Notes: generated by a model not told the origin, from the sequence alone. A DNA stretch of 64,000 nt from an uncultured Rhodospirillaceae bacterium (GCA_963974055.1 CAXBCP010000001.1:191471-255470); one strand, 5' to 3'; numbered from the stretch's first letter, positions 1 through 64,000 are shown. Made by a program: numbers and translations.

Positions 1-2
1 AC

Positions 3-155
3 GATTCCGGGGGGTTCGGAACGTTCCTGATCGTTACCGGCAAAGACTGGGCGACCGCCGAAAAACGCGCCCGGTCGATGACCCGTTTCATGGAAGAAGT
101 CGCACCGCAACTGCGCGACCTCGAACCCGCAGAAGCATCCCTCGCGGCCGAATAA
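3..155 (+). CDS. 3' end of an unidentified protein-coding gene (partial; window starts inside it)
   Basis: An open frame runs from the window edge to TAA at 153-155. It translates to ...FGTFLIVTGKDWATAEKRARSMTRFMEEVAPQLRDLEPAEASLAAE* with non-repetitive composition. No family recognised. Confidence 0.35.
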   Translation, partial: DSGGFGTFLIVTGKDWATAEKRARSMTRFMEEVAPQLRDLEPAEASLAAE

Positions 156-264
156 CGGGTTCGTCGCATTTGCCGCGGCGCGTGAATGATCTAGACTGGA
201 CCGTCGCCGGTTGGCGGCAGCGTATTGCGGGCTTTTCCGCATTCCCTTTCACGGCGGCCATCCA

Positions 265-1140
265 TTGTTCCTGCAAATCTTTTCGGTCATCGCGCCCGTC
301 TTTGTCTGTGCCGGCATCGGGTTCGTCTGGGGACGGGCAGGAAGGCCGTTCGACACCCGTATGGTCGGCGCGCTCGCCCTGAACCTCGGCATGCCCTGCC
401 TGGCGTTTTCGGCCCTGACCAAGCTGAAGGTCAGCCCCGAGGCCTTTGCGGAAATGGCCGGCGCCTATGCCCTGGTCCTCGGGTGTTTCCTGGTAGTCGG
501 ACTGATTTCTATTACGGTCATGCGGCTTCCGGCTCATACGTTCCTGCCGGTTTTTACGTCGTCCAATACCGGCAATATGGGACTGCCGCTTTGCCTGTTC
601 GCTTTTGGCCCCGAGGGCCTGGCGCTCGGCATCTGCGTGTTCGTGTTGTCGTCGCTGTTCAGCTTCACCGTGGGGTGGAGCATCTATGCGGGCCGTGTCG
701 CAGCGGACGTTTTTTACAACAATCCGCTGATCTACGCGGTTGCCATCGCCCTGGTCTTTATGGTCACCGACACGCCGCCACCGGTCTGGCTCGCCAATAC
801 GACGGCGTTGATGGGCGGACTCGCCATTCCCCTGATGCTGATCTCGCTCGGTGTCGCGATCTCCAAAATGCGGGCCGAGGGTGCCGGCCGTATCATCATC
901 ATCTGCACGGTCAAGCTGATCGCGGGCTTTGCAGTCGGATACGGTATTGCCACCCTGCTCGGGCTCGAAGGGGCGGCCCGGGGCGCGCTGATTATCGAAT
1001 CCGCCATGCCGGTTGCGGTACATAACTATATGTTCGCCCAGAAATTCAACCGCAATACTGCTGACACCGCCAGCATGATTCTGGTTTCCACCGCCATTTC
1101 CCTGGCAAGCCTGCCATTGCTGATGCTGATCGTGCTGTAA
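265..1140 (+). CDS. AEC (auxin efflux carrier / MdcF-like) family membrane transporter, paralog 1
   Basis: About 290 aa polytopic membrane protein. The N-terminus (M)FLQIFSVIAPVFVCAGIGFVWGR and C-terminal IIESAMPVAVHNYMFAQKFN are typical of the AEC/Mem_trans family. Start is uncertain: TTG at 265 chosen by alignment with the downstream paralog; the ORF could start at TTG 211. Confidence 0.65.
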   Translation: MFLQIFSVIAPVFVCAGIGFVWGRAGRPFDTRMVGALALNLGMPCLAFSALTKLKVSPEAFAEMAGAYALVLGCFLVVGLISITVMRLPAHTFLPVFTSSNTGNMGLPLCLFAFGPEGLALGICVFVLSSLFSFTVGWSIYAGRVAADVFYNNPLIYAVAIALVFMVTDTPPPVWLANTTALMGGLAIPLMLISLGVAISKMRAEGAGRIIIICTVKLIAGFAVGYGIATLLGLEGAARGALIIESAMPVAVHNYMFAQKFNRNTADTASMILVSTAISLASLPLLMLIVL

Positions 1141-1153
1141 GGCCGTGCCGGGT

Positions 1154-2035
1154 ATGGACATCATTTCCCAGCTTGCCGGCGTGATCGTGCCGGTTTTTAT
1201 CTGCGTCGGTTTCGGCGTGTTGTGGTCGAAGATCGGGACCCCGTTCGATTCAGGGCTGATTACGTCGCTGGTCTACAATGTCGGCGCGCCCTGCCTGATC
1301 CTGGCAACGTTCCAGAAGGTTGAATTATCGCCCGCTGCGATGGGTGAAATCGCCCTTGCGACGCTCGCCTGCTATGCGGCGTTTACGGTGATCGGCTTCG
1401 GGCTGCTCCGATTATTGCGTCTCGATCTGCCGTCCTACCTGCCGTCGCTGATATTTCCGCTGACCGGCAGCATGGGATTGCCGGTTTCGTATTTCGCCTT
1501 TGGCGATGAAGGCCTGGCGCTGGCCATTGTCTATTTCACCTTCGGCGCCATCGGCACGTTCACCATCGGCGCCGCGATCGCCGAAGGAAAGCTGTCCTAT
1601 GCCAAGCTGGCGCGTGCGCCGGTATTGTATGCGGTCGTCATTGCCGTCACGCTGCAACTGACGGGCGGCCGTTTGCCGGAATGGATTTTCAATACGACGG
1701 ACCTTTTGGGCGGCATGGTGATCCCGGCCCAGCTTGTCGCCCTCGGCGTCTCGCTCCTCGATCTTCGGACAGGCGGCGCCACGCGCAGCGCCTTTCTCGG
1801 GGCCTTCCGTCTGGCGATGGGTGTCGCCGTGGGTGTCGCCATCGCCTGGGCTTTCGGGCTTGACGGCCCGGCCCGCGCCATCGTTATCATCCAGAGCGCA
1901 ATGCCGGTTGCAATTTCAAGCTATCTGTTTGCGCAGAAATTCGGCCGCAAGCCTGAAGAAGTCGCCGGTATGGTGGTCTCTTCGACGGCGCTGTCCTTTG
2001 TCACCCTGCCGTTTTTACTGTTGCTTGTACTGTAA
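1154..2035 (+). CDS. AEC family membrane transporter, paralog 2 (tandem duplicate)
   Basis: ATG at 1154 gives MDIISQLAGVIVPVFICVGFGVLW. It is collinear with the upstream paralog throughout (IIQSAMPVAISSYLFAQKFG versus IIESAMPVAVHNYMFAQKFN). It begins 14 nt after the stop of paralog 1. Confidence 0.7.
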   Translation: MDIISQLAGVIVPVFICVGFGVLWSKIGTPFDSGLITSLVYNVGAPCLILATFQKVELSPAAMGEIALATLACYAAFTVIGFGLLRLLRLDLPSYLPSLIFPLTGSMGLPVSYFAFGDEGLALAIVYFTFGAIGTFTIGAAIAEGKLSYAKLARAPVLYAVVIAVTLQLTGGRLPEWIFNTTDLLGGMVIPAQLVALGVSLLDLRTGGATRSAFLGAFRLAMGVAVGVAIAWAFGLDGPARAIVIIQSAMPVAISSYLFAQKFGRKPEEVAGMVVSSTALSFVTLPFLLLLVL

Positions 2036-2104
2036 CCCCGCAACACTACATATTGGTGGCGCCATTCGACTCGCCGCCCCGCCGCTTTCATCTACAGGCT
2101 CTTC

Positions 2105-2731
2105 ATGAATAATTCCCAGTTTTCCCTGCCGCCCGTCGCAATCAAGCTATTGGTTGCGCTTACCGGCGTTCAGGCGGTCCGGGCGATCCTGCCGCCTGAA
2201 TTCGATGCCTATCTGGTCGTGTTCCTGGGATTCGATCTGTTCCGCGGCGGCGAGCTTAACCTCTTCTGGGCCTATGGCGCTGTGACATCGGTCTTCGTCC
2301 ATGGCGGCTGGTTGCACCTGCTGGCGAACGCGACATGGATCGTGGTGCTGTCGCCCCAGATTTCGCCGCATCTTTCGGGCTGGCGCTTCGTGACGTTTTT
2401 CGTCGCCACCGGAACCGCGGGCGCCCTGACCCATGCGCTGATCAACTGGGGCCAAAGCCAGATCCTGGTCGGCGCGTCCGGCGCAGTCTTCGGCCTGCTG
2501 GGGGCCGGTGCCTATGTCATGATCCGCGGCCGCGACGGGTATTCGAAACCGAGTGCGAAGGACTTCGCGCAATACATTCTGGTGATGATGATCGTGAATA
2601 TCGGCTATGCCGTTCTCAGCGACGGGAACGTAAGCTGGGAAGCCCATGCCGGCGGTTTCTTCGCCGGGCTCGTCCTGTTCCCCTTTATGCGCAGCCGTCC
2701 CCCGTCTCCCGGGCTGACGGTCGTCCACTAA
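2105..2731 (+). CDS. rhomboid family intramembrane serine protease
   Basis: 208 aa, about 6 TM. It has the rhomboid catalytic motifs HGGWLHLLANATW, GASGAVFGLLG (Ser) and AHAGGFFAG (His). Confidence 0.75.
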   Translation: MNNSQFSLPPVAIKLLVALTGVQAVRAILPPEFDAYLVVFLGFDLFRGGELNLFWAYGAVTSVFVHGGWLHLLANATWIVVLSPQISPHLSGWRFVTFFVATGTAGALTHALINWGQSQILVGASGAVFGLLGAGAYVMIRGRDGYSKPSAKDFAQYILVMMIVNIGYAVLSDGNVSWEAHAGGFFAGLVLFPFMRSRPPSPGLTVVH

Positions 2732-2866
2732 AGCATATTCCGCTTAAGCGGAATCGCACCGGCCCGGTGCCGCCAAAACAGGAAATACTCTCAGCAACCG
2801 GACCGTATAGAAAAACGGGCGCAGAACCCGGCCTGCGCCCGTTGCTTTTCATAGGTTTTCAGCGCG

Positions 2867-3622
2867 TCAGTGCATTGCCGAGCCGCCATCGACGACCAGG
2901 GTCTGGCCGGTGATGAAATCCGAATCCGACGACGAGAAAAATACCAGGGCACCGATAAGGTCTTCGGGCATCTGTTCGCGTTTGATCGCGCGCGACGCGG
3001 TATTGCCGTCCTTGACCGCCGTCCATTGTGGGTCGTCGACGACCTTTTCGCTCATCGTCAGGCCGGGGGCGATGCAGTTGACCGTAATGCCGTCGTCGCC
3101 GACTTCGCGGGCGAGCGCTCGGGTGAAGGCGATCTGCGCGCCCTTGGAACTGACGTAGTGAAGCAGCATCGGCGTTCCCTTGAACACGGTGCCGGACGCG
3201 ATGTTTACGATCTTGCCGTAACCGTTCCTTTTCATTTCCGGCACGGCGGCCTTGACGCAACTGAACACACCGCGGGTGTTGATCTGCATCACCCGGTCCC
3301 ATTCGGCTTCGTCGATGTCCAGGAACGATCCCTGTTTCAGGTCGGCGAACAGGGCCGCGTTATTCACCAGGATATCGAGTTTGCCGAAGGTTGAAACGGT
3401 CTCTGCGACCATGGCTTTGATATTATCGGGATCGGTAACGTCGCAATGAACGCCGATGGCCTCGCCGCCGGCCTGCTTGATGATGTTGACCGTGGTTTCC
3501 GTATCCACAATGTCGGTGACCGCGACTTTCGCGCCTTCCGCAGCCAGCACCTTGGCGTATTCCACGCCAATGCCGCGTCCCGCGCCGGTGACAACGGCCA
3601 CCTGTCCGTCCAGTCTTCCCAT
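2867..3622 (-). CDS. SDR family NAD(P)-dependent oxidoreductase (3-oxoacyl-ACP reductase-like)
   Basis: The protein has the cofactor motif VVTGAGRGIG, NNAA, and the catalytic YxxxK (HYVSSKGAQ). ATG at 3622 is preceded by AGGGAGAAG; the ORF-track start at 3691 is rejected in favour of it. Last gene of the minus-strand liv-like operon. Confidence 0.85.
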   Translation of the reverse strand: MGRLDGQVAVVTGAGRGIGVEYAKVLAAEGAKVAVTDIVDTETTVNIIKQAGGEAIGVHCDVTDPDNIKAMVAETVSTFGKLDILVNNAALFADLKQGSFLDIDEAEWDRVMQINTRGVFSCVKAAVPEMKRNGYGKIVNIASGTVFKGTPMLLHYVSSKGAQIAFTRALAREVGDDGITVNCIAPGLTMSEKVVDDPQWTAVKDGNTASRAIKREQMPEDLIGALVFFSSSDSDFITGQTLVVDGGSAMH

Positions 3623-3650
3623 TATCTTCTCCCTTGATAGGCTGTTGGCA

Positions 3651-4358
3651 TTATTCCAGTCCGAGGAACTTGTTCGAAAATCCGGGATCATTCAAGAGCG
3701 CGTCTTTTGCACCGTCCAGCACGGTCCGCCCGTTTTCGATGACATAGGCGTGTTCGACGAAATCAAGGGCGCGGTGAATGTTCTGTTCGACCAGAAGCAT
3801 GGTCATGCCGTTGTCTGAAATCCCGCGCAGCGCCTCCATCACTTCGTCGACTAGGATCGGCGCGACCCCGAGGAATGGCTCGTCCAGCAGCAGCAGATCG
3901 GGAGACGACATCAGGGCGCGGCAGATCGCGAGCATCTGTTGCTGGCCACCCGACAGCGTGCCGGCCATGTCGCCGCTTTTCTGACTGAGAATCGGGAACA
4001 GCGAGAAGGCGCGGTCGATGCCGTCGTTCACCCCGGCGCGCGCCGATCTGGTATAGGCGCCCATTTCCAGGTTTTCGCGCACGGTCATTTCACCGAACAG
4101 CCGCCGTCCTTCCGGCACCAGCGCGATGCCGGCTTCGACGTTCTGCGGCGGGGCGACGCCCGCTATCGACTTTCCCTTGAAACCGATATCGCCCTCTGCC
4201 GGCGGATACAGGCCGAGAATTGCGCCGAGCGTGGTCGACTTGCCGGCACCGTTTGCGCCAAGCAGCCCGACCCGGCTGCCCTTTTCGACCTGCAGCGACA
4301 GATCCCAGATTGCACGCAGTTTGCCGTGATCGACGGCAAGGTTCTCGATCGTCAGCAT
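3651..4358 (-). CDS. livF: branched-chain amino acid-type ABC transporter ATP-binding protein (LivF-like)
   Basis: Starts MLTIENLAVDHGKLRAIWDLSL. Walker A is GANGAGKST, the signature is LSGGQQQM, and Walker B is LLLDEP. Its start overlaps the upstream gene by 7 nt. Confidence 0.85.
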   Translation of the reverse strand: MLTIENLAVDHGKLRAIWDLSLQVEKGSRVGLLGANGAGKSTTLGAILGLYPPAEGDIGFKGKSIAGVAPPQNVEAGIALVPEGRRLFGEMTVRENLEMGAYTRSARAGVNDGIDRAFSLFPILSQKSGDMAGTLSGGQQQMLAICRALMSSPDLLLLDEPFLGVAPILVDEVMEALRGISDNGMTMLLVEQNIHRALDFVEHAYVIENGRTVLDGAKDALLNDPGFSNKFLGLE

Positions 4359-6124
4359 CCCGCATCTCCCGGCGCCGCAGACCCGAGAGGCGCCGCAGAC
4401 CCGAGATAGGTGCTGAGCACGCGTTCGTCGCGCACGACCGTGTCGAGCGGGCCGTCGGCGATGATCGATCCCTGTTCGAGCACGATCACGCGATCGACCA
4501 CCTGGGCAAGCGCCGAAAAGATATGTTCGACCCAGATGATGGTGATGCCGTAATCGTCGCGCAGTTCGCGGATGTGGTTGACGAAAGTGCGGACCTCGAC
4601 CGGGGTCAGGCCCGATGCGACCTCGTCCACCAGCAGCAACCTGGGCCGGCATGCCAGCGCCCGCGCCAGTTCCAGCGCTTTCTTCTGTTGCAGGTTCAGT
4701 GAATCCGCGCGGTCCGTCAGGCGGTCCGTCAGGCCCACATAGGCGGCGAACTGTGTCGCCAGACCCAGCGAATCCGCCAGCGTCGCCGATGCGTCGCCGC
4801 GGTTCATCAGCGGCATCGCGATATTTTCGGCGACCGTCAGGTCCGAGAACGGCCGGGGAATCTGATAGGTCCGCCCGATCCCCAGCTTCGACGCCTCGTC
4901 GCGGCGGGCGCCCGCAAGGTCGTGGCCGAGAAAGACGATTTCGCCGGACTTCTGTTCGAACACCTTCGAAATGCAGTTGAACAAAGTCGTCTTGCCCGAC
5001 CCGTTGGTGCCGACAAGCCCCACGATTTCGCCCGCATTGATCGTCAGACTGACATTGTCGACCGCGACATTGCCGCCGAACGCCATGGTGAGGTTACGGC
5101 ATTCGAGCACCGGCGTGCCCGGCGCGACGGCGATTTTCGGCAGCGGCAGGTCGCCGGTATCCGGCGCGCCCGCAGTCGCCGTCACGAAGCGGTCGTGTTC
5201 CCGCCCGAGGAAGCCCGTCCATCGGTTGCCGCGTACGACGGCGCTGCGCAACAGGCCGCCAGGCATGTAGCGTCCGATCAGCAGCAGCAGCAGGCCGAAG
5301 ATAGCGGTCTGCAGGATCGGCAGGCTGACGATCAGCAACTGGTTGAACAGCGACAGAATGATCACGCCGACTACCGCTCCCCAGAGCAGGCCCGATCCGC
5401 CGAGCAGCGCCATCGCGATCGGCACCAGGGCGACGTCGAGGCCGAACACGGTCGTCGGATCGATATAGGAAAGCTGCCAGCCCTGCAGCGCACCGGCAAC
5501 GGACGCAAACCCCGCCGAAAGAATCAGCACTTTGGACTTGGCCGGGAATATACGGATTCCACTGATTTCAGCCGCTTCCTCGTCATTGCGAATCGCCTTG
5601 AGCGCATATCCGAACCGGGTGCGGATCAGCCACACCGTGGCGATCGCGGTCAGCCCCACCAGGCCTATGGCAATATAATAGGCCTCGAACAGCACATAGT
5701 TCGGCGGCAGCACGACACCGTCCGCCCCCCCGGTGAAATCGAAATTGAAGGCGAGCAATTCCGTCAGCGGCAGGATCGCGAGCGTCGCGAAGGCGAAGTA
5801 ATCACCGCTCAGGCGAAACAGCGGGAAGCTGACCACGAAGGCGACCGTTGACGTTACCGCGACGGCGATCGCGAAGCAGAGCGGGATCGGTACGTTGTTC
5901 AGCAGCGACAGGCAGAACGCGTAGGCGCCAATACCGTAAAATGCGAAATGGGCGAGGTTGATATAACCCGCTTCGCCGCCCACCCAGTCCCAGCTCTGCG
6001 CGAGGGCATAGGAGATCAGCATGGTGAAAAGCAGGGTCGTCGTATAGGCGCTGCCTGACGTCGGCACCAGGGCAAGAGCGGCGAGGACCATCCCGCCGCC
6101 GAGCCAGTAGCGGTAGTTGCTCAT
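4352..6124 (-). CDS. fused ABC permease (LivM-like) / ATP-binding (LivG-like) protein
   Basis: The N-terminal ~330 aa are polytopic (MSNYRYWLGGGMVLAALALVP..., LivM-like). The C-terminal ~250 aa carry a full ABC ATPase: GTNGSGKTT, the LSGGQ-type LNLQQKKALELARAL, and LLLVDE. The ATG at 6122-6124 overlaps the LivH stop (ATGA). Confidence 0.8.
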   Translation of the reverse strand: MSNYRYWLGGGMVLAALALVPTSGSAYTTTLLFTMLISYALAQSWDWVGGEAGYINLAHFAFYGIGAYAFCLSLLNNVPIPLCFAIAVAVTSTVAFVVSFPLFRLSGDYFAFATLAILPLTELLAFNFDFTGGADGVVLPPNYVLFEAYYIAIGLVGLTAIATVWLIRTRFGYALKAIRNDEEAAEISGIRIFPAKSKVLILSAGFASVAGALQGWQLSYIDPTTVFGLDVALVPIAMALLGGSGLLWGAVVGVIILSLFNQLLIVSLPILQTAIFGLLLLLIGRYMPGGLLRSAVVRGNRWTGFLGREHDRFVTATAGAPDTGDLPLPKIAVAPGTPVLECRNLTMAFGGNVAVDNVSLTINAGEIVGLVGTNGSGKTTLFNCISKVFEQKSGEIVFLGHDLAGARRDEASKLGIGRTYQIPRPFSDLTVAENIAMPLMNRGDASATLADSLGLATQFAAYVGLTDRLTDRADSLNLQQKKALELARALACRPRLLLVDEVASGLTPVEVRTFVNHIRELRDDYGITIIWVEHIFSALAQVVDRVIVLEQGSIIADGPLDTVVRDERVLSTYLGSAAPLGSAAPGDAGC

Positions 6125-6999
6125 GTCGTTTTCCGCCGCCCGAAGCCCTGCGGGAAGATCACCAGGATCACCAGCAACAGCACGATGGAAATGGCCGGCG
6201 CCCACTGGGTTGCCCAGAAGAACGACGTGAATCCTTCGGCGAGGCCGAGAAAGATTCCGGCCATCAGCGCGCCGATCAGGTTGCCGATCCCACCGAGAAT
6301 AATGATCGTGAACGCCTTTACCGTCAGCGAGAACCCGATATAGGGATCGACCGGGAACAGCATGGCGTAGAGTACGGCGGCGATCCCGACGATGCCGGAT
6401 CCGAAAGCGAAGGTCAGCGCATGCACCCGGTCCGCTTTTACGCCGCAGATCGTGGCGCCCGCATGGTCCTGGGTCACCGCCCGCATGGCGCGCCCGAACC
6501 AGCTTTTCCGGATGTAAAAGTGCAACGCGATGGTGAAGACGACGATGCCCCCCAGTATCCATGCCTGGGTGGTCGACAGGATCACGTTGCCGATTTCGAT
6601 GGCGTCGAAGCGCAGCGGAATATTGCGCGGCGCCGGCCCGGCGATCCAGGCGGCTACATCGGACAGGATCAGCAGCGCGCCGACCGTGACCAGCACCGAT
6701 CCCACCGTGTATTCGAAGTGGTTTCGTTTCGTCAGCGGCTGCAGCAGCTTGTCGTAGAAGACGTAGCCGAACACCGCGAGGACCGGCACCAGCAGGAGCA
6801 TGATGAGAAGCGGATTCCATGCCGTCGCCGCGAAAATACCGCTTGCCGCAACGCCGCCCACGGCAAGTAGCGTGCCATGGGAGAAGTTGAGTATTCGCGC
6901 GACGCCGTAGATCAGCGACAGGCCGAACGCGACCAGCGCATAGAGCCCGCCGATGAGGATACCGCCCAGCGCGATCTGGATGATGATGGAGGCGTCCAT
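6121..6999 (-). CDS. livH: branched-chain amino acid-type ABC transporter permease (LivH-like)
   Basis: Starts MDASIIIQIALGGILIGGLYALVAFGLSLIYGV, a classic LivH N-terminus. About 8 TM. Start chosen at ATG 6997-6999 rather than the TTG-initiated ORF-track start at 7029. Confidence 0.8.
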   Translation of the reverse strand: MDASIIIQIALGGILIGGLYALVAFGLSLIYGVARILNFSHGTLLAVGGVAASGIFAATAWNPLLIMLLLVPVLAVFGYVFYDKLLQPLTKRNHFEYTVGSVLVTVGALLILSDVAAWIAGPAPRNIPLRFDAIEIGNVILSTTQAWILGGIVVFTIALHFYIRKSWFGRAMRAVTQDHAGATICGVKADRVHALTFAFGSGIVGIAAVLYAMLFPVDPYIGFSLTVKAFTIIILGGIGNLIGALMAGIFLGLAEGFTSFFWATQWAPAISIVLLLVILVIFPQGFGRRKTT

Positions 7000-7047
7000 G
7001 GCGGTCAGGCCAGGGACGCCGAACGACAATATCCGTTCATATCGGCA

Positions 7048-8262
7048 CTACTGCCAGCTGGGGGACGGGTACTGATACTTGCCGGTTGCGATTTCCGGCG
7101 GCCACACGATCACCGGCTTGCCATTCTGTATCTGAAGGGTGAACGCGCCGTTCTTGTGTGCATAGCCGGCCTCGTTGAACGAAATCTGGCCGATCGGTGC
7201 GTCGAACACGCCTTTGAACAGGGCTTTCCGGACGGCTTCGCGGTCGACCTTTCCGGCGCGTTCGATCGCCTGCACCATGATCAGGTAGGCCGAAATCCGC
7301 GACATCGTCCACGGGTAATCGAACATGTCGACATTCGCCCGGCCGACCAGCTCTTCGGCGAAATCGCTATAGGGCCCTTTCACGCCGGGATACCAGGGAA
7401 TTTCACCCGTCACGCCGTCCAGATCGTCGCGGACCTGCTTGTACAGCGACCCCGACAGGATCGCATGATGGACGTCCTTCGCCCTGATCTTGAGGCGGCG
7501 CATCTGCTGGATCAGCGGTACGGACGGGCTGTCATAGGCTGAAATGTATACAATATCGGGACGTCGGATGCGCAGTTTGAGGACCAACGACGTGAAATCC
7601 TTCAGTTCTGCCGAAAACAGCTCGTTACCGAGAACGTTAAAGCCGAGCTCTTTTGCCTTCTTGCTCCAGAACCCGGTGATCGCCTTGGTGACCGGGTTGT
7701 CCTGGGTGACGAAATAGATCGTCTTCGGCTGGGGCGTCTGCTTCGACAACATGTCGAAATATCGGGTCGACCAGTTGGGCACGGTCGGCATCGGCGTGCC
7801 CCACATGTATTTCAGGCCACGCTTGAAAATCGGCGGCGCGGCGACATTGGCCATCACCATCGGAATTTTATGCCGCTCGGCGACCGGCGGTACCGGGAAG
7901 CCCATGGCCGACCAGTCCGGCCCGACGAAGAAATCGACCTTGTCGACCGTCGCCATGCGCTCATACAGGCTGACCGCGGTCGCCGGCACGCTCTGGTCGT
8001 CATAAATAACGATCTTCAGGGGAACCTTATTGCCGCAGTCTTTAAGGTTTATCCCGCCCTTTTCATTGATCATCTTGGCGAATTCGATGGTCATGTCGCG
8101 CCATTTGTCGGCCAGGGTCGAATACCTCCCGGTCGACGATATTGTTGTGCCGAACGTCACGGGGTCGGTACAGCTGCCGACCGTCGCCTGTGCCGGCGAT
8201 GTTGCCGAAATCGCGGCGAGTGCCGCGGCCCCGAGTGCGAATGCACCAATCGTATATTTCAT
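7048..8262 (-). CDS. ABC transporter substrate-binding protein (LivK / leucine-binding-protein family)
   Basis: MKYTIGAFALGAAALAAISATSPAQA is a signal peptide. The type-I periplasmic binding fold shows motifs such as IPMVMANVAAPPI and IVYISAYDSPSV. A strong SD (GGAGGAAAC) precedes ATG 8262. First gene of the minus-strand ABC operon. Confidence 0.8.
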   Translation of the reverse strand: MKYTIGAFALGAAALAAISATSPAQATVGSCTDPVTFGTTISSTGRYSTLADKWRDMTIEFAKMINEKGGINLKDCGNKVPLKIVIYDDQSVPATAVSLYERMATVDKVDFFVGPDWSAMGFPVPPVAERHKIPMVMANVAAPPIFKRGLKYMWGTPMPTVPNWSTRYFDMLSKQTPQPKTIYFVTQDNPVTKAITGFWSKKAKELGFNVLGNELFSAELKDFTSLVLKLRIRRPDIVYISAYDSPSVPLIQQMRRLKIRAKDVHHAILSGSLYKQVRDDLDGVTGEIPWYPGVKGPYSDFAEELVGRANVDMFDYPWTMSRISAYLIMVQAIERAGKVDREAVRKALFKGVFDAPIGQISFNEAGYAHKNGAFTLQIQNGKPVIVWPPEIATGKYQYPSPSWQ

Positions 8263-8563
8263 TTTTGTTTCCTCCAGGGCTGCGCGCTTGCGGTTTTTTG
8301 CTTTCCGGCGCAGCGTTGAACACACAGAATAGGGCGCTCCGACCGGAGACCCCGTCGAAGACAACTTACTCAGAAGCGTTTTTTTGAAATTCGAATTCGG
8401 TTGCGTCGTCAATTTCATCGTCCCTTCGCCGGCATTATCCGGTGCAGGTTCCAGGAGTCGTTCGCTTGCCGAACCTCTCAGCCGCATATGGCGGCTCCCC
8501 CCGATGGAAGACCGGATTATGCGCGGGCGGATTTGAGATGACAAGTCAGGAATAAAATTTTCG

Positions 8564-10270
8564 ATGAACGATACGGTTTACGACTACGTCATTGTCGGCG
8601 GCGGCTCCGCCGGGTGCGTGCTGGCCGGACGGTTGAGCGCGCGGTCGTCCAACCGTGTTCTGCTGGTCGAGGCCGGCACCGACTACGCACCCGACAATCT
8701 GCCGGACCAGTTGCAGGACGGCTTTGCCGGTGTTGCCTATAACGACCTGCGGTTCATCTGGGACAAGCTGCGCGTCACGGTTCCGCCGCGCCCGGGCAAT
8801 GCGCCGGATGCCCGCCCTGACAAGCTTTACCAGCAGGGCCGGGTCATGGGCGGCGGCTCGTCGATCAACGGCATGATGGCCAATAGGGGCAGCCCGCAGG
8901 ATTACGACGAATGGGTGGAGCGCGGGGCCGCTGGCTGGTCGTGGGAGGACGTTCTGCCGTTTTTCCTGAAACTGGAATCCGACCGCGATTTCAGCGGCCC
9001 GTATCACGGCATGGACGGCCCCATCGGGATCCGACGCCTCTTTCCCGATGTCTGGCCCGGCTATACGAAGGCCATCATGACGGCAGCGGACGATGCCGGT
9101 TTCGCTTATCTCGAAGACATGAATGCGGATTTCGCCGACGGCTATTTTCCCATTTCCATCTCCAATATCGACGACAAGCGGGTATCGGCGAACGTCGCCT
9201 ACCTGACGATGGACGTCCGCGCCCGGCCCAATTTCGAAATCCTCGACCGGGCGGAGGTACAGCAGCTCGTCTTCGACGGCAGGAAGATTGCAGGCCTTCG
9301 CGTGAAACGGCCCGACGGTATTCGCACGATCCGCGCGAAAGAAGTCATCGTGTCGGGCGGTGCGACCCATTCGCCGGCGATCCTGATGCGGTCCGGCATC
9401 GGGCCGGCTGCGCAACTGTCCCATCTCGGTATCGATATCGTCGCCGATCGGCCCGGGGTCGGCCAGAACCTGATGGAACATCCGGGTGTTTCGATGGCGT
9501 CCTATATGAAACCCGCCGCCCGCCTGCCGCCGGGAATGCGCCGCCAGATGATCGCGGCGATGCGGTTTTCGTCCGGCGTCGAAGGTTGCGGCGACAATGA
9601 TATGTTTATCGTGCCGACGAACAAATCCGTCTGGCACGCGCTCGGCGACCGCATCGGCGCAGTAATGGTGTGGATCAACAAGTCCTATTCGACCGGCGAA
9701 GTGACTCTGAATTCGGCGGACCCGGGGGTTGAACCCCGTGTCGATTTCAACATGTGCTCGGACGAGCGCGACCTGGTGCGCCTGGTCAGGGCGACACGTC
9801 TGCTCGCAAAGCTGCATGAAAACCCCGCCGTGACCGCCGCCGTGCACGATGTCTTTCCCGCCGCCTATTCCGAGCGGGTGCGCAAGGTCGGGGAATTCAA
9901 CAATTCGAACCGGATCAAGACCTGGATTGCGGCGCAATTGATGGATCTCAGCGGGCCGGTGCGGCGCGGTTTCATCAACAACGTGATTCTCGAAGGGCCG
10001 ACACTTGCCGAACTATTGCAGGACGACGACACCATCGCCGACTGGATCCGGAAAACCGTCACCGGCCACTGGCATGCATCCTGCACCTGCCGCATGGGGG
10101 CGGCGGACGACCCGGGCGCGGTGACCGATCCTTCGGCGCAAGTTTACGGGGTCGACGGCCTGCGGGTCTGCGACACCTCGATTATGCCCTGCGTGCCGCG
10201 CGCCAATACCAATATCCCGACCATCATGATGGCGGAGAAGGTAGCGGACACGATCCTGGCGGGGAATTAA
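8564..10270 (+). CDS. GMC family oxidoreductase (choline dehydrogenase-like flavoprotein)
   Basis: The N-terminal FAD motif is DYVIVGGGSAGCVLAGRLS. GMC signatures follow: GGGSSINGMMANRG and a C-terminal TCRMG...VDGLRVCDTSIMP. Confidence 0.85.
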   Translation: MNDTVYDYVIVGGGSAGCVLAGRLSARSSNRVLLVEAGTDYAPDNLPDQLQDGFAGVAYNDLRFIWDKLRVTVPPRPGNAPDARPDKLYQQGRVMGGGSSINGMMANRGSPQDYDEWVERGAAGWSWEDVLPFFLKLESDRDFSGPYHGMDGPIGIRRLFPDVWPGYTKAIMTAADDAGFAYLEDMNADFADGYFPISISNIDDKRVSANVAYLTMDVRARPNFEILDRAEVQQLVFDGRKIAGLRVKRPDGIRTIRAKEVIVSGGATHSPAILMRSGIGPAAQLSHLGIDIVADRPGVGQNLMEHPGVSMASYMKPAARLPPGMRRQMIAAMRFSSGVEGCGDNDMFIVPTNKSVWHALGDRIGAVMVWINKSYSTGEVTLNSADPGVEPRVDFNMCSDERDLVRLVRATRLLAKLHENPAVTAAVHDVFPAAYSERVRKVGEFNNSNRIKTWIAAQLMDLSGPVRRGFINNVILEGPTLAELLQDDDTIADWIRKTVTGHWHASCTCRMGAADDPGAVTDPSAQVYGVDGLRVCDTSIMPCVPRANTNIPTIMMAEKVADTILAGN

Positions 10271-10665
10271 CCGCGCCGCGTCGACGCCGCAATCATTTCC
10301 ACTTCGACCAGCAGGTTGGGGGCGGCGAGTCCGGCGACCACCAGCAGGGTGGATGCCGGGCGGTTCTCGCCGAGAAATTCCTCGCGGATCGCGTTATAGG
10401 CGGGAATATTGGCCGGATCGGTGATGAAATGGTTGATCTTCACCACGTCGCTGATCCGCAGCCGGTTATGTTCCAGGATTGCGATGCAGTTGTTCCACGC
10501 GTTTCGCGCCTGGGTTTCGAAATCGTCGGGGATATTGCCGTCGAAATCCATGCCGATCTGGCCCGCGGTAAAGGTGATCTTGGCGTCCTCGGGAATTTCC
10601 ACGCCATGGGCGTAGGGGCCGCCCGGCAGGGGCATCTTTTCGGGGTAAAAGGCGCGGTTTTCCAT
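10267..10665 (-). CDS. RidA/YjgF/TdcF family reactive-intermediate deaminase-like protein
   Basis: 132 aa from MENRAFYPEK, with the characteristic PGGPYAHGVEI...FTAGQIG motifs. AAGGATG SD precedes ATG 10665. The ORF-track upstream extension is rejected. Confidence 0.8.
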   Translation of the reverse strand: MENRAFYPEKMPLPGGPYAHGVEIPEDAKITFTAGQIGMDFDGNIPDDFETQARNAWNNCIAILEHNRLRISDVVKINHFITDPANIPAYNAIREEFLGENRPASTLLVVAGLAAPNLLVEVEMIAASTRRG

Positions 10666-10842
10666 GAAAGCATCCTTCGTGTTTCGACCGGAATTCGGTC
10701 CCTCTTCTATAGAAAGCCAGGGCCGCCGCGGCAAGGGGTGTGTAAAGCGGGGTTTGCAATAGAGAGCGGAAAGACCCTAAAATGCGCGTTCTGAACGGAT
10801 TTCAGGCGTCCGGAGCGGACGCCTACATATGGGAGAAACTGG

Positions 10843-11910
10843 ATGTTTCTGAAAAATACATGGTACGTCTGTGCCCAGCCGGAGGAAGTCACCCGGACGC
10901 CGATGGCGCGTACGATCTGCAATGAAAACCTGGTTTTCTGGCGCAAGGAAGACGGCACGCCGATCGTGTTCGAAGACCGCTGCTGTCACCGCCGGATGCC
11001 GCTGTCGAAGGCCAATCTCGTCGGCGACCAGATGGAATGCTATTATCACGGCCTGCGCTTCGACGAGGACGGCAAATGCGTTCACGTGCCCGGTCAGACC
11101 ACGATTCCGCCGGGGGCTCAGGTCCAGAAATATCCGATCGTCGAAAAATACAACTGGATGTGGATCTGGATGGGCGATCCGGCCCTCGCAGACGAAGACC
11201 TGATCGTCCCGTTCCCGTGGAAAACCGCGGATGACTGGGGCGACAAGGGCACCTATTTCTATGTCAAAGCCGACTACAGGCTGGTTATCGACAACCTGCT
11301 CGACCTGTCGCATCTCGGTTTCGTGCACCGGTCCACCATCGGCAATGCCGCGGTCGCTGAAGCGGCCCGTATCCGGACGCTGAAGGACGACGATTCCGTC
11401 ACCGTGGCGCGCTGGACCGTGGGGCAGCCCCCCGCGCCGACCTATCAGAAAATGGGCGGCTGGACCGAGGACGATATCGTTGATCGCTGGCAGATCATCG
11501 AATTCCAGATGCCGGGTGCGGTGCGCCTGTTCACCGGGGCGGCACCCGGGGCGGCAGAAGGCAAGGAATTCGGCTTCACCCAGATCGACCGGGAGGTGCC
11601 GAAGGGCGGATTCGGGTTCCACAATCTCAACTTCGTGACTCCGGAAACCGAGAACACGACTCATTATTTCTGGTCCAATGCCTATAACATTCCCGGCAAG
11701 CCGGTCACCCCGGAAATGACGGAATTGCAGTACAAGCAGATTTTCACGGCGTTCCACCAGGACTGGGAAGTCTTCAACAAGCAGCAGGAAAACTGGGACG
11801 ACAAGCCGACCATCGATACCATCCAGGACGCCGGCGCCATCGCCGCGCGCGCCATGATCGACCGCAAGATCGCGGAAGAACAGGGCCAGATGGCGGTCGC
11901 TGCCGAATAA
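10843..11910 (+). CDS. Rieske [2Fe-2S] non-heme iron oxygenase alpha subunit (VanA / phthalate-dioxygenase-like)
   Basis: Rieske motif CCHRRMPLS...CYYHGLRF. The C-terminal catalytic domain has the NLLDLSHLGFVH iron-binding region. Size and order match the VanA-like class IA oxygenases. GGGAGAAAC SD. Confidence 0.8.
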   Translation: MFLKNTWYVCAQPEEVTRTPMARTICNENLVFWRKEDGTPIVFEDRCCHRRMPLSKANLVGDQMECYYHGLRFDEDGKCVHVPGQTTIPPGAQVQKYPIVEKYNWMWIWMGDPALADEDLIVPFPWKTADDWGDKGTYFYVKADYRLVIDNLLDLSHLGFVHRSTIGNAAVAEAARIRTLKDDDSVTVARWTVGQPPAPTYQKMGGWTEDDIVDRWQIIEFQMPGAVRLFTGAAPGAAEGKEFGFTQIDREVPKGGFGFHNLNFVTPETENTTHYFWSNAYNIPGKPVTPEMTELQYKQIFTAFHQDWEVFNKQQENWDDKPTIDTIQDAGAIAARAMIDRKIAEEQGQMAVAAE

Positions 11911-11962
11911 TTTCGATTTCGGCGAAATGACAACGGCGGGCCTGTTCGGGTCCGCCGTTTTT

Positions 11963-12898
11963 CTATTTCGCGTTCAAGATCCGCCGGTAGACCGGCACGG
12001 CCACCAGCGGCAGCAGGTAGATCGGGAACTGGCCGACCACGAAATAGACCAGCAGATCATAGGGCGCGCTTTCGCTCAGCGCTGCCATGACGAGCGCCGT
12101 ATTGGTATTGCCGGTAATCAGGCCGACCGTCACCGCGGCACGGCGGCCGATCCGCCAGAACAGCGCGGCGGCGCATATCTGCAAAGCGATGTTGGTGGCG
12201 AAGGTCGTCGCCGTTACCAGGACCGTATAGGCCGGCTTGGACGCTGCGAAGTCCGGCAGGCCCGACATCAGCGACACCGCCACGCCCACCATGCCGAACA
12301 CCATGATACCGTCCATGCGCGGGGCCTGGGTTTTCAGGAATTCCGCGCTCAGAAAACGCCGCGCGACGAAGGCGATCAGAAAACTGGCCCCGACGATCCG
12401 CCCGAGCCGCCACATCAGTTCGAAAACGGTAACGTCAAGCTCGATGCCCAGCAGCCACAGGGCGAGCGGCGGCAGTGTGAACGGCACCAGCGCATAGGAT
12501 GCGACCGTAACGATCAGCGCCAGTGCCGCATCAAGCCCGAACAATATGCACAACGAAGCGCCCGACATGATCGGTGTCGCCAGGGCGTGAAATACGATCC
12601 CGGCCCCGATCGGCCCGTCGATTCCCGCCGCCCTTGTAAAACCCCACAGAATCAGCGGTGCCACGCCCATCGAAAAGACGAATATCGCGGCGAGCAATGC
12701 CGGGCGGCGGAGATAGTGGCGGAGCGCCGCAGGCTCGATCCGCATCATGGATAGTGACAGGTTCATCACGATCAGGACTTCGAGCCACGGCGCGAAAAAA
12801 TCCGCCAGCGGCTGCCAGGCTATCCCGGCAAAGACACCGCCCGCCAGCACCCAGGTCGTGCGCCGGGCGACGAGTTCGAGGCCCCGGGAAATCATCAT
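11963..12898 (-). CDS. BASS / SBF-like (bile acid:sodium symporter superfamily) membrane transporter, paralog A
   Basis: 312 aa from MMISRGLELVARR, about 10 TM. Motif GLITGNTNTALV. Family assignment rests on size and topology and is tentative. Its ATG overlaps the stop of paralog B (ATGA). Confidence 0.5.
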   Translation of the reverse strand: MMISRGLELVARRTTWVLAGGVFAGIAWQPLADFFAPWLEVLIVMNLSLSMMRIEPAALRHYLRRPALLAAIFVFSMGVAPLILWGFTRAAGIDGPIGAGIVFHALATPIMSGASLCILFGLDAALALIVTVASYALVPFTLPPLALWLLGIELDVTVFELMWRLGRIVGASFLIAFVARRFLSAEFLKTQAPRMDGIMVFGMVGVAVSLMSGLPDFAASKPAYTVLVTATTFATNIALQICAAALFWRIGRRAAVTVGLITGNTNTALVMAALSESAPYDLLVYFVVGQFPIYLLPLVAVPVYRRILNAK

Positions 12899-13827
12899 GT
12901 CCGCATCAGCCGGCGATAGACCGGCAGGGCGACCACCGGCAGGAAATACATCGGGACCTGCCCAAGAACGAAACAGAGCAGCAATTCCGGGGGTGCGGTA
13001 TCGGCAAGCGTCACCAGGACCAGGCCGAGATTGGTATTGCCGGTGATCAGGCCCACCGTCAGCGCTTCGCGGCGGCCCATCCGAAGGAACAGCAGCGCGC
13101 CGAATATCTGAAGGCCGATATTCAGGGCGAACGTGGCGGCCAGCGTCAGCAGCACGTAGTGTGGCCGCTCGATCGCGAAGGCCTGCAATCCGTCGACGAT
13201 ACCAAGACAAAAAACCACCACGAACAGGACGCCGAGTCCGTCGATCGCGCGGCCGTTGCGGACCAGTGTGGCGCGGGGGACCAGCCATATCCGGATTGCG
13301 ACGGCAAGTCCTGCGGCGATCGCGATGGTCGAAAACAGGCGGATAAACAGATCGAAAAACCCGACATTGAGGTCGAGGCCGAGCAGCCAGAGCGCCAGCG
13401 CCGGCAGGGTCAGCGGCACGAGGGCATAGCTGACCACCAGCACGGCGACGCCCAGTGCCGCATCAAGCCCCAGGATCGCCGCAATGGCGATGGCCGAACT
13501 GACCATGGGAGCGGCCGCAATCAGAATAAGCCCCTGTTCGAGGCCCGGGGGCAGGCCCAATGGGGTGACGACCAGCCAGGCGAATACCGGTGCGGCGACG
13601 ATATTGACGACGGTGATGGCGGCGATGAGCACGGGGCGCCGGGCGTAGCGGCGCAGGCGTTCGGTATCGAGCTGCACCATCGCAACCGCCAGGATGACCA
13701 CGATCGCATAGAGTATCCACGGCCGGAAGAATGCGGCGACCGGCTGGAAGATCACGCCGGCGACAAGCGCGCCTGCCATCAGCCAGGTGGCGCGGGTCGC
13801 AACGCCTTCGAGCGCGGTTCGGATCAA
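12895..13827 (-). CDS. BASS / SBF-like membrane transporter, paralog B (tandem duplicate)
   Basis: 310 aa, collinear with paralog A (GLITGNTNLGLV; LLPVVALPVYRRL versus LLPLVAVPVYRRI). TTG start at 13825-13827. Confidence 0.5.
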   Translation of the reverse strand: MIRTALEGVATRATWLMAGALVAGVIFQPVAAFFRPWILYAIVVILAVAMVQLDTERLRRYARRPVLIAAITVVNIVAAPVFAWLVVTPLGLPPGLEQGLILIAAAPMVSSAIAIAAILGLDAALGVAVLVVSYALVPLTLPALALWLLGLDLNVGFFDLFIRLFSTIAIAAGLAVAIRIWLVPRATLVRNGRAIDGLGVLFVVVFCLGIVDGLQAFAIERPHYVLLTLAATFALNIGLQIFGALLFLRMGRREALTVGLITGNTNLGLVLVTLADTAPPELLLCFVLGQVPMYFLPVVALPVYRRLMRT

Positions 13828-14303
13828 TATTGCGTGCCGTCCATACGCCGGAACGACCGTGCGCCGTCCGGTTTTTTTTCCAGCACCATGTCGTTGTCAG
13901 GGTAATGAACCTCTTCAGCTGGCGACCGGGTGCCGACCTCGATAAACCGGACAACGGTGTCAGACCTGTTTTCCAGAACGTGTGCATTTTCCGCTCCGGC
14001 GGGAAAACAGGCGCACATGCCGGGCGCCAGCACCTGTTCGCCCGTCTCGGTCACCAGCGTTGGCGTGCCGTCGGTGATGTAGATGAATTCGTCTTCCGCA
14101 CTATGCCAGTGGCGCAGCGCCGAAACCGCGCCCGGGGCCAGTTCCGTCAGGTTTACCCCGAACTGGGTCAGGCCGTTCGCATCGCCCAGCGCCCGGCGCG
14201 ATTTCCCGTTTAGCGCCGTGTCGTAAGGCGCGGGATATGGATTGCGGACTTCTGCGGGCAGGGTCAGGGGGTCGAATGCTGCGGTAACTTTTGCAGTGGG
14301 CAT
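13824..14303 (-). CDS. cupin domain protein
   Basis: 159 aa. It has a single cupin barrel with the conserved HWHSAEDEFIYITDG...L.PG motif. AGAGGAAC SD before ATG 14303. Confidence 0.65.
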   Translation of the reverse strand: MPTAKVTAAFDPLTLPAEVRNPYPAPYDTALNGKSRRALGDANGLTQFGVNLTELAPGAVSALRHWHSAEDEFIYITDGTPTLVTETGEQVLAPGMCACFPAGAENAHVLENRSDTVVRFIEVGTRSPAEEVHYPDNDMVLEKKPDGARSFRRMDGTQY

Positions 14304-14442
14304 GGCAGGTTCCTCTGATCAGATCGCAATTCGTCCGAACCGGTCGGACCGTTTTCTTCGCTTCTTTTCGGCGCCTCTCTTGGCGCATATTCGGCAAATC
14401 ATGTCATAATCACGCTGACGGCGCTATTGAACGGGGAGAGAT

Positions 14443-15021
14443 ATGTCCGGTACTTCGATCAGAAAAATTGTCACCATCGTTCAGGAAACCCGAACCGAGA
14501 TCGGGCAGAAGGTCGATCCGCCGACACGGCAATGCGCCGCGGTCGCCGTCATCAGGAATCCCTATGCCGGGCGCTATTCCGAGAAACTGCCCGAACTTGA
14601 AGCCGCCGGCGCCGAACTGGGCGACGAACTGGGGCGCCGTGCGATGGCGGCCCTCGGCATCGGTGCCGAGCAGGTTCAGAGTTTCGGCAAGGCGGCGATC
14701 GTCGGCGAAGACGGCGAAAAGGAACACGCCGCCGCCTGCATGCATCCGACCATGGGCAAGCCGCTGCGCGCTGCGGTGGGACCGGCACCATCGATCATCC
14801 CGTCCGCGAAGAAGGTCGGCGGCCCGGGAACTACCATCGATTGTCCGCTTCATCACAAGGAAGACGTCTGGACGTTTTCCCATTTCGACGCGATGGAAGT
14901 GTCGCTGGCGGATGCGCCCCGTGCCGATGAAATCGTGGTGATTGTCGCGATCACCGATTCCGGCCGACCGCTTCACCGCGTCGGCGAAGATAAGAGTTCT
15001 GCGGACGTGATGTCGGACTAG
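14443..15021 (+). CDS. 'amino acid synthesis' family protein (DUF1185)
   Basis: 192 aa. The RNPYAGRYSE...AIVGEDGE...HPTMGKP pattern matches the small alphaproteobacterial Amino_acid_synthesis / DUF1185 family. GGGGAGAG SD. Confidence 0.55.
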   Translation: MSGTSIRKIVTIVQETRTEIGQKVDPPTRQCAAVAVIRNPYAGRYSEKLPELEAAGAELGDELGRRAMAALGIGAEQVQSFGKAAIVGEDGEKEHAAACMHPTMGKPLRAAVGPAPSIIPSAKKVGGPGTTIDCPLHHKEDVWTFSHFDAMEVSLADAPRADEIVVIVAITDSGRPLHRVGEDKSSADVMSD

Positions 15022-15377
15022 CCCTTTATTTCGACGATCCGCTCGGGCGACGAATGTACGCCATAGGTGACCAGCGGGGCGTCGCCGGTGACGCGAAACC
15101 CGTGGGCGGTATTCGGCGGAAACACCATCGTCATGCCGGGGCCGATTTCGATATCGTCGGCTTCGCCGTCGATCCAGGCTTTGCCCGTGCCTTCGAGAAC
15201 GGTGACGATTTCGACATAGGGATGGGCATGGTTCGGCGTGGCGTAACCGGGTGGCGAGGTCTGAATGCCGCAGCGCACCGGCGTCGATCCGGCATCGTCG
15301 CCGACCAGTGTCTGGTAGGTTGCGCCGCCGGGAAATTCCTCCCTGTCGATCGCATCGTGACGGATAACGCTATTCAC
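15018..15377 (-). CDS. cupin domain protein
   Basis: 119 aa with a single cupin: G.P.HAHPYVEIVTVLEGTG ... G....FPPNTAHGF. Confidence 0.7.
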   Translation of the reverse strand: MNSVIRHDAIDREEFPGGATYQTLVGDDAGSTPVRCGIQTSPPGYATPNHAHPYVEIVTVLEGTGKAWIDGEADDIEIGPGMTMVFPPNTAHGFRVTGDAPLVTYGVHSSPERIVEIKG

Positions 15378-16057
15378 ACCGGTACCTCAATGCCGCCAGA
15401 ACGGACATACAGGATAGCACCTTTTTCGGATGTGATCTTGTGGGACGATCCCGGCGGGGAACGGACCCAGGTGCCGGCTGGGTACGTGCCGCACGTGTCC
15501 GAGAATTCCCCGTCGATGACGAAGACCTCTTCGCCGCCGGGATGACTGTGGTGGGGGCTTTCCGCCCCTGGGGCGAGCTTCAGCAGCACGGTCCATTCGC
15601 GGTAGCCGCCCTGCCGGTAAAGCGGTTTGTGCCAGACGCCGTTGTCATTGCGCGCCTGCCAGTCAAGAACACCGGTGTTCATTTCTACCTGTGTGCGCCC
15701 TTCACCCTTGTACTGGCGCAGTTTGACGAACAACGTGCAGCCGTCTTTTGAAAAAGGGGCATGGGACGTGCCGTCCGGGTTCAGCAGATACGTTCCCGCC
15801 GGATAGTCGCCGTGCTCGTCCGAAAACACGCCGTCGAGAACGAATATTTCCTCGCCGTCCGGATGTTGATGGGTCGGAAATGCACTGCCCGCATCGTAGC
15901 GTACGAGCGATGTGACAACCCCCGCTTCCGCCGGGCCGTCGCGGTAGAACCGCTTGCGCCATACCGTCGGGGACGGACTTGGCTGCCAGTCCATGTCGGC
16001 GGCCCGCATAACGACGCGGGTCGACATATCGGCATTCAGGTTTTGGTCGCCGCTCAT
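15374..16057 (-). CDS. bicupin protein (ChrR-like anti-sigma C-terminal cupin type)
   Basis: 227 aa with two repeated cupin units (FPTHQHPDGEEIFVLDG... and SPHHSHPGGEEVFVIDG...). Overlaps the downstream cupin by 4 nt. Confidence 0.65.
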   Translation of the reverse strand: MSGDQNLNADMSTRVVMRAADMDWQPSPSPTVWRKRFYRDGPAEAGVVTSLVRYDAGSAFPTHQHPDGEEIFVLDGVFSDEHGDYPAGTYLLNPDGTSHAPFSKDGCTLFVKLRQYKGEGRTQVEMNTGVLDWQARNDNGVWHKPLYRQGGYREWTVLLKLAPGAESPHHSHPGGEEVFVIDGEFSDTCGTYPAGTWVRSPPGSSHKITSEKGAILYVRSGGIEVPV

Positions 16058-16115
16058 CCGTGACCGTTCATCCGGGGGAAATGGTTTTCCGGTGCGGATG
16101 CGTCACTCCCGGTCC

Positions 16116-18005
16116 CTATTCCGCGGGTGCGACGTCGATCTGTTTGACGCTCCGGGTCACAAGATAGACGATTACCAGGCCTGCCGCTGCAACCACAAGC
16201 GTCAGCGGCGATTCATGGCCGAGCCAGATTGTCGACGACCCGACCGTGAGACAGGCGGCGTACATGCCGATCGACGACAGCCAGCCGGCGAAATTGCCCG
16301 ACCCGAGCACTGTCACCGTATGGGCGAGCAGCATGCCCGCCGACATGCAGGTCGCGATAACGTAGACGATGGCGACTGTCGTTCCTTCCAGCAGCAGGGC
16401 GGGGTTAAAGGCCCACAGATAGGGCAGCAGATACGCGGTTGCGGCAAGCTGAACGCCGACGAAGCCGGTTTTCCACATATCGGCGCCGGCCATCTCGGCG
16501 GCGACCATCGACGCGATGGCGACGGGCGGCGTGAGCATGCTTATCAGGCCGAAGTAGAACAGGAAGAGATGCGCGCCGATGGGCACCAGCCCCATTTTGA
16601 TCAGCGCGGGTCCGATCACCGACACGAGCACGATGTATACCGTCGCCGTCGGCATGCCCATGCCGAGAACGATGCAGATGAGCGACGTCATCAGCAGCAT
16701 CACCATGATGCCGTATTCCTCGCCGAGATGCGCCAGGATCAGGCTGAGCTGGAACGCGAGACCGGTGGAATTCATCACGCCGAGAATGATCCCGGCGGCG
16801 CCGCCGATCAGGATTAGCGGAATGAGAATTTCGCCGCTGCCGAGGAAGAAATTTCTCCAGTGTTCCATCGTGGGCAGACGCCGGTCGCGCACCGTCATCA
16901 GCACGACCATGCTGGCGGCGGAATACAATGCCGCAACGCCCGGCGGATAGCCGAGCCAGAACAGGAAATACATCAGGATGATGATCGGGATAATGAATAT
17001 CCAGCCGACCTTGAGCACGTCGATTATGATCGGCAACTCGGCCTTGGGCAGTCCGCGCAGCCGGAACCGGCGGGCGACCGCATCGACCTGCATGAAAAGG
17101 ACGAGGAAATAGAGGGCCGCCGGCACGGCCGCCGCGATAACGACATCCTGATAGGGAATTTCAAGGAACTCGGCGATGATGAATGCCGTCGCCCCCATTA
17201 CCGGCGGCGCAATCTGGCCGCCATTGGACGCGACCGCTTCGATCGCCCCGGCATATTCCGGTTTGAACCCGGTTTTTTTCATAAGCGGGATCGTCACAAT
17301 ACCGGTCGACATGATGTTGCCGACTGTCGAGCCCGAGATCGTGCCGAACGCGCTGGATGCGATGACCGCAACCTTGGCCGGTCCGCCGCGGCGATGGCCC
17401 ATCCAGCCCATGGCAAGATCGGTGAGGAAGGCGGTACCGCCGCTGACTTCCATCAGCTTGCCGAACAGGATGAAAGCGAGAACCAGGTTGACGATGACCT
17501 GCAGGACGAGGCCGGGAACGCCGTTATTATCCTGGTAGAAATAGGTGATTGTCTTGGTCGGCGGGAAAATCGACGCCTCAAGGGCGCCGGGGAGAATATC
17601 GCCGAAAAACGCATAGAGGATCAGAACCCAGACAAGGCTGGAGATAATTCGTCCGGCCGACTTGCGCAGGCCCTCCATCATTAACACCAGCGCGATAACA
17701 CCGGGTACCCATTTGTCGGGGGTGCGCAAATGCGCGGTGACGATCCAGTCCTCGAAATTGTAGGCCATCCAGAACCAGGACAGGAATGCGGCGAGGGCCA
17801 GAAGACATTCCAGCAATCCCGGTTTTTCGAAATAGGGGTAACGGAGAAGCGCGCCCGCACACGCGATTCCGAGAATAACGCCGACGACCTGCTGGAAGGT
17901 CAGGGCGATGCCAAAATAGTCGGTGAGTGCCAGAATCCAGGCAATCCCGAGTATCGGCATTGAGGCGAGGCAGACACGCAGGAGTATCCCGCTAAATCTT
18001 TCCAT
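16116..18005 (-). CDS. TRAP transporter fused permease subunit (TAXI-type, DctQ/DctM fusion)
   Basis: 629 aa with more than 16 TM. A small N-terminal DctQ-like region is fused to a DctM-like 12-TM domain. It lies immediately downstream of a TAXI solute-binding protein. Confidence 0.8.
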   Translation of the reverse strand: MERFSGILLRVCLASMPILGIAWILALTDYFGIALTFQQVVGVILGIACAGALLRYPYFEKPGLLECLLALAAFLSWFWMAYNFEDWIVTAHLRTPDKWVPGVIALVLMMEGLRKSAGRIISSLVWVLILYAFFGDILPGALEASIFPPTKTITYFYQDNNGVPGLVLQVIVNLVLAFILFGKLMEVSGGTAFLTDLAMGWMGHRRGGPAKVAVIASSAFGTISGSTVGNIMSTGIVTIPLMKKTGFKPEYAGAIEAVASNGGQIAPPVMGATAFIIAEFLEIPYQDVVIAAAVPAALYFLVLFMQVDAVARRFRLRGLPKAELPIIIDVLKVGWIFIIPIIILMYFLFWLGYPPGVAALYSAASMVVLMTVRDRRLPTMEHWRNFFLGSGEILIPLILIGGAAGIILGVMNSTGLAFQLSLILAHLGEEYGIMVMLLMTSLICIVLGMGMPTATVYIVLVSVIGPALIKMGLVPIGAHLFLFYFGLISMLTPPVAIASMVAAEMAGADMWKTGFVGVQLAATAYLLPYLWAFNPALLLEGTTVAIVYVIATCMSAGMLLAHTVTVLGSGNFAGWLSSIGMYAACLTVGSSTIWLGHESPLTLVVAAAGLVIVYLVTRSVKQIDVAPAE

Positions 18006-18047
18006 CGGTTCTACTCCTGCGTGTCAATCGTAATGCTGCGACCTTGC

Positions 18048-19058
18048 CTATTTCGTCAGCACCATGTCGTTCTTCATGTGGGCGTCGGTATAGATGCCGA
18101 CTTCCTTGTAGTATTTCGCCGCACCCGGATGGTAGGGGATCGGGTTGTTGGACGGCGCAATTGCGGATTTTTGCTGGCCGCGGAGCGGGGGATAATCCTT
18201 CTGCATCGCTCCCCAGTTCTCGTAAACCGCCTTGGCCATGGCGTAAGCATCCTCGTCGGATACCTGTGTGCCGGCATTCAGGTAGGAATCGAACGCGGGG
18301 ACCCTGATGTCGCTTTTGACGAAGGGTTTGCGCTTGCTGTTCTTTTCCGCGACCGTATAGAGGCCGGCCATTCCCTTACCCATAAACTCGTCGGTACCCA
18401 TGGGGCCGACCGGGATGATGCGCAGACCGCCGGGGACGGTCGCGTGCGCTTTGCGGAGTTGCGGCATGCCTGTGGCGATGGGCGCTGCGTCCACCCGGTC
18501 CTGAACGACCATGCCGATACTGGCGACGACGCCGCCGGATTCGACCGGGGTGACGTCGTTTTCGGTCAGTCCTGCGGATGCGAGAATGGTCCGGTTGGCC
18601 TGGGCCAGCGAGACGTTGGTCTTGAATTTGACGACGACGCGTTTGCCCTTCAGGTCCGCGAGCGTTTTTATGCCCGAGCTTTCCTTGACCATGTAGGCAT
18701 AGGGCAGAACCCAGATGCGCGCAATCGAGCGGACTTTCTTGGTCGCTGCCTTGTAGGGCGGCGTCGCGCTCCATGCCATACCGGAATCGAGCGACGAATT
18801 GATGCCGAGCGTGATCTCGCCGGCATCCATCAGCGGCAGGTAGACCGACGAGCCGGCATGCGGCTGTGCATTGGACCGCACGCCCAGTTTTTCCTGGAAC
18901 AGTTTGGCGAAACCGCTGCCCAGCAGAAAGTATGTCGAACCCTGCGGGTTGGTGCCGATCGTGATGCGTTTCAGTTTGGCGTCGGCGGTTCCGGCAGTCA
19001 CCGAGAATGCACCAACCGCTGCTGCAAACACAGCGGCTTTCACTACGTGATTTGTCAT
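18048..19058 (-). CDS. TAXI family TRAP transporter solute-binding subunit
   Basis: MTNHVVKAAVFAAAVGAFSVTAGTADA is a signal peptide. The TAXI/Imp-like motifs ITIGTNPQGSTYFLLGSGFAKL are present. Start taken at ATG 19058, 6 codons inside the ORF-track start. Confidence 0.8.
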   Translation of the reverse strand: MTNHVVKAAVFAAAVGAFSVTAGTADAKLKRITIGTNPQGSTYFLLGSGFAKLFQEKLGVRSNAQPHAGSSVYLPLMDAGEITLGINSSLDSGMAWSATPPYKAATKKVRSIARIWVLPYAYMVKESSGIKTLADLKGKRVVVKFKTNVSLAQANRTILASAGLTENDVTPVESGGVVASIGMVVQDRVDAAPIATGMPQLRKAHATVPGGLRIIPVGPMGTDEFMGKGMAGLYTVAEKNSKRKPFVKSDIRVPAFDSYLNAGTQVSDEDAYAMAKAVYENWGAMQKDYPPLRGQQKSAIAPSNNPIPYHPGAAKYYKEVGIYTDAHMKNDMVLTK

Positions 19059-19219
19059 GATTTGCTCCCTAAGCAATATCGTTGTTACAAGCGCATTTTT
19101 TTTTAATACGCGCCTGAATGAACCCTATCAGACGATTTGGTCGCCGTTAAGCGGCAAAATTTCGAATCAACGACGGGTGGGAGCGGCGTGTGCCGCGCCG
19201 AACGGGTTCGGTGGAAGCG

Positions 19220-20716
19220 CTACGGAACGGCCGTGATGCAGGGCTGTTTATCGTCGAGGAGAAACGGCCCTACCTGTGCGTGTTCGGTGGCGTAGTCGCG
19301 ACCGCAGAAGTCTCGTGCTGCATTGGAGATCGGGGTGCCGGAAGACCGGAGCGCCTTTTCATCCGTAACGGCGAGGTTCCCTTCGACGGGTTCGGCGAAA
19401 ACATCGGATGAAACTTTACGGTTCAGCGCGGCGTCAATATTCGAAACGATGTTGCCGCGTTCCGTATAGTTTCCATCGGTGCGCGCGAGGATGCGCCCGT
19501 CGATCACATTGTTCAGGATCGTGGCCGTGGTTTCGGGATACCGGACATCGATGCCGCGCGTGCCCGTCAGGAGATTGTTGTGGATCAGGGTGTCGGCACT
19601 TTTGTTGAGATATACGCCGACATCGTTCGGGCAATTCATCACGATATTGTTCCGCATAATGCCCCGGATGTGCTCGTCCCGGCATTTTCCGTCGCGGCAG
19701 GACCCTCGATCGGTGCCGCCGCCGCCGAATGAGAATCCGATCCGCGTTCCGCCGCGCTGGCGCCATTCGCAGCGCACCAGGTTGCGTTCGAATATATTAT
19801 CCTCGCCGGCGCCCTTGAAAAATGCGCCGTAGCTGATGCGGTCGCCCTGCGCCTTGGCGAAATCGGCAATGAAATTAGCCTCCACGACCCAGTTGCTGGC
19901 GGCGACGATGTCCAGCATTGTGACCGGGTTCGATGTTTGGCGGGGCCGATCGTTGATAAAAACGTTGTGCGCCACGGTGCCGCCGTCGGGAAACCGGCCG
20001 CTGGCGCCATTTACCTTCAACGACGCGTTGAAATTGGAAATCCAGTTGTTTCGAATGACTGTCGAGTGGGCGTTTCCGACGACATGAAAGGCGTGTTCAC
20101 ACCAGGAATCGCTGGAACATACCCCGTCTATAATCAGGTTCTCGAATATCCAGTTCGCGCCCCGAACGTGAAAGCCTTCCTGCAGATCGAATCGCAGCGT
20201 AACTGTCCCGAAAGCCTTCGCGCGGACGCTGATTGGCGCAGTATCTGTGCCGTTTGCAGCGACATCGATGGATTTTCCCGAAAATGTATACGTGCCCGGG
20301 GCGATGGTGATAACGTCTCCGGGTTCGGCGTTTCCGATTGCCGTAACAACGTCCGTCGCCGAGTTTACGACCGTGCGATTGTGCATGGGACTGTCGTTGG
20401 CGGGATTGGGCCCGGTTTGCGGTCCGATCGCGAAAACCGGCCAGTCCGCCGGACGTGCAGCGGCGGCCCTGCCGGAGACGGGTGCAAAAACATTCCGCGG
20501 ATCCGTTCTCCAGAACAGGTATTCGGCAATATCGAAACCGGGCTTCAGCGATGGATATTTGTTCTTTTGCCAAATGAATTCGGGGTGAAGCAACCGGGCC
20601 CATGAAACATGGAATGCTTCCTGAAATATGTACTGCGTGTAAAGCGCCCCTCCTGAAATTCCCAAAACGAATATCAGGAATACCACCCCTGCCAACCGAC
20701 CAATTTTTCGCCGCAT
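19220..20716 (-). CDS. membrane-anchored right-handed parallel beta-helix (pectin-lyase-fold) protein
   Basis: 498 aa. The N-terminus MRRKIGRLAGVVFLIFVLGISGGALY is a signal anchor. Repeated beta-helix coils follow (NNWISNF, HNVFIND, NNIVMNC, HNNLLTG, NNVIDG). AAGGAAAAG SD precedes ATG 20716. Confidence 0.7.
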   Translation of the reverse strand: MRRKIGRLAGVVFLIFVLGISGGALYTQYIFQEAFHVSWARLLHPEFIWQKNKYPSLKPGFDIAEYLFWRTDPRNVFAPVSGRAAAARPADWPVFAIGPQTGPNPANDSPMHNRTVVNSATDVVTAIGNAEPGDVITIAPGTYTFSGKSIDVAANGTDTAPISVRAKAFGTVTLRFDLQEGFHVRGANWIFENLIIDGVCSSDSWCEHAFHVVGNAHSTVIRNNWISNFNASLKVNGASGRFPDGGTVAHNVFINDRPRQTSNPVTMLDIVAASNWVVEANFIADFAKAQGDRISYGAFFKGAGEDNIFERNLVRCEWRQRGGTRIGFSFGGGGTDRGSCRDGKCRDEHIRGIMRNNIVMNCPNDVGVYLNKSADTLIHNNLLTGTRGIDVRYPETTATILNNVIDGRILARTDGNYTERGNIVSNIDAALNRKVSSDVFAEPVEGNLAVTDEKALRSSGTPISNAARDFCGRDYATEHAQVGPFLLDDKQPCITAVP

Positions 20717-20796
20717 CTTTTCCTTACGCACTCTTTCTGTCGACGGGATCAAAGAGCCTTTCTTTTAAAAAAACGCAGTCCACGCCGACGCTACCA

Positions 20797-20928
20797 TTTA
20801 ACCACCGGAAGGTTCTTCAGAAACCGGATTGTGCATGACCCCTTTGCTATCGTCACAGTTGATACCATACCCGGCCAGCGCCGACAGAATATTAATTGCC
20901 AGCGCCTGATCCGCTTCGGTTATCGGGG
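20797..20928 (-). repeat. orphan copy of the marR 3' end (left direct repeat of the low-GC island)
   Basis: This stretch is about 80% identical at the nucleotide level to 25419-25554. On the minus strand it encodes ...AINILSALAGYGINCDDSKGVMHNPVSEEPSGG*. The intact MarR ends ...AINILSALAGYEINPHDNKSVSCNPASEEISRD*. An in-frame TAA upstream truncates this copy. Confidence 0.75.
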
Positions 20929-21244
20929 ATTAATTCCGTGATATTGCATGATCGCCATGAGCCGAGACTCTTGGAGTGACTACCGAACTCCTCTTGGCTA
21001 CGCTCAATCATGTCGAGGGGACCCAGTATGGTGTGATTTGTATGGGATTATTTTCGCGAGACACTGTAATAATGCACAATAAACTGTCTAATGATTGATT
21101 GTGAATCGTCCTATCTGGACGACAGGGGCAGGGTCTTCGCAGGCTTGGTATCGCCCGCATGTGGACGTCATTTGTACCTCAGACGGATTGCCGCACTATT
21201 GTAAGTCACCATCGGAAGGCGGCTTCTGCAGGACAAAGAAAATT

Positions 21245-22870
21245 ATGAAAATTGATTACAACCTGAACGGCGAGGGTGCAAAATCCGTATTTTTTGTAAT
21301 TTGTGCTTTGGTCTTTTTCGCGTTCTTTGAGTTCTACTACAAAATTAATGCGGCTTACCCGTCGGCTCTTCCCCTCGGTTATATCTTGACGGTATTTGCA
21401 GGCATTGTTTTCTCGCGAGTGAAGTATGAAGATTTTTCACCTGCGTTTAAAATCTGCTTCCGGGGGCTTGCTGTCCTTATCGGGCTGTATGCCGCGTTCG
21501 TGTTTCCCGATTATCCGATCGTTGTTGATAAATATGGCGGTACCGAAGGCGCCATCGTGCTTGGCGGCTGGTTTTTGGGCGTCTTATGTTCCCTGCTAAC
21601 GCTATGGCGCCCTTCCTTTCTTCTCGCGAGCGGGTTCTATCTCTGGTGGAGCAAACAGATCGCTGGAACTGTTACCGGATTCCCGTATCACACCCTGCTC
21701 GACATTTTACCTGCAATTGAAATCTCCGCCTTTATGTCGACAGCCTTGTTTTTGCTCGTGCTGATGGGACAGCCTTGGGTTCTCTTGGGCAACAACCGGT
21801 TCGTTTCAGATATTCGCTCGTTCTTTACACAGCGCCGGCGGTATCTCGGCGACTTGATAGTATTCGTGGCAATTTCCATGCAGCTGGCTAATTATTTTAC
21901 GTCGGGCTTAGGTAAAGCCAGCTTGAATGGCGGCGTATTGTCGTGGTCGCTTGAAAATAACCTGGCCGATATTTTCGACGTAGCTGTCATAAACGGACAA
22001 CTTTTCTGGCAGGATTATCCATTCGCCGTTTCGACGTTTTCCGCGATCTTCGACTATCTGAAACACCCGATGTCGATTGGAGTGCTTGTATTTCAGCTTT
22101 TTGCAATCATCGCATTCCGCTCCAGAAATCTTCTGGTGTTTCTATTTCTCGTATTCGATCTGATGCATTTCGGCATTTTTGTTTCGGTCGGTGCGAATTT
22201 CGGACCCTGGTTCATCCTCAACCTGGTAATCTTGGCTGCCGCTGCGAGGCTTGACGATCGTTTCTTTTCGGTAACGGCGGCGAGCGCATCGGCTGCGTTG
22301 GTCATTATATTCGCCTTTGCGTCGCCGCCATTTTGGTCGGCTTGGTTGCGCTGGTACGATACGCCAGCCATCAACACCACGTATTTTGTTGCCGAAGACG
22401 TAACCGGAACGCAAACACGTGTTCCGGTCACCTATTTCGGATTTTACTCCTATCCGATTGCACATATGAGCTTCGGACTTCCGCCTGGGCAGTATCTGCC
22501 GGTGGGAACGAATGGCGGGGTGCTTGACTACAAAATCATGGTCAAGGCGCGGACTTGCGCCTTCACGGACGCCGATATGGTTTCTTCGCAGCACGCCGAG
22601 CGATGGTCGAACAGCGATATTCCCGAATTCATCAGGCATTATCACCGCCAGATGGTAACAAAGTACGGTCCGGGGCAGTCCCGTAATTTCAATATATACC
22701 CCCATCATTTCTGGACGCGTCCCAAGATTTCTAACGCTTTTCGCAGACTTGATAAGCGCAAGATCGTCGCCTATGTAATGAAAACAGATTCCCTCTGCCT
22801 GCGACGTAGTCCTACTGGCGTTGAATCCCGCCTCGTAGCCCACAATGAGATTCGTATAGATGTACGATGA
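21245..22870 (+). CDS. large polytopic integral membrane protein of unknown function (island cargo)
   Basis: Starts at ATG 21245 (MKIDYNLNG...). At least 10 predicted TM helices, then a soluble ~150 aa C-terminal domain. Low GC relative to the flanks. No motif recognised with confidence. Its ORF overlaps the DCC gene by 11 nt. Confidence 0.5.
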   Translation: MKIDYNLNGEGAKSVFFVICALVFFAFFEFYYKINAAYPSALPLGYILTVFAGIVFSRVKYEDFSPAFKICFRGLAVLIGLYAAFVFPDYPIVVDKYGGTEGAIVLGGWFLGVLCSLLTLWRPSFLLASGFYLWWSKQIAGTVTGFPYHTLLDILPAIEISAFMSTALFLLVLMGQPWVLLGNNRFVSDIRSFFTQRRRYLGDLIVFVAISMQLANYFTSGLGKASLNGGVLSWSLENNLADIFDVAVINGQLFWQDYPFAVSTFSAIFDYLKHPMSIGVLVFQLFAIIAFRSRNLLVFLFLVFDLMHFGIFVSVGANFGPWFILNLVILAAAARLDDRFFSVTAASASAALVIIFAFASPPFWSAWLRWYDTPAINTTYFVAEDVTGTQTRVPVTYFGFYSYPIAHMSFGLPPGQYLPVGTNGGVLDYKIMVKARTCAFTDADMVSSQHAERWSNSDIPEFIRHYHRQMVTKYGPGQSRNFNIYPHHFWTRPKISNAFRRLDKRKIVAYVMKTDSLCLRRSPTGVESRLVAHNEIRIDVR

Positions 22871-23282
22871 CGATCAGACCCCGCATAAAGGTATTTTCGT
22901 CGTTTACGATGGTGAATGTCCATTCTGCTCGCGATACGTTGCGATGCTCCGGCTCCGTGAAGCGGCTGGGTATGTTGAACTCATCGATGCTCGGTCGTCT
23001 CACCCGATGGTCGATGAAGTAGTGAGCTACGGCTTCGACCTCGACGATGGCATGGTTGCGAAAATTGGAGACGCCTATTACGCGGGTGCGGATTGCGTCA
23101 ACGTTCTAAGTCTTCTGAGCACCCGAACGAACGGGTTCAATCGCCTGAACTACTGGATGTTCCGGTCCCGGGCATTTTCGCGATTGCTTTACCCTGTTCT
23201 GCGTTTCGGCCGGAACCTCGTTCTGCGTTTGCTCGGCAGATCAAAGATTGGGAAGACATCTAAACCTAATAAGGCCGCCTGA
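22860..23282 (+). CDS. DCC1-like thiol-disulfide oxidoreductase family protein (DUF393)
   Basis: 140 aa. The N-terminal VVYDGECPFCSRYV motif is the defining CxxC signature of the DUF393/DCC family. Confidence 0.7.
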   Translation: MYDDDQTPHKGIFVVYDGECPFCSRYVAMLRLREAAGYVELIDARSSHPMVDEVVSYGFDLDDGMVAKIGDAYYAGADCVNVLSLLSTRTNGFNRLNYWMFRSRAFSRLLYPVLRFGRNLVLRLLGRSKIGKTSKPNKAA

Positions 23283-23378
23283 TCGGCGCGTATGCCCTCA
23301 CGGTCGGGGGAACTCGTTCGCATGAATTAATCATATATTTTGCGTCACAATTATCCGCCATCCGTTAAGAAGACTGCT

Positions 23379-25394
23379 ATGAAAAAATTCCTGGTACCGG
23401 GGTATAATGGATACCGTCCTGACGTAGATGGTCTCCGGGCCGTGGCGGTCCTCTCTGTAATTCTTTTTCATATCGACGAAACTCTCGTTCCAGGCGGATT
23501 TGTGGGAGTAGACATTTTTTTTGTCATCTCCGGATTCCTGATTTCGCGCAACATCATACAAGATATTCAGCAAGACCGGTTCACAATCCTGGACTTTTAC
23601 CGGCGGCGGATTAAGCGCATCGTGCCGCCGATGCTGCTTGTGGTCGCTGCGACCGTTGTCATTGCCCAGATTATTTTGTTGCCGTTGGATGCCGAATGGG
23701 TCGCGGATTCCGCCTTATGGTCACTCGCGTCACTGGCAAACGTCTATTTCTGGCAATTTCAGGATCTCAGTTACTTCGCGGCCGACAGTAAGGAACTTCC
23801 ACTTCTTCATTTGTGGTCGCTTGGTGTCGAAGAACAGTTTTATTTCATATGGCCGCTTCTGTTGCTCATGATCGGTGCGCTCCGTCGTCCGCGGCTTCTG
23901 ATCGTATGCATCGCCGCCATTATAGTTGGTTCGTTTGTCCTGGGTGAATTGATCTTCGAGCGATCTCCCATGTTTGCCTATTACATGCTGCCGTCGCGGG
24001 CCGGAGAATTGCTGTTTGGCGCTCTGGTGGCAGTTGCGATAATCAAGAATGTCGACCGATATATTTCAAAAATTGCTGCGTTCACGATAGCCTGGTCCGG
24101 TGTGGCACTTCTGATATGGAGTTTGTTCGCGCTATCGGAAATGGACCGGTTTCCTGGGTTTAATGCGATTCCGCCCACTCTTGGGACCGCCCTTATTATT
24201 TTTGCCGGGCATTGCCAGCGCGGCATTCTTTTCCAAGCCTTGTCGGTGCGGCCTGTAGTCTGGGTTGGGCTAGTGTCCTACTCGGCGTACCTTTGGCATT
24301 GGCCGCTTCTCGCTTTCGTTAGATATGGATTTGGCGAAGTCACGCCAATTTTTGGCTTGCTTGCCTTTCTTGCGACTTTTTTGCTCGCATGGATCACCTA
24401 TCGATATGTTGAACAGCCTGCGCGGCGCATAAACGCGGCGTTTGGACGGGTTCTTACTACTCAATATTTGATACCCGCCGGCGCTCTCGGCATGGTGTGT
24501 ATGATGGCAATGTACATTGACGGATACGGCTTCCGCAATCTGATCGGGGACTACAGGCAACGACTTGAAGACAGCAAGCGACTGACGCCTTCCACGTTTA
24601 CGTTCGATTTCGTCTGCCAAAAACAACGGATTGGCGCAAAAGATCTTCTGAACGGTAGTTGCGTCGTTGGGGCGCCATCGTCCGACCCGGCAAAGTTTAT
24701 AATGTGGGGCGATTCTAATTCCAGTCATTATGTCGGCATGGTGCGCCAGTTCGCCGAGCGGGGTGGGTTTAAAGTCAGGAACGTTGCTGTCGGCGCCTGT
24801 CCGCCGATCGATGACGACCCGGAACCATTCGTAAAGTCTAAACGCCTTGCGGACTGCAGGACGTCGCTTCGCGTTATTCGGTCGGTGATCGACAAATATC
24901 CGGCGGTCATAATGGCCGCGTCCTATCCGAGTTATCGCAGTAACCCGGAGTTTCTTGAATCGTTTATGAAAACTGCGGCTCGTCTGGCACGATCGGGTAA
25001 ACCAGTGATTGTTCTCGGAAAGGTTCCGTTACTTCACCGCTTCGATCATCTGTGCCAGCAAAAATCTATCAGTTTTCCGATGCTTGTTTGTGCAAACACC
25101 AGCAATGCAATCGATCCCGACGTCGCAAGGATTAATTCCAAGCTTAAGGAATTTGCCGGCCGAACGGACGTTGTCGAGTATTTCGATGCAAATGATTTGA
25201 TTTGTCCCCGCGGTATATGTTCTGCATACGCTTCAGACGGTAAACAAATTTATCACGACGGTGACCATATCACGATGAGCGCTTCTCAGGACGTCGGGCG
25301 CAAAGTGTTTGAAACCCAAGGTCTTCCAGCTCCGTTTGGCCAAGCACTGGATTATCTGTCACGTGCGACACGCCCCGCCGTCGAGGGGGGCTGA
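23379..25394 (+). CDS. acyltransferase family 3 O-acyltransferase with C-terminal SGNH/GDSL hydrolase-like domain (OatA-like)
   Basis: 671 aa. An N-terminal ~350 aa 10-TM acyltransferase_3 domain (RPDVDGLRAVAVLSVILFH...FFVISGFLISR) is followed by a periplasmic domain with a MWGDSNSSHYV SGNH-type block. Confidence 0.8.
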   Translation: MKKFLVPGYNGYRPDVDGLRAVAVLSVILFHIDETLVPGGFVGVDIFFVISGFLISRNIIQDIQQDRFTILDFYRRRIKRIVPPMLLVVAATVVIAQIILLPLDAEWVADSALWSLASLANVYFWQFQDLSYFAADSKELPLLHLWSLGVEEQFYFIWPLLLLMIGALRRPRLLIVCIAAIIVGSFVLGELIFERSPMFAYYMLPSRAGELLFGALVAVAIIKNVDRYISKIAAFTIAWSGVALLIWSLFALSEMDRFPGFNAIPPTLGTALIIFAGHCQRGILFQALSVRPVVWVGLVSYSAYLWHWPLLAFVRYGFGEVTPIFGLLAFLATFLLAWITYRYVEQPARRINAAFGRVLTTQYLIPAGALGMVCMMAMYIDGYGFRNLIGDYRQRLEDSKRLTPSTFTFDFVCQKQRIGAKDLLNGSCVVGAPSSDPAKFIMWGDSNSSHYVGMVRQFAERGGFKVRNVAVGACPPIDDDPEPFVKSKRLADCRTSLRVIRSVIDKYPAVIMAASYPSYRSNPEFLESFMKTAARLARSGKPVIVLGKVPLLHRFDHLCQQKSISFPMLVCANTSNAIDPDVARINSKLKEFAGRTDVVEYFDANDLICPRGICSAYASDGKQIYHDGDHITMSASQDVGRKVFETQGLPAPFGQALDYLSRATRPAVEGG

Positions 25395-25418
25395 GCGGTA
25401 ACTCCTCGGACTGGCGTT

Positions 25419-25554
25419 ACCAATTAATCGCGGGAAATTTCTTCAGAAGCCGGATTGCACGAGACACTTTTGTTATCGTGAGGGTTGATTTCATATCCGG
25501 CCAGTGCCGACAGAATATTAATTGCTGTGGCGCGGTCCGCTTCCGGTACCGGGG
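25419..25554 (-). repeat. right direct repeat of the island (native 3' end of marR)
   Basis: Partner of 20797-20928; see that entry. Continuous with the intact MarR CDS. Confidence 0.75.
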
Positions 25555-25912
25555 CCAGTATCCGGCGTTGGGCCCGATCGGCGGCCTCGAACGCTGATTC
25601 GAGTGCCAGGCGTCCCTCCTCGGTCAGGAACAGGGCGTTGGCGCGCTGGTCCGCCGGGGTTCGCGACCTGGATATCATCCCCCGGTCGACCATGCGGCGA
25701 AGAACTTCAGTCAGAGTGCTGCGGTCTATCCCGCTTGCTTCCACCAGGGCGGTCTGGCTCAGTCCCGGATTCTGAAAGACGCTGATCAGGACCGCAAATT
25801 GTCGTGGGTTCGGACCGTTTTCACCGACTTCTTCACAGAACAGATCGACCGCCCGCTGCTGGCACCGTCGTATCAAGTGGCCGGCGACCGAATCGAGCTC
25901 AAAGTTCTTCAT
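25424..25912 (-). CDS. MarR family transcriptional regulator
   Basis: 162 aa from MKNFELDSVAGHLIRRCQQRA. The winged-HTH core is FAVLISVFQNPGLSQTALVEASGIDRSTLTEVLRRM. Divergent from the LLM monooxygenase gene. The ORF-track 276-aa extension is rejected. Confidence 0.8.
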   Translation of the reverse strand: MKNFELDSVAGHLIRRCQQRAVDLFCEEVGENGPNPRQFAVLISVFQNPGLSQTALVEASGIDRSTLTEVLRRMVDRGMISRSRTPADQRANALFLTEEGRLALESAFEAADRAQRRILAPVPEADRATAINILSALAGYEINPHDNKSVSCNPASEEISRD

Positions 25913-26151
25913 GGATTGTTCGAGCGTATCGGCCAAGGCGGGACCACCTGATTTCTGACGGCTGCAAATTCTGTTTCGAGAGTCTATGGGAATGCATTTC
26001 ATCTGTACACGGATTAGTCGTCGGTGTAGGGTCGCGCCCCTCTGGAACAACGATTCCGGGCGGACGTTTTCGAGCGTGGGACATAACCTGGAGCCCGCCG
26101 GCATAGCCCGAAAGCTGCGCACATACGGGCAATAATTACGGGGAGAGCGAC

Positions 26152-27207
26152 ATGGAATTCGGACTGCAATACTTTCCCTGTGTCGGTCCCGACCAGAAAT
26201 CGGGTCAGCAATATTTTGATGAGTGTCTGCGGCTGACCGAATACGCCGATACATACGGTTATTCGCATGTCCGCACGGTCGAACACTATTTTCACCCTTA
26301 TGGCGGATACAGCCCGAACCCCATTGTCTTCCTGTCGGCGTTGTCCCAGCGCACGCAGAAGGCCCGGATCGTGACAGGCGCGATTCTGCCGGTCTTTAAC
26401 AATCCGCTGAAACTTGCCGGTGAGATCGGCATGCTCGACGCGATCTGCGGCGGCCGTGCCGAGATCGGTTTCGCCCGCGCGTTCCTGCCCCATGAATACG
26501 AGCGCTTCAATATAGACCTCGATGAGAGCGTTGCGCGTTTCGATGAAGGCATGGAGCAGATCGACCTGCTTCTGACCGGCGAAAATGTCTCTCACGACGG
26601 AGAATTTCACAGCTTCAGGAACGTGACGTCACTGCCCCGGCCGACCCAGCAGCCGCGTCCGAAGTTCTGGACCGCCGCATTCACCACCCCGGAATCGTTT
26701 GAAAAGGCGGGCCGGGTCGGCAACTACATTATGGCGATTCCCATTGGCGGCTCGCAGATGGCAGAACTGATCGGCATATACCGCGAAGCATGGAAATCGG
26801 CAGGTCATGGAGGCGAGGGGCGAATTATGCTCGCTTTTCAGATGTATTGTCACGAGGACGGCGCCGAGGCTGCGCGGATCGCCCGCGGGCCGGTCAATCG
26901 CTATCTCAAGTCCCTTGTAGATGCGGCGAAGGACTGGGTCGACGGCGCCACGTCCGACAACTACAAAGGCTATGGCAAGATGATCGAGGCGCTCGATCGC
27001 GAGACGTTCGAAAGCCAGGTAGAAAAAGGTGCCGCCTGGGTCGGAACGCCCGAGGAACTGGTCGAACGGATTCGGACTTACGATCAGGAAATCGGCGGCT
27101 TTGACGATGCCTCCCTGCAGGTCAATTTTAATGATCTGTCCTATGATGAGGCCGAACGTTCCGTGAAGCTGTTCGGTGAAAAGGTAATGCCGTCCTTTGC
27201 GGACTGA
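26152..27207 (+). CDS. LLM class (luciferase-like) flavin-dependent monooxygenase
   Basis: 351 aa with a TIM-barrel LLM pattern (MEFGLQYFP..., LDAICGGRAEIGFARAF, FWTAAFTTPESFEKAG). Confidence 0.8.
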   Translation: MEFGLQYFPCVGPDQKSGQQYFDECLRLTEYADTYGYSHVRTVEHYFHPYGGYSPNPIVFLSALSQRTQKARIVTGAILPVFNNPLKLAGEIGMLDAICGGRAEIGFARAFLPHEYERFNIDLDESVARFDEGMEQIDLLLTGENVSHDGEFHSFRNVTSLPRPTQQPRPKFWTAAFTTPESFEKAGRVGNYIMAIPIGGSQMAELIGIYREAWKSAGHGGEGRIMLAFQMYCHEDGAEAARIARGPVNRYLKSLVDAAKDWVDGATSDNYKGYGKMIEALDRETFESQVEKGAAWVGTPEELVERIRTYDQEIGGFDDASLQVNFNDLSYDEAERSVKLFGEKVMPSFAD

Positions 27208-27290
27208 CCCGGCGGCACATCGTGGGTAGACAAACGGACGGTCTGACGCGACAACACCCTGAGATGGGACATGCTTAATAGGGAAGTGTC

Positions 27291-28721
27291 GTGAAGGTAA
27301 CGTTTGTCGGACACGCTTCGATCCTTGTAGAAGCTGGCGGTCTGAACATTTTGTCGGATCCTTGGTGGGCCGGTTCCTGCTTCGGTACTCAATGGTGGCC
27401 TTACCCCAAACCCGCTGTAGATGCCGTCGATCCGGAGCGGCTCGACTATATTTATATTTCGCACGGACATGCCGATCATTTGCATAACGGGACGCTCAGC
27501 CGGTTGCCGAAGACGGCGGTCTGCCTTGTCGCGCAGGAACTGAACCTGTCTGAACCGCTAAAGGGGCTCGGTTTCGAGGTAATCGAGGTCGCACCGAAAA
27601 CCGACTATGCGCTGAACGAAAAGGTGACGATTGAAATTACGCCGACGGTAAGCGGGGACAGCTTTTCGGTTATCCGTGATGATCGGCAGATATGCATGAA
27701 CATGAACGACGCGCTTCATGCGGCGCCGCGGGATATACAGACGCAAATGATCGGTTACCTGAACGCCAAGTACGGGCAGGCGGATTATATGTTCTGCGGC
27801 TTCGGCATCGCTTCGCATTTTCCGATATGTATTGAGGTCCCCGGGCGCGATCGCGATCGCACGGCGGCGGAGCGCCAGAAACATTTTAACCGGGAATGGG
27901 CGTACATCGTTCACGGGCTTGGCCCCAAATACGCCTTTCCGTTTGCTGCAGATGTCATCTTTCTCGATGAAAATATTCGCTGGGCGAATTCCGCAGTTCA
28001 TAACGGCGAACGCCCCGTCGACGTGCTGACCGGCCCGTTTGCGACGCCGCAAACCAAAGCAATCGACATATATCCGGGCTTTTCGATAGACGGGGACAAT
28101 ATAGTTGTCGACGCTCGTCATCGGCCGGTCGTCGCGGCGGAGATCGACGCCGCATTCGAGTCCGAAACCAGGATGGCCAACCGGTCGACCGCCGTTAGCG
28201 CAGACGGGGTCGAAGATCTGGTTGTCCGTCTCCGTGAGAACCTTGAGACGTGCCGGCAGTATCTGTGCGAGATTGACAACAACTACCGGTTTCTCATCGA
28301 GTTCATCGGCAATGATGCCGGCATTGAAATTTGTAAAACAGGCAACCGGCTCGATGCTTTCAGTATCAAAATTTCGGATATCGACAAGACTGACTATGCC
28401 GTCGTATTTCTGACGAAATATTCATATCTGCGGCGGTCGTTGTCCGATGAGTTCGGTCACGAAGTTCTTTCGGTGGGCTCGGGAGGTGTATTCAGATACC
28501 GCAGCCGCGCCGAAGCGGATGCCAACCTTCATGGCGAATTAATGCTTGTTCTGCGGACCCATACCGCAGCGCCGCCCAGTCGTTTTGGGGATCAGTCAAA
28601 ACTTAGGTATCAGATGAAAACCCTGGTCAAGAAGGCGCTGCGGGTTGCACTTCGCCGCCCGGCAGCGGTCGATCTATACGATAACCGGCACTGGATCAGA
28701 TATGAAGATCATAATGGCTAA
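27291..28721 (+). CDS. MBL-fold metallo-hydrolase with extended C-terminal domain
   Basis: GTG start preceded by AGGGAAG. N-terminal beta-lactamase-fold motifs: HASILVEAGG, YIYISHGHADH. A ~250 aa C-terminal extension of unknown function follows. Confidence 0.65.
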   Translation: MKVTFVGHASILVEAGGLNILSDPWWAGSCFGTQWWPYPKPAVDAVDPERLDYIYISHGHADHLHNGTLSRLPKTAVCLVAQELNLSEPLKGLGFEVIEVAPKTDYALNEKVTIEITPTVSGDSFSVIRDDRQICMNMNDALHAAPRDIQTQMIGYLNAKYGQADYMFCGFGIASHFPICIEVPGRDRDRTAAERQKHFNREWAYIVHGLGPKYAFPFAADVIFLDENIRWANSAVHNGERPVDVLTGPFATPQTKAIDIYPGFSIDGDNIVVDARHRPVVAAEIDAAFESETRMANRSTAVSADGVEDLVVRLRENLETCRQYLCEIDNNYRFLIEFIGNDAGIEICKTGNRLDAFSIKISDIDKTDYAVVFLTKYSYLRRSLSDEFGHEVLSVGSGGVFRYRSRAEADANLHGELMLVLRTHTAAPPSRFGDQSKLRYQMKTLVKKALRVALRRPAAVDLYDNRHWIRYEDHNG

Positions 28722-28736
28722 ACCGGTCGTGCCTAT

Positions 28737-29324
28737 TTACTCCCCGCCGGTTTGATATTCGACCAGATAACTGGCGTAATACTTTTGAGGGCCGGGAGCC
28801 TGCCATCTGAAGCCCTTTGCTGTCGGTAGGTAATAAACCGGCATCCATTTGAAGTTATTGGTCGAGCATTTATATTTCGTGCGGTACCATTTCTTGGCCC
28901 AGACTTTAAACGCATTTCTTGGGTGCACTTCACCGTTCACCCATACGAGTTTACGAACACTGCAAAAGAATCGAAGGCCAATCCACACTTCTTCCTTGGC
29001 CTCGAAATTTGCTTTCAGAAAACTGTGGGTTTCAATGTCCTTGACTACTGCCAGGCGCCCCCGGACCCCCTTAAATATTCGCGTGCGCGCATATTTATTA
29101 GCTGTTGACCAATTCGGCGGCATTGGCAGATCGACCCGCAGTTCAAAGTAGCTCTTGGTGTGGGGATTATAAATCGGCTTAACTGGAACGGCCGAAGAAC
29201 CGGTCCTGTGATACGCCTCGCCGGTTTCGGCGGCGAGGGCCATCCTAGCTGTCGATGAGAGAAGCAAATATGCGACTGCTACGATGACGATCTTGAGTAG
29301 GGGCGCTCGAATAGGACTGAACAT
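28737..29324 (-). CDS. secreted C-type lectin-like domain protein (low-GC orphan gene)
   Basis: 195 aa from MFSPIRAPLLKIVIVAVAYLLLSSTARMALAAE, a signal peptide. CTLD-like blocks: WSTANKY...GRLAVVKDIETHSFL and EVWIGLRFF...WVNGE. The gene is conspicuously AT-rich compared with its neighbours. Confidence 0.5.
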   Translation of the reverse strand: MFSPIRAPLLKIVIVAVAYLLLSSTARMALAAETGEAYHRTGSSAVPVKPIYNPHTKSYFELRVDLPMPPNWSTANKYARTRIFKGVRGRLAVVKDIETHSFLKANFEAKEEVWIGLRFFCSVRKLVWVNGEVHPRNAFKVWAKKWYRTKYKCSTNNFKWMPVYYLPTAKGFRWQAPGPQKYYASYLVEYQTGGE

Positions 29325-29442
29325 CAGTTCTTCTGCGGTTAGCACGATGTCTCTAAGACAGAGTATATAACGCCACCCGAAATATGTTAAGAACGGAGTA
29401 GGAGTGTATATTGCAGTTTGATTTTGTCGGGACGCCCAATTT

Positions 29443-30423
29443 ATGAAAACGCTTGTCACCGGAGCCGCGGGATTTATCGGTTACCATACCGCAACCCGTT
29501 TGCTCGACCGGGGCGACGAGGTCGTTGGTATCGATATTGTGAACGACTATTACAGCGTGGCGCTTAAAAACGCCCGGCTGGAACGGCTGAAACAGAGAGA
29601 CGGGTTTACGTTCCACAAGCTCGATCTTTCCGACCGGCAGGCCTTCGACGAAACTCGTTCGGCGATCCGTGGCGTCACCCGTGCTGTGCATCTCGCGGCG
29701 CAGGCGGGCGTCCGGCATTCGATCGAGCGGCCGTTCGACTATGTCGATGCGAACCTGGTCGCCCATATGACCGTTCTGGAATTATGCCGTCATCAGCCGG
29801 ATTTCGAACATCTGGTTTATGCCAGTTCAAGTTCGGTCTATGGCGGGAACACCAAGCTTCCATTTGCCGTCGAAGACCGCGTCGATGCGCCGGTATCGCT
29901 CTATGCGGCGACCAAGCTGGCCAATGAACATATGAGTTACAGTTATAGCCACCTTTACGGTCTTGCGCAGACGGGCCTGCGGTTTTTCACCGTCTACGGA
30001 CCTTGGGGGCGGCCGGATATGGCGCTGTATATATTCGCGGATGCCATCCTCAAAGGGCGGCCTATCGAGGTTTTCAATCATGGCGACATGAAGCGCGATT
30101 TTACCTATGTCGACGATATTGTGACGGGGGTCGTGGCGGCGCACGACAATCCGCCCTCCGCCGACCCGGGGCCGCCCCACAGGGTCTACAATATCGGAAA
30201 CAACCAATCGGAACCGTTGCTCCGCCTCATCAGCGTGCTCGAAGAGTGCCTCGGGAAAAAAGCGGAAACGATCATGAAGCCGATGCAACTGGGCGATGTG
30301 AAAGAGAGCTTCGCAGATATCGAAGCGATCCGGCGCGATCTCGGATTCGAGCCGACAACCCCGATCGATGTCGGCGTGCCGAAATTCGTCGAATGGCTCA
30401 GATCCTATAACGGGAATTACTGA
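29443..30423 (+). CDS. NAD-dependent epimerase/dehydratase (UDP-glucuronate 4-epimerase-like)
   Basis: Starts MKTLVTGAAGFIGYH, a Rossmann fold. Catalytic YAATK is present. The overall pattern matches the UDP-GlcA/UDP-GalA 4-epimerase (Cap1J/LpsL) subfamily. Confidence 0.85.
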   Translation: MKTLVTGAAGFIGYHTATRLLDRGDEVVGIDIVNDYYSVALKNARLERLKQRDGFTFHKLDLSDRQAFDETRSAIRGVTRAVHLAAQAGVRHSIERPFDYVDANLVAHMTVLELCRHQPDFEHLVYASSSSVYGGNTKLPFAVEDRVDAPVSLYAATKLANEHMSYSYSHLYGLAQTGLRFFTVYGPWGRPDMALYIFADAILKGRPIEVFNHGDMKRDFTYVDDIVTGVVAAHDNPPSADPGPPHRVYNIGNNQSEPLLRLISVLEECLGKKAETIMKPMQLGDVKESFADIEAIRRDLGFEPTTPIDVGVPKFVEWLRSYNGNY

Positions 30424-30465
30424 AGACCACCGAAGTCTGTGCCGGCCGACACTCCGCCCTGTGCG

Positions 30466-31845
30466 TCAGCCCCGCTTGATCAGATACCCGGACGAACCCC
30501 CAAGGGCGGGATGTTGCCGATCCGTATTTTTTGCAGGGTTCCCGGGAGCCGCGGGGTCGGGATTCGCAACGTCTGAATCTGCAGCGTCCGGCATCGTCGT
30601 ACGCTCTTTCGCAAGCTCCTGGCCTACCATCCATCGCGTAACCACGATAATCGCCAGCACGTGGTAATACAGGTCAAAGGTGGCGACATTCAGAAACACG
30701 CCGGCGGTGGCATACCCGACAAGGCTGACCTGCGTCATCTTCGACAGGTCGCGGGCCCATTTCAAATTCGGGCTGCCGCGCGCGAGATGGTTCGTTCGCG
30801 AACACGTGAAGAAAGCGACCGTTCCCAGCATTAGAAACAGGGTAAGACCGGGATAACCGTGTTCGCCCAGGACTTCGAAATAGATGCTGTGCGGCGCCCT
30901 GACAACCGGGGATTCCGGGTTGTAGATCGGCCACAAACGTTCCTGCGTATTGACCTTGAAACCGCCTCCCAGAAGGCGGTCGTTAGCTAGATTGATCGCG
31001 AAAAGCCATGCATCGAAACGGCCGGAGGCGGATTCGTCTTCTTCGTAGGAATCGATCGTATCCATCCTGTCGAACCACTTTTGCGGCATGAACGACAATA
31101 CGCCGACAATACAGACCGCAGCGGCAAAGGCCACCGGCAGTTTTTTGCTCGATCTGAGCCACAGGAAAAAGCCCATGGTTGAAAGCGCAAGCAGCGCCCC
31201 GCGGGAATATGTCCCGATAATGGCGGCCAGCGTCAGAAGAATCATGACGCTCAACATGTGTCGCACCCACTTGTTGGTGGCCACCAGTTGCAGATAATGC
31301 ATCAGCGGCATCGTCATGATCAGCGTCAGCGCAAGCTGGTTGTTGTCCTCGAAAAAGCTGCCGGGAGGTCCCCAGACCCGGTAGTTGCCGCCCGTCATTA
31401 TCGAAAACAGACCGCCCCGGACACCGTAAAAACCGATCGAAAACACAATCATAGCGATTAGCCAATTCAGGCGGACCTTGGTTTTGATCATTGCCAGCGT
31501 CAGAATCGTCATGATCTGGATTTTGCCGAATTCAATAAAACGCGTTTCGGCACGATCCGGCGCGAGTGCGGTAATTGTTGTTATCGCGGTCCAGGTAACA
31601 AAGAGAAACAGTACCACCGATACGGGTGATATCGGTATTCTCTTGTTCTCCCGGCTGATGGTGAACGCGATAATGGTGACAACGGCCGCAATCAGCGCGA
31701 ACTGGAAACTATAGGCGAACCCATAAGTCAGCCGATGCGGGTTCATATAGGATATCCACGAGAACAGCAGAATCCCGGTCCACGGCTGCTTGAATATCAG
31801 AGGGATCGAGCCGAAAACGATAAGCGTAATCAGGATATCGCGCAT
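30466..31845 (-). CDS. O-antigen ligase / Wzy-like polymerase family protein (exosortase A-associated O-glycosylation ligase type)
   Basis: 459 aa, about 12 TM, with a periplasmic loop (YSRGALLALSTMGFF..., IYFEVLGEHGYPG). Architecture is as in the XrtA-locus ligase family. Divergent from the glycosyltransferase at 32028. Confidence 0.7.
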   Translation of the reverse strand: MRDILITLIVFGSIPLIFKQPWTGILLFSWISYMNPHRLTYGFAYSFQFALIAAVVTIIAFTISRENKRIPISPVSVVLFLFVTWTAITTITALAPDRAETRFIEFGKIQIMTILTLAMIKTKVRLNWLIAMIVFSIGFYGVRGGLFSIMTGGNYRVWGPPGSFFEDNNQLALTLIMTMPLMHYLQLVATNKWVRHMLSVMILLTLAAIIGTYSRGALLALSTMGFFLWLRSSKKLPVAFAAAVCIVGVLSFMPQKWFDRMDTIDSYEEDESASGRFDAWLFAINLANDRLLGGGFKVNTQERLWPIYNPESPVVRAPHSIYFEVLGEHGYPGLTLFLMLGTVAFFTCSRTNHLARGSPNLKWARDLSKMTQVSLVGYATAGVFLNVATFDLYYHVLAIIVVTRWMVGQELAKERTTMPDAADSDVANPDPAAPGNPAKNTDRQHPALGGSSGYLIKRG

Positions 31846-32027
31846 CGGTCAGTCGGTCTTTCCTGCAGGTTGACATGCGGAAAAAAGCCGTCGCGTTTCC
31901 GCTTTCATCCAAACGTCAGTTCCACTAAAGATAACGGGTTCCGCCAAAAATGTGTAATCGTTCGGAATTATATCGCTGATCCAGCTGTATATTATCACCA
32001 GTACGTATTGAATATGAATATCCTCGC

Positions 32028-33374
32028 ATGAAGATATTATTAGTCTCCTGGTATTTCCCTCCCTGCAGTACCATGGGTGCTCTTCGTGTCGGGAAATTCG
32101 CGAAATACCTCGTCGGCGAAGGACACGACGTCCGCATCGTCTGCGCCAAAGACCAGCCTTACGCGATGGATCATCCCGTCGAGGTTCCGGAAGATTTCAT
32201 TTACCGGACGATCTGGCGCGATATCAACTGGTTGCCCGCCAGCATCCAGCGGGTACGCGCAGGCATCAAGTCTTTACTTTCCGGGAAAACCCGCGCGCCT
32301 GGCGTCGGGGCGCAGGATGCACCGCCGGCTGCGGCAAACACGCCGCACCAACCGAATGGCATTCTCCGCCTGATTCTGAATTTCTATCAGAACCTGACGA
32401 ACATTCCCGACGGTATGATTGGCTGGCTGTTACCAGCCTTGCGGGCGGGGCGCAAGGCGACGAAGGGCTGGAAGCCGGATGTCGTTTTTGCCAGCGCGCC
32501 GCCATTCACGACCCTGATCGCAGGGCGTATTATTGCCAAACGCGCAAAGGCGCCGCTTGTGATCGAATATCGCGACCGGTGGATCGAAGATCCCTACGGT
32601 CTCGAAGACCCGAAATTCCGCCAGTGGCTCGATCGCAGAATCGAAGAATGGTGCGCCCGTCCGGCCGTCGGCGTGGTGACGGTCTCCGATCCCTGGGCGG
32701 AGGATTACCGCCAGCGGTGGGGAAAGCCCGTTGCGGTTGCGTATAACGGCTTCGATCCGGACGATGTTGCCAAACTCGACGACGTGCCGCCTTCAGGATC
32801 CGACAAACTGAAAATTCTGTATACGGGTATCATATACCCCGAGCGCCGTGACCCGACCCCTTTATTCGAGGCACTGTCCAGACTGGGCGCCCGGCGTGAC
32901 GAGATTTCCGTAGATTTTTACGGGGCAAATGTCGGCCGGCTCGAGGGGGCGGTTGCCGGACATGCGCAGCAGGACATCGTGTCGCTGCGGCCCGGCATAC
33001 CGTTTGCGGAGGCCCTGAAACTGCAGCGTCAGGCCGACGTTCTTCTGCTGTTGCAATGGAACGACCCGCTCGAAGCAGGGAATGTGCCGGGGAAACTGTT
33101 CGAATACCTGGCCGCCCGGCGTCCCGTGCTGGGTATTGGTTTCGAGCAGGGCGTACCGGCGCGTATTCTTAGGGAACGCAATGCCGGGCGTGTTCTAAAC
33201 GATCCCGATCAGATTGCCGCTTACCTTACCGAGCTTCTCGACCAGAAAAAACGGAATGGCAGCATAGACCTGCTGCCGGCCGATGTATCCGCCGGTCTTT
33301 CCCGGCCGGAGCAATACAGGCATATCGAACGCATGCTTGGAGACGCCGGCCAGTTACGCGCCGACGCGCGCTGA
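32028..33374 (+). CDS. glycosyltransferase (GT-B fold, GT4-like)
   Basis: Starts MKILLVSWYFPPCSTMGALRVGKFAKYL. The C-terminal sugar-donor half has the E..KLFEYLAARRPVLG motif. Confidence 0.7.
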   Translation: MKILLVSWYFPPCSTMGALRVGKFAKYLVGEGHDVRIVCAKDQPYAMDHPVEVPEDFIYRTIWRDINWLPASIQRVRAGIKSLLSGKTRAPGVGAQDAPPAAANTPHQPNGILRLILNFYQNLTNIPDGMIGWLLPALRAGRKATKGWKPDVVFASAPPFTTLIAGRIIAKRAKAPLVIEYRDRWIEDPYGLEDPKFRQWLDRRIEEWCARPAVGVVTVSDPWAEDYRQRWGKPVAVAYNGFDPDDVAKLDDVPPSGSDKLKILYTGIIYPERRDPTPLFEALSRLGARRDEISVDFYGANVGRLEGAVAGHAQQDIVSLRPGIPFAEALKLQRQADVLLLLQWNDPLEAGNVPGKLFEYLAARRPVLGIGFEQGVPARILRERNAGRVLNDPDQIAAYLTELLDQKKRNGSIDLLPADVSAGLSRPEQYRHIERMLGDAGQLRADAR

Positions 33375-33428
33375 TGTTGCGTATTTCCGCCGAATTGGGG
33401 GCGAACGTGACAGTTCCGGCGCAATAAA

Positions 33429-34880
33429 ATGAGTGTCCGGAAATCGCTGCTGATATCGTTCGGTGAAAAATACACCGTCCTTCTGATCTCGATCGCCTCG
33501 ACGATGATTCTGGCGCGCCTTTTGTCGCCGGCTGAAATCGGGATTTTTTCGGTCAGCGTGGCGGTTGTAGGCATAGCCCAGATGGTCCGCGACTTCGGCG
33601 TCACCCAGTATCTGATTGTCGAACGGGATTTGACGCGGGACCGAATCCGCGCGGCGTTCGGCATTACCATCGTTATTTCATGGTCGCTGGCGGCGGTGCT
33701 TTACTTTGGTCGCGACACCCTTGCTGATTTCTATTCGGAACCGAAGCTTCATACTGCGCTGTCCGTGCTGTGTTTCAATTTCATCCTGATTCCGTTCGGC
33801 AATCCCGTCCTTTCGCTGTTGCGCCGGGACATGGCGTTTGGAACGCTCTTCCGGATCAACACCCTGACGGCGATTATCCGGGAATCCACGGCGGTGGGTC
33901 TGGCATTTGGCGGTTTCGGGTTTATGAGTCTCGTTTGGGGTTCGTTTGCCGGGGTCGCCGCGACCGCCGCACTGGCGACACTCGCCCGGCCTTCCCAGGC
34001 CTGGGTGATGCCGGGGTTCCGGGAGTGGCGCCGGGTACTGAAATTCGGGCTCCCGGCCAGCGCCACCGCCTTCGTTTCGGAAATCGGCGCGAGCACGGCG
34101 GACCTGGCGCTTGGACGTATTCAGGGTTTCGCCGAAGTGGGCCTGTACAGCCGGGCCATGGGGCTGGTGAACCTGTTTCACCAGAACATCATGAGTGCGG
34201 TCAGGTGGGTATCTCTGCCGGCGTTTGCCGCCGACGAGCGCGACGGCAAGGCGCTTGAGGAAAATTATCTGAAGTCGGTCGGTTATGTTACCGCCGTGGC
34301 CTGGCCGTTCTACGGATTCCTCTGTCTGATGGCGTTTCCGATCATCCGGATTTTGTTCGGCGATCAATGGGATGAAAGTGTGCCGCTCGTCAGAATTCTG
34401 GCAATCGCCGGTATGATCGGCGCGACATGGAATCTCGCCGGGCAGGTGTTACTCGTGATCGGACTGGTCCGGAAAGTGTTCTGGGCGGAAGTGATTATCC
34501 AGAGCGCCCGCGTCCTGTTAATTATCGCGGCGGCGTTTCACAGTCTGGAACTCGTGGCGTGGGCGCAGGTCGTTACGTATTCAGTCGGTTTTTCCATCTA
34601 CCAGTTTTATCTGGGCCGCAATTTCAATATTACGCTGGTCGATGTGTTTCGAGCGGTCTGGAAGAGCCTGCTGGCGGCGATCTTCTCCGTGGTCGGCCCG
34701 GCGCTTGTCGTCCTGGCCTGGGGATTGACGCCGGACAATCTTTTTCTGTCGCTATTCGCCGCGTCCCTCGCCGCTGCGGTTGGCTGGCTGGCCGGGCTCT
34801 TCATCGTCAATCATCCGATGCGTATTGAAATACAATCGCTTATCATGCGGAAAACCAAATCCAGCCAAGGGGTCGATTAA
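33429..34880 (+). CDS. Wzx-type oligosaccharide flippase (MOP superfamily polysaccharide biosynthesis protein)
   Basis: 483 aa, about 12-14 TM, with a Wzx-like N-terminus (KYTVLLISIASTMILARLLSPAEIGIFSV). Confidence 0.75.
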   Translation: MSVRKSLLISFGEKYTVLLISIASTMILARLLSPAEIGIFSVSVAVVGIAQMVRDFGVTQYLIVERDLTRDRIRAAFGITIVISWSLAAVLYFGRDTLADFYSEPKLHTALSVLCFNFILIPFGNPVLSLLRRDMAFGTLFRINTLTAIIRESTAVGLAFGGFGFMSLVWGSFAGVAATAALATLARPSQAWVMPGFREWRRVLKFGLPASATAFVSEIGASTADLALGRIQGFAEVGLYSRAMGLVNLFHQNIMSAVRWVSLPAFAADERDGKALEENYLKSVGYVTAVAWPFYGFLCLMAFPIIRILFGDQWDESVPLVRILAIAGMIGATWNLAGQVLLVIGLVRKVFWAEVIIQSARVLLIIAAAFHSLELVAWAQVVTYSVGFSIYQFYLGRNFNITLVDVFRAVWKSLLAAIFSVVGPALVVLAWGLTPDNLFLSLFAASLAAAVGWLAGLFIVNHPMRIEIQSLIMRKTKSSQGVD

Positions 34881-34882
34881 CA

Positions 34883-35659
34883 GTGTTACCGCCAGTATTG
34901 GGATATGTCATCGGCTTTGCTCTGTTGGCCGTTCTTGTGTTGCTTTTATATGTGCTCTGGAAAGTCAGAGCAGTGCATTTAAAAGTCTATGACGTCATGG
35001 ATGCCGTTCGGCAAACTCAGGACAGAGACCTGGTAAATCATTTTCAGCAGTCCCAGCTGGTGCGTATTCTGGAGCATGAACTGGATCTGGACAGACCGCT
35101 GCCCGCATTGCGCGGGTGGGCGGCCTCTCCGGACTTTCTACTTGTCATAACACGGCATGCACGCGACCGGCGCCCGAAGATTGTCGTCGAATGCAGCTCA
35201 GGGGTTTCGACAATCGTTCTTGCGCGTGTCGCGCAACTCAACGGCCAAGGGCACGTTTATAGCCTGGAACACGATCCCGTTTTCGGTGCGCAGACCCGGC
35301 AGGAACTGCATGCCCGGGGCTTGGCGGAATGGGCGACGGTGATCGACGCTCCCCTTACGGAACATCGTATCGATGGCGATGCATGGCCGTGGTACAGCCT
35401 CGAAAATCTTCCCGTCGACGAAATCGATCAGATCGTCATTGACGGCCCACCCTACTCGGTAGGACCGCTCGCGCGCTATCCGGCCGGGCCGCTATTGTTC
35501 GGTAAGGTGCGAGAGGATGGCGCGGCGTTTCTGGATGATGCCGACCGGGTCGAGGAAACCGAAATTTCCGAACGCTGGGTGCGGGAATTGTCCGGGTGGA
35601 AAATGAACACGGAGTATTGCGAGAAAGGGTGCAGGCGGTTTACCCGGAGAGGCGATTAA
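34883..35659 (+). CDS. membrane-anchored class I SAM-dependent methyltransferase (Methyltransf_24-like)
   Basis: GTG start. An N-terminal TM helix (VLGYVIGFALLAVLVLLLYVLW). The MTase core is IVVECSSGVSTIVLARV...GHVYSLEHDP. Overlaps the next gene by 1 nt (TAATG). Confidence 0.55.
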   Translation: MLPPVLGYVIGFALLAVLVLLLYVLWKVRAVHLKVYDVMDAVRQTQDRDLVNHFQQSQLVRILEHELDLDRPLPALRGWAASPDFLLVITRHARDRRPKIVVECSSGVSTIVLARVAQLNGQGHVYSLEHDPVFGAQTRQELHARGLAEWATVIDAPLTEHRIDGDAWPWYSLENLPVDEIDQIVIDGPPYSVGPLARYPAGPLLFGKVREDGAAFLDDADRVEETEISERWVRELSGWKMNTEYCEKGCRRFTRRGD

Positions 35660-36612
35660 TGCCAGCAAGCTCTCCAGCAAAGGTTTCCGTCGTTATCCCG
35701 TGTTTCAATGACGGTGCCTATCTGGCGGAATCTGTCGGGTCCGTCCTGGCGCAACAGGGCGGTTTCGAACTGTGCGAGGTGCTTGTCGTCGACGACGGCA
35801 GCGACGATCCGCAGACGCTGGAGGCTCTTACCGAAATCGCAAAGCATCCAAAGGTAATAACAGCACCCAACGAAGAGCAGAAAGGCCCTGGAGGCGCCCG
35901 CAATACCGGAGTCAGACGCGCGACCGGCGACTGGATCGTATTTCTGGATTCCGACGACATCCTGTGCGACGGCAGTATCGATGCGCGACTGCGCGCCGCC
36001 GCCGGTTTTCCGGGGAGCCGTTGGGTGGGCGGGGATTTCATCATCCTGAACGAAGATGGCATCCTTGAATCGGAAACGTTTTTCAGAAGCCGCCCACAGC
36101 CGCGCAGGGTGGTGAACGCTGCATTCGAAACCGGCGCCCCGATACTGCTGTCTCGACCTGTGCGGGAATTCATTGAGAACCCGCCTACGAACATGTGTTG
36201 TACGATGGCGAAAAAAGACCTGATCGAGGCTGTTGGCGGGTTCGACCCGACGCAGCGCTTGCAGCAGGATTTTCATCTGTTTATTCGAATGGCGTATTAC
36301 GCTGATTTTGTCTTCGTCCCGCAGTCGGTGATGCATTACCGGCTGCACTCCGGAAATTCGACCCGGTCGTCACTGAATACGCTGCGCTGGCGGGAAACAG
36401 CCTGCCGGAAATTGCTGGCGGATGCGACGTTCGCGACATATGCGGCCGCGCTTAAACGAAAAATTTCGGAGGTTAACCGCGAGATCTCGGTTGAGCTTGC
36501 TGTCAGCGGATCGCAATGGTCGTCAATGCAGGCGGCCCTGCGGTCCCTTGTGGCCTGCCCGGAAAATATGGCGGGCTGGAAAAGGCTGGCAGCCAGCCTG
36601 ATTTTCAGATGA
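35659..36612 (+). CDS. glycosyltransferase family 2
   Basis: Starts VSVVIPCFNDGAYLAESVGSV. GT-A DxD-containing blocks are VVDDGSDD and IVFLDSDD. Confidence 0.8.
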   Translation: MPASSPAKVSVVIPCFNDGAYLAESVGSVLAQQGGFELCEVLVVDDGSDDPQTLEALTEIAKHPKVITAPNEEQKGPGGARNTGVRRATGDWIVFLDSDDILCDGSIDARLRAAAGFPGSRWVGGDFIILNEDGILESETFFRSRPQPRRVVNAAFETGAPILLSRPVREFIENPPTNMCCTMAKKDLIEAVGGFDPTQRLQQDFHLFIRMAYYADFVFVPQSVMHYRLHSGNSTRSSLNTLRWRETACRKLLADATFATYAAALKRKISEVNREISVELAVSGSQWSSMQAALRSLVACPENMAGWKRLAASLIFR

Positions 36613-36667
36613 TTGCCGGTTTTACGGCGGGGAATCTGCCTTTGTTAATGTTCTCGGGGTTTAGCCA

Positions 36668-37708
36668 ATGCGTGTAGCTTTCATTTCCTATCCAATGCTG
36701 CTCCAGCGTTATGGCGGGTTGCAGGTCCAGATGATCGAGAGCATGAACGCGCTCAACGGGATGGGGTTCGATGTATCGCTGTTCGACTGGCGGACCGAAA
36801 AGATAGAGGATTACGATCTTCTCCATATCTTTTCCGCGCTCAACAGCAATCACCGGATGGTCGAAGCCGCCAAGGCGGTTGGCGTGCCGGTGGTGATGTC
36901 GACTGTTGTGCATCCCCCGTTTCCGGCGCGTTACCGGCTGGCGTCGGAGATGCTCGGCAAAATCCTCGGTAAATTGACCAACTATTCGGTGACGACGACC
37001 TATCACCAGATCCGTGCCGGCGTCAGCACGTCAGACCAGATCATCGTCAACGGCGATATGGAGCTCGACATGATGGTCGGGCAGTTCGGCGCCTCCGCCG
37101 ACCGGGTATCGATTATTCCGAATGCCGTGGGGCAGCGTTTCTTCGATGCGACACCCGACCTGTTCGACACCCGGTTCGGCATTCCCCATCCGTTCGTCGT
37201 CTGCTCCGCCTCTGTGTCGCCGCACAAGAATCAGCTCGCGATCGCCAAGGCCCTGAAGGGAACCGACATCGGCATCGTCCTCGTCGGTAACTGCCACAAG
37301 CAGTATGAATCCTATCTTGAAGAGTGCAGATCCGTCGCCGGGGAAAACCTCCACTATCTTGGCGGCTTCGCGTTCGACGACCCTGTGCTGCCGTCGCTGT
37401 ATGCGGCCGCGGACGCGCTGGTTCTGCCCAGCCTGTCCGAAGTGATGCCGTTTGCCATGCTCGAATGTCTTGCGTCGGGTACGCCGGCGATCATTACCCG
37501 TCATCAAAGCGTCGATCTTGCCCAGACGCCCAATCTTTTCGAGGAAATCGATCCGCATGATTTTACCGGCCTGCGGGACATGACCGAGCGTTTCGTTGCG
37601 AACCCCGCCACCGTCCAGGCGTGCCGCGATTTCGTTGCGAGCTATACGTGGGAAAACGTCGCGCTGCAGATTCGCGAGGTCTACCGGCGGATCAATCCGG
37701 ACATCTGA
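36668..37708 (+). CDS. glycosyltransferase family 4 (GT-B)
   Basis: 346 aa. The C-terminal donor-binding region (LVLPSLSEVMPFAMLECLASGTPAI) is typical of GT4/RfaG-like enzymes. Confidence 0.75.
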   Translation: MRVAFISYPMLLQRYGGLQVQMIESMNALNGMGFDVSLFDWRTEKIEDYDLLHIFSALNSNHRMVEAAKAVGVPVVMSTVVHPPFPARYRLASEMLGKILGKLTNYSVTTTYHQIRAGVSTSDQIIVNGDMELDMMVGQFGASADRVSIIPNAVGQRFFDATPDLFDTRFGIPHPFVVCSASVSPHKNQLAIAKALKGTDIGIVLVGNCHKQYESYLEECRSVAGENLHYLGGFAFDDPVLPSLYAAADALVLPSLSEVMPFAMLECLASGTPAIITRHQSVDLAQTPNLFEEIDPHDFTGLRDMTERFVANPATVQACRDFVASYTWENVALQIREVYRRINPDI

Positions 37709-37753
37709 CCGGTTGCCCGATACGCCGGATATACGTTGCGGGCGCCCGGCGTT

Positions 37754-38848
37754 TCAGCCGAGCCGACGTTTCAGGTCGGCGACGATGCGGCCGGCGGTCT
37801 GGCCGTCCCAGAGATCCGGGCGCACGCCGCTCGGCCATTTGCCGTCGAGAATCTCCCCGACGAATCCGGGCAGGTCTGGAATTTTCGCGAGCCGGTTCGT
37901 GCCCTCGGTAACGGTGATGGGCCGTTCGGTGTTGTCGCGCAGGGTGATGCACGGAATATCGAGATAGGTGGTTTCTTCCTGGATGCCGCCTGAATCGGTG
38001 ATCACCAGGGCGGCTTCCCGCACCAGCCCCATGAACCGGATGTAATTGATCGGCTCGGCGACATGCACCCCGGGCGAGGTCAGGAAATCGTCCAGCAATC
38101 CGTGGGTTTCCAGGTTCTTGCGGGTGCGCGGGTGCAGCGGAAACAACAGCGGAATCCGCGAGGCTGCGGTTTTCAGCGCCTCGACCAGGGGGGCGAGCGT
38201 TTCTTTGCGGTCCACGTTGCTCGGCCGGTGCAGCGTGACGATCCCGTATCCGTTTCGGTCGAGCCCGAATGCCTCGCGCGGGCTGTCTGCCTCGATCCGC
38301 GGGCGCATCAATTCGTATGAATCCATCATCACGTTGCCGACGCGCGTAATGCGTTCCTTGGCGACGCCTTCGTTCAGAAGGTTTTCGTCGCCGTCGGGCG
38401 ACGGCGTCCACAGGATGTCCGAGATGGAATCGGTCACCAGCCGGTTGATTTCTTCAGGCATTTCCCAGTCGCGGCTGCGCAGGCCGGCTTCGAGATGGGC
38501 GACCGTCAGGCACAGTTTTTTGGCCGCCAGCGTGCAGGCGATCGTGGAATTGACATCGCCGACCACGATCGTCGCATCGGGCGGCGTGTCCATCAGGATT
38601 TTTTCATAGGCGATCATGACGGCGCCGGTTTGCTGCGCATGGGTGCCGCTGCCGACTTCGAGATTGTAATCCGGCTTCGGCAGGCGCAGGTCCTCGAAAA
38701 AACTGTCCGACATGTTTGCGTCGTAATGCTGGCCGGTATGGATGATAACCGGTTCGCACCAATCTGCGGCCTTCATGGCATGGTAGACCGGCGCGATCTT
38801 CATGAAATTGGGGCGCGCGGCGGCGATAAGATGGAATGTTCGGGTCAT
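37754..38848 (-). CDS. wecB: UDP-N-acetylglucosamine 2-epimerase (non-hydrolysing)
   Basis: 364 aa: MTRTFHLIAAARPNFMKIAPV...HTGQHYD...DSGGIQEE, the conserved WecB/MnaA pattern. Confidence 0.85.
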   Translation of the reverse strand: MTRTFHLIAAARPNFMKIAPVYHAMKAADWCEPVIIHTGQHYDANMSDSFFEDLRLPKPDYNLEVGSGTHAQQTGAVMIAYEKILMDTPPDATIVVGDVNSTIACTLAAKKLCLTVAHLEAGLRSRDWEMPEEINRLVTDSISDILWTPSPDGDENLLNEGVAKERITRVGNVMMDSYELMRPRIEADSPREAFGLDRNGYGIVTLHRPSNVDRKETLAPLVEALKTAASRIPLLFPLHPRTRKNLETHGLLDDFLTSPGVHVAEPINYIRFMGLVREAALVITDSGGIQEETTYLDIPCITLRDNTERPITVTEGTNRLAKIPDLPGFVGEILDGKWPSGVRPDLWDGQTAGRIVADLKRRLG

Positions 38849-38985
38849 ACTGTATTCCGGCTGGGATCGGATGAGTGTTGGAATAGGTCAGAAAACCTCG
38901 TGACGCAACGTCCGACGTCCTGATAACTGGTCGGGCCGTATATAGTTGGACTTGCATCCAGTGAACTTGGGTAGGAGAAAAGGCC

Positions 38986-40683
38986 ATGAAAACTTTGCCT
39001 GATCTGTGGCGTACCGTAATGCCGTTCGCGGCAATGCTGTTTGCCGTCCTTGCCGTCATTTTTTTCGGATCAGGTACCTCGGCCGATATGAGGGTGAAGC
39101 TCAAGGATGGGCGCGTCCTGAATTTGCCGGTCACGCCCGACCAGATCGATTCCGTGACCTTCGGTTCCGGTCCAGCCGGGCCGGTCCCGGCAGAATCGGG
39201 CGCAATGCGCCGGAAACAGCCGGTCGGCCGGGCGGCGGCTCAGATCAAGGCAGACGAAAAAAGTATCCGGACATCGCGGGATGCCGAAAAGCGGGCACTG
39301 GACGCGGCGAAGGCAGCCGGCGCGGCAGCCGATACCGCCCGCGCCGCCGCCGCCCTGGCGGAACGGGAAGCGGCGGCCGCCACAGCGGCGCGGAAATCGG
39401 CGGAAGAGGCAGCGCGCGCCGGCCCCGCTGCAACCCCCGGCCCGGCATCGGCCTTGAATTCGTCGCCGCCGGTTCGCCGCAGTACCGGTAAGCCGGTCAG
39501 GGCGGCGGGGCGTGTCCTGAATATCGGCCCCGGAAAAAAGTACAAACGCCCCAGCGACGCGGCCGGCGCGGCGCAGGACGGAGACACGGTTGAAATCGCC
39601 GCCGGCACCTATAAGGGAGATGTCGCGCAATGGACCGCCAGCAACCTGACGATCCGCGGCGTCGGCGGCCGCGTGCACCTGGATGCGGATGGCCGGTGTC
39701 AGGCGGGCAAGGCAATATGGGTTATCAGCGGCAATGACACCGCAGTCGACAATATCGAGTTTTCGAATTGCCGTGTTCCCGACCGGACCGGTGCCGGCCT
39801 TCTCTTTGAAGGCCGCAATCTGGCGGTGCGCAACAGTTTCTTTCACGACAACGATATGGGGCTTGTGACCGGCAACCGGCAGAAAGGCGACGTGCTGGTC
39901 GAAGGGTCCGAATTCGCCCGCAACATGGCGCCGGATAAAAATGGGCTCGGCCACAATATCTATATCGGCCGCGAGCGCAGCTTTATCCTGCGCAACAGCT
40001 ATGTACACGGAGCGGTCCGGGGCCATGACATCAAATCGCGCGCCCGCGAAAACCGGATATTGTATAACCGCATCGTCGATGGGCCGGCCGGCGCGGCGGG
40101 TTACCTGGTCGATATTGCCGAAGGCGGCCGCGCCTGGCTGGTGGGTAATGTGTTTCACAAGAGCGCCCGGGCGGGCAACCGTCCCGTGGTCAGCTTCGCC
40201 GCGGAGCGGCGGGCCGCCGCCGACCGGATCGCGCTGATCAACAATACGCTCGCCAACGAATTCGACGGCGGCGTCTTTATACAGAACAGGGGTGGCGCGG
40301 CGGCCATACTGATCAACAATATTCTGGCCGGTCCCGTCGATCCCGCAACGGGCCCGGCCGAACTCCGTAACAATCTGATCGTCCGCAACAATCCGATGAT
40401 CCGTCCGCCAACGGCATCGGGCGGCCAGCCGGTAAAGGCATCGGCCGGGAAAGGCCCGCTGTCGGGGAATTTCATCGCGCCCGAGGCGGGTTTCACGAAC
40501 CCCGGTCAAATGGACTTTTCTCTGTCCCGCCGCTCGCCGGCGCGCAATACCGGTGCGGAACCGGGGCTGGTAAATCGGTGGCCGGCGCGCCCGTCCGCGC
40601 ACTATCTTCATCCGCGCCGCCAGGCGCCGCGGCCGAATGACGGCAGGATCGATATCGGCGCCTATGAATATTCGGCCCCGTAG
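38986..40683 (+). CDS. secreted/membrane-anchored right-handed parallel beta-helix protein with Ala-rich coiled linker
   Basis: AGGAGA SD before the ATG. An N-terminal TM/signal (MPFAAMLFAVLAVIFFGSG) is followed by an Ala/Glu-rich ~100 aa segment, then beta-helix coils (NIEFSNC, RNSFFHDN, RNSYVHG, NNTLANE, NNILAG, RNNLIVRNN). The terminal IDIGAYEY motif is common in this fold. Confidence 0.7.
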   Translation: MKTLPDLWRTVMPFAAMLFAVLAVIFFGSGTSADMRVKLKDGRVLNLPVTPDQIDSVTFGSGPAGPVPAESGAMRRKQPVGRAAAQIKADEKSIRTSRDAEKRALDAAKAAGAAADTARAAAALAEREAAAATAARKSAEEAARAGPAATPGPASALNSSPPVRRSTGKPVRAAGRVLNIGPGKKYKRPSDAAGAAQDGDTVEIAAGTYKGDVAQWTASNLTIRGVGGRVHLDADGRCQAGKAIWVISGNDTAVDNIEFSNCRVPDRTGAGLLFEGRNLAVRNSFFHDNDMGLVTGNRQKGDVLVEGSEFARNMAPDKNGLGHNIYIGRERSFILRNSYVHGAVRGHDIKSRARENRILYNRIVDGPAGAAGYLVDIAEGGRAWLVGNVFHKSARAGNRPVVSFAAERRAAADRIALINNTLANEFDGGVFIQNRGGAAAILINNILAGPVDPATGPAELRNNLIVRNNPMIRPPTASGGQPVKASAGKGPLSGNFIAPEAGFTNPGQMDFSLSRRSPARNTGAEPGLVNRWPARPSAHYLHPRRQAPRPNDGRIDIGAYEYSAP

Positions 40684-40686
40684 AAC

Positions 40687-41532
40687 CTAACTGCCGAGAG
40701 TGTCGACCCAGTCGATCGTCAGCGTCGCAACCTCGTCGCGCCAGGCGCGGCGGGAAAACGTGTGGTCGGCGGCAGGCATGTCGCGCCGGGTCAGCCGGTG
40801 GGCGGCGACGAGCCTGCGCCACCGCGGCGAGGCCTTTACGGCGTCGTCGAATTCCCGCGCCGTCAGATCGTTTCCGCTCATGATCAGCAGGACCGGCTGC
40901 GCGAATTTTTCGAGCCCGTCCGCCATCCGGTCCGCCAGGGGGTTTCTGGCGGCGGTATCGGCGCCGCTTTCCGCATGTGCGGCTTTCACTGTGCCCATCA
41001 ACGAACCCGCCGAGCCCGTCAGGTCGAACCGTCCGCGAAGAATCTTGCCCCATAGCGCCCGGCTGAAAATCCGGCTGAGGTAATAGTGGCGAAGCTGGGT
41101 TTTGGCATACCCGCTTTCGCTGCGGACCCAGGGATTCAGCAGCACCGATCCTGCGATGCGACGATCGGCATGGGCGTAGAACAGGATCGCGGACGCGGCA
41201 TCGCACAGCCCCCACAATACGATTTCCTGTATCTCCGGGAGCGCGGCGGTAAAAGCATCCGCCGCGGCGCGAATGTCGTCGTCGATGTTTTCGAATCCGG
41301 CGAACGTGCCGCCGCTGTCGCCGAGCCCGCGATAGTCAAACCGCATTGCCGCAATGCCGTTCTCCGCCAGGGCGCGTGCGAGCAGCAGGAACTGGCGATG
41401 GCTGCCGGTTCGGTATTGCGGGCCGCCGACGACGATCAGCACACCGCGTTTGGCGGGCCGGCCGGGCCGGTGCACGATACCGACAAGGTCGGCATCGCGG
41501 CATTTGAAGGAAACCGGTATTTCTTCGGTCAT
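40687..41532 (-). CDS. alpha/beta hydrolase (exosortase A system-associated hydrolase type)
   Basis: 281 aa from MTEEIPVSFKC. Nucleophile elbow GLCDAAS; HTF near the C-terminus. Its start overlaps the stop of the upstream hydrolase by 4 nt. Confidence 0.7.
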   Translation of the reverse strand: MTEEIPVSFKCRDADLVGIVHRPGRPAKRGVLIVVGGPQYRTGSHRQFLLLARALAENGIAAMRFDYRGLGDSGGTFAGFENIDDDIRAAADAFTAALPEIQEIVLWGLCDAASAILFYAHADRRIAGSVLLNPWVRSESGYAKTQLRHYYLSRIFSRALWGKILRGRFDLTGSAGSLMGTVKAAHAESGADTAARNPLADRMADGLEKFAQPVLLIMSGNDLTAREFDDAVKASPRWRRLVAAHRLTRRDMPAADHTFSRRAWRDEVATLTIDWVDTLGS

Positions 41533-42344
41533 AGCTGCTGCAACGCCTGAAGCGTCCGGTCGATCATCTCCGGCGCCGTGGTGGTTTCCTGAATCGTCCA
41601 GAACGGTTCGCCGGGGCACAGCCGGATATCGATACGGATACCGCTTTCGGTCCAGGCGTCGATGATACGCTGGCTTGCCGGCATGGGCCCGCGTTCCGCG
41701 TCGCCGGTCTCTATCCAGATGACGGTGCTGCCCGGCCGGGGCGTCATATCCGCCAGCCGCAACACATCCAGATCCGCTGCCAGATCGGGATGAATTTCAT
41801 ACCCGGCGACCTCGACGCTTTCGCCTGCCTGCCACATTGCGCGCAGGTCCCTGGTGGTTTCTTTCGCACCGCTGCCCGCCGGACCGCCCGTCAGGCCGGC
41901 GGCCATACGGATGCGCAGGAACTGGTTCAGCATTGTTTCGCCATTGCCCACCGGCTGCCACAGGATCAGCGGTTGGGCCCGGTTGAGGCTCGCGGCGAGT
42001 AGCGCGCCTGCCCGCAGCCCGAAGGAAACCGGCATCTGTCCGGTTTTCTCGGCCAGCCAGAGACCCGCTGAACGGGCGTCTTCCTGCCAGGTTTGCCAGC
42101 GGGCGTCGTAGAAATCGCCGCTGCTGTCGCCGGTGCCCGTCAGGTCGAGCGCCAGGACGCCGTAGCCTGCACCCGCCAGAGCACGCCCGGTCAGATAGGT
42201 CATCCGCCGCGACATGTTCATTTCTTCGGCAAAGGGCGGCAGCAACAGGACGCTGCCCCGGGCCTCATTCTGAGCGGGGTGGTACAGCGCGAACAGCCGT
42301 CGGTCGCCGATCTCGATAAACAGGGGTTGGGGCGCTGCGGTCAT
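41529..42344 (-). CDS. alpha/beta hydrolase (exosortase A system-associated hydrolase type), second paralog
   Basis: 271 aa: LLLPPFAEEMNMSRR...GTGDSSGDF... Minimal alpha/beta hydrolase fold. Co-oriented downstream of the ACP gene. Confidence 0.7.
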   Translation of the reverse strand: MTAAPQPLFIEIGDRRLFALYHPAQNEARGSVLLLPPFAEEMNMSRRMTYLTGRALAGAGYGVLALDLTGTGDSSGDFYDARWQTWQEDARSAGLWLAEKTGQMPVSFGLRAGALLAASLNRAQPLILWQPVGNGETMLNQFLRIRMAAGLTGGPAGSGAKETTRDLRAMWQAGESVEVAGYEIHPDLAADLDVLRLADMTPRPGSTVIWIETGDAERGPMPASQRIIDAWTESGIRIDIRLCPGEPFWTIQETTTAPEMIDRTLQALQQL

Positions 42345-42378
42345 GGTGCAACCGGTATTACCGTTTGCCGCGCAGATG

Positions 42379-42630
42379 TCACGCGGCCAGCTTCTGGTCC
42401 ACGAATTCGGTCAGGCTGCCGACGGATTCAAATGATTCGGCCGAAATTTCGTCGTCTTCGACGAATATATCGAATTGTTCTTCCAGCGCCGTGATCACCG
42501 TGACGACGGCCATCGAGTCGAGTTCGGCTATACTGCCGAGCAGCGGCGTGGATGCCGTGAAATTGTCGACCCTGTCTCCGAGTTGAAGGGTTTCCCCCAA
42601 CACCTGCTTCACGACGTCGATAGTTGCCAT
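42379..42630 (-). CDS. acyl carrier protein
   Basis: 83 aa. The phosphopantetheine attachment motif is LGSIAELDSMAVV (DSM variant of DSL). Four-helix ACP-like composition. Confidence 0.75.
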   Translation of the reverse strand: MATIDVVKQVLGETLQLGDRVDNFTASTPLLGSIAELDSMAVVTVITALEEQFDIFVEDDEISAESFESVGSLTEFVDQKLAA

Positions 42631-42753
42631 TACATTTGCCCCGTACGCATAAATTCATCATTTCAATCAGGTCTTTATATTCCACGCGCGGCGTCTGGAC
42701 AAAGACCAATCGTGGTATCCTTACCGTTATCGGAGCGATCATCGGGAACTTTC

Positions 42754-43461
42754 ATGCGCGTCATTCGTAAATTCAGGGGGTTGGCCGCCGAGTTCGGCTT
42801 TGGCAATGCAGTGCTCTACGTCTTCGGGCTGGCGCTGCGGGGGATATGCCCCGGTGCATCCGTTTATCGCTATTACATCGTTGCGCAGCCGGTGCCGGAC
42901 AAAAACCTGCTGCCGGCCCGGCGCGGCAAGGCGATTGCGGTCCGCGAGCTGAAACCCGGCGATCCGGCGTTTTCGGCCCTGCCGCTCGATCAGGACGTTC
43001 TGGCCTACCGCTTTGCCCAGAACGTGGTCTGTCTCGGCGCGTTCCAGAACGAAAAGCCGATCGGCTGTCTGTGGATGTGTTTCGATTCCTATGACGAAGA
43101 CGAAATCAGGTGCACTTTCCGCCTCGCTCCCGTCGGGCGTGTCTCCTGGGATTTCGACGTTTATCTGCACCCCGACGCGCGGCTCGGTTTTGCCTTTCTG
43201 CGGCTATGGGACGAAGCGAACGCGATTTTGCGCGACCGGGGTATCGCCTGGTCGCTCAGCCGTATTTCCGGCTTCAACCCGGGGTCGATGGCGTCCCATG
43301 CCCGCATGGGGGCGGTTCGCGTGGGAAGTCTGATTGCGCTGAAAGGCCCGAAAAGGCAGCTCGTCTGGAGCACTTATTCGCCCGTTTTCAGCTTCCGGCG
43401 GCTCGACGGAAACCTGCCTTCCTATACCGTTTCTCCGCCCGGGCATGCGGAGACGCGTTGA
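42754..43461 (+). CDS. GNAT-fold acyltransferase-like protein (candidate N-acyl amino acid synthase type)
   Basis: 235 aa from MRVIRKF. Size and position match the small acyltransferase found with ACP and ligase genes in exosortase loci. No strong motif was seen, so the assignment is tentative. Confidence 0.45.
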   Translation: MRVIRKFRGLAAEFGFGNAVLYVFGLALRGICPGASVYRYYIVAQPVPDKNLLPARRGKAIAVRELKPGDPAFSALPLDQDVLAYRFAQNVVCLGAFQNEKPIGCLWMCFDSYDEDEIRCTFRLAPVGRVSWDFDVYLHPDARLGFAFLRLWDEANAILRDRGIAWSLSRISGFNPGSMASHARMGAVRVGSLIALKGPKRQLVWSTYSPVFSFRRLDGNLPSYTVSPPGHAETR

Positions 43462-43519
43462 TCCTGCCGCCATTTCTGCTATTCCCTACGCTGAGTCCAC
43501 TGCGTAAACGGCGCTGCCG

Positions 43520-45091
43520 ATGCTGCTACATGAACTAATCCGAGATTCCGCCCGGCGGACGCCGTCGGCCGACGCGTTGCAGTTCCGCGACGACGTGTGG
43601 AGTTATGGCCGCCTGCACGACGAAGTTCAGCGCTTCGCCGGGTGTCTGGCGGGCCTGGGCGTCGCGCGGTCCGACCGGGTGGCGGTGTTTCTCGACAAAC
43701 GTTTCGAGACGGTCGTCGGCACGTTCGGTGCGGCGGCGGCAGGCGCCGTGTTCGTGCCGGTCAATCCGATCCTCAAGCCGGCCCAGGTCGGCCATATCCT
43801 GACCGACTGCAATGTCCGGGTACTGGTGACCTCTGCGGCGCGCCTGACCGCGCTGGTGGAAACGCTCGGCGACTGCCCCGATCTCCGACACGTTATTCTG
43901 ACCGACGGCACGCCGGCCGATCACAGGGTCGCAGGCGTGGCAATTCACGGCTGGGACGATCTGAATCCCGGCGGCGTGCCCCATGCGGTGATCGACGACG
44001 ATATGGTGTCGATCCTGTATACGTCCGGCAGCACCGGGCGGCCCAAGGGCGTGGTGCTGTCGCACCGGAACATGGTGGCCGGCGCGGTCAGCGTCAGCAC
44101 CTATCTGGAGAACGTACCCGAAGACCGGATTCTCTGTGTCCTGCCGTTCAGTTTCGACGCCGGCTACAGCCAGCTGACGACCGCGTTCCGCGTGGGTGCC
44201 TGCGCCGTGCTGATGAACTACCTGTTGCCCAACGACGTGGTAAAAACCGCGGCGGCGCAGCGCATAACCGGGATCGGCGGCGTGCCGCCGCTCTGGAACC
44301 AGCTCGCCGGGCTGACCTGGCCCGAAGACGCGGTTGCGACCATGCGCTATTTCACCAATACCGGCGGCCACATGCCGCGCGCGACCCTTGACCGTCTGCG
44401 CGGGTCCCTCGTCAACGCGAAACCCTATCTGATGTACGGGCTGACCGAAGCGTTCCGGTCGACCTATCTGCCCCCGGAAGAGGTCGACAACCGGCCGGAT
44501 TCCATGGGCAAGGCGATCCCCAATGCCGAAATCCAGGTCGTCAACGAAAAGGGCGAAATCTGCGGCGCCGACGAGCCCGGCGAACTGGTGCATCGCGGCG
44601 CGCTTGTCTCGCTCGGCTACTGGAACGACCCGGAGCGCACCGCCGAACGGTTCAAGCCCGCACCGGGCCAGTTATCGGGTCTGCCGATGACCGAGTTCGC
44701 GGTCTGGTCCGGCGATACCGTCCGCAAGGATGCCGACGGCTTCCTCTATTTCGTCGGCCGCCGCGACGAGATGATCAAAAGTTCCGGTTACCGGATCAGT
44801 CCGACCGAGCTCGAAGAGGTGGTTTATTCCTCCGGTGCGGTCAGCGAAGCGGTGGCGCTGGGGCTGCCGCATCCGATGATCGGCCAGGGCATCGTGATTG
44901 TGGCGACCCCGCCGCCGGACGGTGCGCTGGATGCCGAGGCCGTCCTGAAAGCCTGCCGCGCGGACCTGCCGCAATTCATGGTGCCGCATGCGGTTGTCGA
45001 ACGGGCCTCGCTCGACAGGAACCCCAACGGTAAGATTGACCGCAAGAAGCTGTCCGAAGAACTGGCCGGCTTTTTCGAGGAGGAAGTGTGA
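43520..45091 (+). CDS. AMP-dependent acyl-CoA/acyl-ACP ligase (adenylate-forming enzyme)
   Basis: AMP-binding signature ILYTSGSTGRPKGVVLSH. Also YGLTE and the C-terminal GDTVRKDADGFLYFVGRRDEMIKSSGYRISPTELE. Confidence 0.85.
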   Translation: MLLHELIRDSARRTPSADALQFRDDVWSYGRLHDEVQRFAGCLAGLGVARSDRVAVFLDKRFETVVGTFGAAAAGAVFVPVNPILKPAQVGHILTDCNVRVLVTSAARLTALVETLGDCPDLRHVILTDGTPADHRVAGVAIHGWDDLNPGGVPHAVIDDDMVSILYTSGSTGRPKGVVLSHRNMVAGAVSVSTYLENVPEDRILCVLPFSFDAGYSQLTTAFRVGACAVLMNYLLPNDVVKTAAAQRITGIGGVPPLWNQLAGLTWPEDAVATMRYFTNTGGHMPRATLDRLRGSLVNAKPYLMYGLTEAFRSTYLPPEEVDNRPDSMGKAIPNAEIQVVNEKGEICGADEPGELVHRGALVSLGYWNDPERTAERFKPAPGQLSGLPMTEFAVWSGDTVRKDADGFLYFVGRRDEMIKSSGYRISPTELEEVVYSSGAVSEAVALGLPHPMIGQGIVIVATPPPDGALDAEAVLKACRADLPQFMVPHAVVERASLDRNPNGKIDRKKLSEELAGFFEEEV

Positions 45092-46353
45092 GCGACGCTC
45101 CCGAAGCCAGGAAACGCGAAAAACCGAAACCGGTCACGGCGCCGATAGAACAGTTCCCGGTCGAGAACGGGGACCTTGTCATCGGCGGCGTGCCGTTATC
45201 CCGTCTGGCCCGTCAGATCGGGGCGACGCCGTTTTTCGCCTATGACCGCGATCTGATCTCGCAACGGATCGCCCATCTGCGCGAAATCCTGCCCGATGGC
45301 GTGAACCTGAATTTCGCGATGAAGGCGAACCCCATGCCGGCCGTCGTGCAGCATGCCGCGGGACTGGTCGACGGAATTGACGTCGCCTCCGCCCTCGAAA
45401 TGAACGTGGCGCTCGACACCACCATGCCGCGCCATCGCATCAGTTTCGCCGGGCCCGGCAAGACCGAGGCGGAGATCGCGCGCGCCGTAGCGGCGGGGAT
45501 CGTGCTCAATCTTGAATCCGCGAACGAAATGGAAATCGTTGCCCGCCACGCCGCGGAACAGGGTGTCGTGGCGCCGGTCGCCGTTCGGGTGAATCCGGAT
45601 TTCGAACTCAAGACGTCCGGCATGAGGATGAGCGGCGGGCCGAAGCAGTTCGGTGTCGATGCCGAATGCGTGCCCGACATGCTCCGGCGCATGGGCGAAC
45701 TGCCGACCCTGGAATTTCATGGCTTTCATATATTCAGCGGTTCGCAGAATCTGCGGGCGGAAGCGCTGATCGAAGCCCAGACGAACACGGTCGATCTTGC
45801 AATCGCGCTGGCGGCCGTTGCGCCCGGACCCGTAAGACACCTCAATATCGGCGGCGGGTTCGGCATCCCGTATTTCCCCGGCGACACGCCGCTCGACCTC
45901 ACGCCGGTTGCCGAGAATCTCGACGGATTGATGGCGCGGATCAAAACCGAGCTGGGCGATGTCCGCGTCGTTATCGAACTCGGACGCTATATCGTCGGCG
46001 AGGCCGGCATCTATGTCAGCCGGATCGTCGACCGCAAGGAATCGCGCGGAAAGGTATTCCTGATCACCGATGGCGGGCTGCATCATCAGCTCGCTGCATC
46101 GGGCAATTTCGGGCAGGTGATCCGGAAGAACTATCCCGTCGCGATCGGCAATCGCATGGACGAGCCGGCGACCGAAACCGCGGACATCGTCGGCTGTTTG
46201 TGCACGCCGCTCGATCTTCTCGGCGACAAGGTGGACATACCGGCGGCCGCGGTCGGCGACCTTGTGGTGCTGTTTCAGTCGGGCGCCTATGGGCTGACGG
46301 CCAGTCCCACGGCTTTTCTCAGCCATCCGGTGCCGCTCGAGGTGCTGGTTTGA
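45088..46353 (+). CDS. PLP-dependent decarboxylase, Orn/DAP/Arg decarboxylase fold-III family
   Basis: GTG start overlaps the ligase stop (GTGA). Motifs as in diaminopimelate decarboxylase: NFAMKANP with the PLP-lysine, GGGFGIPY, and the C-terminal CTPLD. Confidence 0.85.
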   Translation: MSDAPEARKREKPKPVTAPIEQFPVENGDLVIGGVPLSRLARQIGATPFFAYDRDLISQRIAHLREILPDGVNLNFAMKANPMPAVVQHAAGLVDGIDVASALEMNVALDTTMPRHRISFAGPGKTEAEIARAVAAGIVLNLESANEMEIVARHAAEQGVVAPVAVRVNPDFELKTSGMRMSGGPKQFGVDAECVPDMLRRMGELPTLEFHGFHIFSGSQNLRAEALIEAQTNTVDLAIALAAVAPGPVRHLNIGGGFGIPYFPGDTPLDLTPVAENLDGLMARIKTELGDVRVVIELGRYIVGEAGIYVSRIVDRKESRGKVFLITDGGLHHQLAASGNFGQVIRKNYPVAIGNRMDEPATETADIVGCLCTPLDLLGDKVDIPAAAVGDLVVLFQSGAYGLTASPTAFLSHPVPLEVLV

Positions 46354-48233
46354 CGGGACTCGTCGGATGGGCCGGCGCGGGTCGGTCGGGCGACCACGTT
46401 TACGAGCTTTCTTCCCCCGATATCGTCGCCCGGATGCTCGATGCCGGACATGCGCATGAAGGATCGGCACGGCAGTCGGAAGCGGTTGCCGCTGCCGGTA
46501 TCGGCGCGCAGGGCTGGTCGTCCGACGTTTCCGTGCACAGCGCCGGGGATATCCTTGCCGTCGTTTACGGCCGGGCGCGGTGGCGCGGCGAAAAATACAG
46601 GCAGCGTGCGGTCGCGCAGGGCGGCGCAGCGGCCCTTATCGAAGCCTGGCGCGACAAGGGAATATCGCTGTTCGATATTGTCGGCGGTCCGGCGTCTTTT
46701 GCGATCGTCGATTCCGCCCGGCATGAAGCGCTGGTCGCTATCGATCGTATCGGTGTCCAGCAGATGTCGTTTGCAACAACCCCTGCCGGGGCATTTGTCT
46801 TTGCATCCGATGCGCGGGCTGTCTGCAGTCATCCGGCGCTCAACCCGGATATTTCCCGTCAGGCATTGTTCAATTATCTCTATTTTTATATCAGCCCGGG
46901 ACCGGCAACGGTTTTCGAGGATATCGAAAAGCTCCAGCCCGGACAGTATGCCCATTTCCGCAACGGCGCGGTGTCGCGGTCGTTCTATTGGCAGCCCGCA
47001 TATACCGAATTCTCCGACCGCGATGACGGGGCCTGTGCCGAGCAGGTGCGCGACAGCCTGAGGGACGGTGTCGGGGCGGCGGTGGCCGCGGTTCCCGGTG
47101 CAGAGCCGGGCGCCTTTCTGAGCGGCGGGCTCGACAGCACGTCGGTTGCGGGTTATCTGGCCGGCCACCGGCCCGGGGCGAAGGGTTTCACGATCGCCTT
47201 CCCGGAAGAAAAATACAACGAACTGCCCTGGGCGGAGGCGGGTGCCCGGCGGTTCGGCATTGATCATGTCACACATGTGCTGACGCCGGCGGAAACGGTG
47301 GACGCGATTCCGGGAATCGTCGAGGCGCATGACGAACCCTATGGCAACTCGTCGTCCGTGCCGGCTTATATCTGTGCGCGGGTGGCGCGGGATAACGGGG
47401 TCGGGCTTCTGCTTGCCGGCGACGGCGGCGACGAAATATTCGCCGGAAACGAGCGCTACGTCGAGCAGCGCCGCTACGATGCATGGCGCCGTATCCCGTC
47501 ACCGTTCCGCAGGTTACTGCACGGACTGCTGCTCAACGGGGCCGGCCGCAATACGGGCGACGGCGTGCTGGCGCGGGCCACCGCCTATGCAAACCGGGCG
47601 GAGACACCGCTGCCCGACAGGCTGCAGGCTTACAACATCATCGCGACATCTGGATTGTCGCGTCTGTTCCATCCCGATTTCCTGGCGGCGATCGACCCCG
47701 GAGAGCCGCTGCGGATCGCGCGCGAGATCTATCACCGGCCCGACGGCGCTACGGAGCTGAAACGTATGCAGTTTCTCGATCTCCACATAACGCTTGCGGA
47801 TAACGATCTGAGGAAGGTCAACAGGGCGTGCGAGCTCGCCGGCGTCCGCGTCGCCTATCCGATGCTTGACGAAGACCTCGTTTCGTTTGCGGCGGCGATC
47901 CCGTCGGCAACGTTGTTGCCCCAGCGCCGGCTGCGCGGCTTCTACAAGGACACGATGGCAGGGTTTTTGCCGCCGGAAATTCTGAGCAAACAAAAGCACG
48001 GCTTCGGCATGCCGTTTTCCGAATGGACCCGCGCGCCGGGCGATCTTCGCGATATGGCCGAAGAGGGGCTTCGGGCTTTTGCGACCCGCGATATTCTTGC
48101 GGACGGGATTATCGACGAGATCCGGTCCGATCTGACCGGCGTCCGAGAAAGCCGGTTCGGCGGGCTGATCTGGGACGTCATGATGCTGGAATTGTGGCTG
48201 TCGCGTCATTCAGATATTGCGACACTACATTGA
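46350..48233 (+). CDS. asparagine synthase (AsnB) family protein lacking the N-terminal catalytic cysteine
   Basis: TTG start overlaps the decarboxylase stop (TTGA). The N-terminus is (M)TGLVGWAG; canonical AsnB begins MCGIAGW. The C-terminal synthetase domain is intact (FLSGGLDSTSV PP-loop, ELPWAE..., YKDTMAGFLPPEIL). The 855-aa ORF-track frame is the same reading frame read through the preceding gene. Confidence 0.7.
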   Translation: MTGLVGWAGAGRSGDHVYELSSPDIVARMLDAGHAHEGSARQSEAVAAAGIGAQGWSSDVSVHSAGDILAVVYGRARWRGEKYRQRAVAQGGAAALIEAWRDKGISLFDIVGGPASFAIVDSARHEALVAIDRIGVQQMSFATTPAGAFVFASDARAVCSHPALNPDISRQALFNYLYFYISPGPATVFEDIEKLQPGQYAHFRNGAVSRSFYWQPAYTEFSDRDDGACAEQVRDSLRDGVGAAVAAVPGAEPGAFLSGGLDSTSVAGYLAGHRPGAKGFTIAFPEEKYNELPWAEAGARRFGIDHVTHVLTPAETVDAIPGIVEAHDEPYGNSSSVPAYICARVARDNGVGLLLAGDGGDEIFAGNERYVEQRRYDAWRRIPSPFRRLLHGLLLNGAGRNTGDGVLARATAYANRAETPLPDRLQAYNIIATSGLSRLFHPDFLAAIDPGEPLRIAREIYHRPDGATELKRMQFLDLHITLADNDLRKVNRACELAGVRVAYPMLDEDLVSFAAAIPSATLLPQRRLRGFYKDTMAGFLPPEILSKQKHGFGMPFSEWTRAPGDLRDMAEEGLRAFATRDILADGIIDEIRSDLTGVRESRFGGLIWDVMMLELWLSRHSDIATLH

Positions 48234-48299
48234 TCGTTTGCTTTTTGGGGCTATTATGCAGCCCGACATTTGGTGAGTTACGTTTGGTCGCGACAAAAA

Positions 48300-48935
48300 A
48301 TGGTGGGCGAAATGTTGTGGAATAGGTTTGGCGGAGCGCTGATGGTGCTGTGCGTGGCGGCTCTGGCAGGCTGTTCCTCGCTTGAGGAACTTCCGACGGC
48401 AAAGCCCGTTTCCGAGACGGAAGAGCTCGAGACCGAATACCGGATCGGCTCCGACGATTCGCTTCAGATATTCGTCTGGCGGAACCCGGAACTGTCGAAC
48501 AGCGTTGCGGTGCGTCCCGACGGCAAGATAACTATTCCGTTGATCGAGGACCTGCCTGCGACCGGCAAGACGCCGACCGAGCTGGCCCGCGATATCGAGA
48601 AACAGCTCAGCGTTTATATTCAGGACCCCATCGTCACCGTCATTATGCGGGGATTTGTCGGTCTGCCGAAGGACAGGGTCCGGGTCGTCGGCGAAGCGGC
48701 GCAGCCCCAGGCGCTGCCATACCGGTCGACGATGACGTTGCTCGATATCATGATCTCCGTCGGCGGGCTTACCGATTTTGCCGATGGCAACCGCGCCACC
48801 ATATCGCGGCTGGTCGACGAGGACTTGAAGCAGTTCCGGGTGCGGATCGACGACCTGCTTCGCGCCGGCGACATGTCGGCGAATGTCCGGATCATGCCGG
48901 GCGACGTTATCGTTATCCCCGAAGCGTGGTTCTGA
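48300..48935 (+). CDS. polysaccharide export outer-membrane lipoprotein (Wza/EpsE-like, PEP-CTERM-locus type)
   Basis: Lipoprotein signal ...VLCVAALAGC. Poly_export motif YRIGSDDSLQIFVW...PDGKITIPLI. A SLBB domain follows. Start could be ATG 48300 or 48312. Confidence 0.8.
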   Translation: MVGEMLWNRFGGALMVLCVAALAGCSSLEELPTAKPVSETEELETEYRIGSDDSLQIFVWRNPELSNSVAVRPDGKITIPLIEDLPATGKTPTELARDIEKQLSVYIQDPIVTVIMRGFVGLPKDRVRVVGEAAQPQALPYRSTMTLLDIMISVGGLTDFADGNRATISRLVDEDLKQFRVRIDDLLRAGDMSANVRIMPGDVIVIPEAWF

Positions 48936-49428
48936 TCCGACAGGACGGTGCCGTTGGCTGCAAAAATGTTGCAGTTTGTTGCAGCGATATCCATCTCCCA
49001 TTCTGCGCGGCTTTCCGTTTGCATATATATTACATGATTGGAAATTGTGTCCTGACGGTGAAAGTTGCATAAGCTGTTGATAAACAACAATATTCTGGGG
49101 CTGTTGGCTACCGCCCCGGCGCGGCGTTCCGGCCGGCCGCGGGGGCGACCGTCTCTCTTCATGGTTAACGGCGGCCCGATCATGTTATTGAATTTGTAGA
49201 GAATTGTTGCTAGTTTACGAATTGTAGGGTGATAGTGGGTTAGATGTGGACAGCTATCTATCTAGGTGAACTGGGCGCTGGCTGAATATCGGCGGCGCTC
49301 GCGTATTTGAGTAGGCAATGTGGTGTGTAGAGTGTCTGGGATCCGCGTATTGCGAATGAATGGGCCACGGAAGCAAGGCGTCCGTCGGTCGGCAGTTGTC
49401 TTAAGCCGTAAGTGGGGGGGGCACGTAG
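48936..49428. promoter_or_regulatory. 493-bp AT-rich intergenic region upstream of epsF with direct repeats (candidate regulatory region)
   Basis: GTTGCAG occurs twice, 3 nt apart, at 48964-48980. A TTGCATATATATTACATGA element lies at 49017-49035. Direct repeats GAATTTGTAGAG and GAATTGTAGGG occur at 49190-49201 and 49219-49229. A G8 tract precedes the epsF ATG. Confidence 0.3.
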
Positions 49429-51051
49429 ATGAGTGAATTATACGTACAAATCCTCGCTTATCTTACGTCTATCTGGCGCAGGCGGTGGTATGCGCTCGCA
49501 ATTTCTTGGCTGGTCTGCGGTGCCGGCTGGACAATGGTTGCCGGCCTTCCCGACAAGTATGAATCCCAGGCCCGTGTTTATGTCGACATGGATACGATGC
49601 TTGGCCCGCTGATGAAGGGCATCGCGGTCCAGGTCAACATGTTCCAGCAGATCGACATCATGCAGCGTACGCTGCTGAGCCGCCCCAATCTTGAAAAGGT
49701 CATTCTGATGACCGACCTCGACCTCAAGATAAAATCGGAAGGCGAGAAAGAAGCGCTGATCGAGAAACTCGCGAATTCGATTTCGATTCGCCAGCAGGGT
49801 CGCAACCTGTTCCGGGTCGCCTATGACGACCGTGAGCCCGCGATCACAAAGCGCGTCGTTCAGGCGGTGTTGCAGATTTTCGTCGAGAGTAATCTGGGGT
49901 CCAGCCGAAAGGATATGGATTCCACGCGGCGTTTCCTGTCCGACCAGATCAAGGATTACGAACGCCAGCTCGAACTTGCGGAAAACAAACTCGCGACCTT
50001 CAAACGCAAAAATCTCGGCATGCTCCCCGGCGAGGGAAACTATTATTCGCACATGCAGGCCATGCGGGCGCAGCACAAGCGTACCGAAGCCCAGATTGCG
50101 GAGGCATCGACCGTTCGCGACGAACTGAAGCAGCAACTGACTTCTGTGCCGCAGTTTCTCGAACTCGCGGGCGGCATGCCCGATATCGCGCTTGCGTCCT
50201 CTGCGGGGGAAGGTCCCGAATCGGATACCCAGATCAGGATCTTCGAGTTGCAGAAGGTCGTCGACAATCTGTTGACGCGCTACACCGACAAACATCCCGA
50301 TGTGGCAACCACGATCAAGCGGCTTGAGGTTCTCAAGAAAGAGCTTGCCGACGAACGCAAGGCCGAATTCGGCCCGACCGATCAGGCGCCCGTCGAACAG
50401 GCGGCTGAAGCCGGCAAGAACGTGGTGCCCAATCCGGTCTACGAACAGGTCAAGATACAGCTCGTCCAGCAGGAGGCGGCGATTGCCGCGTTCAAGCGGC
50501 GCGCCGAAAAGGAAGGCGTCGACGTTAAAAAGTGGGAACAGCTGGCCGGCCGCGTGCCGCAGGTCGAGGCCGAGCTTTCCCGGCTCTCGCGCGATTACGA
50601 AATCGTCAAGAGAGGTTACGAGGAATTGCGCCAGCGGCAGGAATCTGCCCGGCTTGCTTCGGACATGGAAACAAAGGCGCAAAAGGTCCAGTTCCGCATT
50701 GTCGATCCGCCCAAGCTTCCGCTTAAGCCCAGCGGTCCCAACCGGCCTCTTTTCATGGCCGTGGTCCTTGTTGCCGGACTCGGCGCCGGACTGGCATTTG
50801 CCTTCCTGCTGGGACAGGTCAATTCGACCTTCCAGACGGTGCAGCGCCTGCGCCTGACCTTCGCTCTGCCGGTGCTGGGTTGTGTGACCGCAATTACGTC
50901 GGTCGGCGAACGCCGCCGCCGGCGTCGCGAGTTGCTCGGTTTCGGGCTGGTTGCGGCAAGCTTGATCGTTGCTTTCGGTGGGCTCCTCATGGTTGAAGTT
51001 ATGGGGGCAAATGGCTTGCTAGCGACCGTCAAGGGGCTTAGCATCGTCTAA
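49429..51051 (+). CDS. polysaccharide chain length determinant protein (Wzz/EpsF-like, PEP-CTERM locus subfamily)
   Basis: 540 aa. An N-terminal TM (WYALAISWLVCGAGWTMVAGL) is followed by a long coiled-coil periplasmic region and a C-terminal TM (LFMAVVLVAGLGAGLAFAFLLG). Confidence 0.8.
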   Translation: MSELYVQILAYLTSIWRRRWYALAISWLVCGAGWTMVAGLPDKYESQARVYVDMDTMLGPLMKGIAVQVNMFQQIDIMQRTLLSRPNLEKVILMTDLDLKIKSEGEKEALIEKLANSISIRQQGRNLFRVAYDDREPAITKRVVQAVLQIFVESNLGSSRKDMDSTRRFLSDQIKDYERQLELAENKLATFKRKNLGMLPGEGNYYSHMQAMRAQHKRTEAQIAEASTVRDELKQQLTSVPQFLELAGGMPDIALASSAGEGPESDTQIRIFELQKVVDNLLTRYTDKHPDVATTIKRLEVLKKELADERKAEFGPTDQAPVEQAAEAGKNVVPNPVYEQVKIQLVQQEAAIAAFKRRAEKEGVDVKKWEQLAGRVPQVEAELSRLSRDYEIVKRGYEELRQRQESARLASDMETKAQKVQFRIVDPPKLPLKPSGPNRPLFMAVVLVAGLGAGLAFAFLLGQVNSTFQTVQRLRLTFALPVLGCVTAITSVGERRRRRRELLGFGLVAASLIVAFGGLLMVEVMGANGLLATVKGLSIV

Positions 51052-51066
51052 CTTCGGGGTAGGCGA

Positions 51067-52905
51067 TTGACCGATAATGATTCACCGCGTCGCGGGGCGA
51101 CCGAGGGCGGAAATTCTTCTTCGCCCCCATCTTCGTCTGTTGAAAAAGCGGCCGAACGGATGACCCGTGATCCCGGGGCAGACCGGAAAACAGGCGTTGG
51201 GAACGACTCTCCTCCGCAACGGCAGAACCCGGCGAGCAGCATAGAGCGTTTTCTGGATACGGCTGACGGCGGCGTCGCCGACGAGGGGCCCTCCGGCCCG
51301 GCCCGGTTCCAGGATCCCGGCGCCGACTCGGATGTGCCCGCCCGGAACACCCACATTCCGCAGGACGAGCCCGGACCCGGTTTGGATGCCGATTCAGCAT
51401 GGCGTGGTCCTGCCGCCGCCCCGCCTCCGCCACAGGGGCTTCCGGAGCATGGACAGCCGCCGCAATATGCGCCGCCGCCCGGGGCGGGAGATTCGTCTTA
51501 TCCGCAACCCAATCCGGAATCGGTGGAGGGGCCGCCTCCCGGTGCCCGGCCTGACGAGACGCCGCCTGCCGCTCCCGATTACCCCGAACATGCTCCGGCG
51601 CAGTCACCGGTAACGGATCCCGCGGCCGCTGCCGCGGCAGCGATGACCCCCGCCGTAAAACGGAAAGGACTGCTCAGGCGTCGGAGGAAAGCGACGAAGC
51701 CCTGGCATCGCGATCATGCCGCCGACGCGGCTTCAGCGGATGAGGCCGTCGGCAGCGTCCCGCCCGGCGATCCGCGCGATGTGGCACGTTCCGGCAACCC
51801 TGCCGCTGCTGCCGCTCCGCGCCGTCGTGGGATATTCGGTCTGTTCTGGGCCATGATCCGTTTTCTTCTGATCGGTAAAAAGCGCTTAAATGCGCCCAGG
51901 CCGGCCACACCCCGCGGCACGCCGCGTCTTCCGAAATTGGGGCGGCTCCCGGGGTTGTCGCGGCTCAGGGGCATGGGTATTCCCGTTTTGGCTCTTGCGG
52001 GGCGGGTGCCCGGATTCGGAAAGTTAAGACGATCCGCGGCTTCCGCTGTTTCCGCGGTATCAGACAGCGCGTCCGGAAACCCGCGTCCCGCGCCCGTCGA
52101 AACGGCAATGCAGATCCGGCGAAACGCGGCCGGGTCGCATATTCATCGGCCGCTCGATATGAGCCGGCGCGTTGGCCGGTCGGTCGAAATCGACCTCGAA
52201 AAGATCCAGGCGGCCGGCATGGTCACGCCGTTCGGCGAACGCACGCATATCGCGGAGGAATTCCGCCTTATCAAGCGCCCGCTCCTGCTGAACGCCTTCG
52301 AAAAAGGACCCAACGCCATCCGCAACGGGAATGTCATCATGGTCGCGAGTTCGCGTTCCGGTGAAGGCAAGACGTTCATGGCGGTGAACCTCGCCATGAG
52401 CATTGCTTCTGAACGCGATCTGACGGTTCTGTTGATCGACGCCGACGTTGCGAAACCCGATATTCCGAACGTTCTCGGGTTCGAAGCCGATCTCGGCCTA
52501 GTCGATCTGATTGCCGATGACCGCATCGATATGTCCGATGTGATCATGCGAACCAATATCGAGAATCTCAGCGTGATGCCGGCCGGCCGGCCACATCACC
52601 TCGCGACGGAACTGCTGGCCAGCGAACGGATGGGCAATCTGGTATCGGAGCTTTCCCTCCGGTATCCCGAGCGTGTCGTCATTATGGATTCCCCGCCCGC
52701 ATTGCTCAGCAGCGTGGCGGGAGTTTTGGCGCTCAATGTCGGCCAGACGTTGTTCGTCGTCGAGGCCGAGCGGACCTCCCAAACGGCGGTCGATAGTGCG
52801 ATAGGTCTTGTTAGTGCTTGCAAAAACATCAACCTCTTGCTCAATAAGAGTCGCCCGCTTGGGGGCGGCGAACGTTTTGGGTCCTATCAGAACAGCTACT
52901 ATTGA
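51067..52905 (+). CDS. BY-kinase-type P-loop ATPase (EpsG-like tyrosine autokinase) with ~330-aa proline-rich insert
   Basis: TTG start with a GGGGTAGG SD. N-terminal SSVEKAAERM motif. A proline-rich low-complexity region spans roughly aa 40-370. The C-terminal kinase has Walker A SRSGEGKTF, A' VLLIDADV, Walker B VIMDSPP, and a terminal Tyr cluster YQNSYY. Confidence 0.7.
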   Translation: MTDNDSPRRGATEGGNSSSPPSSSVEKAAERMTRDPGADRKTGVGNDSPPQRQNPASSIERFLDTADGGVADEGPSGPARFQDPGADSDVPARNTHIPQDEPGPGLDADSAWRGPAAAPPPPQGLPEHGQPPQYAPPPGAGDSSYPQPNPESVEGPPPGARPDETPPAAPDYPEHAPAQSPVTDPAAAAAAAMTPAVKRKGLLRRRRKATKPWHRDHAADAASADEAVGSVPPGDPRDVARSGNPAAAAAPRRRGIFGLFWAMIRFLLIGKKRLNAPRPATPRGTPRLPKLGRLPGLSRLRGMGIPVLALAGRVPGFGKLRRSAASAVSAVSDSASGNPRPAPVETAMQIRRNAAGSHIHRPLDMSRRVGRSVEIDLEKIQAAGMVTPFGERTHIAEEFRLIKRPLLLNAFEKGPNAIRNGNVIMVASSRSGEGKTFMAVNLAMSIASERDLTVLLIDADVAKPDIPNVLGFEADLGLVDLIADDRIDMSDVIMRTNIENLSVMPAGRPHHLATELLASERMGNLVSELSLRYPERVVIMDSPPALLSSVAGVLALNVGQTLFVVEAERTSQTAVDSAIGLVSACKNINLLLNKSRPLGGGERFGSYQNSYY

Positions 52906-52932
52906 CCCGTAGCGGTTCGGGCGGAGGGTCGG

Positions 52933-54429
52933 TTGGGCGACGACGGCAAGGGATATAACAGAATCGGCACGGTCGCCTGCAGCGCCGTTGCAGTCCCTGT
53001 GCTGTTCGCAGTTTCGCTGTTGCCGACGATTTTTGCGGCGGCGCCGGCCCATGCAGGCGATTGGTCCATATCCCCTGCAATCGGCACAACGGGCACCTTT
53101 TCCGATAACGCAAATGGCGCGACGGACAGGGAAGACCGGAATTCGGATCAGCTATTTACCGTTTCGCCGGCAATCAATGTCCGGGGCAGCGGCGGGCGGG
53201 TATCGCTGAACCTCGCCTATAGCCATAACCGCTTTTATTCCCGCCAGGATACGGCGCAGGGCTCGTCGACAAACAACCTCAGTGCAAACGGCCAGGCGGA
53301 AATTTGGGAGCGCTCTGCATTCGTGAACGTGACGTCGTCGATCACCCGCCAGGTTGTCGATCCGGCAGAGTCGGTGTCGACAACGGATACCGGGTCCGAC
53401 GCGAACAGGACGACGGTCCGGACGGTGTCGATCCAGCCGTTTTTCCTGCATCATTTCGGCAACTGGCTGGAGACGGAATCGCGGACGTCGTTCAATTTCA
53501 CGCAGAGCGAATCCGATGAGATCACGAATACCGAGTCTCTCGGCGAAACATTTACCGTCAATAGCGGAAACCGGTTCACGCTGTTCACGTTCGGCGGTTC
53601 GCTGAACCGCCAGAAAGAAATACGTGCAAACGGCGAACCGCGGTCGATTTCGACCACGCTGAATACGAATTACCGGTACCAGGTCAGCCGCAAGCTGTCG
53701 TTGATCAGTTCGGTCGGCTGGGAAACCATCGACGATCCCGCGCTCAGCGAGGAGCCCAACGGCATTATCTGGGAAGTCGGGTTCTCCGCGCAGCCCAGTT
53801 CGCGGTCGTCGCTGGAATTCACGGTCGGCGACCGATTCGAAACCACGACCTACGGGTTGAGCGCAAGCTATCGCCTTTCGGTCCGTTCCAACGTTTCCGC
53901 GTCCTATAACGAATCGATCACGACGTCCCAGGAACAACTGAACGAAGACCTCAGTTTTATCGGTACCGATGCCAATGGGCAGCAGATCGACCTGCGGACA
54001 TTGCAGCCATTCGACGCGTCGGCCAGCGAACTCGGTTTCCAGACGTCCCTTTTCCGCCAGAAGGTTCTGTCGGTCGATTTCAACACAACCCGGCGCCGCG
54101 GCAGCTATTCGGCGGGATTTAACTGGGAAAGGCGGACGACCGATTCCACGGGTGTCCTCGAAAGGGTGCTGGGGATGAACCTGTCGGCATCCCGGACGCT
54201 GTCTTCACGCCTGTCGACATCGGTTTCGACCGCGCTCCGTTTTATCGACCGCGGCACCCCGGACCAGCGTGAGGATATCACCCACAGTTTAACTGGTTCC
54301 TTGACTTACCGGTTGATGGAAAATACCAATGCTGCGTTAAGTTACGCACGCAGCCAGACAAGATCGACCGAAGGCAGCAATAACTTTCGGGACAATACGG
54401 TTACAATAAACCTTACCCGCAATTTTTGA
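52933..54429 (+). CDS. outer-membrane beta-barrel protein (PEP-CTERM-locus uncharacterised porin-like family)
   Basis: TTG start with a GGAGGG SD. Signal peptide ...PTIFAAAPAHA. Amphipathic alternating beta-strand pattern rich in S/T/N. C-terminal aromatic ...INLTRNF. Confidence 0.6.
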   Translation: MGDDGKGYNRIGTVACSAVAVPVLFAVSLLPTIFAAAPAHAGDWSISPAIGTTGTFSDNANGATDREDRNSDQLFTVSPAINVRGSGGRVSLNLAYSHNRFYSRQDTAQGSSTNNLSANGQAEIWERSAFVNVTSSITRQVVDPAESVSTTDTGSDANRTTVRTVSIQPFFLHHFGNWLETESRTSFNFTQSESDEITNTESLGETFTVNSGNRFTLFTFGGSLNRQKEIRANGEPRSISTTLNTNYRYQVSRKLSLISSVGWETIDDPALSEEPNGIIWEVGFSAQPSSRSSLEFTVGDRFETTTYGLSASYRLSVRSNVSASYNESITTSQEQLNEDLSFIGTDANGQQIDLRTLQPFDASASELGFQTSLFRQKVLSVDFNTTRRRGSYSAGFNWERRTTDSTGVLERVLGMNLSASRTLSSRLSTSVSTALRFIDRGTPDQREDITHSLTGSLTYRLMENTNAALSYARSQTRSTEGSNNFRDNTVTINLTRNF

Positions 54430-54439
54430 GCGCCAGTAC

Positions 54440-55375
54440 ATGTACGCATCGCATTACAACCTTCGAGGACGGCCGTTTCAGCTAAGCCCTGATCACCGGT
54501 TCTATTATCCGAGCCGGGGCCACAAAAAAGCGATGGCCTATCTGACCTATGGCATGAACGAGCGCGACGGTTTTATCGTTATCACGGGCCATGTCGGCGC
54601 CGGCAAGACGACGATCGTCGGCCAGCTTCTGAGCCAGATCGACCAGAGCAAATTCGTGTCCGCGAATATTGTCACCACCCAGTTGGGATCCGACGATACA
54701 TTGCGCATGGTCGCGCGGGCATTCGGCCTGCCTGCCGAAAGCCGAGACAAGGCGTCGATCCTGAAAGACATTGAGGGGTTTCTTGCCGCCCGGCGCGGAG
54801 AGGGCAAGCACGTCGTGCTGGTTATCGACGAAGTCCAGAACATGCCGCTCGAGGCGATCGAAGAATTGCGGATGCTGTCGAATTTCCAGATGGACAACCG
54901 GCCGCTGGTGCAATGTTTCCTGCTCGGACAACCCGAATTCCGGGAAAAACTGGCCCGCCCCGAGATGGAGCAGATTCGACAGCGCGTTATTGCGACCTGC
55001 CATCTCGAACCCCTCGCCGCCGATGAGACAAAGGGCTATATCGAACATCGCCTGAAGCTGGTCGGCTGGGAAGGCGATCCGGAATTCACCGACGAGGCGT
55101 TCGATCGTATTCACCGGGTGACCAATGGCGTGCCGCGCCGGATCAACTCGCTCTGCGGCCGCCTGCTTTTGTATGGTTCCCTCGAAAATACGCATGTGAT
55201 CGACGATGCCGTCGTCCAGGACGTCGCGCGCGAAATCTCTGAAGAAGCCGGAACCGGTTCCGGTTATCGCCCCGCCCCTGCGCCCGGCGCATTGATAGAG
55301 GATTTCGATCCCGATGGCGGAGAATCTCTTGCCGATCTCGACCGCAGGGTTGCCGTTCTTCGCGGCGCCGGTTGA
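54440..55375 (+). CDS. ExeA-like AAA ATPase (XrtA/PEP-CTERM system-associated secretion ATPase type)
   Basis: MYASHYNLRGRPFQLSPDHRFYYPSRGHKKAMAYL...ITGHVGAGKTT (Walker A); Walker B VVLVIDEVQ. Confidence 0.8.
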   Translation: MYASHYNLRGRPFQLSPDHRFYYPSRGHKKAMAYLTYGMNERDGFIVITGHVGAGKTTIVGQLLSQIDQSKFVSANIVTTQLGSDDTLRMVARAFGLPAESRDKASILKDIEGFLAARRGEGKHVVLVIDEVQNMPLEAIEELRMLSNFQMDNRPLVQCFLLGQPEFREKLARPEMEQIRQRVIATCHLEPLAADETKGYIEHRLKLVGWEGDPEFTDEAFDRIHRVTNGVPRRINSLCGRLLLYGSLENTHVIDDAVVQDVAREISEEAGTGSGYRPAPAPGALIEDFDPDGGESLADLDRRVAVLRGAG

Positions 55376-55422
55376 GCCGGGCAGGGAACCGGCAGATAAC
55401 CTTGGCAGATCGTTCGAACGCC

Positions 55423-56241
55423 ATGACGGTCGACGTGGAAGATTATTTCCAGGTCAGCGCCTTTTCAGCCCGCATTTCGCGTGACGACTGGGGAAACCTG
55501 CCCTGTCGTGTCGAACAGAACACCAACCGGGTTCTCGACATCTTCGCCGAAGGCGGCGCCAAGGCGACTTTTTTTACACTCGGCTGGGTGGCGGAGCGCT
55601 ATCCGCAGTTGATCCGCCGTATCGCGGACGAAGGTCATGAAGTGGCAAGCCATGGAATGGCGCATTTCCGGGTTGGAGACCAGACGCCTGACCAGTTCCT
55701 TGAGGATATCTCCAAAACCCGCAAAATCCTGCAGGATGTAAGTGGCCAGCCCGTCATCGGATACCGGGCGGCCAGTTTCTCGATCGGTGTGGACACCCTG
55801 TGGGCGCATGACGTCCTGGCGGAAGCGGGGTACTCCTACAGCTCCAGCGTTTATCCGGTACGCCACGATCATTACGGGATTCCGGATGCGCCGCGGTTTC
55901 GGTATGTCCCGAATGCCGGCACGGCGCTCACCGAACTGCCGATGACTACGGTCAAGCTGTTCAACCGGAACCTGCCCTGCTCGGGCGGCGGTTTTTTCCG
56001 GCTGCTGCCCTATGGGTATTTCCGCTGGGCAATCGGCAAGGTGAACCGCGAAGAACAGCAATCGACAATATTTTATTTTCACCCCTGGGAAATCGATACC
56101 GACCAGCCGCGCCAGGACGGCCTCAGCGCGAAAACCCGTTTCCGGCATTATGTGAATATCAGCCGGATGGCACCGCGGCTGCGCAGGATGCTGAAGGATT
56201 TTTCCTGGGACCGTATGGACAGGGTCTTTGACGTCGCCTGA
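55423..56241 (+). CDS. polysaccharide deacetylase (NodB-fold, XrtA-associated type)
   Basis: Starts MTVDVEDYFQV. NodB motifs: TFFTLGWVAERYP, HEVASHGMAHF. An alternative GTG start lies at 55372. Confidence 0.8.
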   Translation: MTVDVEDYFQVSAFSARISRDDWGNLPCRVEQNTNRVLDIFAEGGAKATFFTLGWVAERYPQLIRRIADEGHEVASHGMAHFRVGDQTPDQFLEDISKTRKILQDVSGQPVIGYRAASFSIGVDTLWAHDVLAEAGYSYSSSVYPVRHDHYGIPDAPRFRYVPNAGTALTELPMTTVKLFNRNLPCSGGGFFRLLPYGYFRWAIGKVNREEQQSTIFYFHPWEIDTDQPRQDGLSAKTRFRHYVNISRMAPRLRRMLKDFSWDRMDRVFDVA

Positions 56242-56246
56242 AATGC

Positions 56247-57284
56247 ATGAGTGATTCGCTGACCGTCAAGGAACTCGACCCCGCCGGAATCGCGGCCTGG
56301 GATGCGTTCGTCGAGTCCTGTCCCGATGCGACTTTCTATCATCGCGCCGGCTGGAAAGAGGTCATCGAGAAGACGTTCGGCCACCGGTGCTATTTCCTCC
56401 AGGCGGAACGGGACGGAGAGATCAGGGGCGTGCTGCCGCTGGTGCTGGCGAAAAGCCTAATTTTCGGGAAAAGCCTTGTCTCGACCGGGTTTACCGTCGG
56501 CGGCGGTCCCGCGGTGCTCGACCGCGAGGCGCTGGCGGCGCTCGATGACAGGGCGATAGAGATTGCCGAGACCCATAATATCGATGCCATCGAATATCGC
56601 GGGAAGACGCCGCTGCACGACGACTGGGCACACAAGACCGGCCTGTATGCCGGGTTCCGGCGCGAGATCGAAAGCGACGCCGAGAAGAACATGCTCGCGA
56701 TCCCGCGCAAGCAGCGGGCGATGGTGCGCAAGGGCATAAAGACCGGGCTGGAAAGCGAAATCGAGACCGATCCCGCCCGGCTCTACCATATCTACGCGGT
56801 TAGCGTGCGGAACCTCGGCACGCCGGTATACCCGCGTCGCTATTTCGACCATTTGATGCGGGTCTTTGGCGACGTGCTCGACATCGTGACCATCACCAAG
56901 GACGGGCGTGCCGTCGCGAGTGTCCTGAATTTTTACTTCCGCGACGAAGTGCTGCCCTATTACGGCGGCGGGCTGACCGAAGCGCGTGCCCTGGCGGCGA
57001 ACGATTTCATGTACTGGGAGGTGATGCGCCGGGCCGGCGAACGCGGGTATCGCTGGTTCGATTTCGGCCGCAGCAAGGAAGGCACCGGCGCCTATTCCTT
57101 CAAGAAAAACTGGGGATTCGAGCCGGAACCGTGGACGTACGAATATTATCTCCGCACCGGCGGGGAAATTCCCGAAATCAATCCGCTGAATCCCAAATAC
57201 CGGTATTTCATTGCGGCGTGGAAGAAAATGCCTGTCGGGCTGGCCAAGCGGCTGGGACCGCTGATCGTTCGCGGAATCAGCTGA
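56247..57284 (+). CDS. FemAB-family (GNAT-fold) protein, PEP-CTERM system-associated type
   Basis: 345 aa: MSDSLTVKELDPAGIAAWDAFVESCPDATFYHRAGWKEVIEKTF... This is the characteristic FemAB-related N-terminus. Confidence 0.75.
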   Translation: MSDSLTVKELDPAGIAAWDAFVESCPDATFYHRAGWKEVIEKTFGHRCYFLQAERDGEIRGVLPLVLAKSLIFGKSLVSTGFTVGGGPAVLDREALAALDDRAIEIAETHNIDAIEYRGKTPLHDDWAHKTGLYAGFRREIESDAEKNMLAIPRKQRAMVRKGIKTGLESEIETDPARLYHIYAVSVRNLGTPVYPRRYFDHLMRVFGDVLDIVTITKDGRAVASVLNFYFRDEVLPYYGGGLTEARALAANDFMYWEVMRRAGERGYRWFDFGRSKEGTGAYSFKKNWGFEPEPWTYEYYLRTGGEIPEINPLNPKYRYFIAAWKKMPVGLAKRLGPLIVRGIS

Positions 57285-57288
57285 CCGC

Positions 57289-58527
57289 ATGCAGGATCTT
57301 CTCTTCCTTGTGCACCGGATTCCCTTTCCGCCCAATAAAGGCGACAAGATACGGTCGTGGAATATTCTCGAATATCTGGCCGGTCGGTATCGCGTTCATG
57401 TCGGCTGTTTCGTGGACGATCCGCATGACTGGCAGTTTACCGGCCGTATCGAGGATATCGCGGCGTCGACATTCTTCAGAAAACTGGACCGCCGGCGCGG
57501 GCTGGTCCGGTCTTTCGCAAACCTGCTGACCGGCGATCCACTGACCTGCGGGTATTATCGCGATCGCGCGATGGCATGCTGGGTCGATGAGACGGTGAAG
57601 CAGAACAGGATTTCACGCGTCTTCGTGTATTCGTCGTCCATGGCGCAGTATATTCCCGACAACCCGGCTGCGGACGCGCGCGTTGTCGTCGATTTCGTCG
57701 ATATCGATTCCGACAAGTGGCGGCAATATGCCGAACGGAAACCGTGGCCGATGAAACAGGTCTATGCGCGTGAAGCACGGACCCTGTTCACGGTCGAAAA
57801 ACGGGTTGCTGCCGCTGCGGATGCGGCTGTGTTCGTGTCGGAAGACGAAGCGGCTCTTTTCAGGACCATGTCGCCTGATACCGCGGCAAACGTTCATGGA
57901 ATCGCCAACGGTGTCGATTGTGTGTTTTTCGATCCCGCTTGCGGTTCCGGGTCACCCTATGATCCGGGCCAGACGACCCTCGTCTTTACAGGGGCGATGG
58001 ATTACTGGGCGAATGTCGATGCGGTCTGCTGGTTTGCAGATGATGTCTTTCCACGAATCCGCGCTGCCCTTCCGGCGTGTGAATTCGTAATTGTCGGTGC
58101 CAATCCCACGCCCGATGTCGTGAAATTGGGTACCCGGGCCGGGATTACAGTCACCGGGCGCGTCGCCGATGTCCGTCCCTATATCGTCCATGCGACAATA
58201 TCGGTCGCCCCGCTTCGGGTGGCGCGTGGTATACAGAACAAAGTACTGGAGGCGATGGCCCTTGAAAAGGCCGTCGTCGCAACGCTCCAGGCCATGGAAG
58301 GCATCGATGCGACGGATGGCGAAGAAGTCTTCGTCGCCGAAGATGCAGCCGAATTTGCTGACACCGTGCTGTCGCTGGCGGCGGCGTCAGATCGACATAT
58401 TGCCGGTGGTCGCGCGCGGCGGCGTGTGCTCGAATCCTATGGCTGGTTAACCAGTCTTCAGAAATTCGAGAGTATTTTGGAGGGTAACGCGTCGGGTGAT
58501 AAGCTCTCCGGCGTTTCAGGGAATTAG
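57289..58527 (+). CDS. GT4 glycosyltransferase (sugar transferase, PEP-CTERM/EpsH1 system-associated type)
   Basis: Starts MQDLLFLVHRIPFPPNKGDKIRSWNILEYL, characteristic of this subfamily. C-terminal donor-binding GT-B half is present. Confidence 0.8.
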   Translation: MQDLLFLVHRIPFPPNKGDKIRSWNILEYLAGRYRVHVGCFVDDPHDWQFTGRIEDIAASTFFRKLDRRRGLVRSFANLLTGDPLTCGYYRDRAMACWVDETVKQNRISRVFVYSSSMAQYIPDNPAADARVVVDFVDIDSDKWRQYAERKPWPMKQVYAREARTLFTVEKRVAAAADAAVFVSEDEAALFRTMSPDTAANVHGIANGVDCVFFDPACGSGSPYDPGQTTLVFTGAMDYWANVDAVCWFADDVFPRIRAALPACEFVIVGANPTPDVVKLGTRAGITVTGRVADVRPYIVHATISVAPLRVARGIQNKVLEAMALEKAVVATLQAMEGIDATDGEEVFVAEDAAEFADTVLSLAAASDRHIAGGRARRRVLESYGWLTSLQKFESILEGNASGDKLSGVSGN

Positions 58528-58540
58528 TAGAGTGAGTCAA

Positions 58541-60124
58541 ATGCAGTCCGGCACCGATGGCGAAGACGTCGAAGCGACCGCTTCGGCAACGGCGTCGCCT
58601 GTCAGCGATATGGCCGTTTCGGAACGATGGCGCTTGGCATTGATCGCCGTGTCGGTCGCGATCGTCGGATTGTGCGCCGTCTTCTGGGGCACCGCCAGCC
58701 AGATGGTCGAAACGTGGTACGAATCCGCGACGTTCAACCATGGCTTCATGATCGTTCCGATATGCGGCTGGCTTATCTGGGAGCGCCGGGAGGCGATCGT
58801 GAAATATGTCCCGAAACCCGATTTCCGGGGTCTTGGGATTATTGCGGTCTGCATGGTCATATGGACCGTCGCGGATGCGGCAAGCGTTCAGTCCATCATG
58901 CAGTTCGCGCTGGTCGGAATGATCCAGGGGGCCGTACTGACCGTGCTCGGCTGGCGCCTGGTCCGGGCGATGCTGTTTCCGCTCGTGTTCCTGTTTTTTG
59001 CCGTTCCGTTCGGCGACTTTCTGATTCCGACATTGCAGGACGTGACCGCGGCGATGGTCGTCGAGGGTCTGCGGATAATCGACATCCCGGTCTTTATCGA
59101 CGGCGTTTTTCTGTCGATTCCAAGCGGCAACTTCGAAGTCGCCGAGGCCTGTTCCGGGGTGCGTTTCCTTATCGCGACGATCGCGCTGGGCTGTCTGTTT
59201 GCCAATCTCAGCTTCCGCACCCCGCTGCGCAGGTCGATCATCCTGTTTCTCGCCGTCCTTGTGCCGATTGTCGCCAACGGGATTCGCGCCTTCGGCATCG
59301 TTTATATCGCACACATCACCGATCATACGGTTGCCGTCGGGGTCGATCACCTGGTGTACGGGTGGATATTCTTCGCGTTCGTCACGATCGTATTGCTGGC
59401 GATCGGGATGACGTTTCGCGAAACCGATGGCGACAATGAAATTTACATGCCGACCGACGATGACCGCGTTGCCGGCCGGTTCAGCAATCCGAAAGGGCTG
59501 ATCGCCGGTGCGGTAGCGTCTCTGGCAATTGCGGTGGTCGGTCCGGCCTATGCCGGTGTGATGCTTGAACGCGGCGTGGTAAGGGTTATTGCGCCGCTGG
59601 CGGCGCCCGCCGTCGGGAACGGCTGGGAGCCGGTCGGCAAGGCGGAGACTGCGTGGCGGCCGAAATTTATCGGCGCAGATGCCGAACTGATGACGTCGTA
59701 CCGGAAGTCGGGCGCGCGGGTGCATCTGTATATGGCCTATTACACCCATCAACGGCAGGGCGCGGAGCTCGTCAATTTCGCCAATACATCCGTCGATCGG
59801 AACTGGCAGCGGTCGGGAAGCGGATTCACCCCGGTCCAGATCGGCAGTACCGACCAGGTGGTGAAATCGACCCGGTTGCTGGGGCGCAACAGTCGTCGTC
59901 TGGTCTGGGAATGGTACTGGATCGGCGGGAATTTCACCTCGGACCGGTATTTTGCGAAGGTTTACGAAGCGATTGCCAAACTTTTCGGTCGGCACAAGGA
60001 AGCCGCGGCCATCGTCGTGGCTGCCGATTTCGACGAAAGCGTCGCCGACGCCGACCGAACCCTGCGGGACTTTCTCGCCAATCTCGGCAGCATCGAAGAG
60101 ACGCTGCATAAATCAACGCGATGA
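58541..60124 (+). CDS. xrtA: exosortase A (XrtA) fused to EpsI domain
   Basis: 8-TM exosortase domain with the conserved ATFNHGF block, the catalytic Cys motif EACSGVRFLI and Arg motif ANGIRAFG. C-terminal ~220 aa: EpsI/DUF3485-like periplasmic domain. Start ambiguous (GTG 58496 or ATG 58541). Confidence 0.8.
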   Translation: MQSGTDGEDVEATASATASPVSDMAVSERWRLALIAVSVAIVGLCAVFWGTASQMVETWYESATFNHGFMIVPICGWLIWERREAIVKYVPKPDFRGLGIIAVCMVIWTVADAASVQSIMQFALVGMIQGAVLTVLGWRLVRAMLFPLVFLFFAVPFGDFLIPTLQDVTAAMVVEGLRIIDIPVFIDGVFLSIPSGNFEVAEACSGVRFLIATIALGCLFANLSFRTPLRRSIILFLAVLVPIVANGIRAFGIVYIAHITDHTVAVGVDHLVYGWIFFAFVTIVLLAIGMTFRETDGDNEIYMPTDDDRVAGRFSNPKGLIAGAVASLAIAVVGPAYAGVMLERGVVRVIAPLAAPAVGNGWEPVGKAETAWRPKFIGADAELMTSYRKSGARVHLYMAYYTHQRQGAELVNFANTSVDRNWQRSGSGFTPVQIGSTDQVVKSTRLLGRNSRRLVWEWYWIGGNFTSDRYFAKVYEAIAKLFGRHKEAAAIVVAADFDESVADADRTLRDFLANLGSIEETLHKSTR

Positions 60125-60177
60125 TGACCGCCGGGCCGGATAGCCGCCTATCCCGCGGCAATGGAGACAAATTGTAA

Positions 60178-62112
60178 ATGTGCGGAATTACAGGCCTGTT
60201 CGACACCGTCGGTCGCAGCGAGATCGATCGCGGTTTGTTGACGCGCATGAATGACAGCCATCGTCACAGGGGCCCGGACGGAGACGGTGTGTTCCTGGAC
60301 GACGGTATCGGCCTGGGACACCGCCGGCTTTCGATTATCGACCTTTCGGGCGGCGCGCAGCCGTTGTTCAACGAAGACGAATCCGTCGTCGTCGTCTTTA
60401 ACGGCGAGATCTATAATTTTCAGGAGCTTTCCAAGGAGCTGATCGAAGCCGGTCACCGGTTCCGGACCCACAGCGACACCGAAGTCATCGTGCATGCCTG
60501 GGAAGAATGGGGACAGGCCTGCGTCGACCGTTTCCGCGGCATGTTCGCCTTTGCGCTTTGGGACCGGAAGAAAGAAACGCTGTTCCTGGTGCGCGACCGT
60601 CTCGGGATCAAGCCCCTGTATTATGCGGTCCTCCCCAACGGGACCCTTATTTTCGGTTCCGAGCTGAAATCGCTGCTGCTGCATCCGGCCTTCGAGCGGA
60701 AACTGGACCCGACCGCGGTCGAGGAGTATTTCGCCTATGGATACGTTCCCGACCCGAAAACCATCTATGCCGGCGCGCACAAGCTTGCTCCCGGCCATCT
60801 GATCAAGTGGCGCCGGGGCGACAGCCGCCCGCGGCCGCAAAAGTACTGGGATATCAGCTTCGATCCGTCGGACCACCGGGACGAAGGCGAAATCTGCGAA
60901 GACCTGATCGAACAGATGCGCGAAGCGGTAAAACTGCGGATGATCGCCGATGTGCCGCTCGGCGCGTTCCTGTCCGGCGGGGTGGATTCCAGCGCCGTTG
61001 TCGCGATGATGGCGGGCGAGGACAGCGATCCGGTGAATTCCTGCTCGATATCCTTCGCAGACCCGAAGTTCGACGAATCCCGATATGCCCAGACGGTGGC
61101 CGACCGGTACGGAACGGATCATTTCGTCGACCAGGTCGATCCCGACGCCTTCGATCTCGTAGACCGTCTGGCGAATATGTATGACGAACCGTTCGCGGAT
61201 TCATCCGCGATGCCGACTTACCGGGTATGCGAACTGGCCCGCAAACGGGTTACCGTCGCCCTTTCCGGCGATGGCGGCGACGAAATCTTCGCCGGTTACC
61301 GCCGCTACCGATGGCATGATTATGAGGAACGGGTCAGAGGGATTTTACCCGATGCGATCCGCAAGCCGCTCTTCGGGTTTCTCGGCGCCGCCTATCCGAA
61401 AATGGATTGGGCGCCGAAACCGCTGCGGGCGAAATCGACCCTTCAGGCGATCGGGCGCGATACGGTAGGCGGTTTTTTCCACAGCGTGTCCGTGTTGTAC
61501 GACGGCGTCCGGCAGCCCATCTACAGCGATGCGTTTCGCAACGATCTCCAAGGGTACCACGCGCGGGAGGTGCTCGATAACGTCATGGCAGATGCGCCGG
61601 CCGACGACCATACGTCCCGCGTGCAATACGCCGATCTCAAGACCTATTTGCCGGGCGATATTCTGACCAAGGTCGACCGGGCGAGCATGGCACATTCGCT
61701 GGAAGTGCGTGTGCCGTTGCTCGATCACAAATTCGTCGAATGGTCGGCGCGGCTTCCGTCCGCGCTCAAGCTGCGTGGCCGCGAAGGGAAGTATATTTTC
61801 AAGAAAGCGCTGGAACCGCATCTCGGCAATGACATCCTCTACCGTTCCAAGATGGGATTTTCCGTACCGCTGGGCACCTGGTTCAGGGGACCGCTCAGGG
61901 AACGGGTCGAGACGGCGCTGTGCGGAGAGACACTGGCGGATACGGGCATGTTCGACGTAAACCAGTTGAAGACAATCGTTTCCGAGCACCAGTCGGGCGT
62001 GCGCGAACATTCTGCGGTCATGTGGGCGCTGCTGATGTTTGAGAGTTTTCTCCGGCAGGTGCACAATGAGGCTGGAATACCGGAAAATGTTTCGAACCCG
62101 GCGGATGCCTGA
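60178..62112 (+). CDS. asnB: asparagine synthase (glutamine-hydrolysing), XrtA/PEP-CTERM system amidotransferase type
   Basis: Starts MCGITGLFD with the Cys2 nucleophile. PP-loop FLSGGVDSSAV. 644 aa. Confidence 0.9.
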   Translation: MCGITGLFDTVGRSEIDRGLLTRMNDSHRHRGPDGDGVFLDDGIGLGHRRLSIIDLSGGAQPLFNEDESVVVVFNGEIYNFQELSKELIEAGHRFRTHSDTEVIVHAWEEWGQACVDRFRGMFAFALWDRKKETLFLVRDRLGIKPLYYAVLPNGTLIFGSELKSLLLHPAFERKLDPTAVEEYFAYGYVPDPKTIYAGAHKLAPGHLIKWRRGDSRPRPQKYWDISFDPSDHRDEGEICEDLIEQMREAVKLRMIADVPLGAFLSGGVDSSAVVAMMAGEDSDPVNSCSISFADPKFDESRYAQTVADRYGTDHFVDQVDPDAFDLVDRLANMYDEPFADSSAMPTYRVCELARKRVTVALSGDGGDEIFAGYRRYRWHDYEERVRGILPDAIRKPLFGFLGAAYPKMDWAPKPLRAKSTLQAIGRDTVGGFFHSVSVLYDGVRQPIYSDAFRNDLQGYHAREVLDNVMADAPADDHTSRVQYADLKTYLPGDILTKVDRASMAHSLEVRVPLLDHKFVEWSARLPSALKLRGREGKYIFKKALEPHLGNDILYRSKMGFSVPLGTWFRGPLRERVETALCGETLADTGMFDVNQLKTIVSEHQSGVREHSAVMWALLMFESFLRQVHNEAGIPENVSNPADA

Positions 62113-62967
62113 ATGACCCAAGAACTTTTCGCCACTGTTTACCGCATGTATGCGCCGTCGGCATGTCGCGCGGCGAAACTTCTTCGCCAGGTGTTGGCGG
62201 GAGCGGCGACCTGTTTGTGCATTTTGGTCGCTTCGGGGGCGCCGGTTGCCGCTGACGACGCGCTGGTGGATACGATCGTGCAGATCAAACCGAGCATTGT
62301 GGGTGTCGGCACTTTCCAGGAAATCCGCCGTCCGCCGTCCAATCTGCTTGGCACCGGTTTCAACGTGATCGACGACCGGCACATCCTGACGAATTCCCAT
62401 GTTCTGCCCAAATCGATTAAAAATTCCCGGCGCGAATATTACTGCATTTTCGTTGGCACTGGCCGAAGCGCGAAAATCGTGCGGGTCAGCGTTGTCATGC
62501 GCGACGAGGCGCATGACCTTGCGCTGCTGCGGGCGGACCGGCCCCTTACGTCCAAACCGCTCCGGTTGCGGTCGGCGGTCAACGCCAGGGAAGGGATGTC
62601 CGTGGCGTTTACCGGCTTTCCGATCGGGGCGGTGCTCGGTCTTTATCCGGTAACCCACCGCGGCATGATTTCGGCGAAAACCCCCATTGCGATTCCGCAG
62701 GCATCGCCAAAGCGGCTCGATCCCAAAATGATAAAGCGGCTGCGGGGCAGTTTCGAGGTCTTTCAACTCGACGCGACCGCCTATCCCGGCAATAGCGGCA
62801 GCCCGTTATACGACCCGAACAATGGCGACGTCGTGGGCATCGTCAGCAGCGTTTTTGTAAAGTCTTCCAAGGAAAAGGCGCTGTCCGATCCCAGCGGCAT
62901 AACCTATGCCATCCCGTCGGACGTCGCTATTCAGCTCCTGCAAAGAGCAGGTTTGCTCAAACCCTGA
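62113..62967 (+). CDS. trypsin-like (S1 family) serine protease, catalytic domain only
   Basis: Signal peptide LAGAATCLCILVASGAPVAA. Catalytic triad contexts: TNSHV (His), DLALL (Asp), GNSGSP (Ser). No PDZ domain. The ATG abuts the asnB stop. Confidence 0.75.
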   Translation: MTQELFATVYRMYAPSACRAAKLLRQVLAGAATCLCILVASGAPVAADDALVDTIVQIKPSIVGVGTFQEIRRPPSNLLGTGFNVIDDRHILTNSHVLPKSIKNSRREYYCIFVGTGRSAKIVRVSVVMRDEAHDLALLRADRPLTSKPLRLRSAVNAREGMSVAFTGFPIGAVLGLYPVTHRGMISAKTPIAIPQASPKRLDPKMIKRLRGSFEVFQLDATAYPGNSGSPLYDPNNGDVVGIVSSVFVKSSKEKALSDPSGITYAIPSDVAIQLLQRAGLLKP

Positions 62968-63010
62968 AGCATTGCGGGGCTGCCGGCCAATCGTCCAGTT
63001 CGAACCGGTA

Positions 63011-63964
63011 TCAGGCCTGTGCACTCAGCCGCCAGATAATCCAGATGATCGAAAACAGACCGAGCGCTGCCAGTGTAATCGGCGACTGGATGAACGGCAG
63101 TATGTTGTCTTCCAGAAAGGCGATGACGCGTTGCAGCGCGTTCGATTTTCCGCCGAGCTGTTTCGGCGGTTCTTTACCGCCGGCGCCGCCGGTTGTCCGC
63201 TGGACTGTGCCGGAGGGCCTCAGGGGCTGATCGCCCTGGGCGAATTTGATCGCAGTGCCCCCGTTCAGGTCTACGACGAAGAAGCTGTTATTTTCCTGCA
63301 GGTGCAACAGCGCGAAATCGCCGAATCCGGCGATCGAAAAGGTCACCATGCCGTCAGTCGTCTGTTCAGGGTTGAGAAGCGTGACGACCAGGTCGGTCAC
63401 CGTCGCATCGATCACCGAAGCGATCAGCCCGCCGCTGGCGCTTTGCCCGCCCCCGCTTTCGCCGCCCGGTGCGGCTTCGCCGGGCACGGAATTTACAAGT
63501 GCGCGCACGATATCTGCCGTCGAGCCGGTCGATTCCCCGGCCGTTGCACCGGTATTTTCCCGGGGGTCGGAAAGCGCCTGGTTTTCCGCGCCGCCGGTCA
63601 GTTCGTCACGGACCGTCCGCGTCAGGTCATTGTCCTCGGCCCCCTGCAGTCCGCTCGTGCCCTGATCGCCGATAATCGTGAAGCCGGAACCGGCCGCCCC
63701 GCCGATTTCCGTATTATTCGAGATTTCGGGCGGTGTGGCGCCCAGGCTTCCGGCGGGCGGCACCCGTGGGGCCGTCAGCGGGGCCTGAAGACCCGGTTGC
63801 GCCGATTGCAGGATTGTGGGTCCGGACAGGACGGTATTCTGAACTGCCGTAAGCATCATCGATACTGCGATCGCCTGCAGCGGGAGGATCAAACCCCGCA
63901 CCTTTAGTTTCAGCTCATTGAAAATGGCTGTAGCTGTTATTTTCGACTGGTTGTCTTGGCGCAT
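63011..63964 (-). CDS. secreted Gly/Thr/Ala-rich protein with degenerate PEP-CTERM-like C-terminal anchor (candidate exosortase substrate)
   Basis: N-terminal signal-like segment (KLKVRGLILPLQAIAVSMMLTA). Long G/T/A/S-rich low-complexity middle. C-terminus ...PFIQSPITLAALGLFSIIWIIWRLSAQA: a Pro-containing turn, a ~16-residue hydrophobic helix, then a short polar tail with a single Arg. Confidence 0.45.
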   Translation of the reverse strand: MRQDNQSKITATAIFNELKLKVRGLILPLQAIAVSMMLTAVQNTVLSGPTILQSAQPGLQAPLTAPRVPPAGSLGATPPEISNNTEIGGAAGSGFTIIGDQGTSGLQGAEDNDLTRTVRDELTGGAENQALSDPRENTGATAGESTGSTADIVRALVNSVPGEAAPGGESGGGQSASGGLIASVIDATVTDLVVTLLNPEQTTDGMVTFSIAGFGDFALLHLQENNSFFVVDLNGGTAIKFAQGDQPLRPSGTVQRTTGGAGGKEPPKQLGGKSNALQRVIAFLEDNILPFIQSPITLAALGLFSIIWIIWRLSAQA

Positions 63965-64000
63965 TTTGATAGGAATTCGTGATCCTGTAATTTTTACAGC

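Follow-up and report, generated by a model that had tools for sequence, protein, structure and literature searches.

A putative membrane-anchored accessory protein family at a fixed position in a fused XrtA-EpsI exopolysaccharide locus

The gene at 63011–63964 on the minus strand of the window (a stretch of 64,000 nucleotides from an uncultured Rhodospirillaceae bacterium, GCA_963974055.1 CAXBCP010000001.1:191471-255470) is provisionally identified from sequence comparison as encoding an inner-membrane-anchored periplasmic accessory protein of one XrtA-EpsI locus subtype, a reading that is favoured with modest confidence. Its C-terminal tail, which the original prediction had taken for either a degenerate PEP-CTERM-like signal or a plain C-terminal transmembrane anchor, is most likely a conserved family-specific membrane anchor and not a PEP-CTERM signal, as judged from profile searches and family alignments. 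The second alternative thus fits better than a sorting signal, but the anchor is not 'plain': no other part of the protein is as strongly conserved, and it runs on into a juxtamembrane helix that is conserved as well.

The open reading frame (317 amino acids, ATG start, TGA stop at 63011–63013) is a genuine gene. A word-indexed search of 5.8 billion proteins returned 27 close homologs, all unnamed and without Pfam domains, while an exhaustive HMMER profile search of 1.84 billion representatives returned 73 clusters at E ≤ 1e-3; together with the kept synteny, these go far beyond chance and bear out the frame as originally called. A 333-aa plus-strand ORF (62906–63907) overlaps it on the opposite strand, and the minus-strand frame might be spurious, arising by chance or as a shadow in GC-rich DNA, with the plus-strand ORF as the true gene. 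However, the minus-strand product is the one with close homologs (27) and distant ones (more than 70) that keep its motifs and synteny, while the plus-strand ORF would run over the 3' end of the neighbouring protease gene and is rich in arginine, proline and glycine, as is usual for an antisense frame. The probability of the shadow-frame reading is negligible, and it is excluded in practice. The convergent orientation that had been claimed also holds, as the gene faces the plus-strand gene at 62113–62967. The features of the locus are as follows.

48270..58527, plus strand: rest of the XrtA polysaccharide operon (NCBIfam matches above curated cutoffs)
58496..60124, plus strand: exosortase A fused to an EpsI domain (TIGR03109 and TIGR02914)
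60178..62112, plus strand: XrtA/PEP-CTERM system amidotransferase (TIGR03108, 1068 bits, cutoff 817)
62113..62967, plus strand: trypsin-like serine protease, 284 aa, secreted, convergent neighbour (PF13365, 3e-22)
63011..63964, minus strand: 317-aa unnamed XrtA-locus membrane protein (ORF, homologs and synteny)

The plus-strand neighbours form a textbook XrtA/PEP-CTERM polysaccharide operon, whose remaining part in the window (48270–58527) encodes an export protein, a chain-length determinant, a tyrosine autokinase, a TIGR03016 outer-membrane protein, a TIGR03015 ATPase, a TIGR03006 deacetylase, a TIGR03019 FemAB-like protein and an stp1 glycosyltransferase. The claimed XrtA-EpsI fusion was confirmed, TIGR03109 (residues 52–309, 331.8 bits, cutoff 208) and TIGR02914 (residues 371–532, 124.7 bits) being found in one protein. 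This enzyme retains all the putative catalytic residues (Cys219, Arg264 in NGIR and His285 in HLVYG) of the Cys/Arg/His triad proposed for exosortases (PMC1569441), and hence shows the three marks of exosortase A, namely an XrtA HMM score above cutoff, an EpsI domain and the triad. The protease at 62113–62967 has an intact His96/Asp135/Ser228 triad and a GNSG motif but contains no PDZ domain, and its distribution is patchy and confined to one subclade, as it is present in L001, L002, L003, L006, L007, L011 and L015 and absent in L004, L005, L008 and L010.

The target gene occupies the same slot in 14 of 15 related loci, as read from gene tables and tblastn. One flank is formed by the end of the XrtA-EpsI/amidotransferase operon, which is convergent with the gene and in some loci also includes the trypsin-like protease; the other flank consists of a tRNA-Val gene and, beyond it, the divergent operon Bac_transf-PrsK-PrsR-PrsT. 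The same slot is kept for homologs of only 23–26% identity (L008 and L010), which counts for the accessory-protein reading, and for the LHPFTL clade (L012). The single locus off this pattern is L014, a 5.5-kb contig which still carries a PrsT-like fragment at its edge. As seen from L011, a near-identical contig from essentially the same organism whose target protein differs by one amino acid, the window stops 36 bp upstream of the target start codon, and in L011 the tRNA-Val gene lies 243 bp further on, followed by Bac_transf. Since L011 and 13 other loci continue with tRNA-Val, Bac_transf, PrsK, PrsR and PrsT, the gene is not locus-terminal, contrary to its earlier placement at the locus end; the window merely stops there. 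Across the identity series, the target scores 57/41/26%, XrtA 77/73/46% and the amidotransferase 89/87/68%, so that the target evolves about twice as fast as its neighbours (26–57% versus 46–89% identity).

The family is rare, the 73 clusters being counted at 50% identity, and it is found in a small set of marine alphaproteobacterial MAG loci. With strict close-clade patterns, a scan of the contigs of 185,579 species-representative genomes matched only two, which are MAGs that carry the labels Rhodospirillaceae and Paracoccaceae; it thus added two loci, and a scan of metagenome contigs added one, because the back-translated patterns were strict. Later word-indexed searches gave few distant members among the matches listed, and the gene context covers four distant clusters (P0036, P0097, P0100 and P0101) that represent three distant clades. 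Nearly all the clusters are 280–350 aa long and share one architecture, which comprises a signal peptide, a variable G/S/A/T/P-rich region with short islands, a helix plus four-strand core (G.V.FS..G.G.FA...), a variable linker, a juxtamembrane helix, the motif x-P-[ILVF]-x-[LM], a hydrophobic helix, W..WR and a short basic end. Searches of Pfam, NCBIfam, PDB sequences and folds gave no meaningful match for the target, nor did the sequence searches for 63 family members, and no curated model in NCBIfam release 20 or Pfam 2025 covers the family. Matches at E 0.004 ('WLR motif membrane protein') and E 0.024 (PGF-CTERM), each from a single member, were taken as noise. The family is a new component of the known XrtA system and not a new kind of system. 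The regions of the target protein are given below, with coordinates in the window.

63824..63964, minus strand: residues 1–47, putative signal peptide or signal anchor (alignment; AF2 helix 11–41)
63425..63823, minus strand: residues 48–180, mostly disordered predicted periplasmic region (composition, conservation and pLDDT)
63239..63424, minus strand: residues 181–242, conserved helix plus four-strand beta core (conservation and AF2)
63086..63148, minus strand: residues 273–293, conserved juxtamembrane amphipathic helix (conservation 0.78; AF2)
63014..63085, minus strand: residues 294–317, C-terminal transmembrane module consisting of SPIT, 16 hydrophobic residues and RLSAQA (alignment)

Residues 1–47 contain a basic n-region (1–23), a hydrophobic h-region (24–41) and a c-region up to VLS|GPT, a cleavage site predicted from the −3/−1 rule. 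By eye in the alignment, the N-terminus across the family is a hydrophobic segment followed by a VQA|GP or VLS|GP site, with the consensus ...VQA|GPT. The N-terminus is thus signal-peptide-like as had been described, with the reservation that it has an n-region of 23 residues, which is conserved in the nearest orthologs. The 'long G/T/A/S-rich low-complexity region' of the original prediction holds only in part: residues 48–180 do consist of 50% G/T/A/S, with AF2 pLDDT largely below 60, but they form a mosaic in which conserved islands (48–66, 105–124 and 147–162) lie between variable linkers, and the core at residues 181–242 had been overlooked. Majority-residue frequencies are 0.74–0.79 in the islands and the core, compared with 0.34–0.44 in the linkers. 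The core itself (NPE..T.GMVTFSIAGFG.FALL..QE....F.VD...GTA.KF) has a majority frequency of 0.79 and AF2 pLDDT of 83–91, and the juxtamembrane stretch (SNALQRV..FLE.N.LP.I.) is modelled as helices 276–287 and 289–293 with pLDDT of 84–90. The AF2 model, built with the 63-sequence family alignment, is confident only for the N-terminal helix (11–41), the beta core (at the pLDDT given above) and the C-terminal helices 276–316 (pLDDT 84–94).

On translation, the C-terminus reads ...NILPFIQ, S294-P295, the 16 residues ITLAALGLFSIIWIIW and RLSAQA, with one arginine, exactly as had been described; Ser-Pro-Ile does stand in place of Pro-Glu-Pro, and the basic cluster is indeed one Arg. The close family shows Q/T-S-P-I-T at this point, whereas the pattern of the wider family is x-P-[ILVF]-x-[LM]. 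In 27 sequences, S294, P295, I296, T297, L303, F304, W308, W311, R312 and S314 are invariant, and P290 and P295 are both invariant in the close clade. The majority frequency is 0.83 for residues 294–317 and 0.78 for the preceding 21 residues. Across the 63 members, by contrast with the close clade, only the proline is at least 90% conserved (about 58 of 63 have it at the helix start after a recount by eye), and SPIT is replaced by HPFTL, DPLFI, SPLKL, EPLVI or NPMFI, or by a sequence without proline. The distance from this proline to the first charged residue is 17 in most of the 63 members, the uncharged stretch starts a median of 7 residues before the proline with a median total of 25, and a median of 7 residues runs from the first charged residue after the helix, that residue included, to the C-terminus. 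The basic end is RLSAQA here, R-x-x-x-R in the family consensus and RRR or RRKV in distant members. About 92% of members have the module at their very C-terminus, while P0062, P0076 and P0092 run on for 35–44 residues past the hydrophobic helix and P0080 and P0095 are likewise extended at length; such extensions count for an anchor, as a strictly C-terminal signal would not have them.

The headline claim of a degenerate PEP-CTERM-like signal was not borne out. Neither TIGR02595 nor the other NCBIfam C-terminal sorting models matched the protein or its tail of 31–33 aa at E ≤ 10, and none of the 63 family members matched TIGR02595 at E ≤ 1, whereas a canonical tail from a gene neighbouring the homolog in L008, included as positive control in the same search, scored 20.7 bits. 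No Pro-Glu-Pro motif was found in the family members examined, a few of which have x-E-P. The PEP-CTERM domain typically occurs in several copies per genome (median eight) on otherwise unrelated proteins. In the present case, the 64-kb window and each of the related loci (about 190 kb in all) contain one such tail, and a search for other proteins with the same tail found none in the window, in these loci or among the 1.84 billion representatives, where every match covering the tail also covers the core. The search had adequate power, as tails of 24, 30 and 45 aa grafted on an unrelated body scored 42, 54 and 89 bits, equivalent at the size of the library to E of about 1e-5, 2e-9 and 4e-20, respectively. 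The absence of tail-only carriers therefore indicates that the tail is not a module moving between proteins. Similarly, the family profile search revealed no complete homolog without the C-terminal helix and no carriers unrelated outside the tail. One further tail of the SP[ILV]T type within the window is coincidental, being part of a TRAP transporter fused permease (TIGR02123) encoded at 16116–18005 on the minus strand.

In proteobacteria, PEP-CTERM genes are mostly preceded by a PrsR site and a sigma-54 promoter (−24/−12). A TGGC-N8-TGC sequence 173 nt upstream of the target gene occurs only in the near-identical L011, and no sigma-54 site at this place is kept in seven other loci. A TTTACA-like element belongs to the divergent tRNA-Val promoter, and a riboswitch or leader RNA was sought in the 243-nt 5' region, where Rfam finds the tRNA alone. 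An AT-rich box upstream of the target gene is conserved in the close clade.

The local exosortase appears alongside canonical cargo in three related loci. In L008, L009 and L010, a canonical PEP-CTERM gene (…DIPEPASFLIMAAGLLALSRRR…) adjoins the homolog; it is a 246-aa gene between Bac_transf and tRNA-Val with the C-terminus ...DIPEPASFLIMAAGLLALSRRRVPKTF, and it is the L008 copy that matches TIGR02595 above its cutoff of 16 bits as well as several PEP-CTERM family models. As the XrtA is canonical and the cargo is canonical, the local exosortase has ordinary substrates, and the ordinary signal is used alongside the studied family in these three loci.

When the attributes 1–8 of tripartite sorting signals (Haft 2023, 10.1101/2023.06.07.544157) are taken as yardstick, the family has the hydrophobic helix and the N-terminal signal peptide (by eye). 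The picture is mixed for the C-terminal position, which most members show but the five extended ones do not, and for the basic cluster, where 2–5 residues are expected and this protein has a single Arg. The exception allowed for dedicated systems also applies, XrtA-EpsI lying 2–3 genes off in every locus long enough to show it. The conserved-motif attribute is lacking, as only the proline is kept family-wide and homology runs on upstream of the motif, and attributes 7–8 (unrelated carriers, and homologs lacking the signal) are lacking as well.

These observations have to be weighed against the reading that the protein is a dedicated non-canonical exosortase substrate, in which x-P-[ILVF]-x-[LM], the helix and the basic end would be cleaved by XrtA-EpsI and the periplasmic part would be released or attached to polysaccharide. 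This reading is unlikely, though it is the main rival, and it is kept alive by the tripartite look of the tail, by the biased composition of the protein and by a gene that is transcribed alone and strictly co-located with XrtA. The layout has a near-invariant proline at the helix start, a fixed distance of 17 residues from proline to charge and, for about 92% of members, a place at the very C-terminus, and the protein combines an N-terminal signal peptide with biased composition and fast evolution. Moreover, the gene is co-located with XrtA in 14 of 15 loci, which falls under the dedicated-system exception, and as a single-gene unit it stands 2–3 genes from the exosortase behind a 5' region that exceeds 200 nt; a monocistronic gene with a long 5' region near the enzyme is typical of exosortase cargo (PMC1569441), and an enzyme-adjacent single target is typical of 'dedicated' one-to-one systems too (10.1101/2023.06.07.544157). 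The strongly conserved link to the fused XrtA-EpsI locus thus leaves room for a one-to-one relation, and the tRNA-Val gene of L008 and L010 has a canonical PEP-CTERM cargo gene on its far side. Against cleavage, however, stand the 63 of 63 members without a PEP-CTERM HMM match while the control worked, a single near-invariant residue family-wide where three or more are expected, and conservation that runs unbroken through the motif into the upstream helix. L303, F304, W308 and W311 are kept though they would be lost on cleavage, several members have long cytoplasmic extensions, the local XrtA is canonical and has canonical cargo, and no conserved sigma-54 site is found upstream, unlike in most proteobacterial PEP-CTERM genes. 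Since a sortase-type reaction would discard these conserved residues, a persisting, packing helix is the easier explanation. A variant in which one canonical XrtA-EpsI accepts two signal types, with the family as its dedicated non-PEP cargo (marked by the 16-residue helix and W..WR), is rather unlikely; the juxtamembrane helix would then become the new C-terminus coupled to polysaccharide, and the acceptor might be prepared by the deacetylase and the FemAB-like enzymes, possibly with use of the embedded tRNA-Val.

A further reading, improbable in our estimation, is a special case of the anchored model, in which the protein would be a membrane-anchored regulatory partner of PrsK/PrsR that reports the periplasmic or EPS state to PrsK by helix-helix contacts, in the manner of single-pass accessory proteins by which sensor kinases are tuned. 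The gene is beside and divergent from Bac_transf-PrsK-PrsR-PrsT in every long locus, a PrsT-like fragment is present at the edge even of L014, the transmembrane residues are conserved, and the periplasmic part is flexible with short conserved motifs, all of which would suit such a partner. On the other hand, sequence and fold searches gave no homology to any known kinase accessory protein, the adjacency to XrtA is just as strict, and the proposal is pure inference. As the family is far narrower than PrsK/PrsR, it is no general part of the PrsK/PrsR circuit.

The favoured reading is therefore that of a lineage-restricted, probably single-copy accessory protein of the fused XrtA-EpsI exopolysaccharide locus subtype in marine alphaproteobacterial MAGs. 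The protein would be exported through its N-terminal signal sequence and would expose a flexible periplasmic region, made up of short conserved motifs and G/S/A/T/P linkers plus the small alpha/beta core, while being held in the inner membrane by the juxtamembrane helix, the SPIT proline, the hydrophobic helix, W..WR and the short basic cytoplasmic end. Judging from the alignments, the C-terminal 45 residues seem to behave as one inherited structural unit; homology starts upstream of the motif and the juxtamembrane helix is predicted with high confidence, which counts for an anchor. The identity-level conservation of the C-terminal helix suggests docking on a specific membrane partner, for which XrtA-EpsI, PrsK and the polysaccharide assembly (polymerisation/export) proteins encoded in this locus are the candidates. 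We infer topology, membrane retention, signal-peptide cleavage and partner docking alike from these features.

Compared with known systems, the protein resembles PEP-CTERM proteins (TIGR02595) in having a signal peptide with a biased, fast-evolving extracytoplasmic region, a tail composed of a proline motif, a hydrophobic helix and basic residue(s) at the C-terminus, and a single-gene unit with a long 5' region inside an XrtA locus. It differs from them in that the family has no Pro-Glu-Pro and no HMM match in 63 of 63 members, its tail is private to the family, conservation extends upstream of the motif, a single Arg stands at the end, some homologs continue for 35–44 residues past the helix, and a conserved sigma-54 promoter is lacking. 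The target works most like PEP-CTERM proteins, yet is no member of them, as it failed the tests that define them. With the dedicated pairs (JDVT-CTERM/MrtJ and the single-target rhombosortase or sortase pairs; Haft 2023), it shares one copy per locus near the enzyme and a tripartite-like C-terminus; those pairs, however, have a specialised enzyme subfamily and at least three near-invariant motif residues, whereas here the enzyme is a canonical XrtA and only the proline is kept. The XrtA-associated families TIGR03015, TIGR03016, TIGR03019 and TIGR03108 likewise have a fixed locus position and a function known from context only, but unlike them the target has no curated model, a narrow range and an evolution about two times faster than that of its neighbours. 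By analogy, the target may best be filed with the XrtA-system-associated proteins. YycH and YycI, which act with WalK, are examples of the single-pass accessory membrane proteins of envelope machines or sensor kinases. The target is similarly bitopic by prediction, its periplasmic domain being joined to a conserved transmembrane helix, and its gene adjoins an operon for a sensor kinase, but it shows no sequence or fold similarity, and its anchor is C-terminal whereas theirs is N-terminal.

Many environmental bacteria possess exosortase systems, which are important in flocs and biofilms, and the family bears on the question of what the XrtA attachment acceptor is and which locus proteins assist. 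The present analysis adds one undescribed, position-fixed membrane protein family to the XrtA-EpsI locus subtype and removes from it the tempting but unsupported label 'degenerate PEP-CTERM'. If the protein is a docking partner of XrtA-EpsI or PrsK, it would provide a handle on how this machinery is organised; if it is cleaved, the signal range of a canonical exosortase would be broadened. As it stands, it is a conserved hypothetical protein in a known system.

Some minor observations concern the surroundings of the gene. A search of the literature on XrtW/EpsI and on FemAB with exosortase yielded nothing useful. The window contains a second, divergent asparagine-synthase-like gene. The oddest incidental finding is the tRNA-Val gene (anticodon TAC, or CAC in L001), which in 11 loci stands amid the genes of the XrtA system and shares the locus with a FemAB-family protein; a role as special non-ribosomal donor was considered but found no support, as the sequence looks like that of an ordinary elongator tRNA.

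Eleven of the loci compared with the window carry a tRNA-Val gene within the XrtA system, where it is positioned with the Bac_transf-PrsK-PrsR-PrsT operon on one side and the target gene on the other, as follows:

L011 (near-identical contig extending past the window end) 836-910 (-), about 64207-64281 in window numbering and just past the window end
L001 9657-9731
L002 9639-9713
L004 and L005, both 9680-9754
L006 1570-1644
L007 9581-9655
L008 9690-9764
L010 5399-5473
L012 4459-4533
L013 356-430

The anticodon is TAC in all of these genes except that of L001, where it is CAC. The tRNA sequence is 97% conserved, and its slot is kept even where the target homolog shares only ~25% identity. The tRNA contains G18G19, the TPsiC loop and an encoded CCA and has an Rfam score of 60-62 bits; judged from its sequence, it looks like an ordinary elongator tRNA. 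Enzymes of the FemAB family use aminoacyl-tRNA donors, and since a FemAB-family protein is encoded in the same XrtA locus, a donor role for this tRNA-Val is conceivable, though unsupported.

Beside the distant target homologs, the interval between Bac_transf and tRNA-Val holds a gene for a 246-aa PEP-CTERM protein, found at three loci:

L008 8604-9344 (-)
L009 214-954 (-)
L010 4302-5042 (-)

The C-terminus of this protein is a canonical PEP-CTERM tail (…DIPEPASFLIMAAGLLALSRRRVPKTF), which scores 20.7 bits with the sorting-domain model TIGR02595. The window's own clade has no PEP-CTERM gene at the Bac_transf/tRNA-Val position. A different gene setting surrounds the target-family member P0101, from a distant cluster (L014 1-5495), which is accompanied by Acetyltransf_5/autoinducer-synthase-like, TP_methylase and ManC genes, with a PrsT-like fragment at the contig edge and no tRNA-Val on this contig, itself too short to bear on the presence of XrtA nearby.

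The region upstream of the target gene, read past the window end on L011, contains three elements:

L011 1070-1086 (window numbering 64031-64047), AT-rich box
L011 1102-1108 (window numbering 64009-64015), CTATCTT element
L011 964-978 (window numbering ~64139-64153), sigma-54-like -24/-12 element (TGGCTTTCATAATGCA)

The AT-rich, partly palindromic box (CGAACTATTTATAGTAAC) and the CTATCTT element ~15 nt further on are conserved in the close clade ~45-85 nt 5' of the target start codon, with equivalent positions in L001, L002, L006, L007 and L015, and are missing from L004, L005, L008 and L010. The box may serve as promoter or operator; it fits neither the sigma-54 nor the consensus sigma-70 pattern and has no Rfam match. 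The sigma-54-like element, 173 nt 5' of the target start codon, occurs only in L011 and is not conserved across seven other loci.

Next to the target, the window encodes a trypsin-like serine protease (PF13365):

window 62113-62967 (+), trypsin-like serine protease
window 62906-63907 (+), 333-aa ORF antisense to the target and overlapping the 3' end of the protease gene

The protease possesses a signal peptide and a complete His/Asp/Ser triad and lacks a PDZ domain. Its gene is an addition to the XrtA operon, 3' of the amidotransferase, and lies outside the curated XrtA-associated families; it is confined to the window's own subclade (L001, L002, L003, L006, L007, L011 and L015) and absent from L004, L005, L008 and L010. 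The antisense ORF has the Arg/Pro/Gly-rich composition of a shadow frame and is not taken to be a gene.

At the other end of the XrtA region, the window contains:

38986-40683 (+), 565-aa ORF
42475-43461 (+), 328-aa ORF
45666-48233 (+) and 43520-46353 (+), second asparagine-synthase-like gene and the exosortase-A-associated genes ahead of it

At E<=1e-4, NCBIfam gives no match for the 565-aa and 328-aa ORFs, which lie just 5' of the XrtA-associated genes. With TIGR03108, the second asparagine-synthase-like gene, a divergent one, reaches 254 bits and so stays under the cutoff of that model; because the match begins only at residue 319 of the ORF, the true start of the gene is probably near 46350. 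Upstream of it are genes for an exosortase-A-associated acyl-CoA ligase (TIGR03098) and a PLP decarboxylase (TIGR03099), and, since these and the asparagine-synthase-like gene are present there, the XrtA-related part of the window spans at least ~43.5-64 kb.
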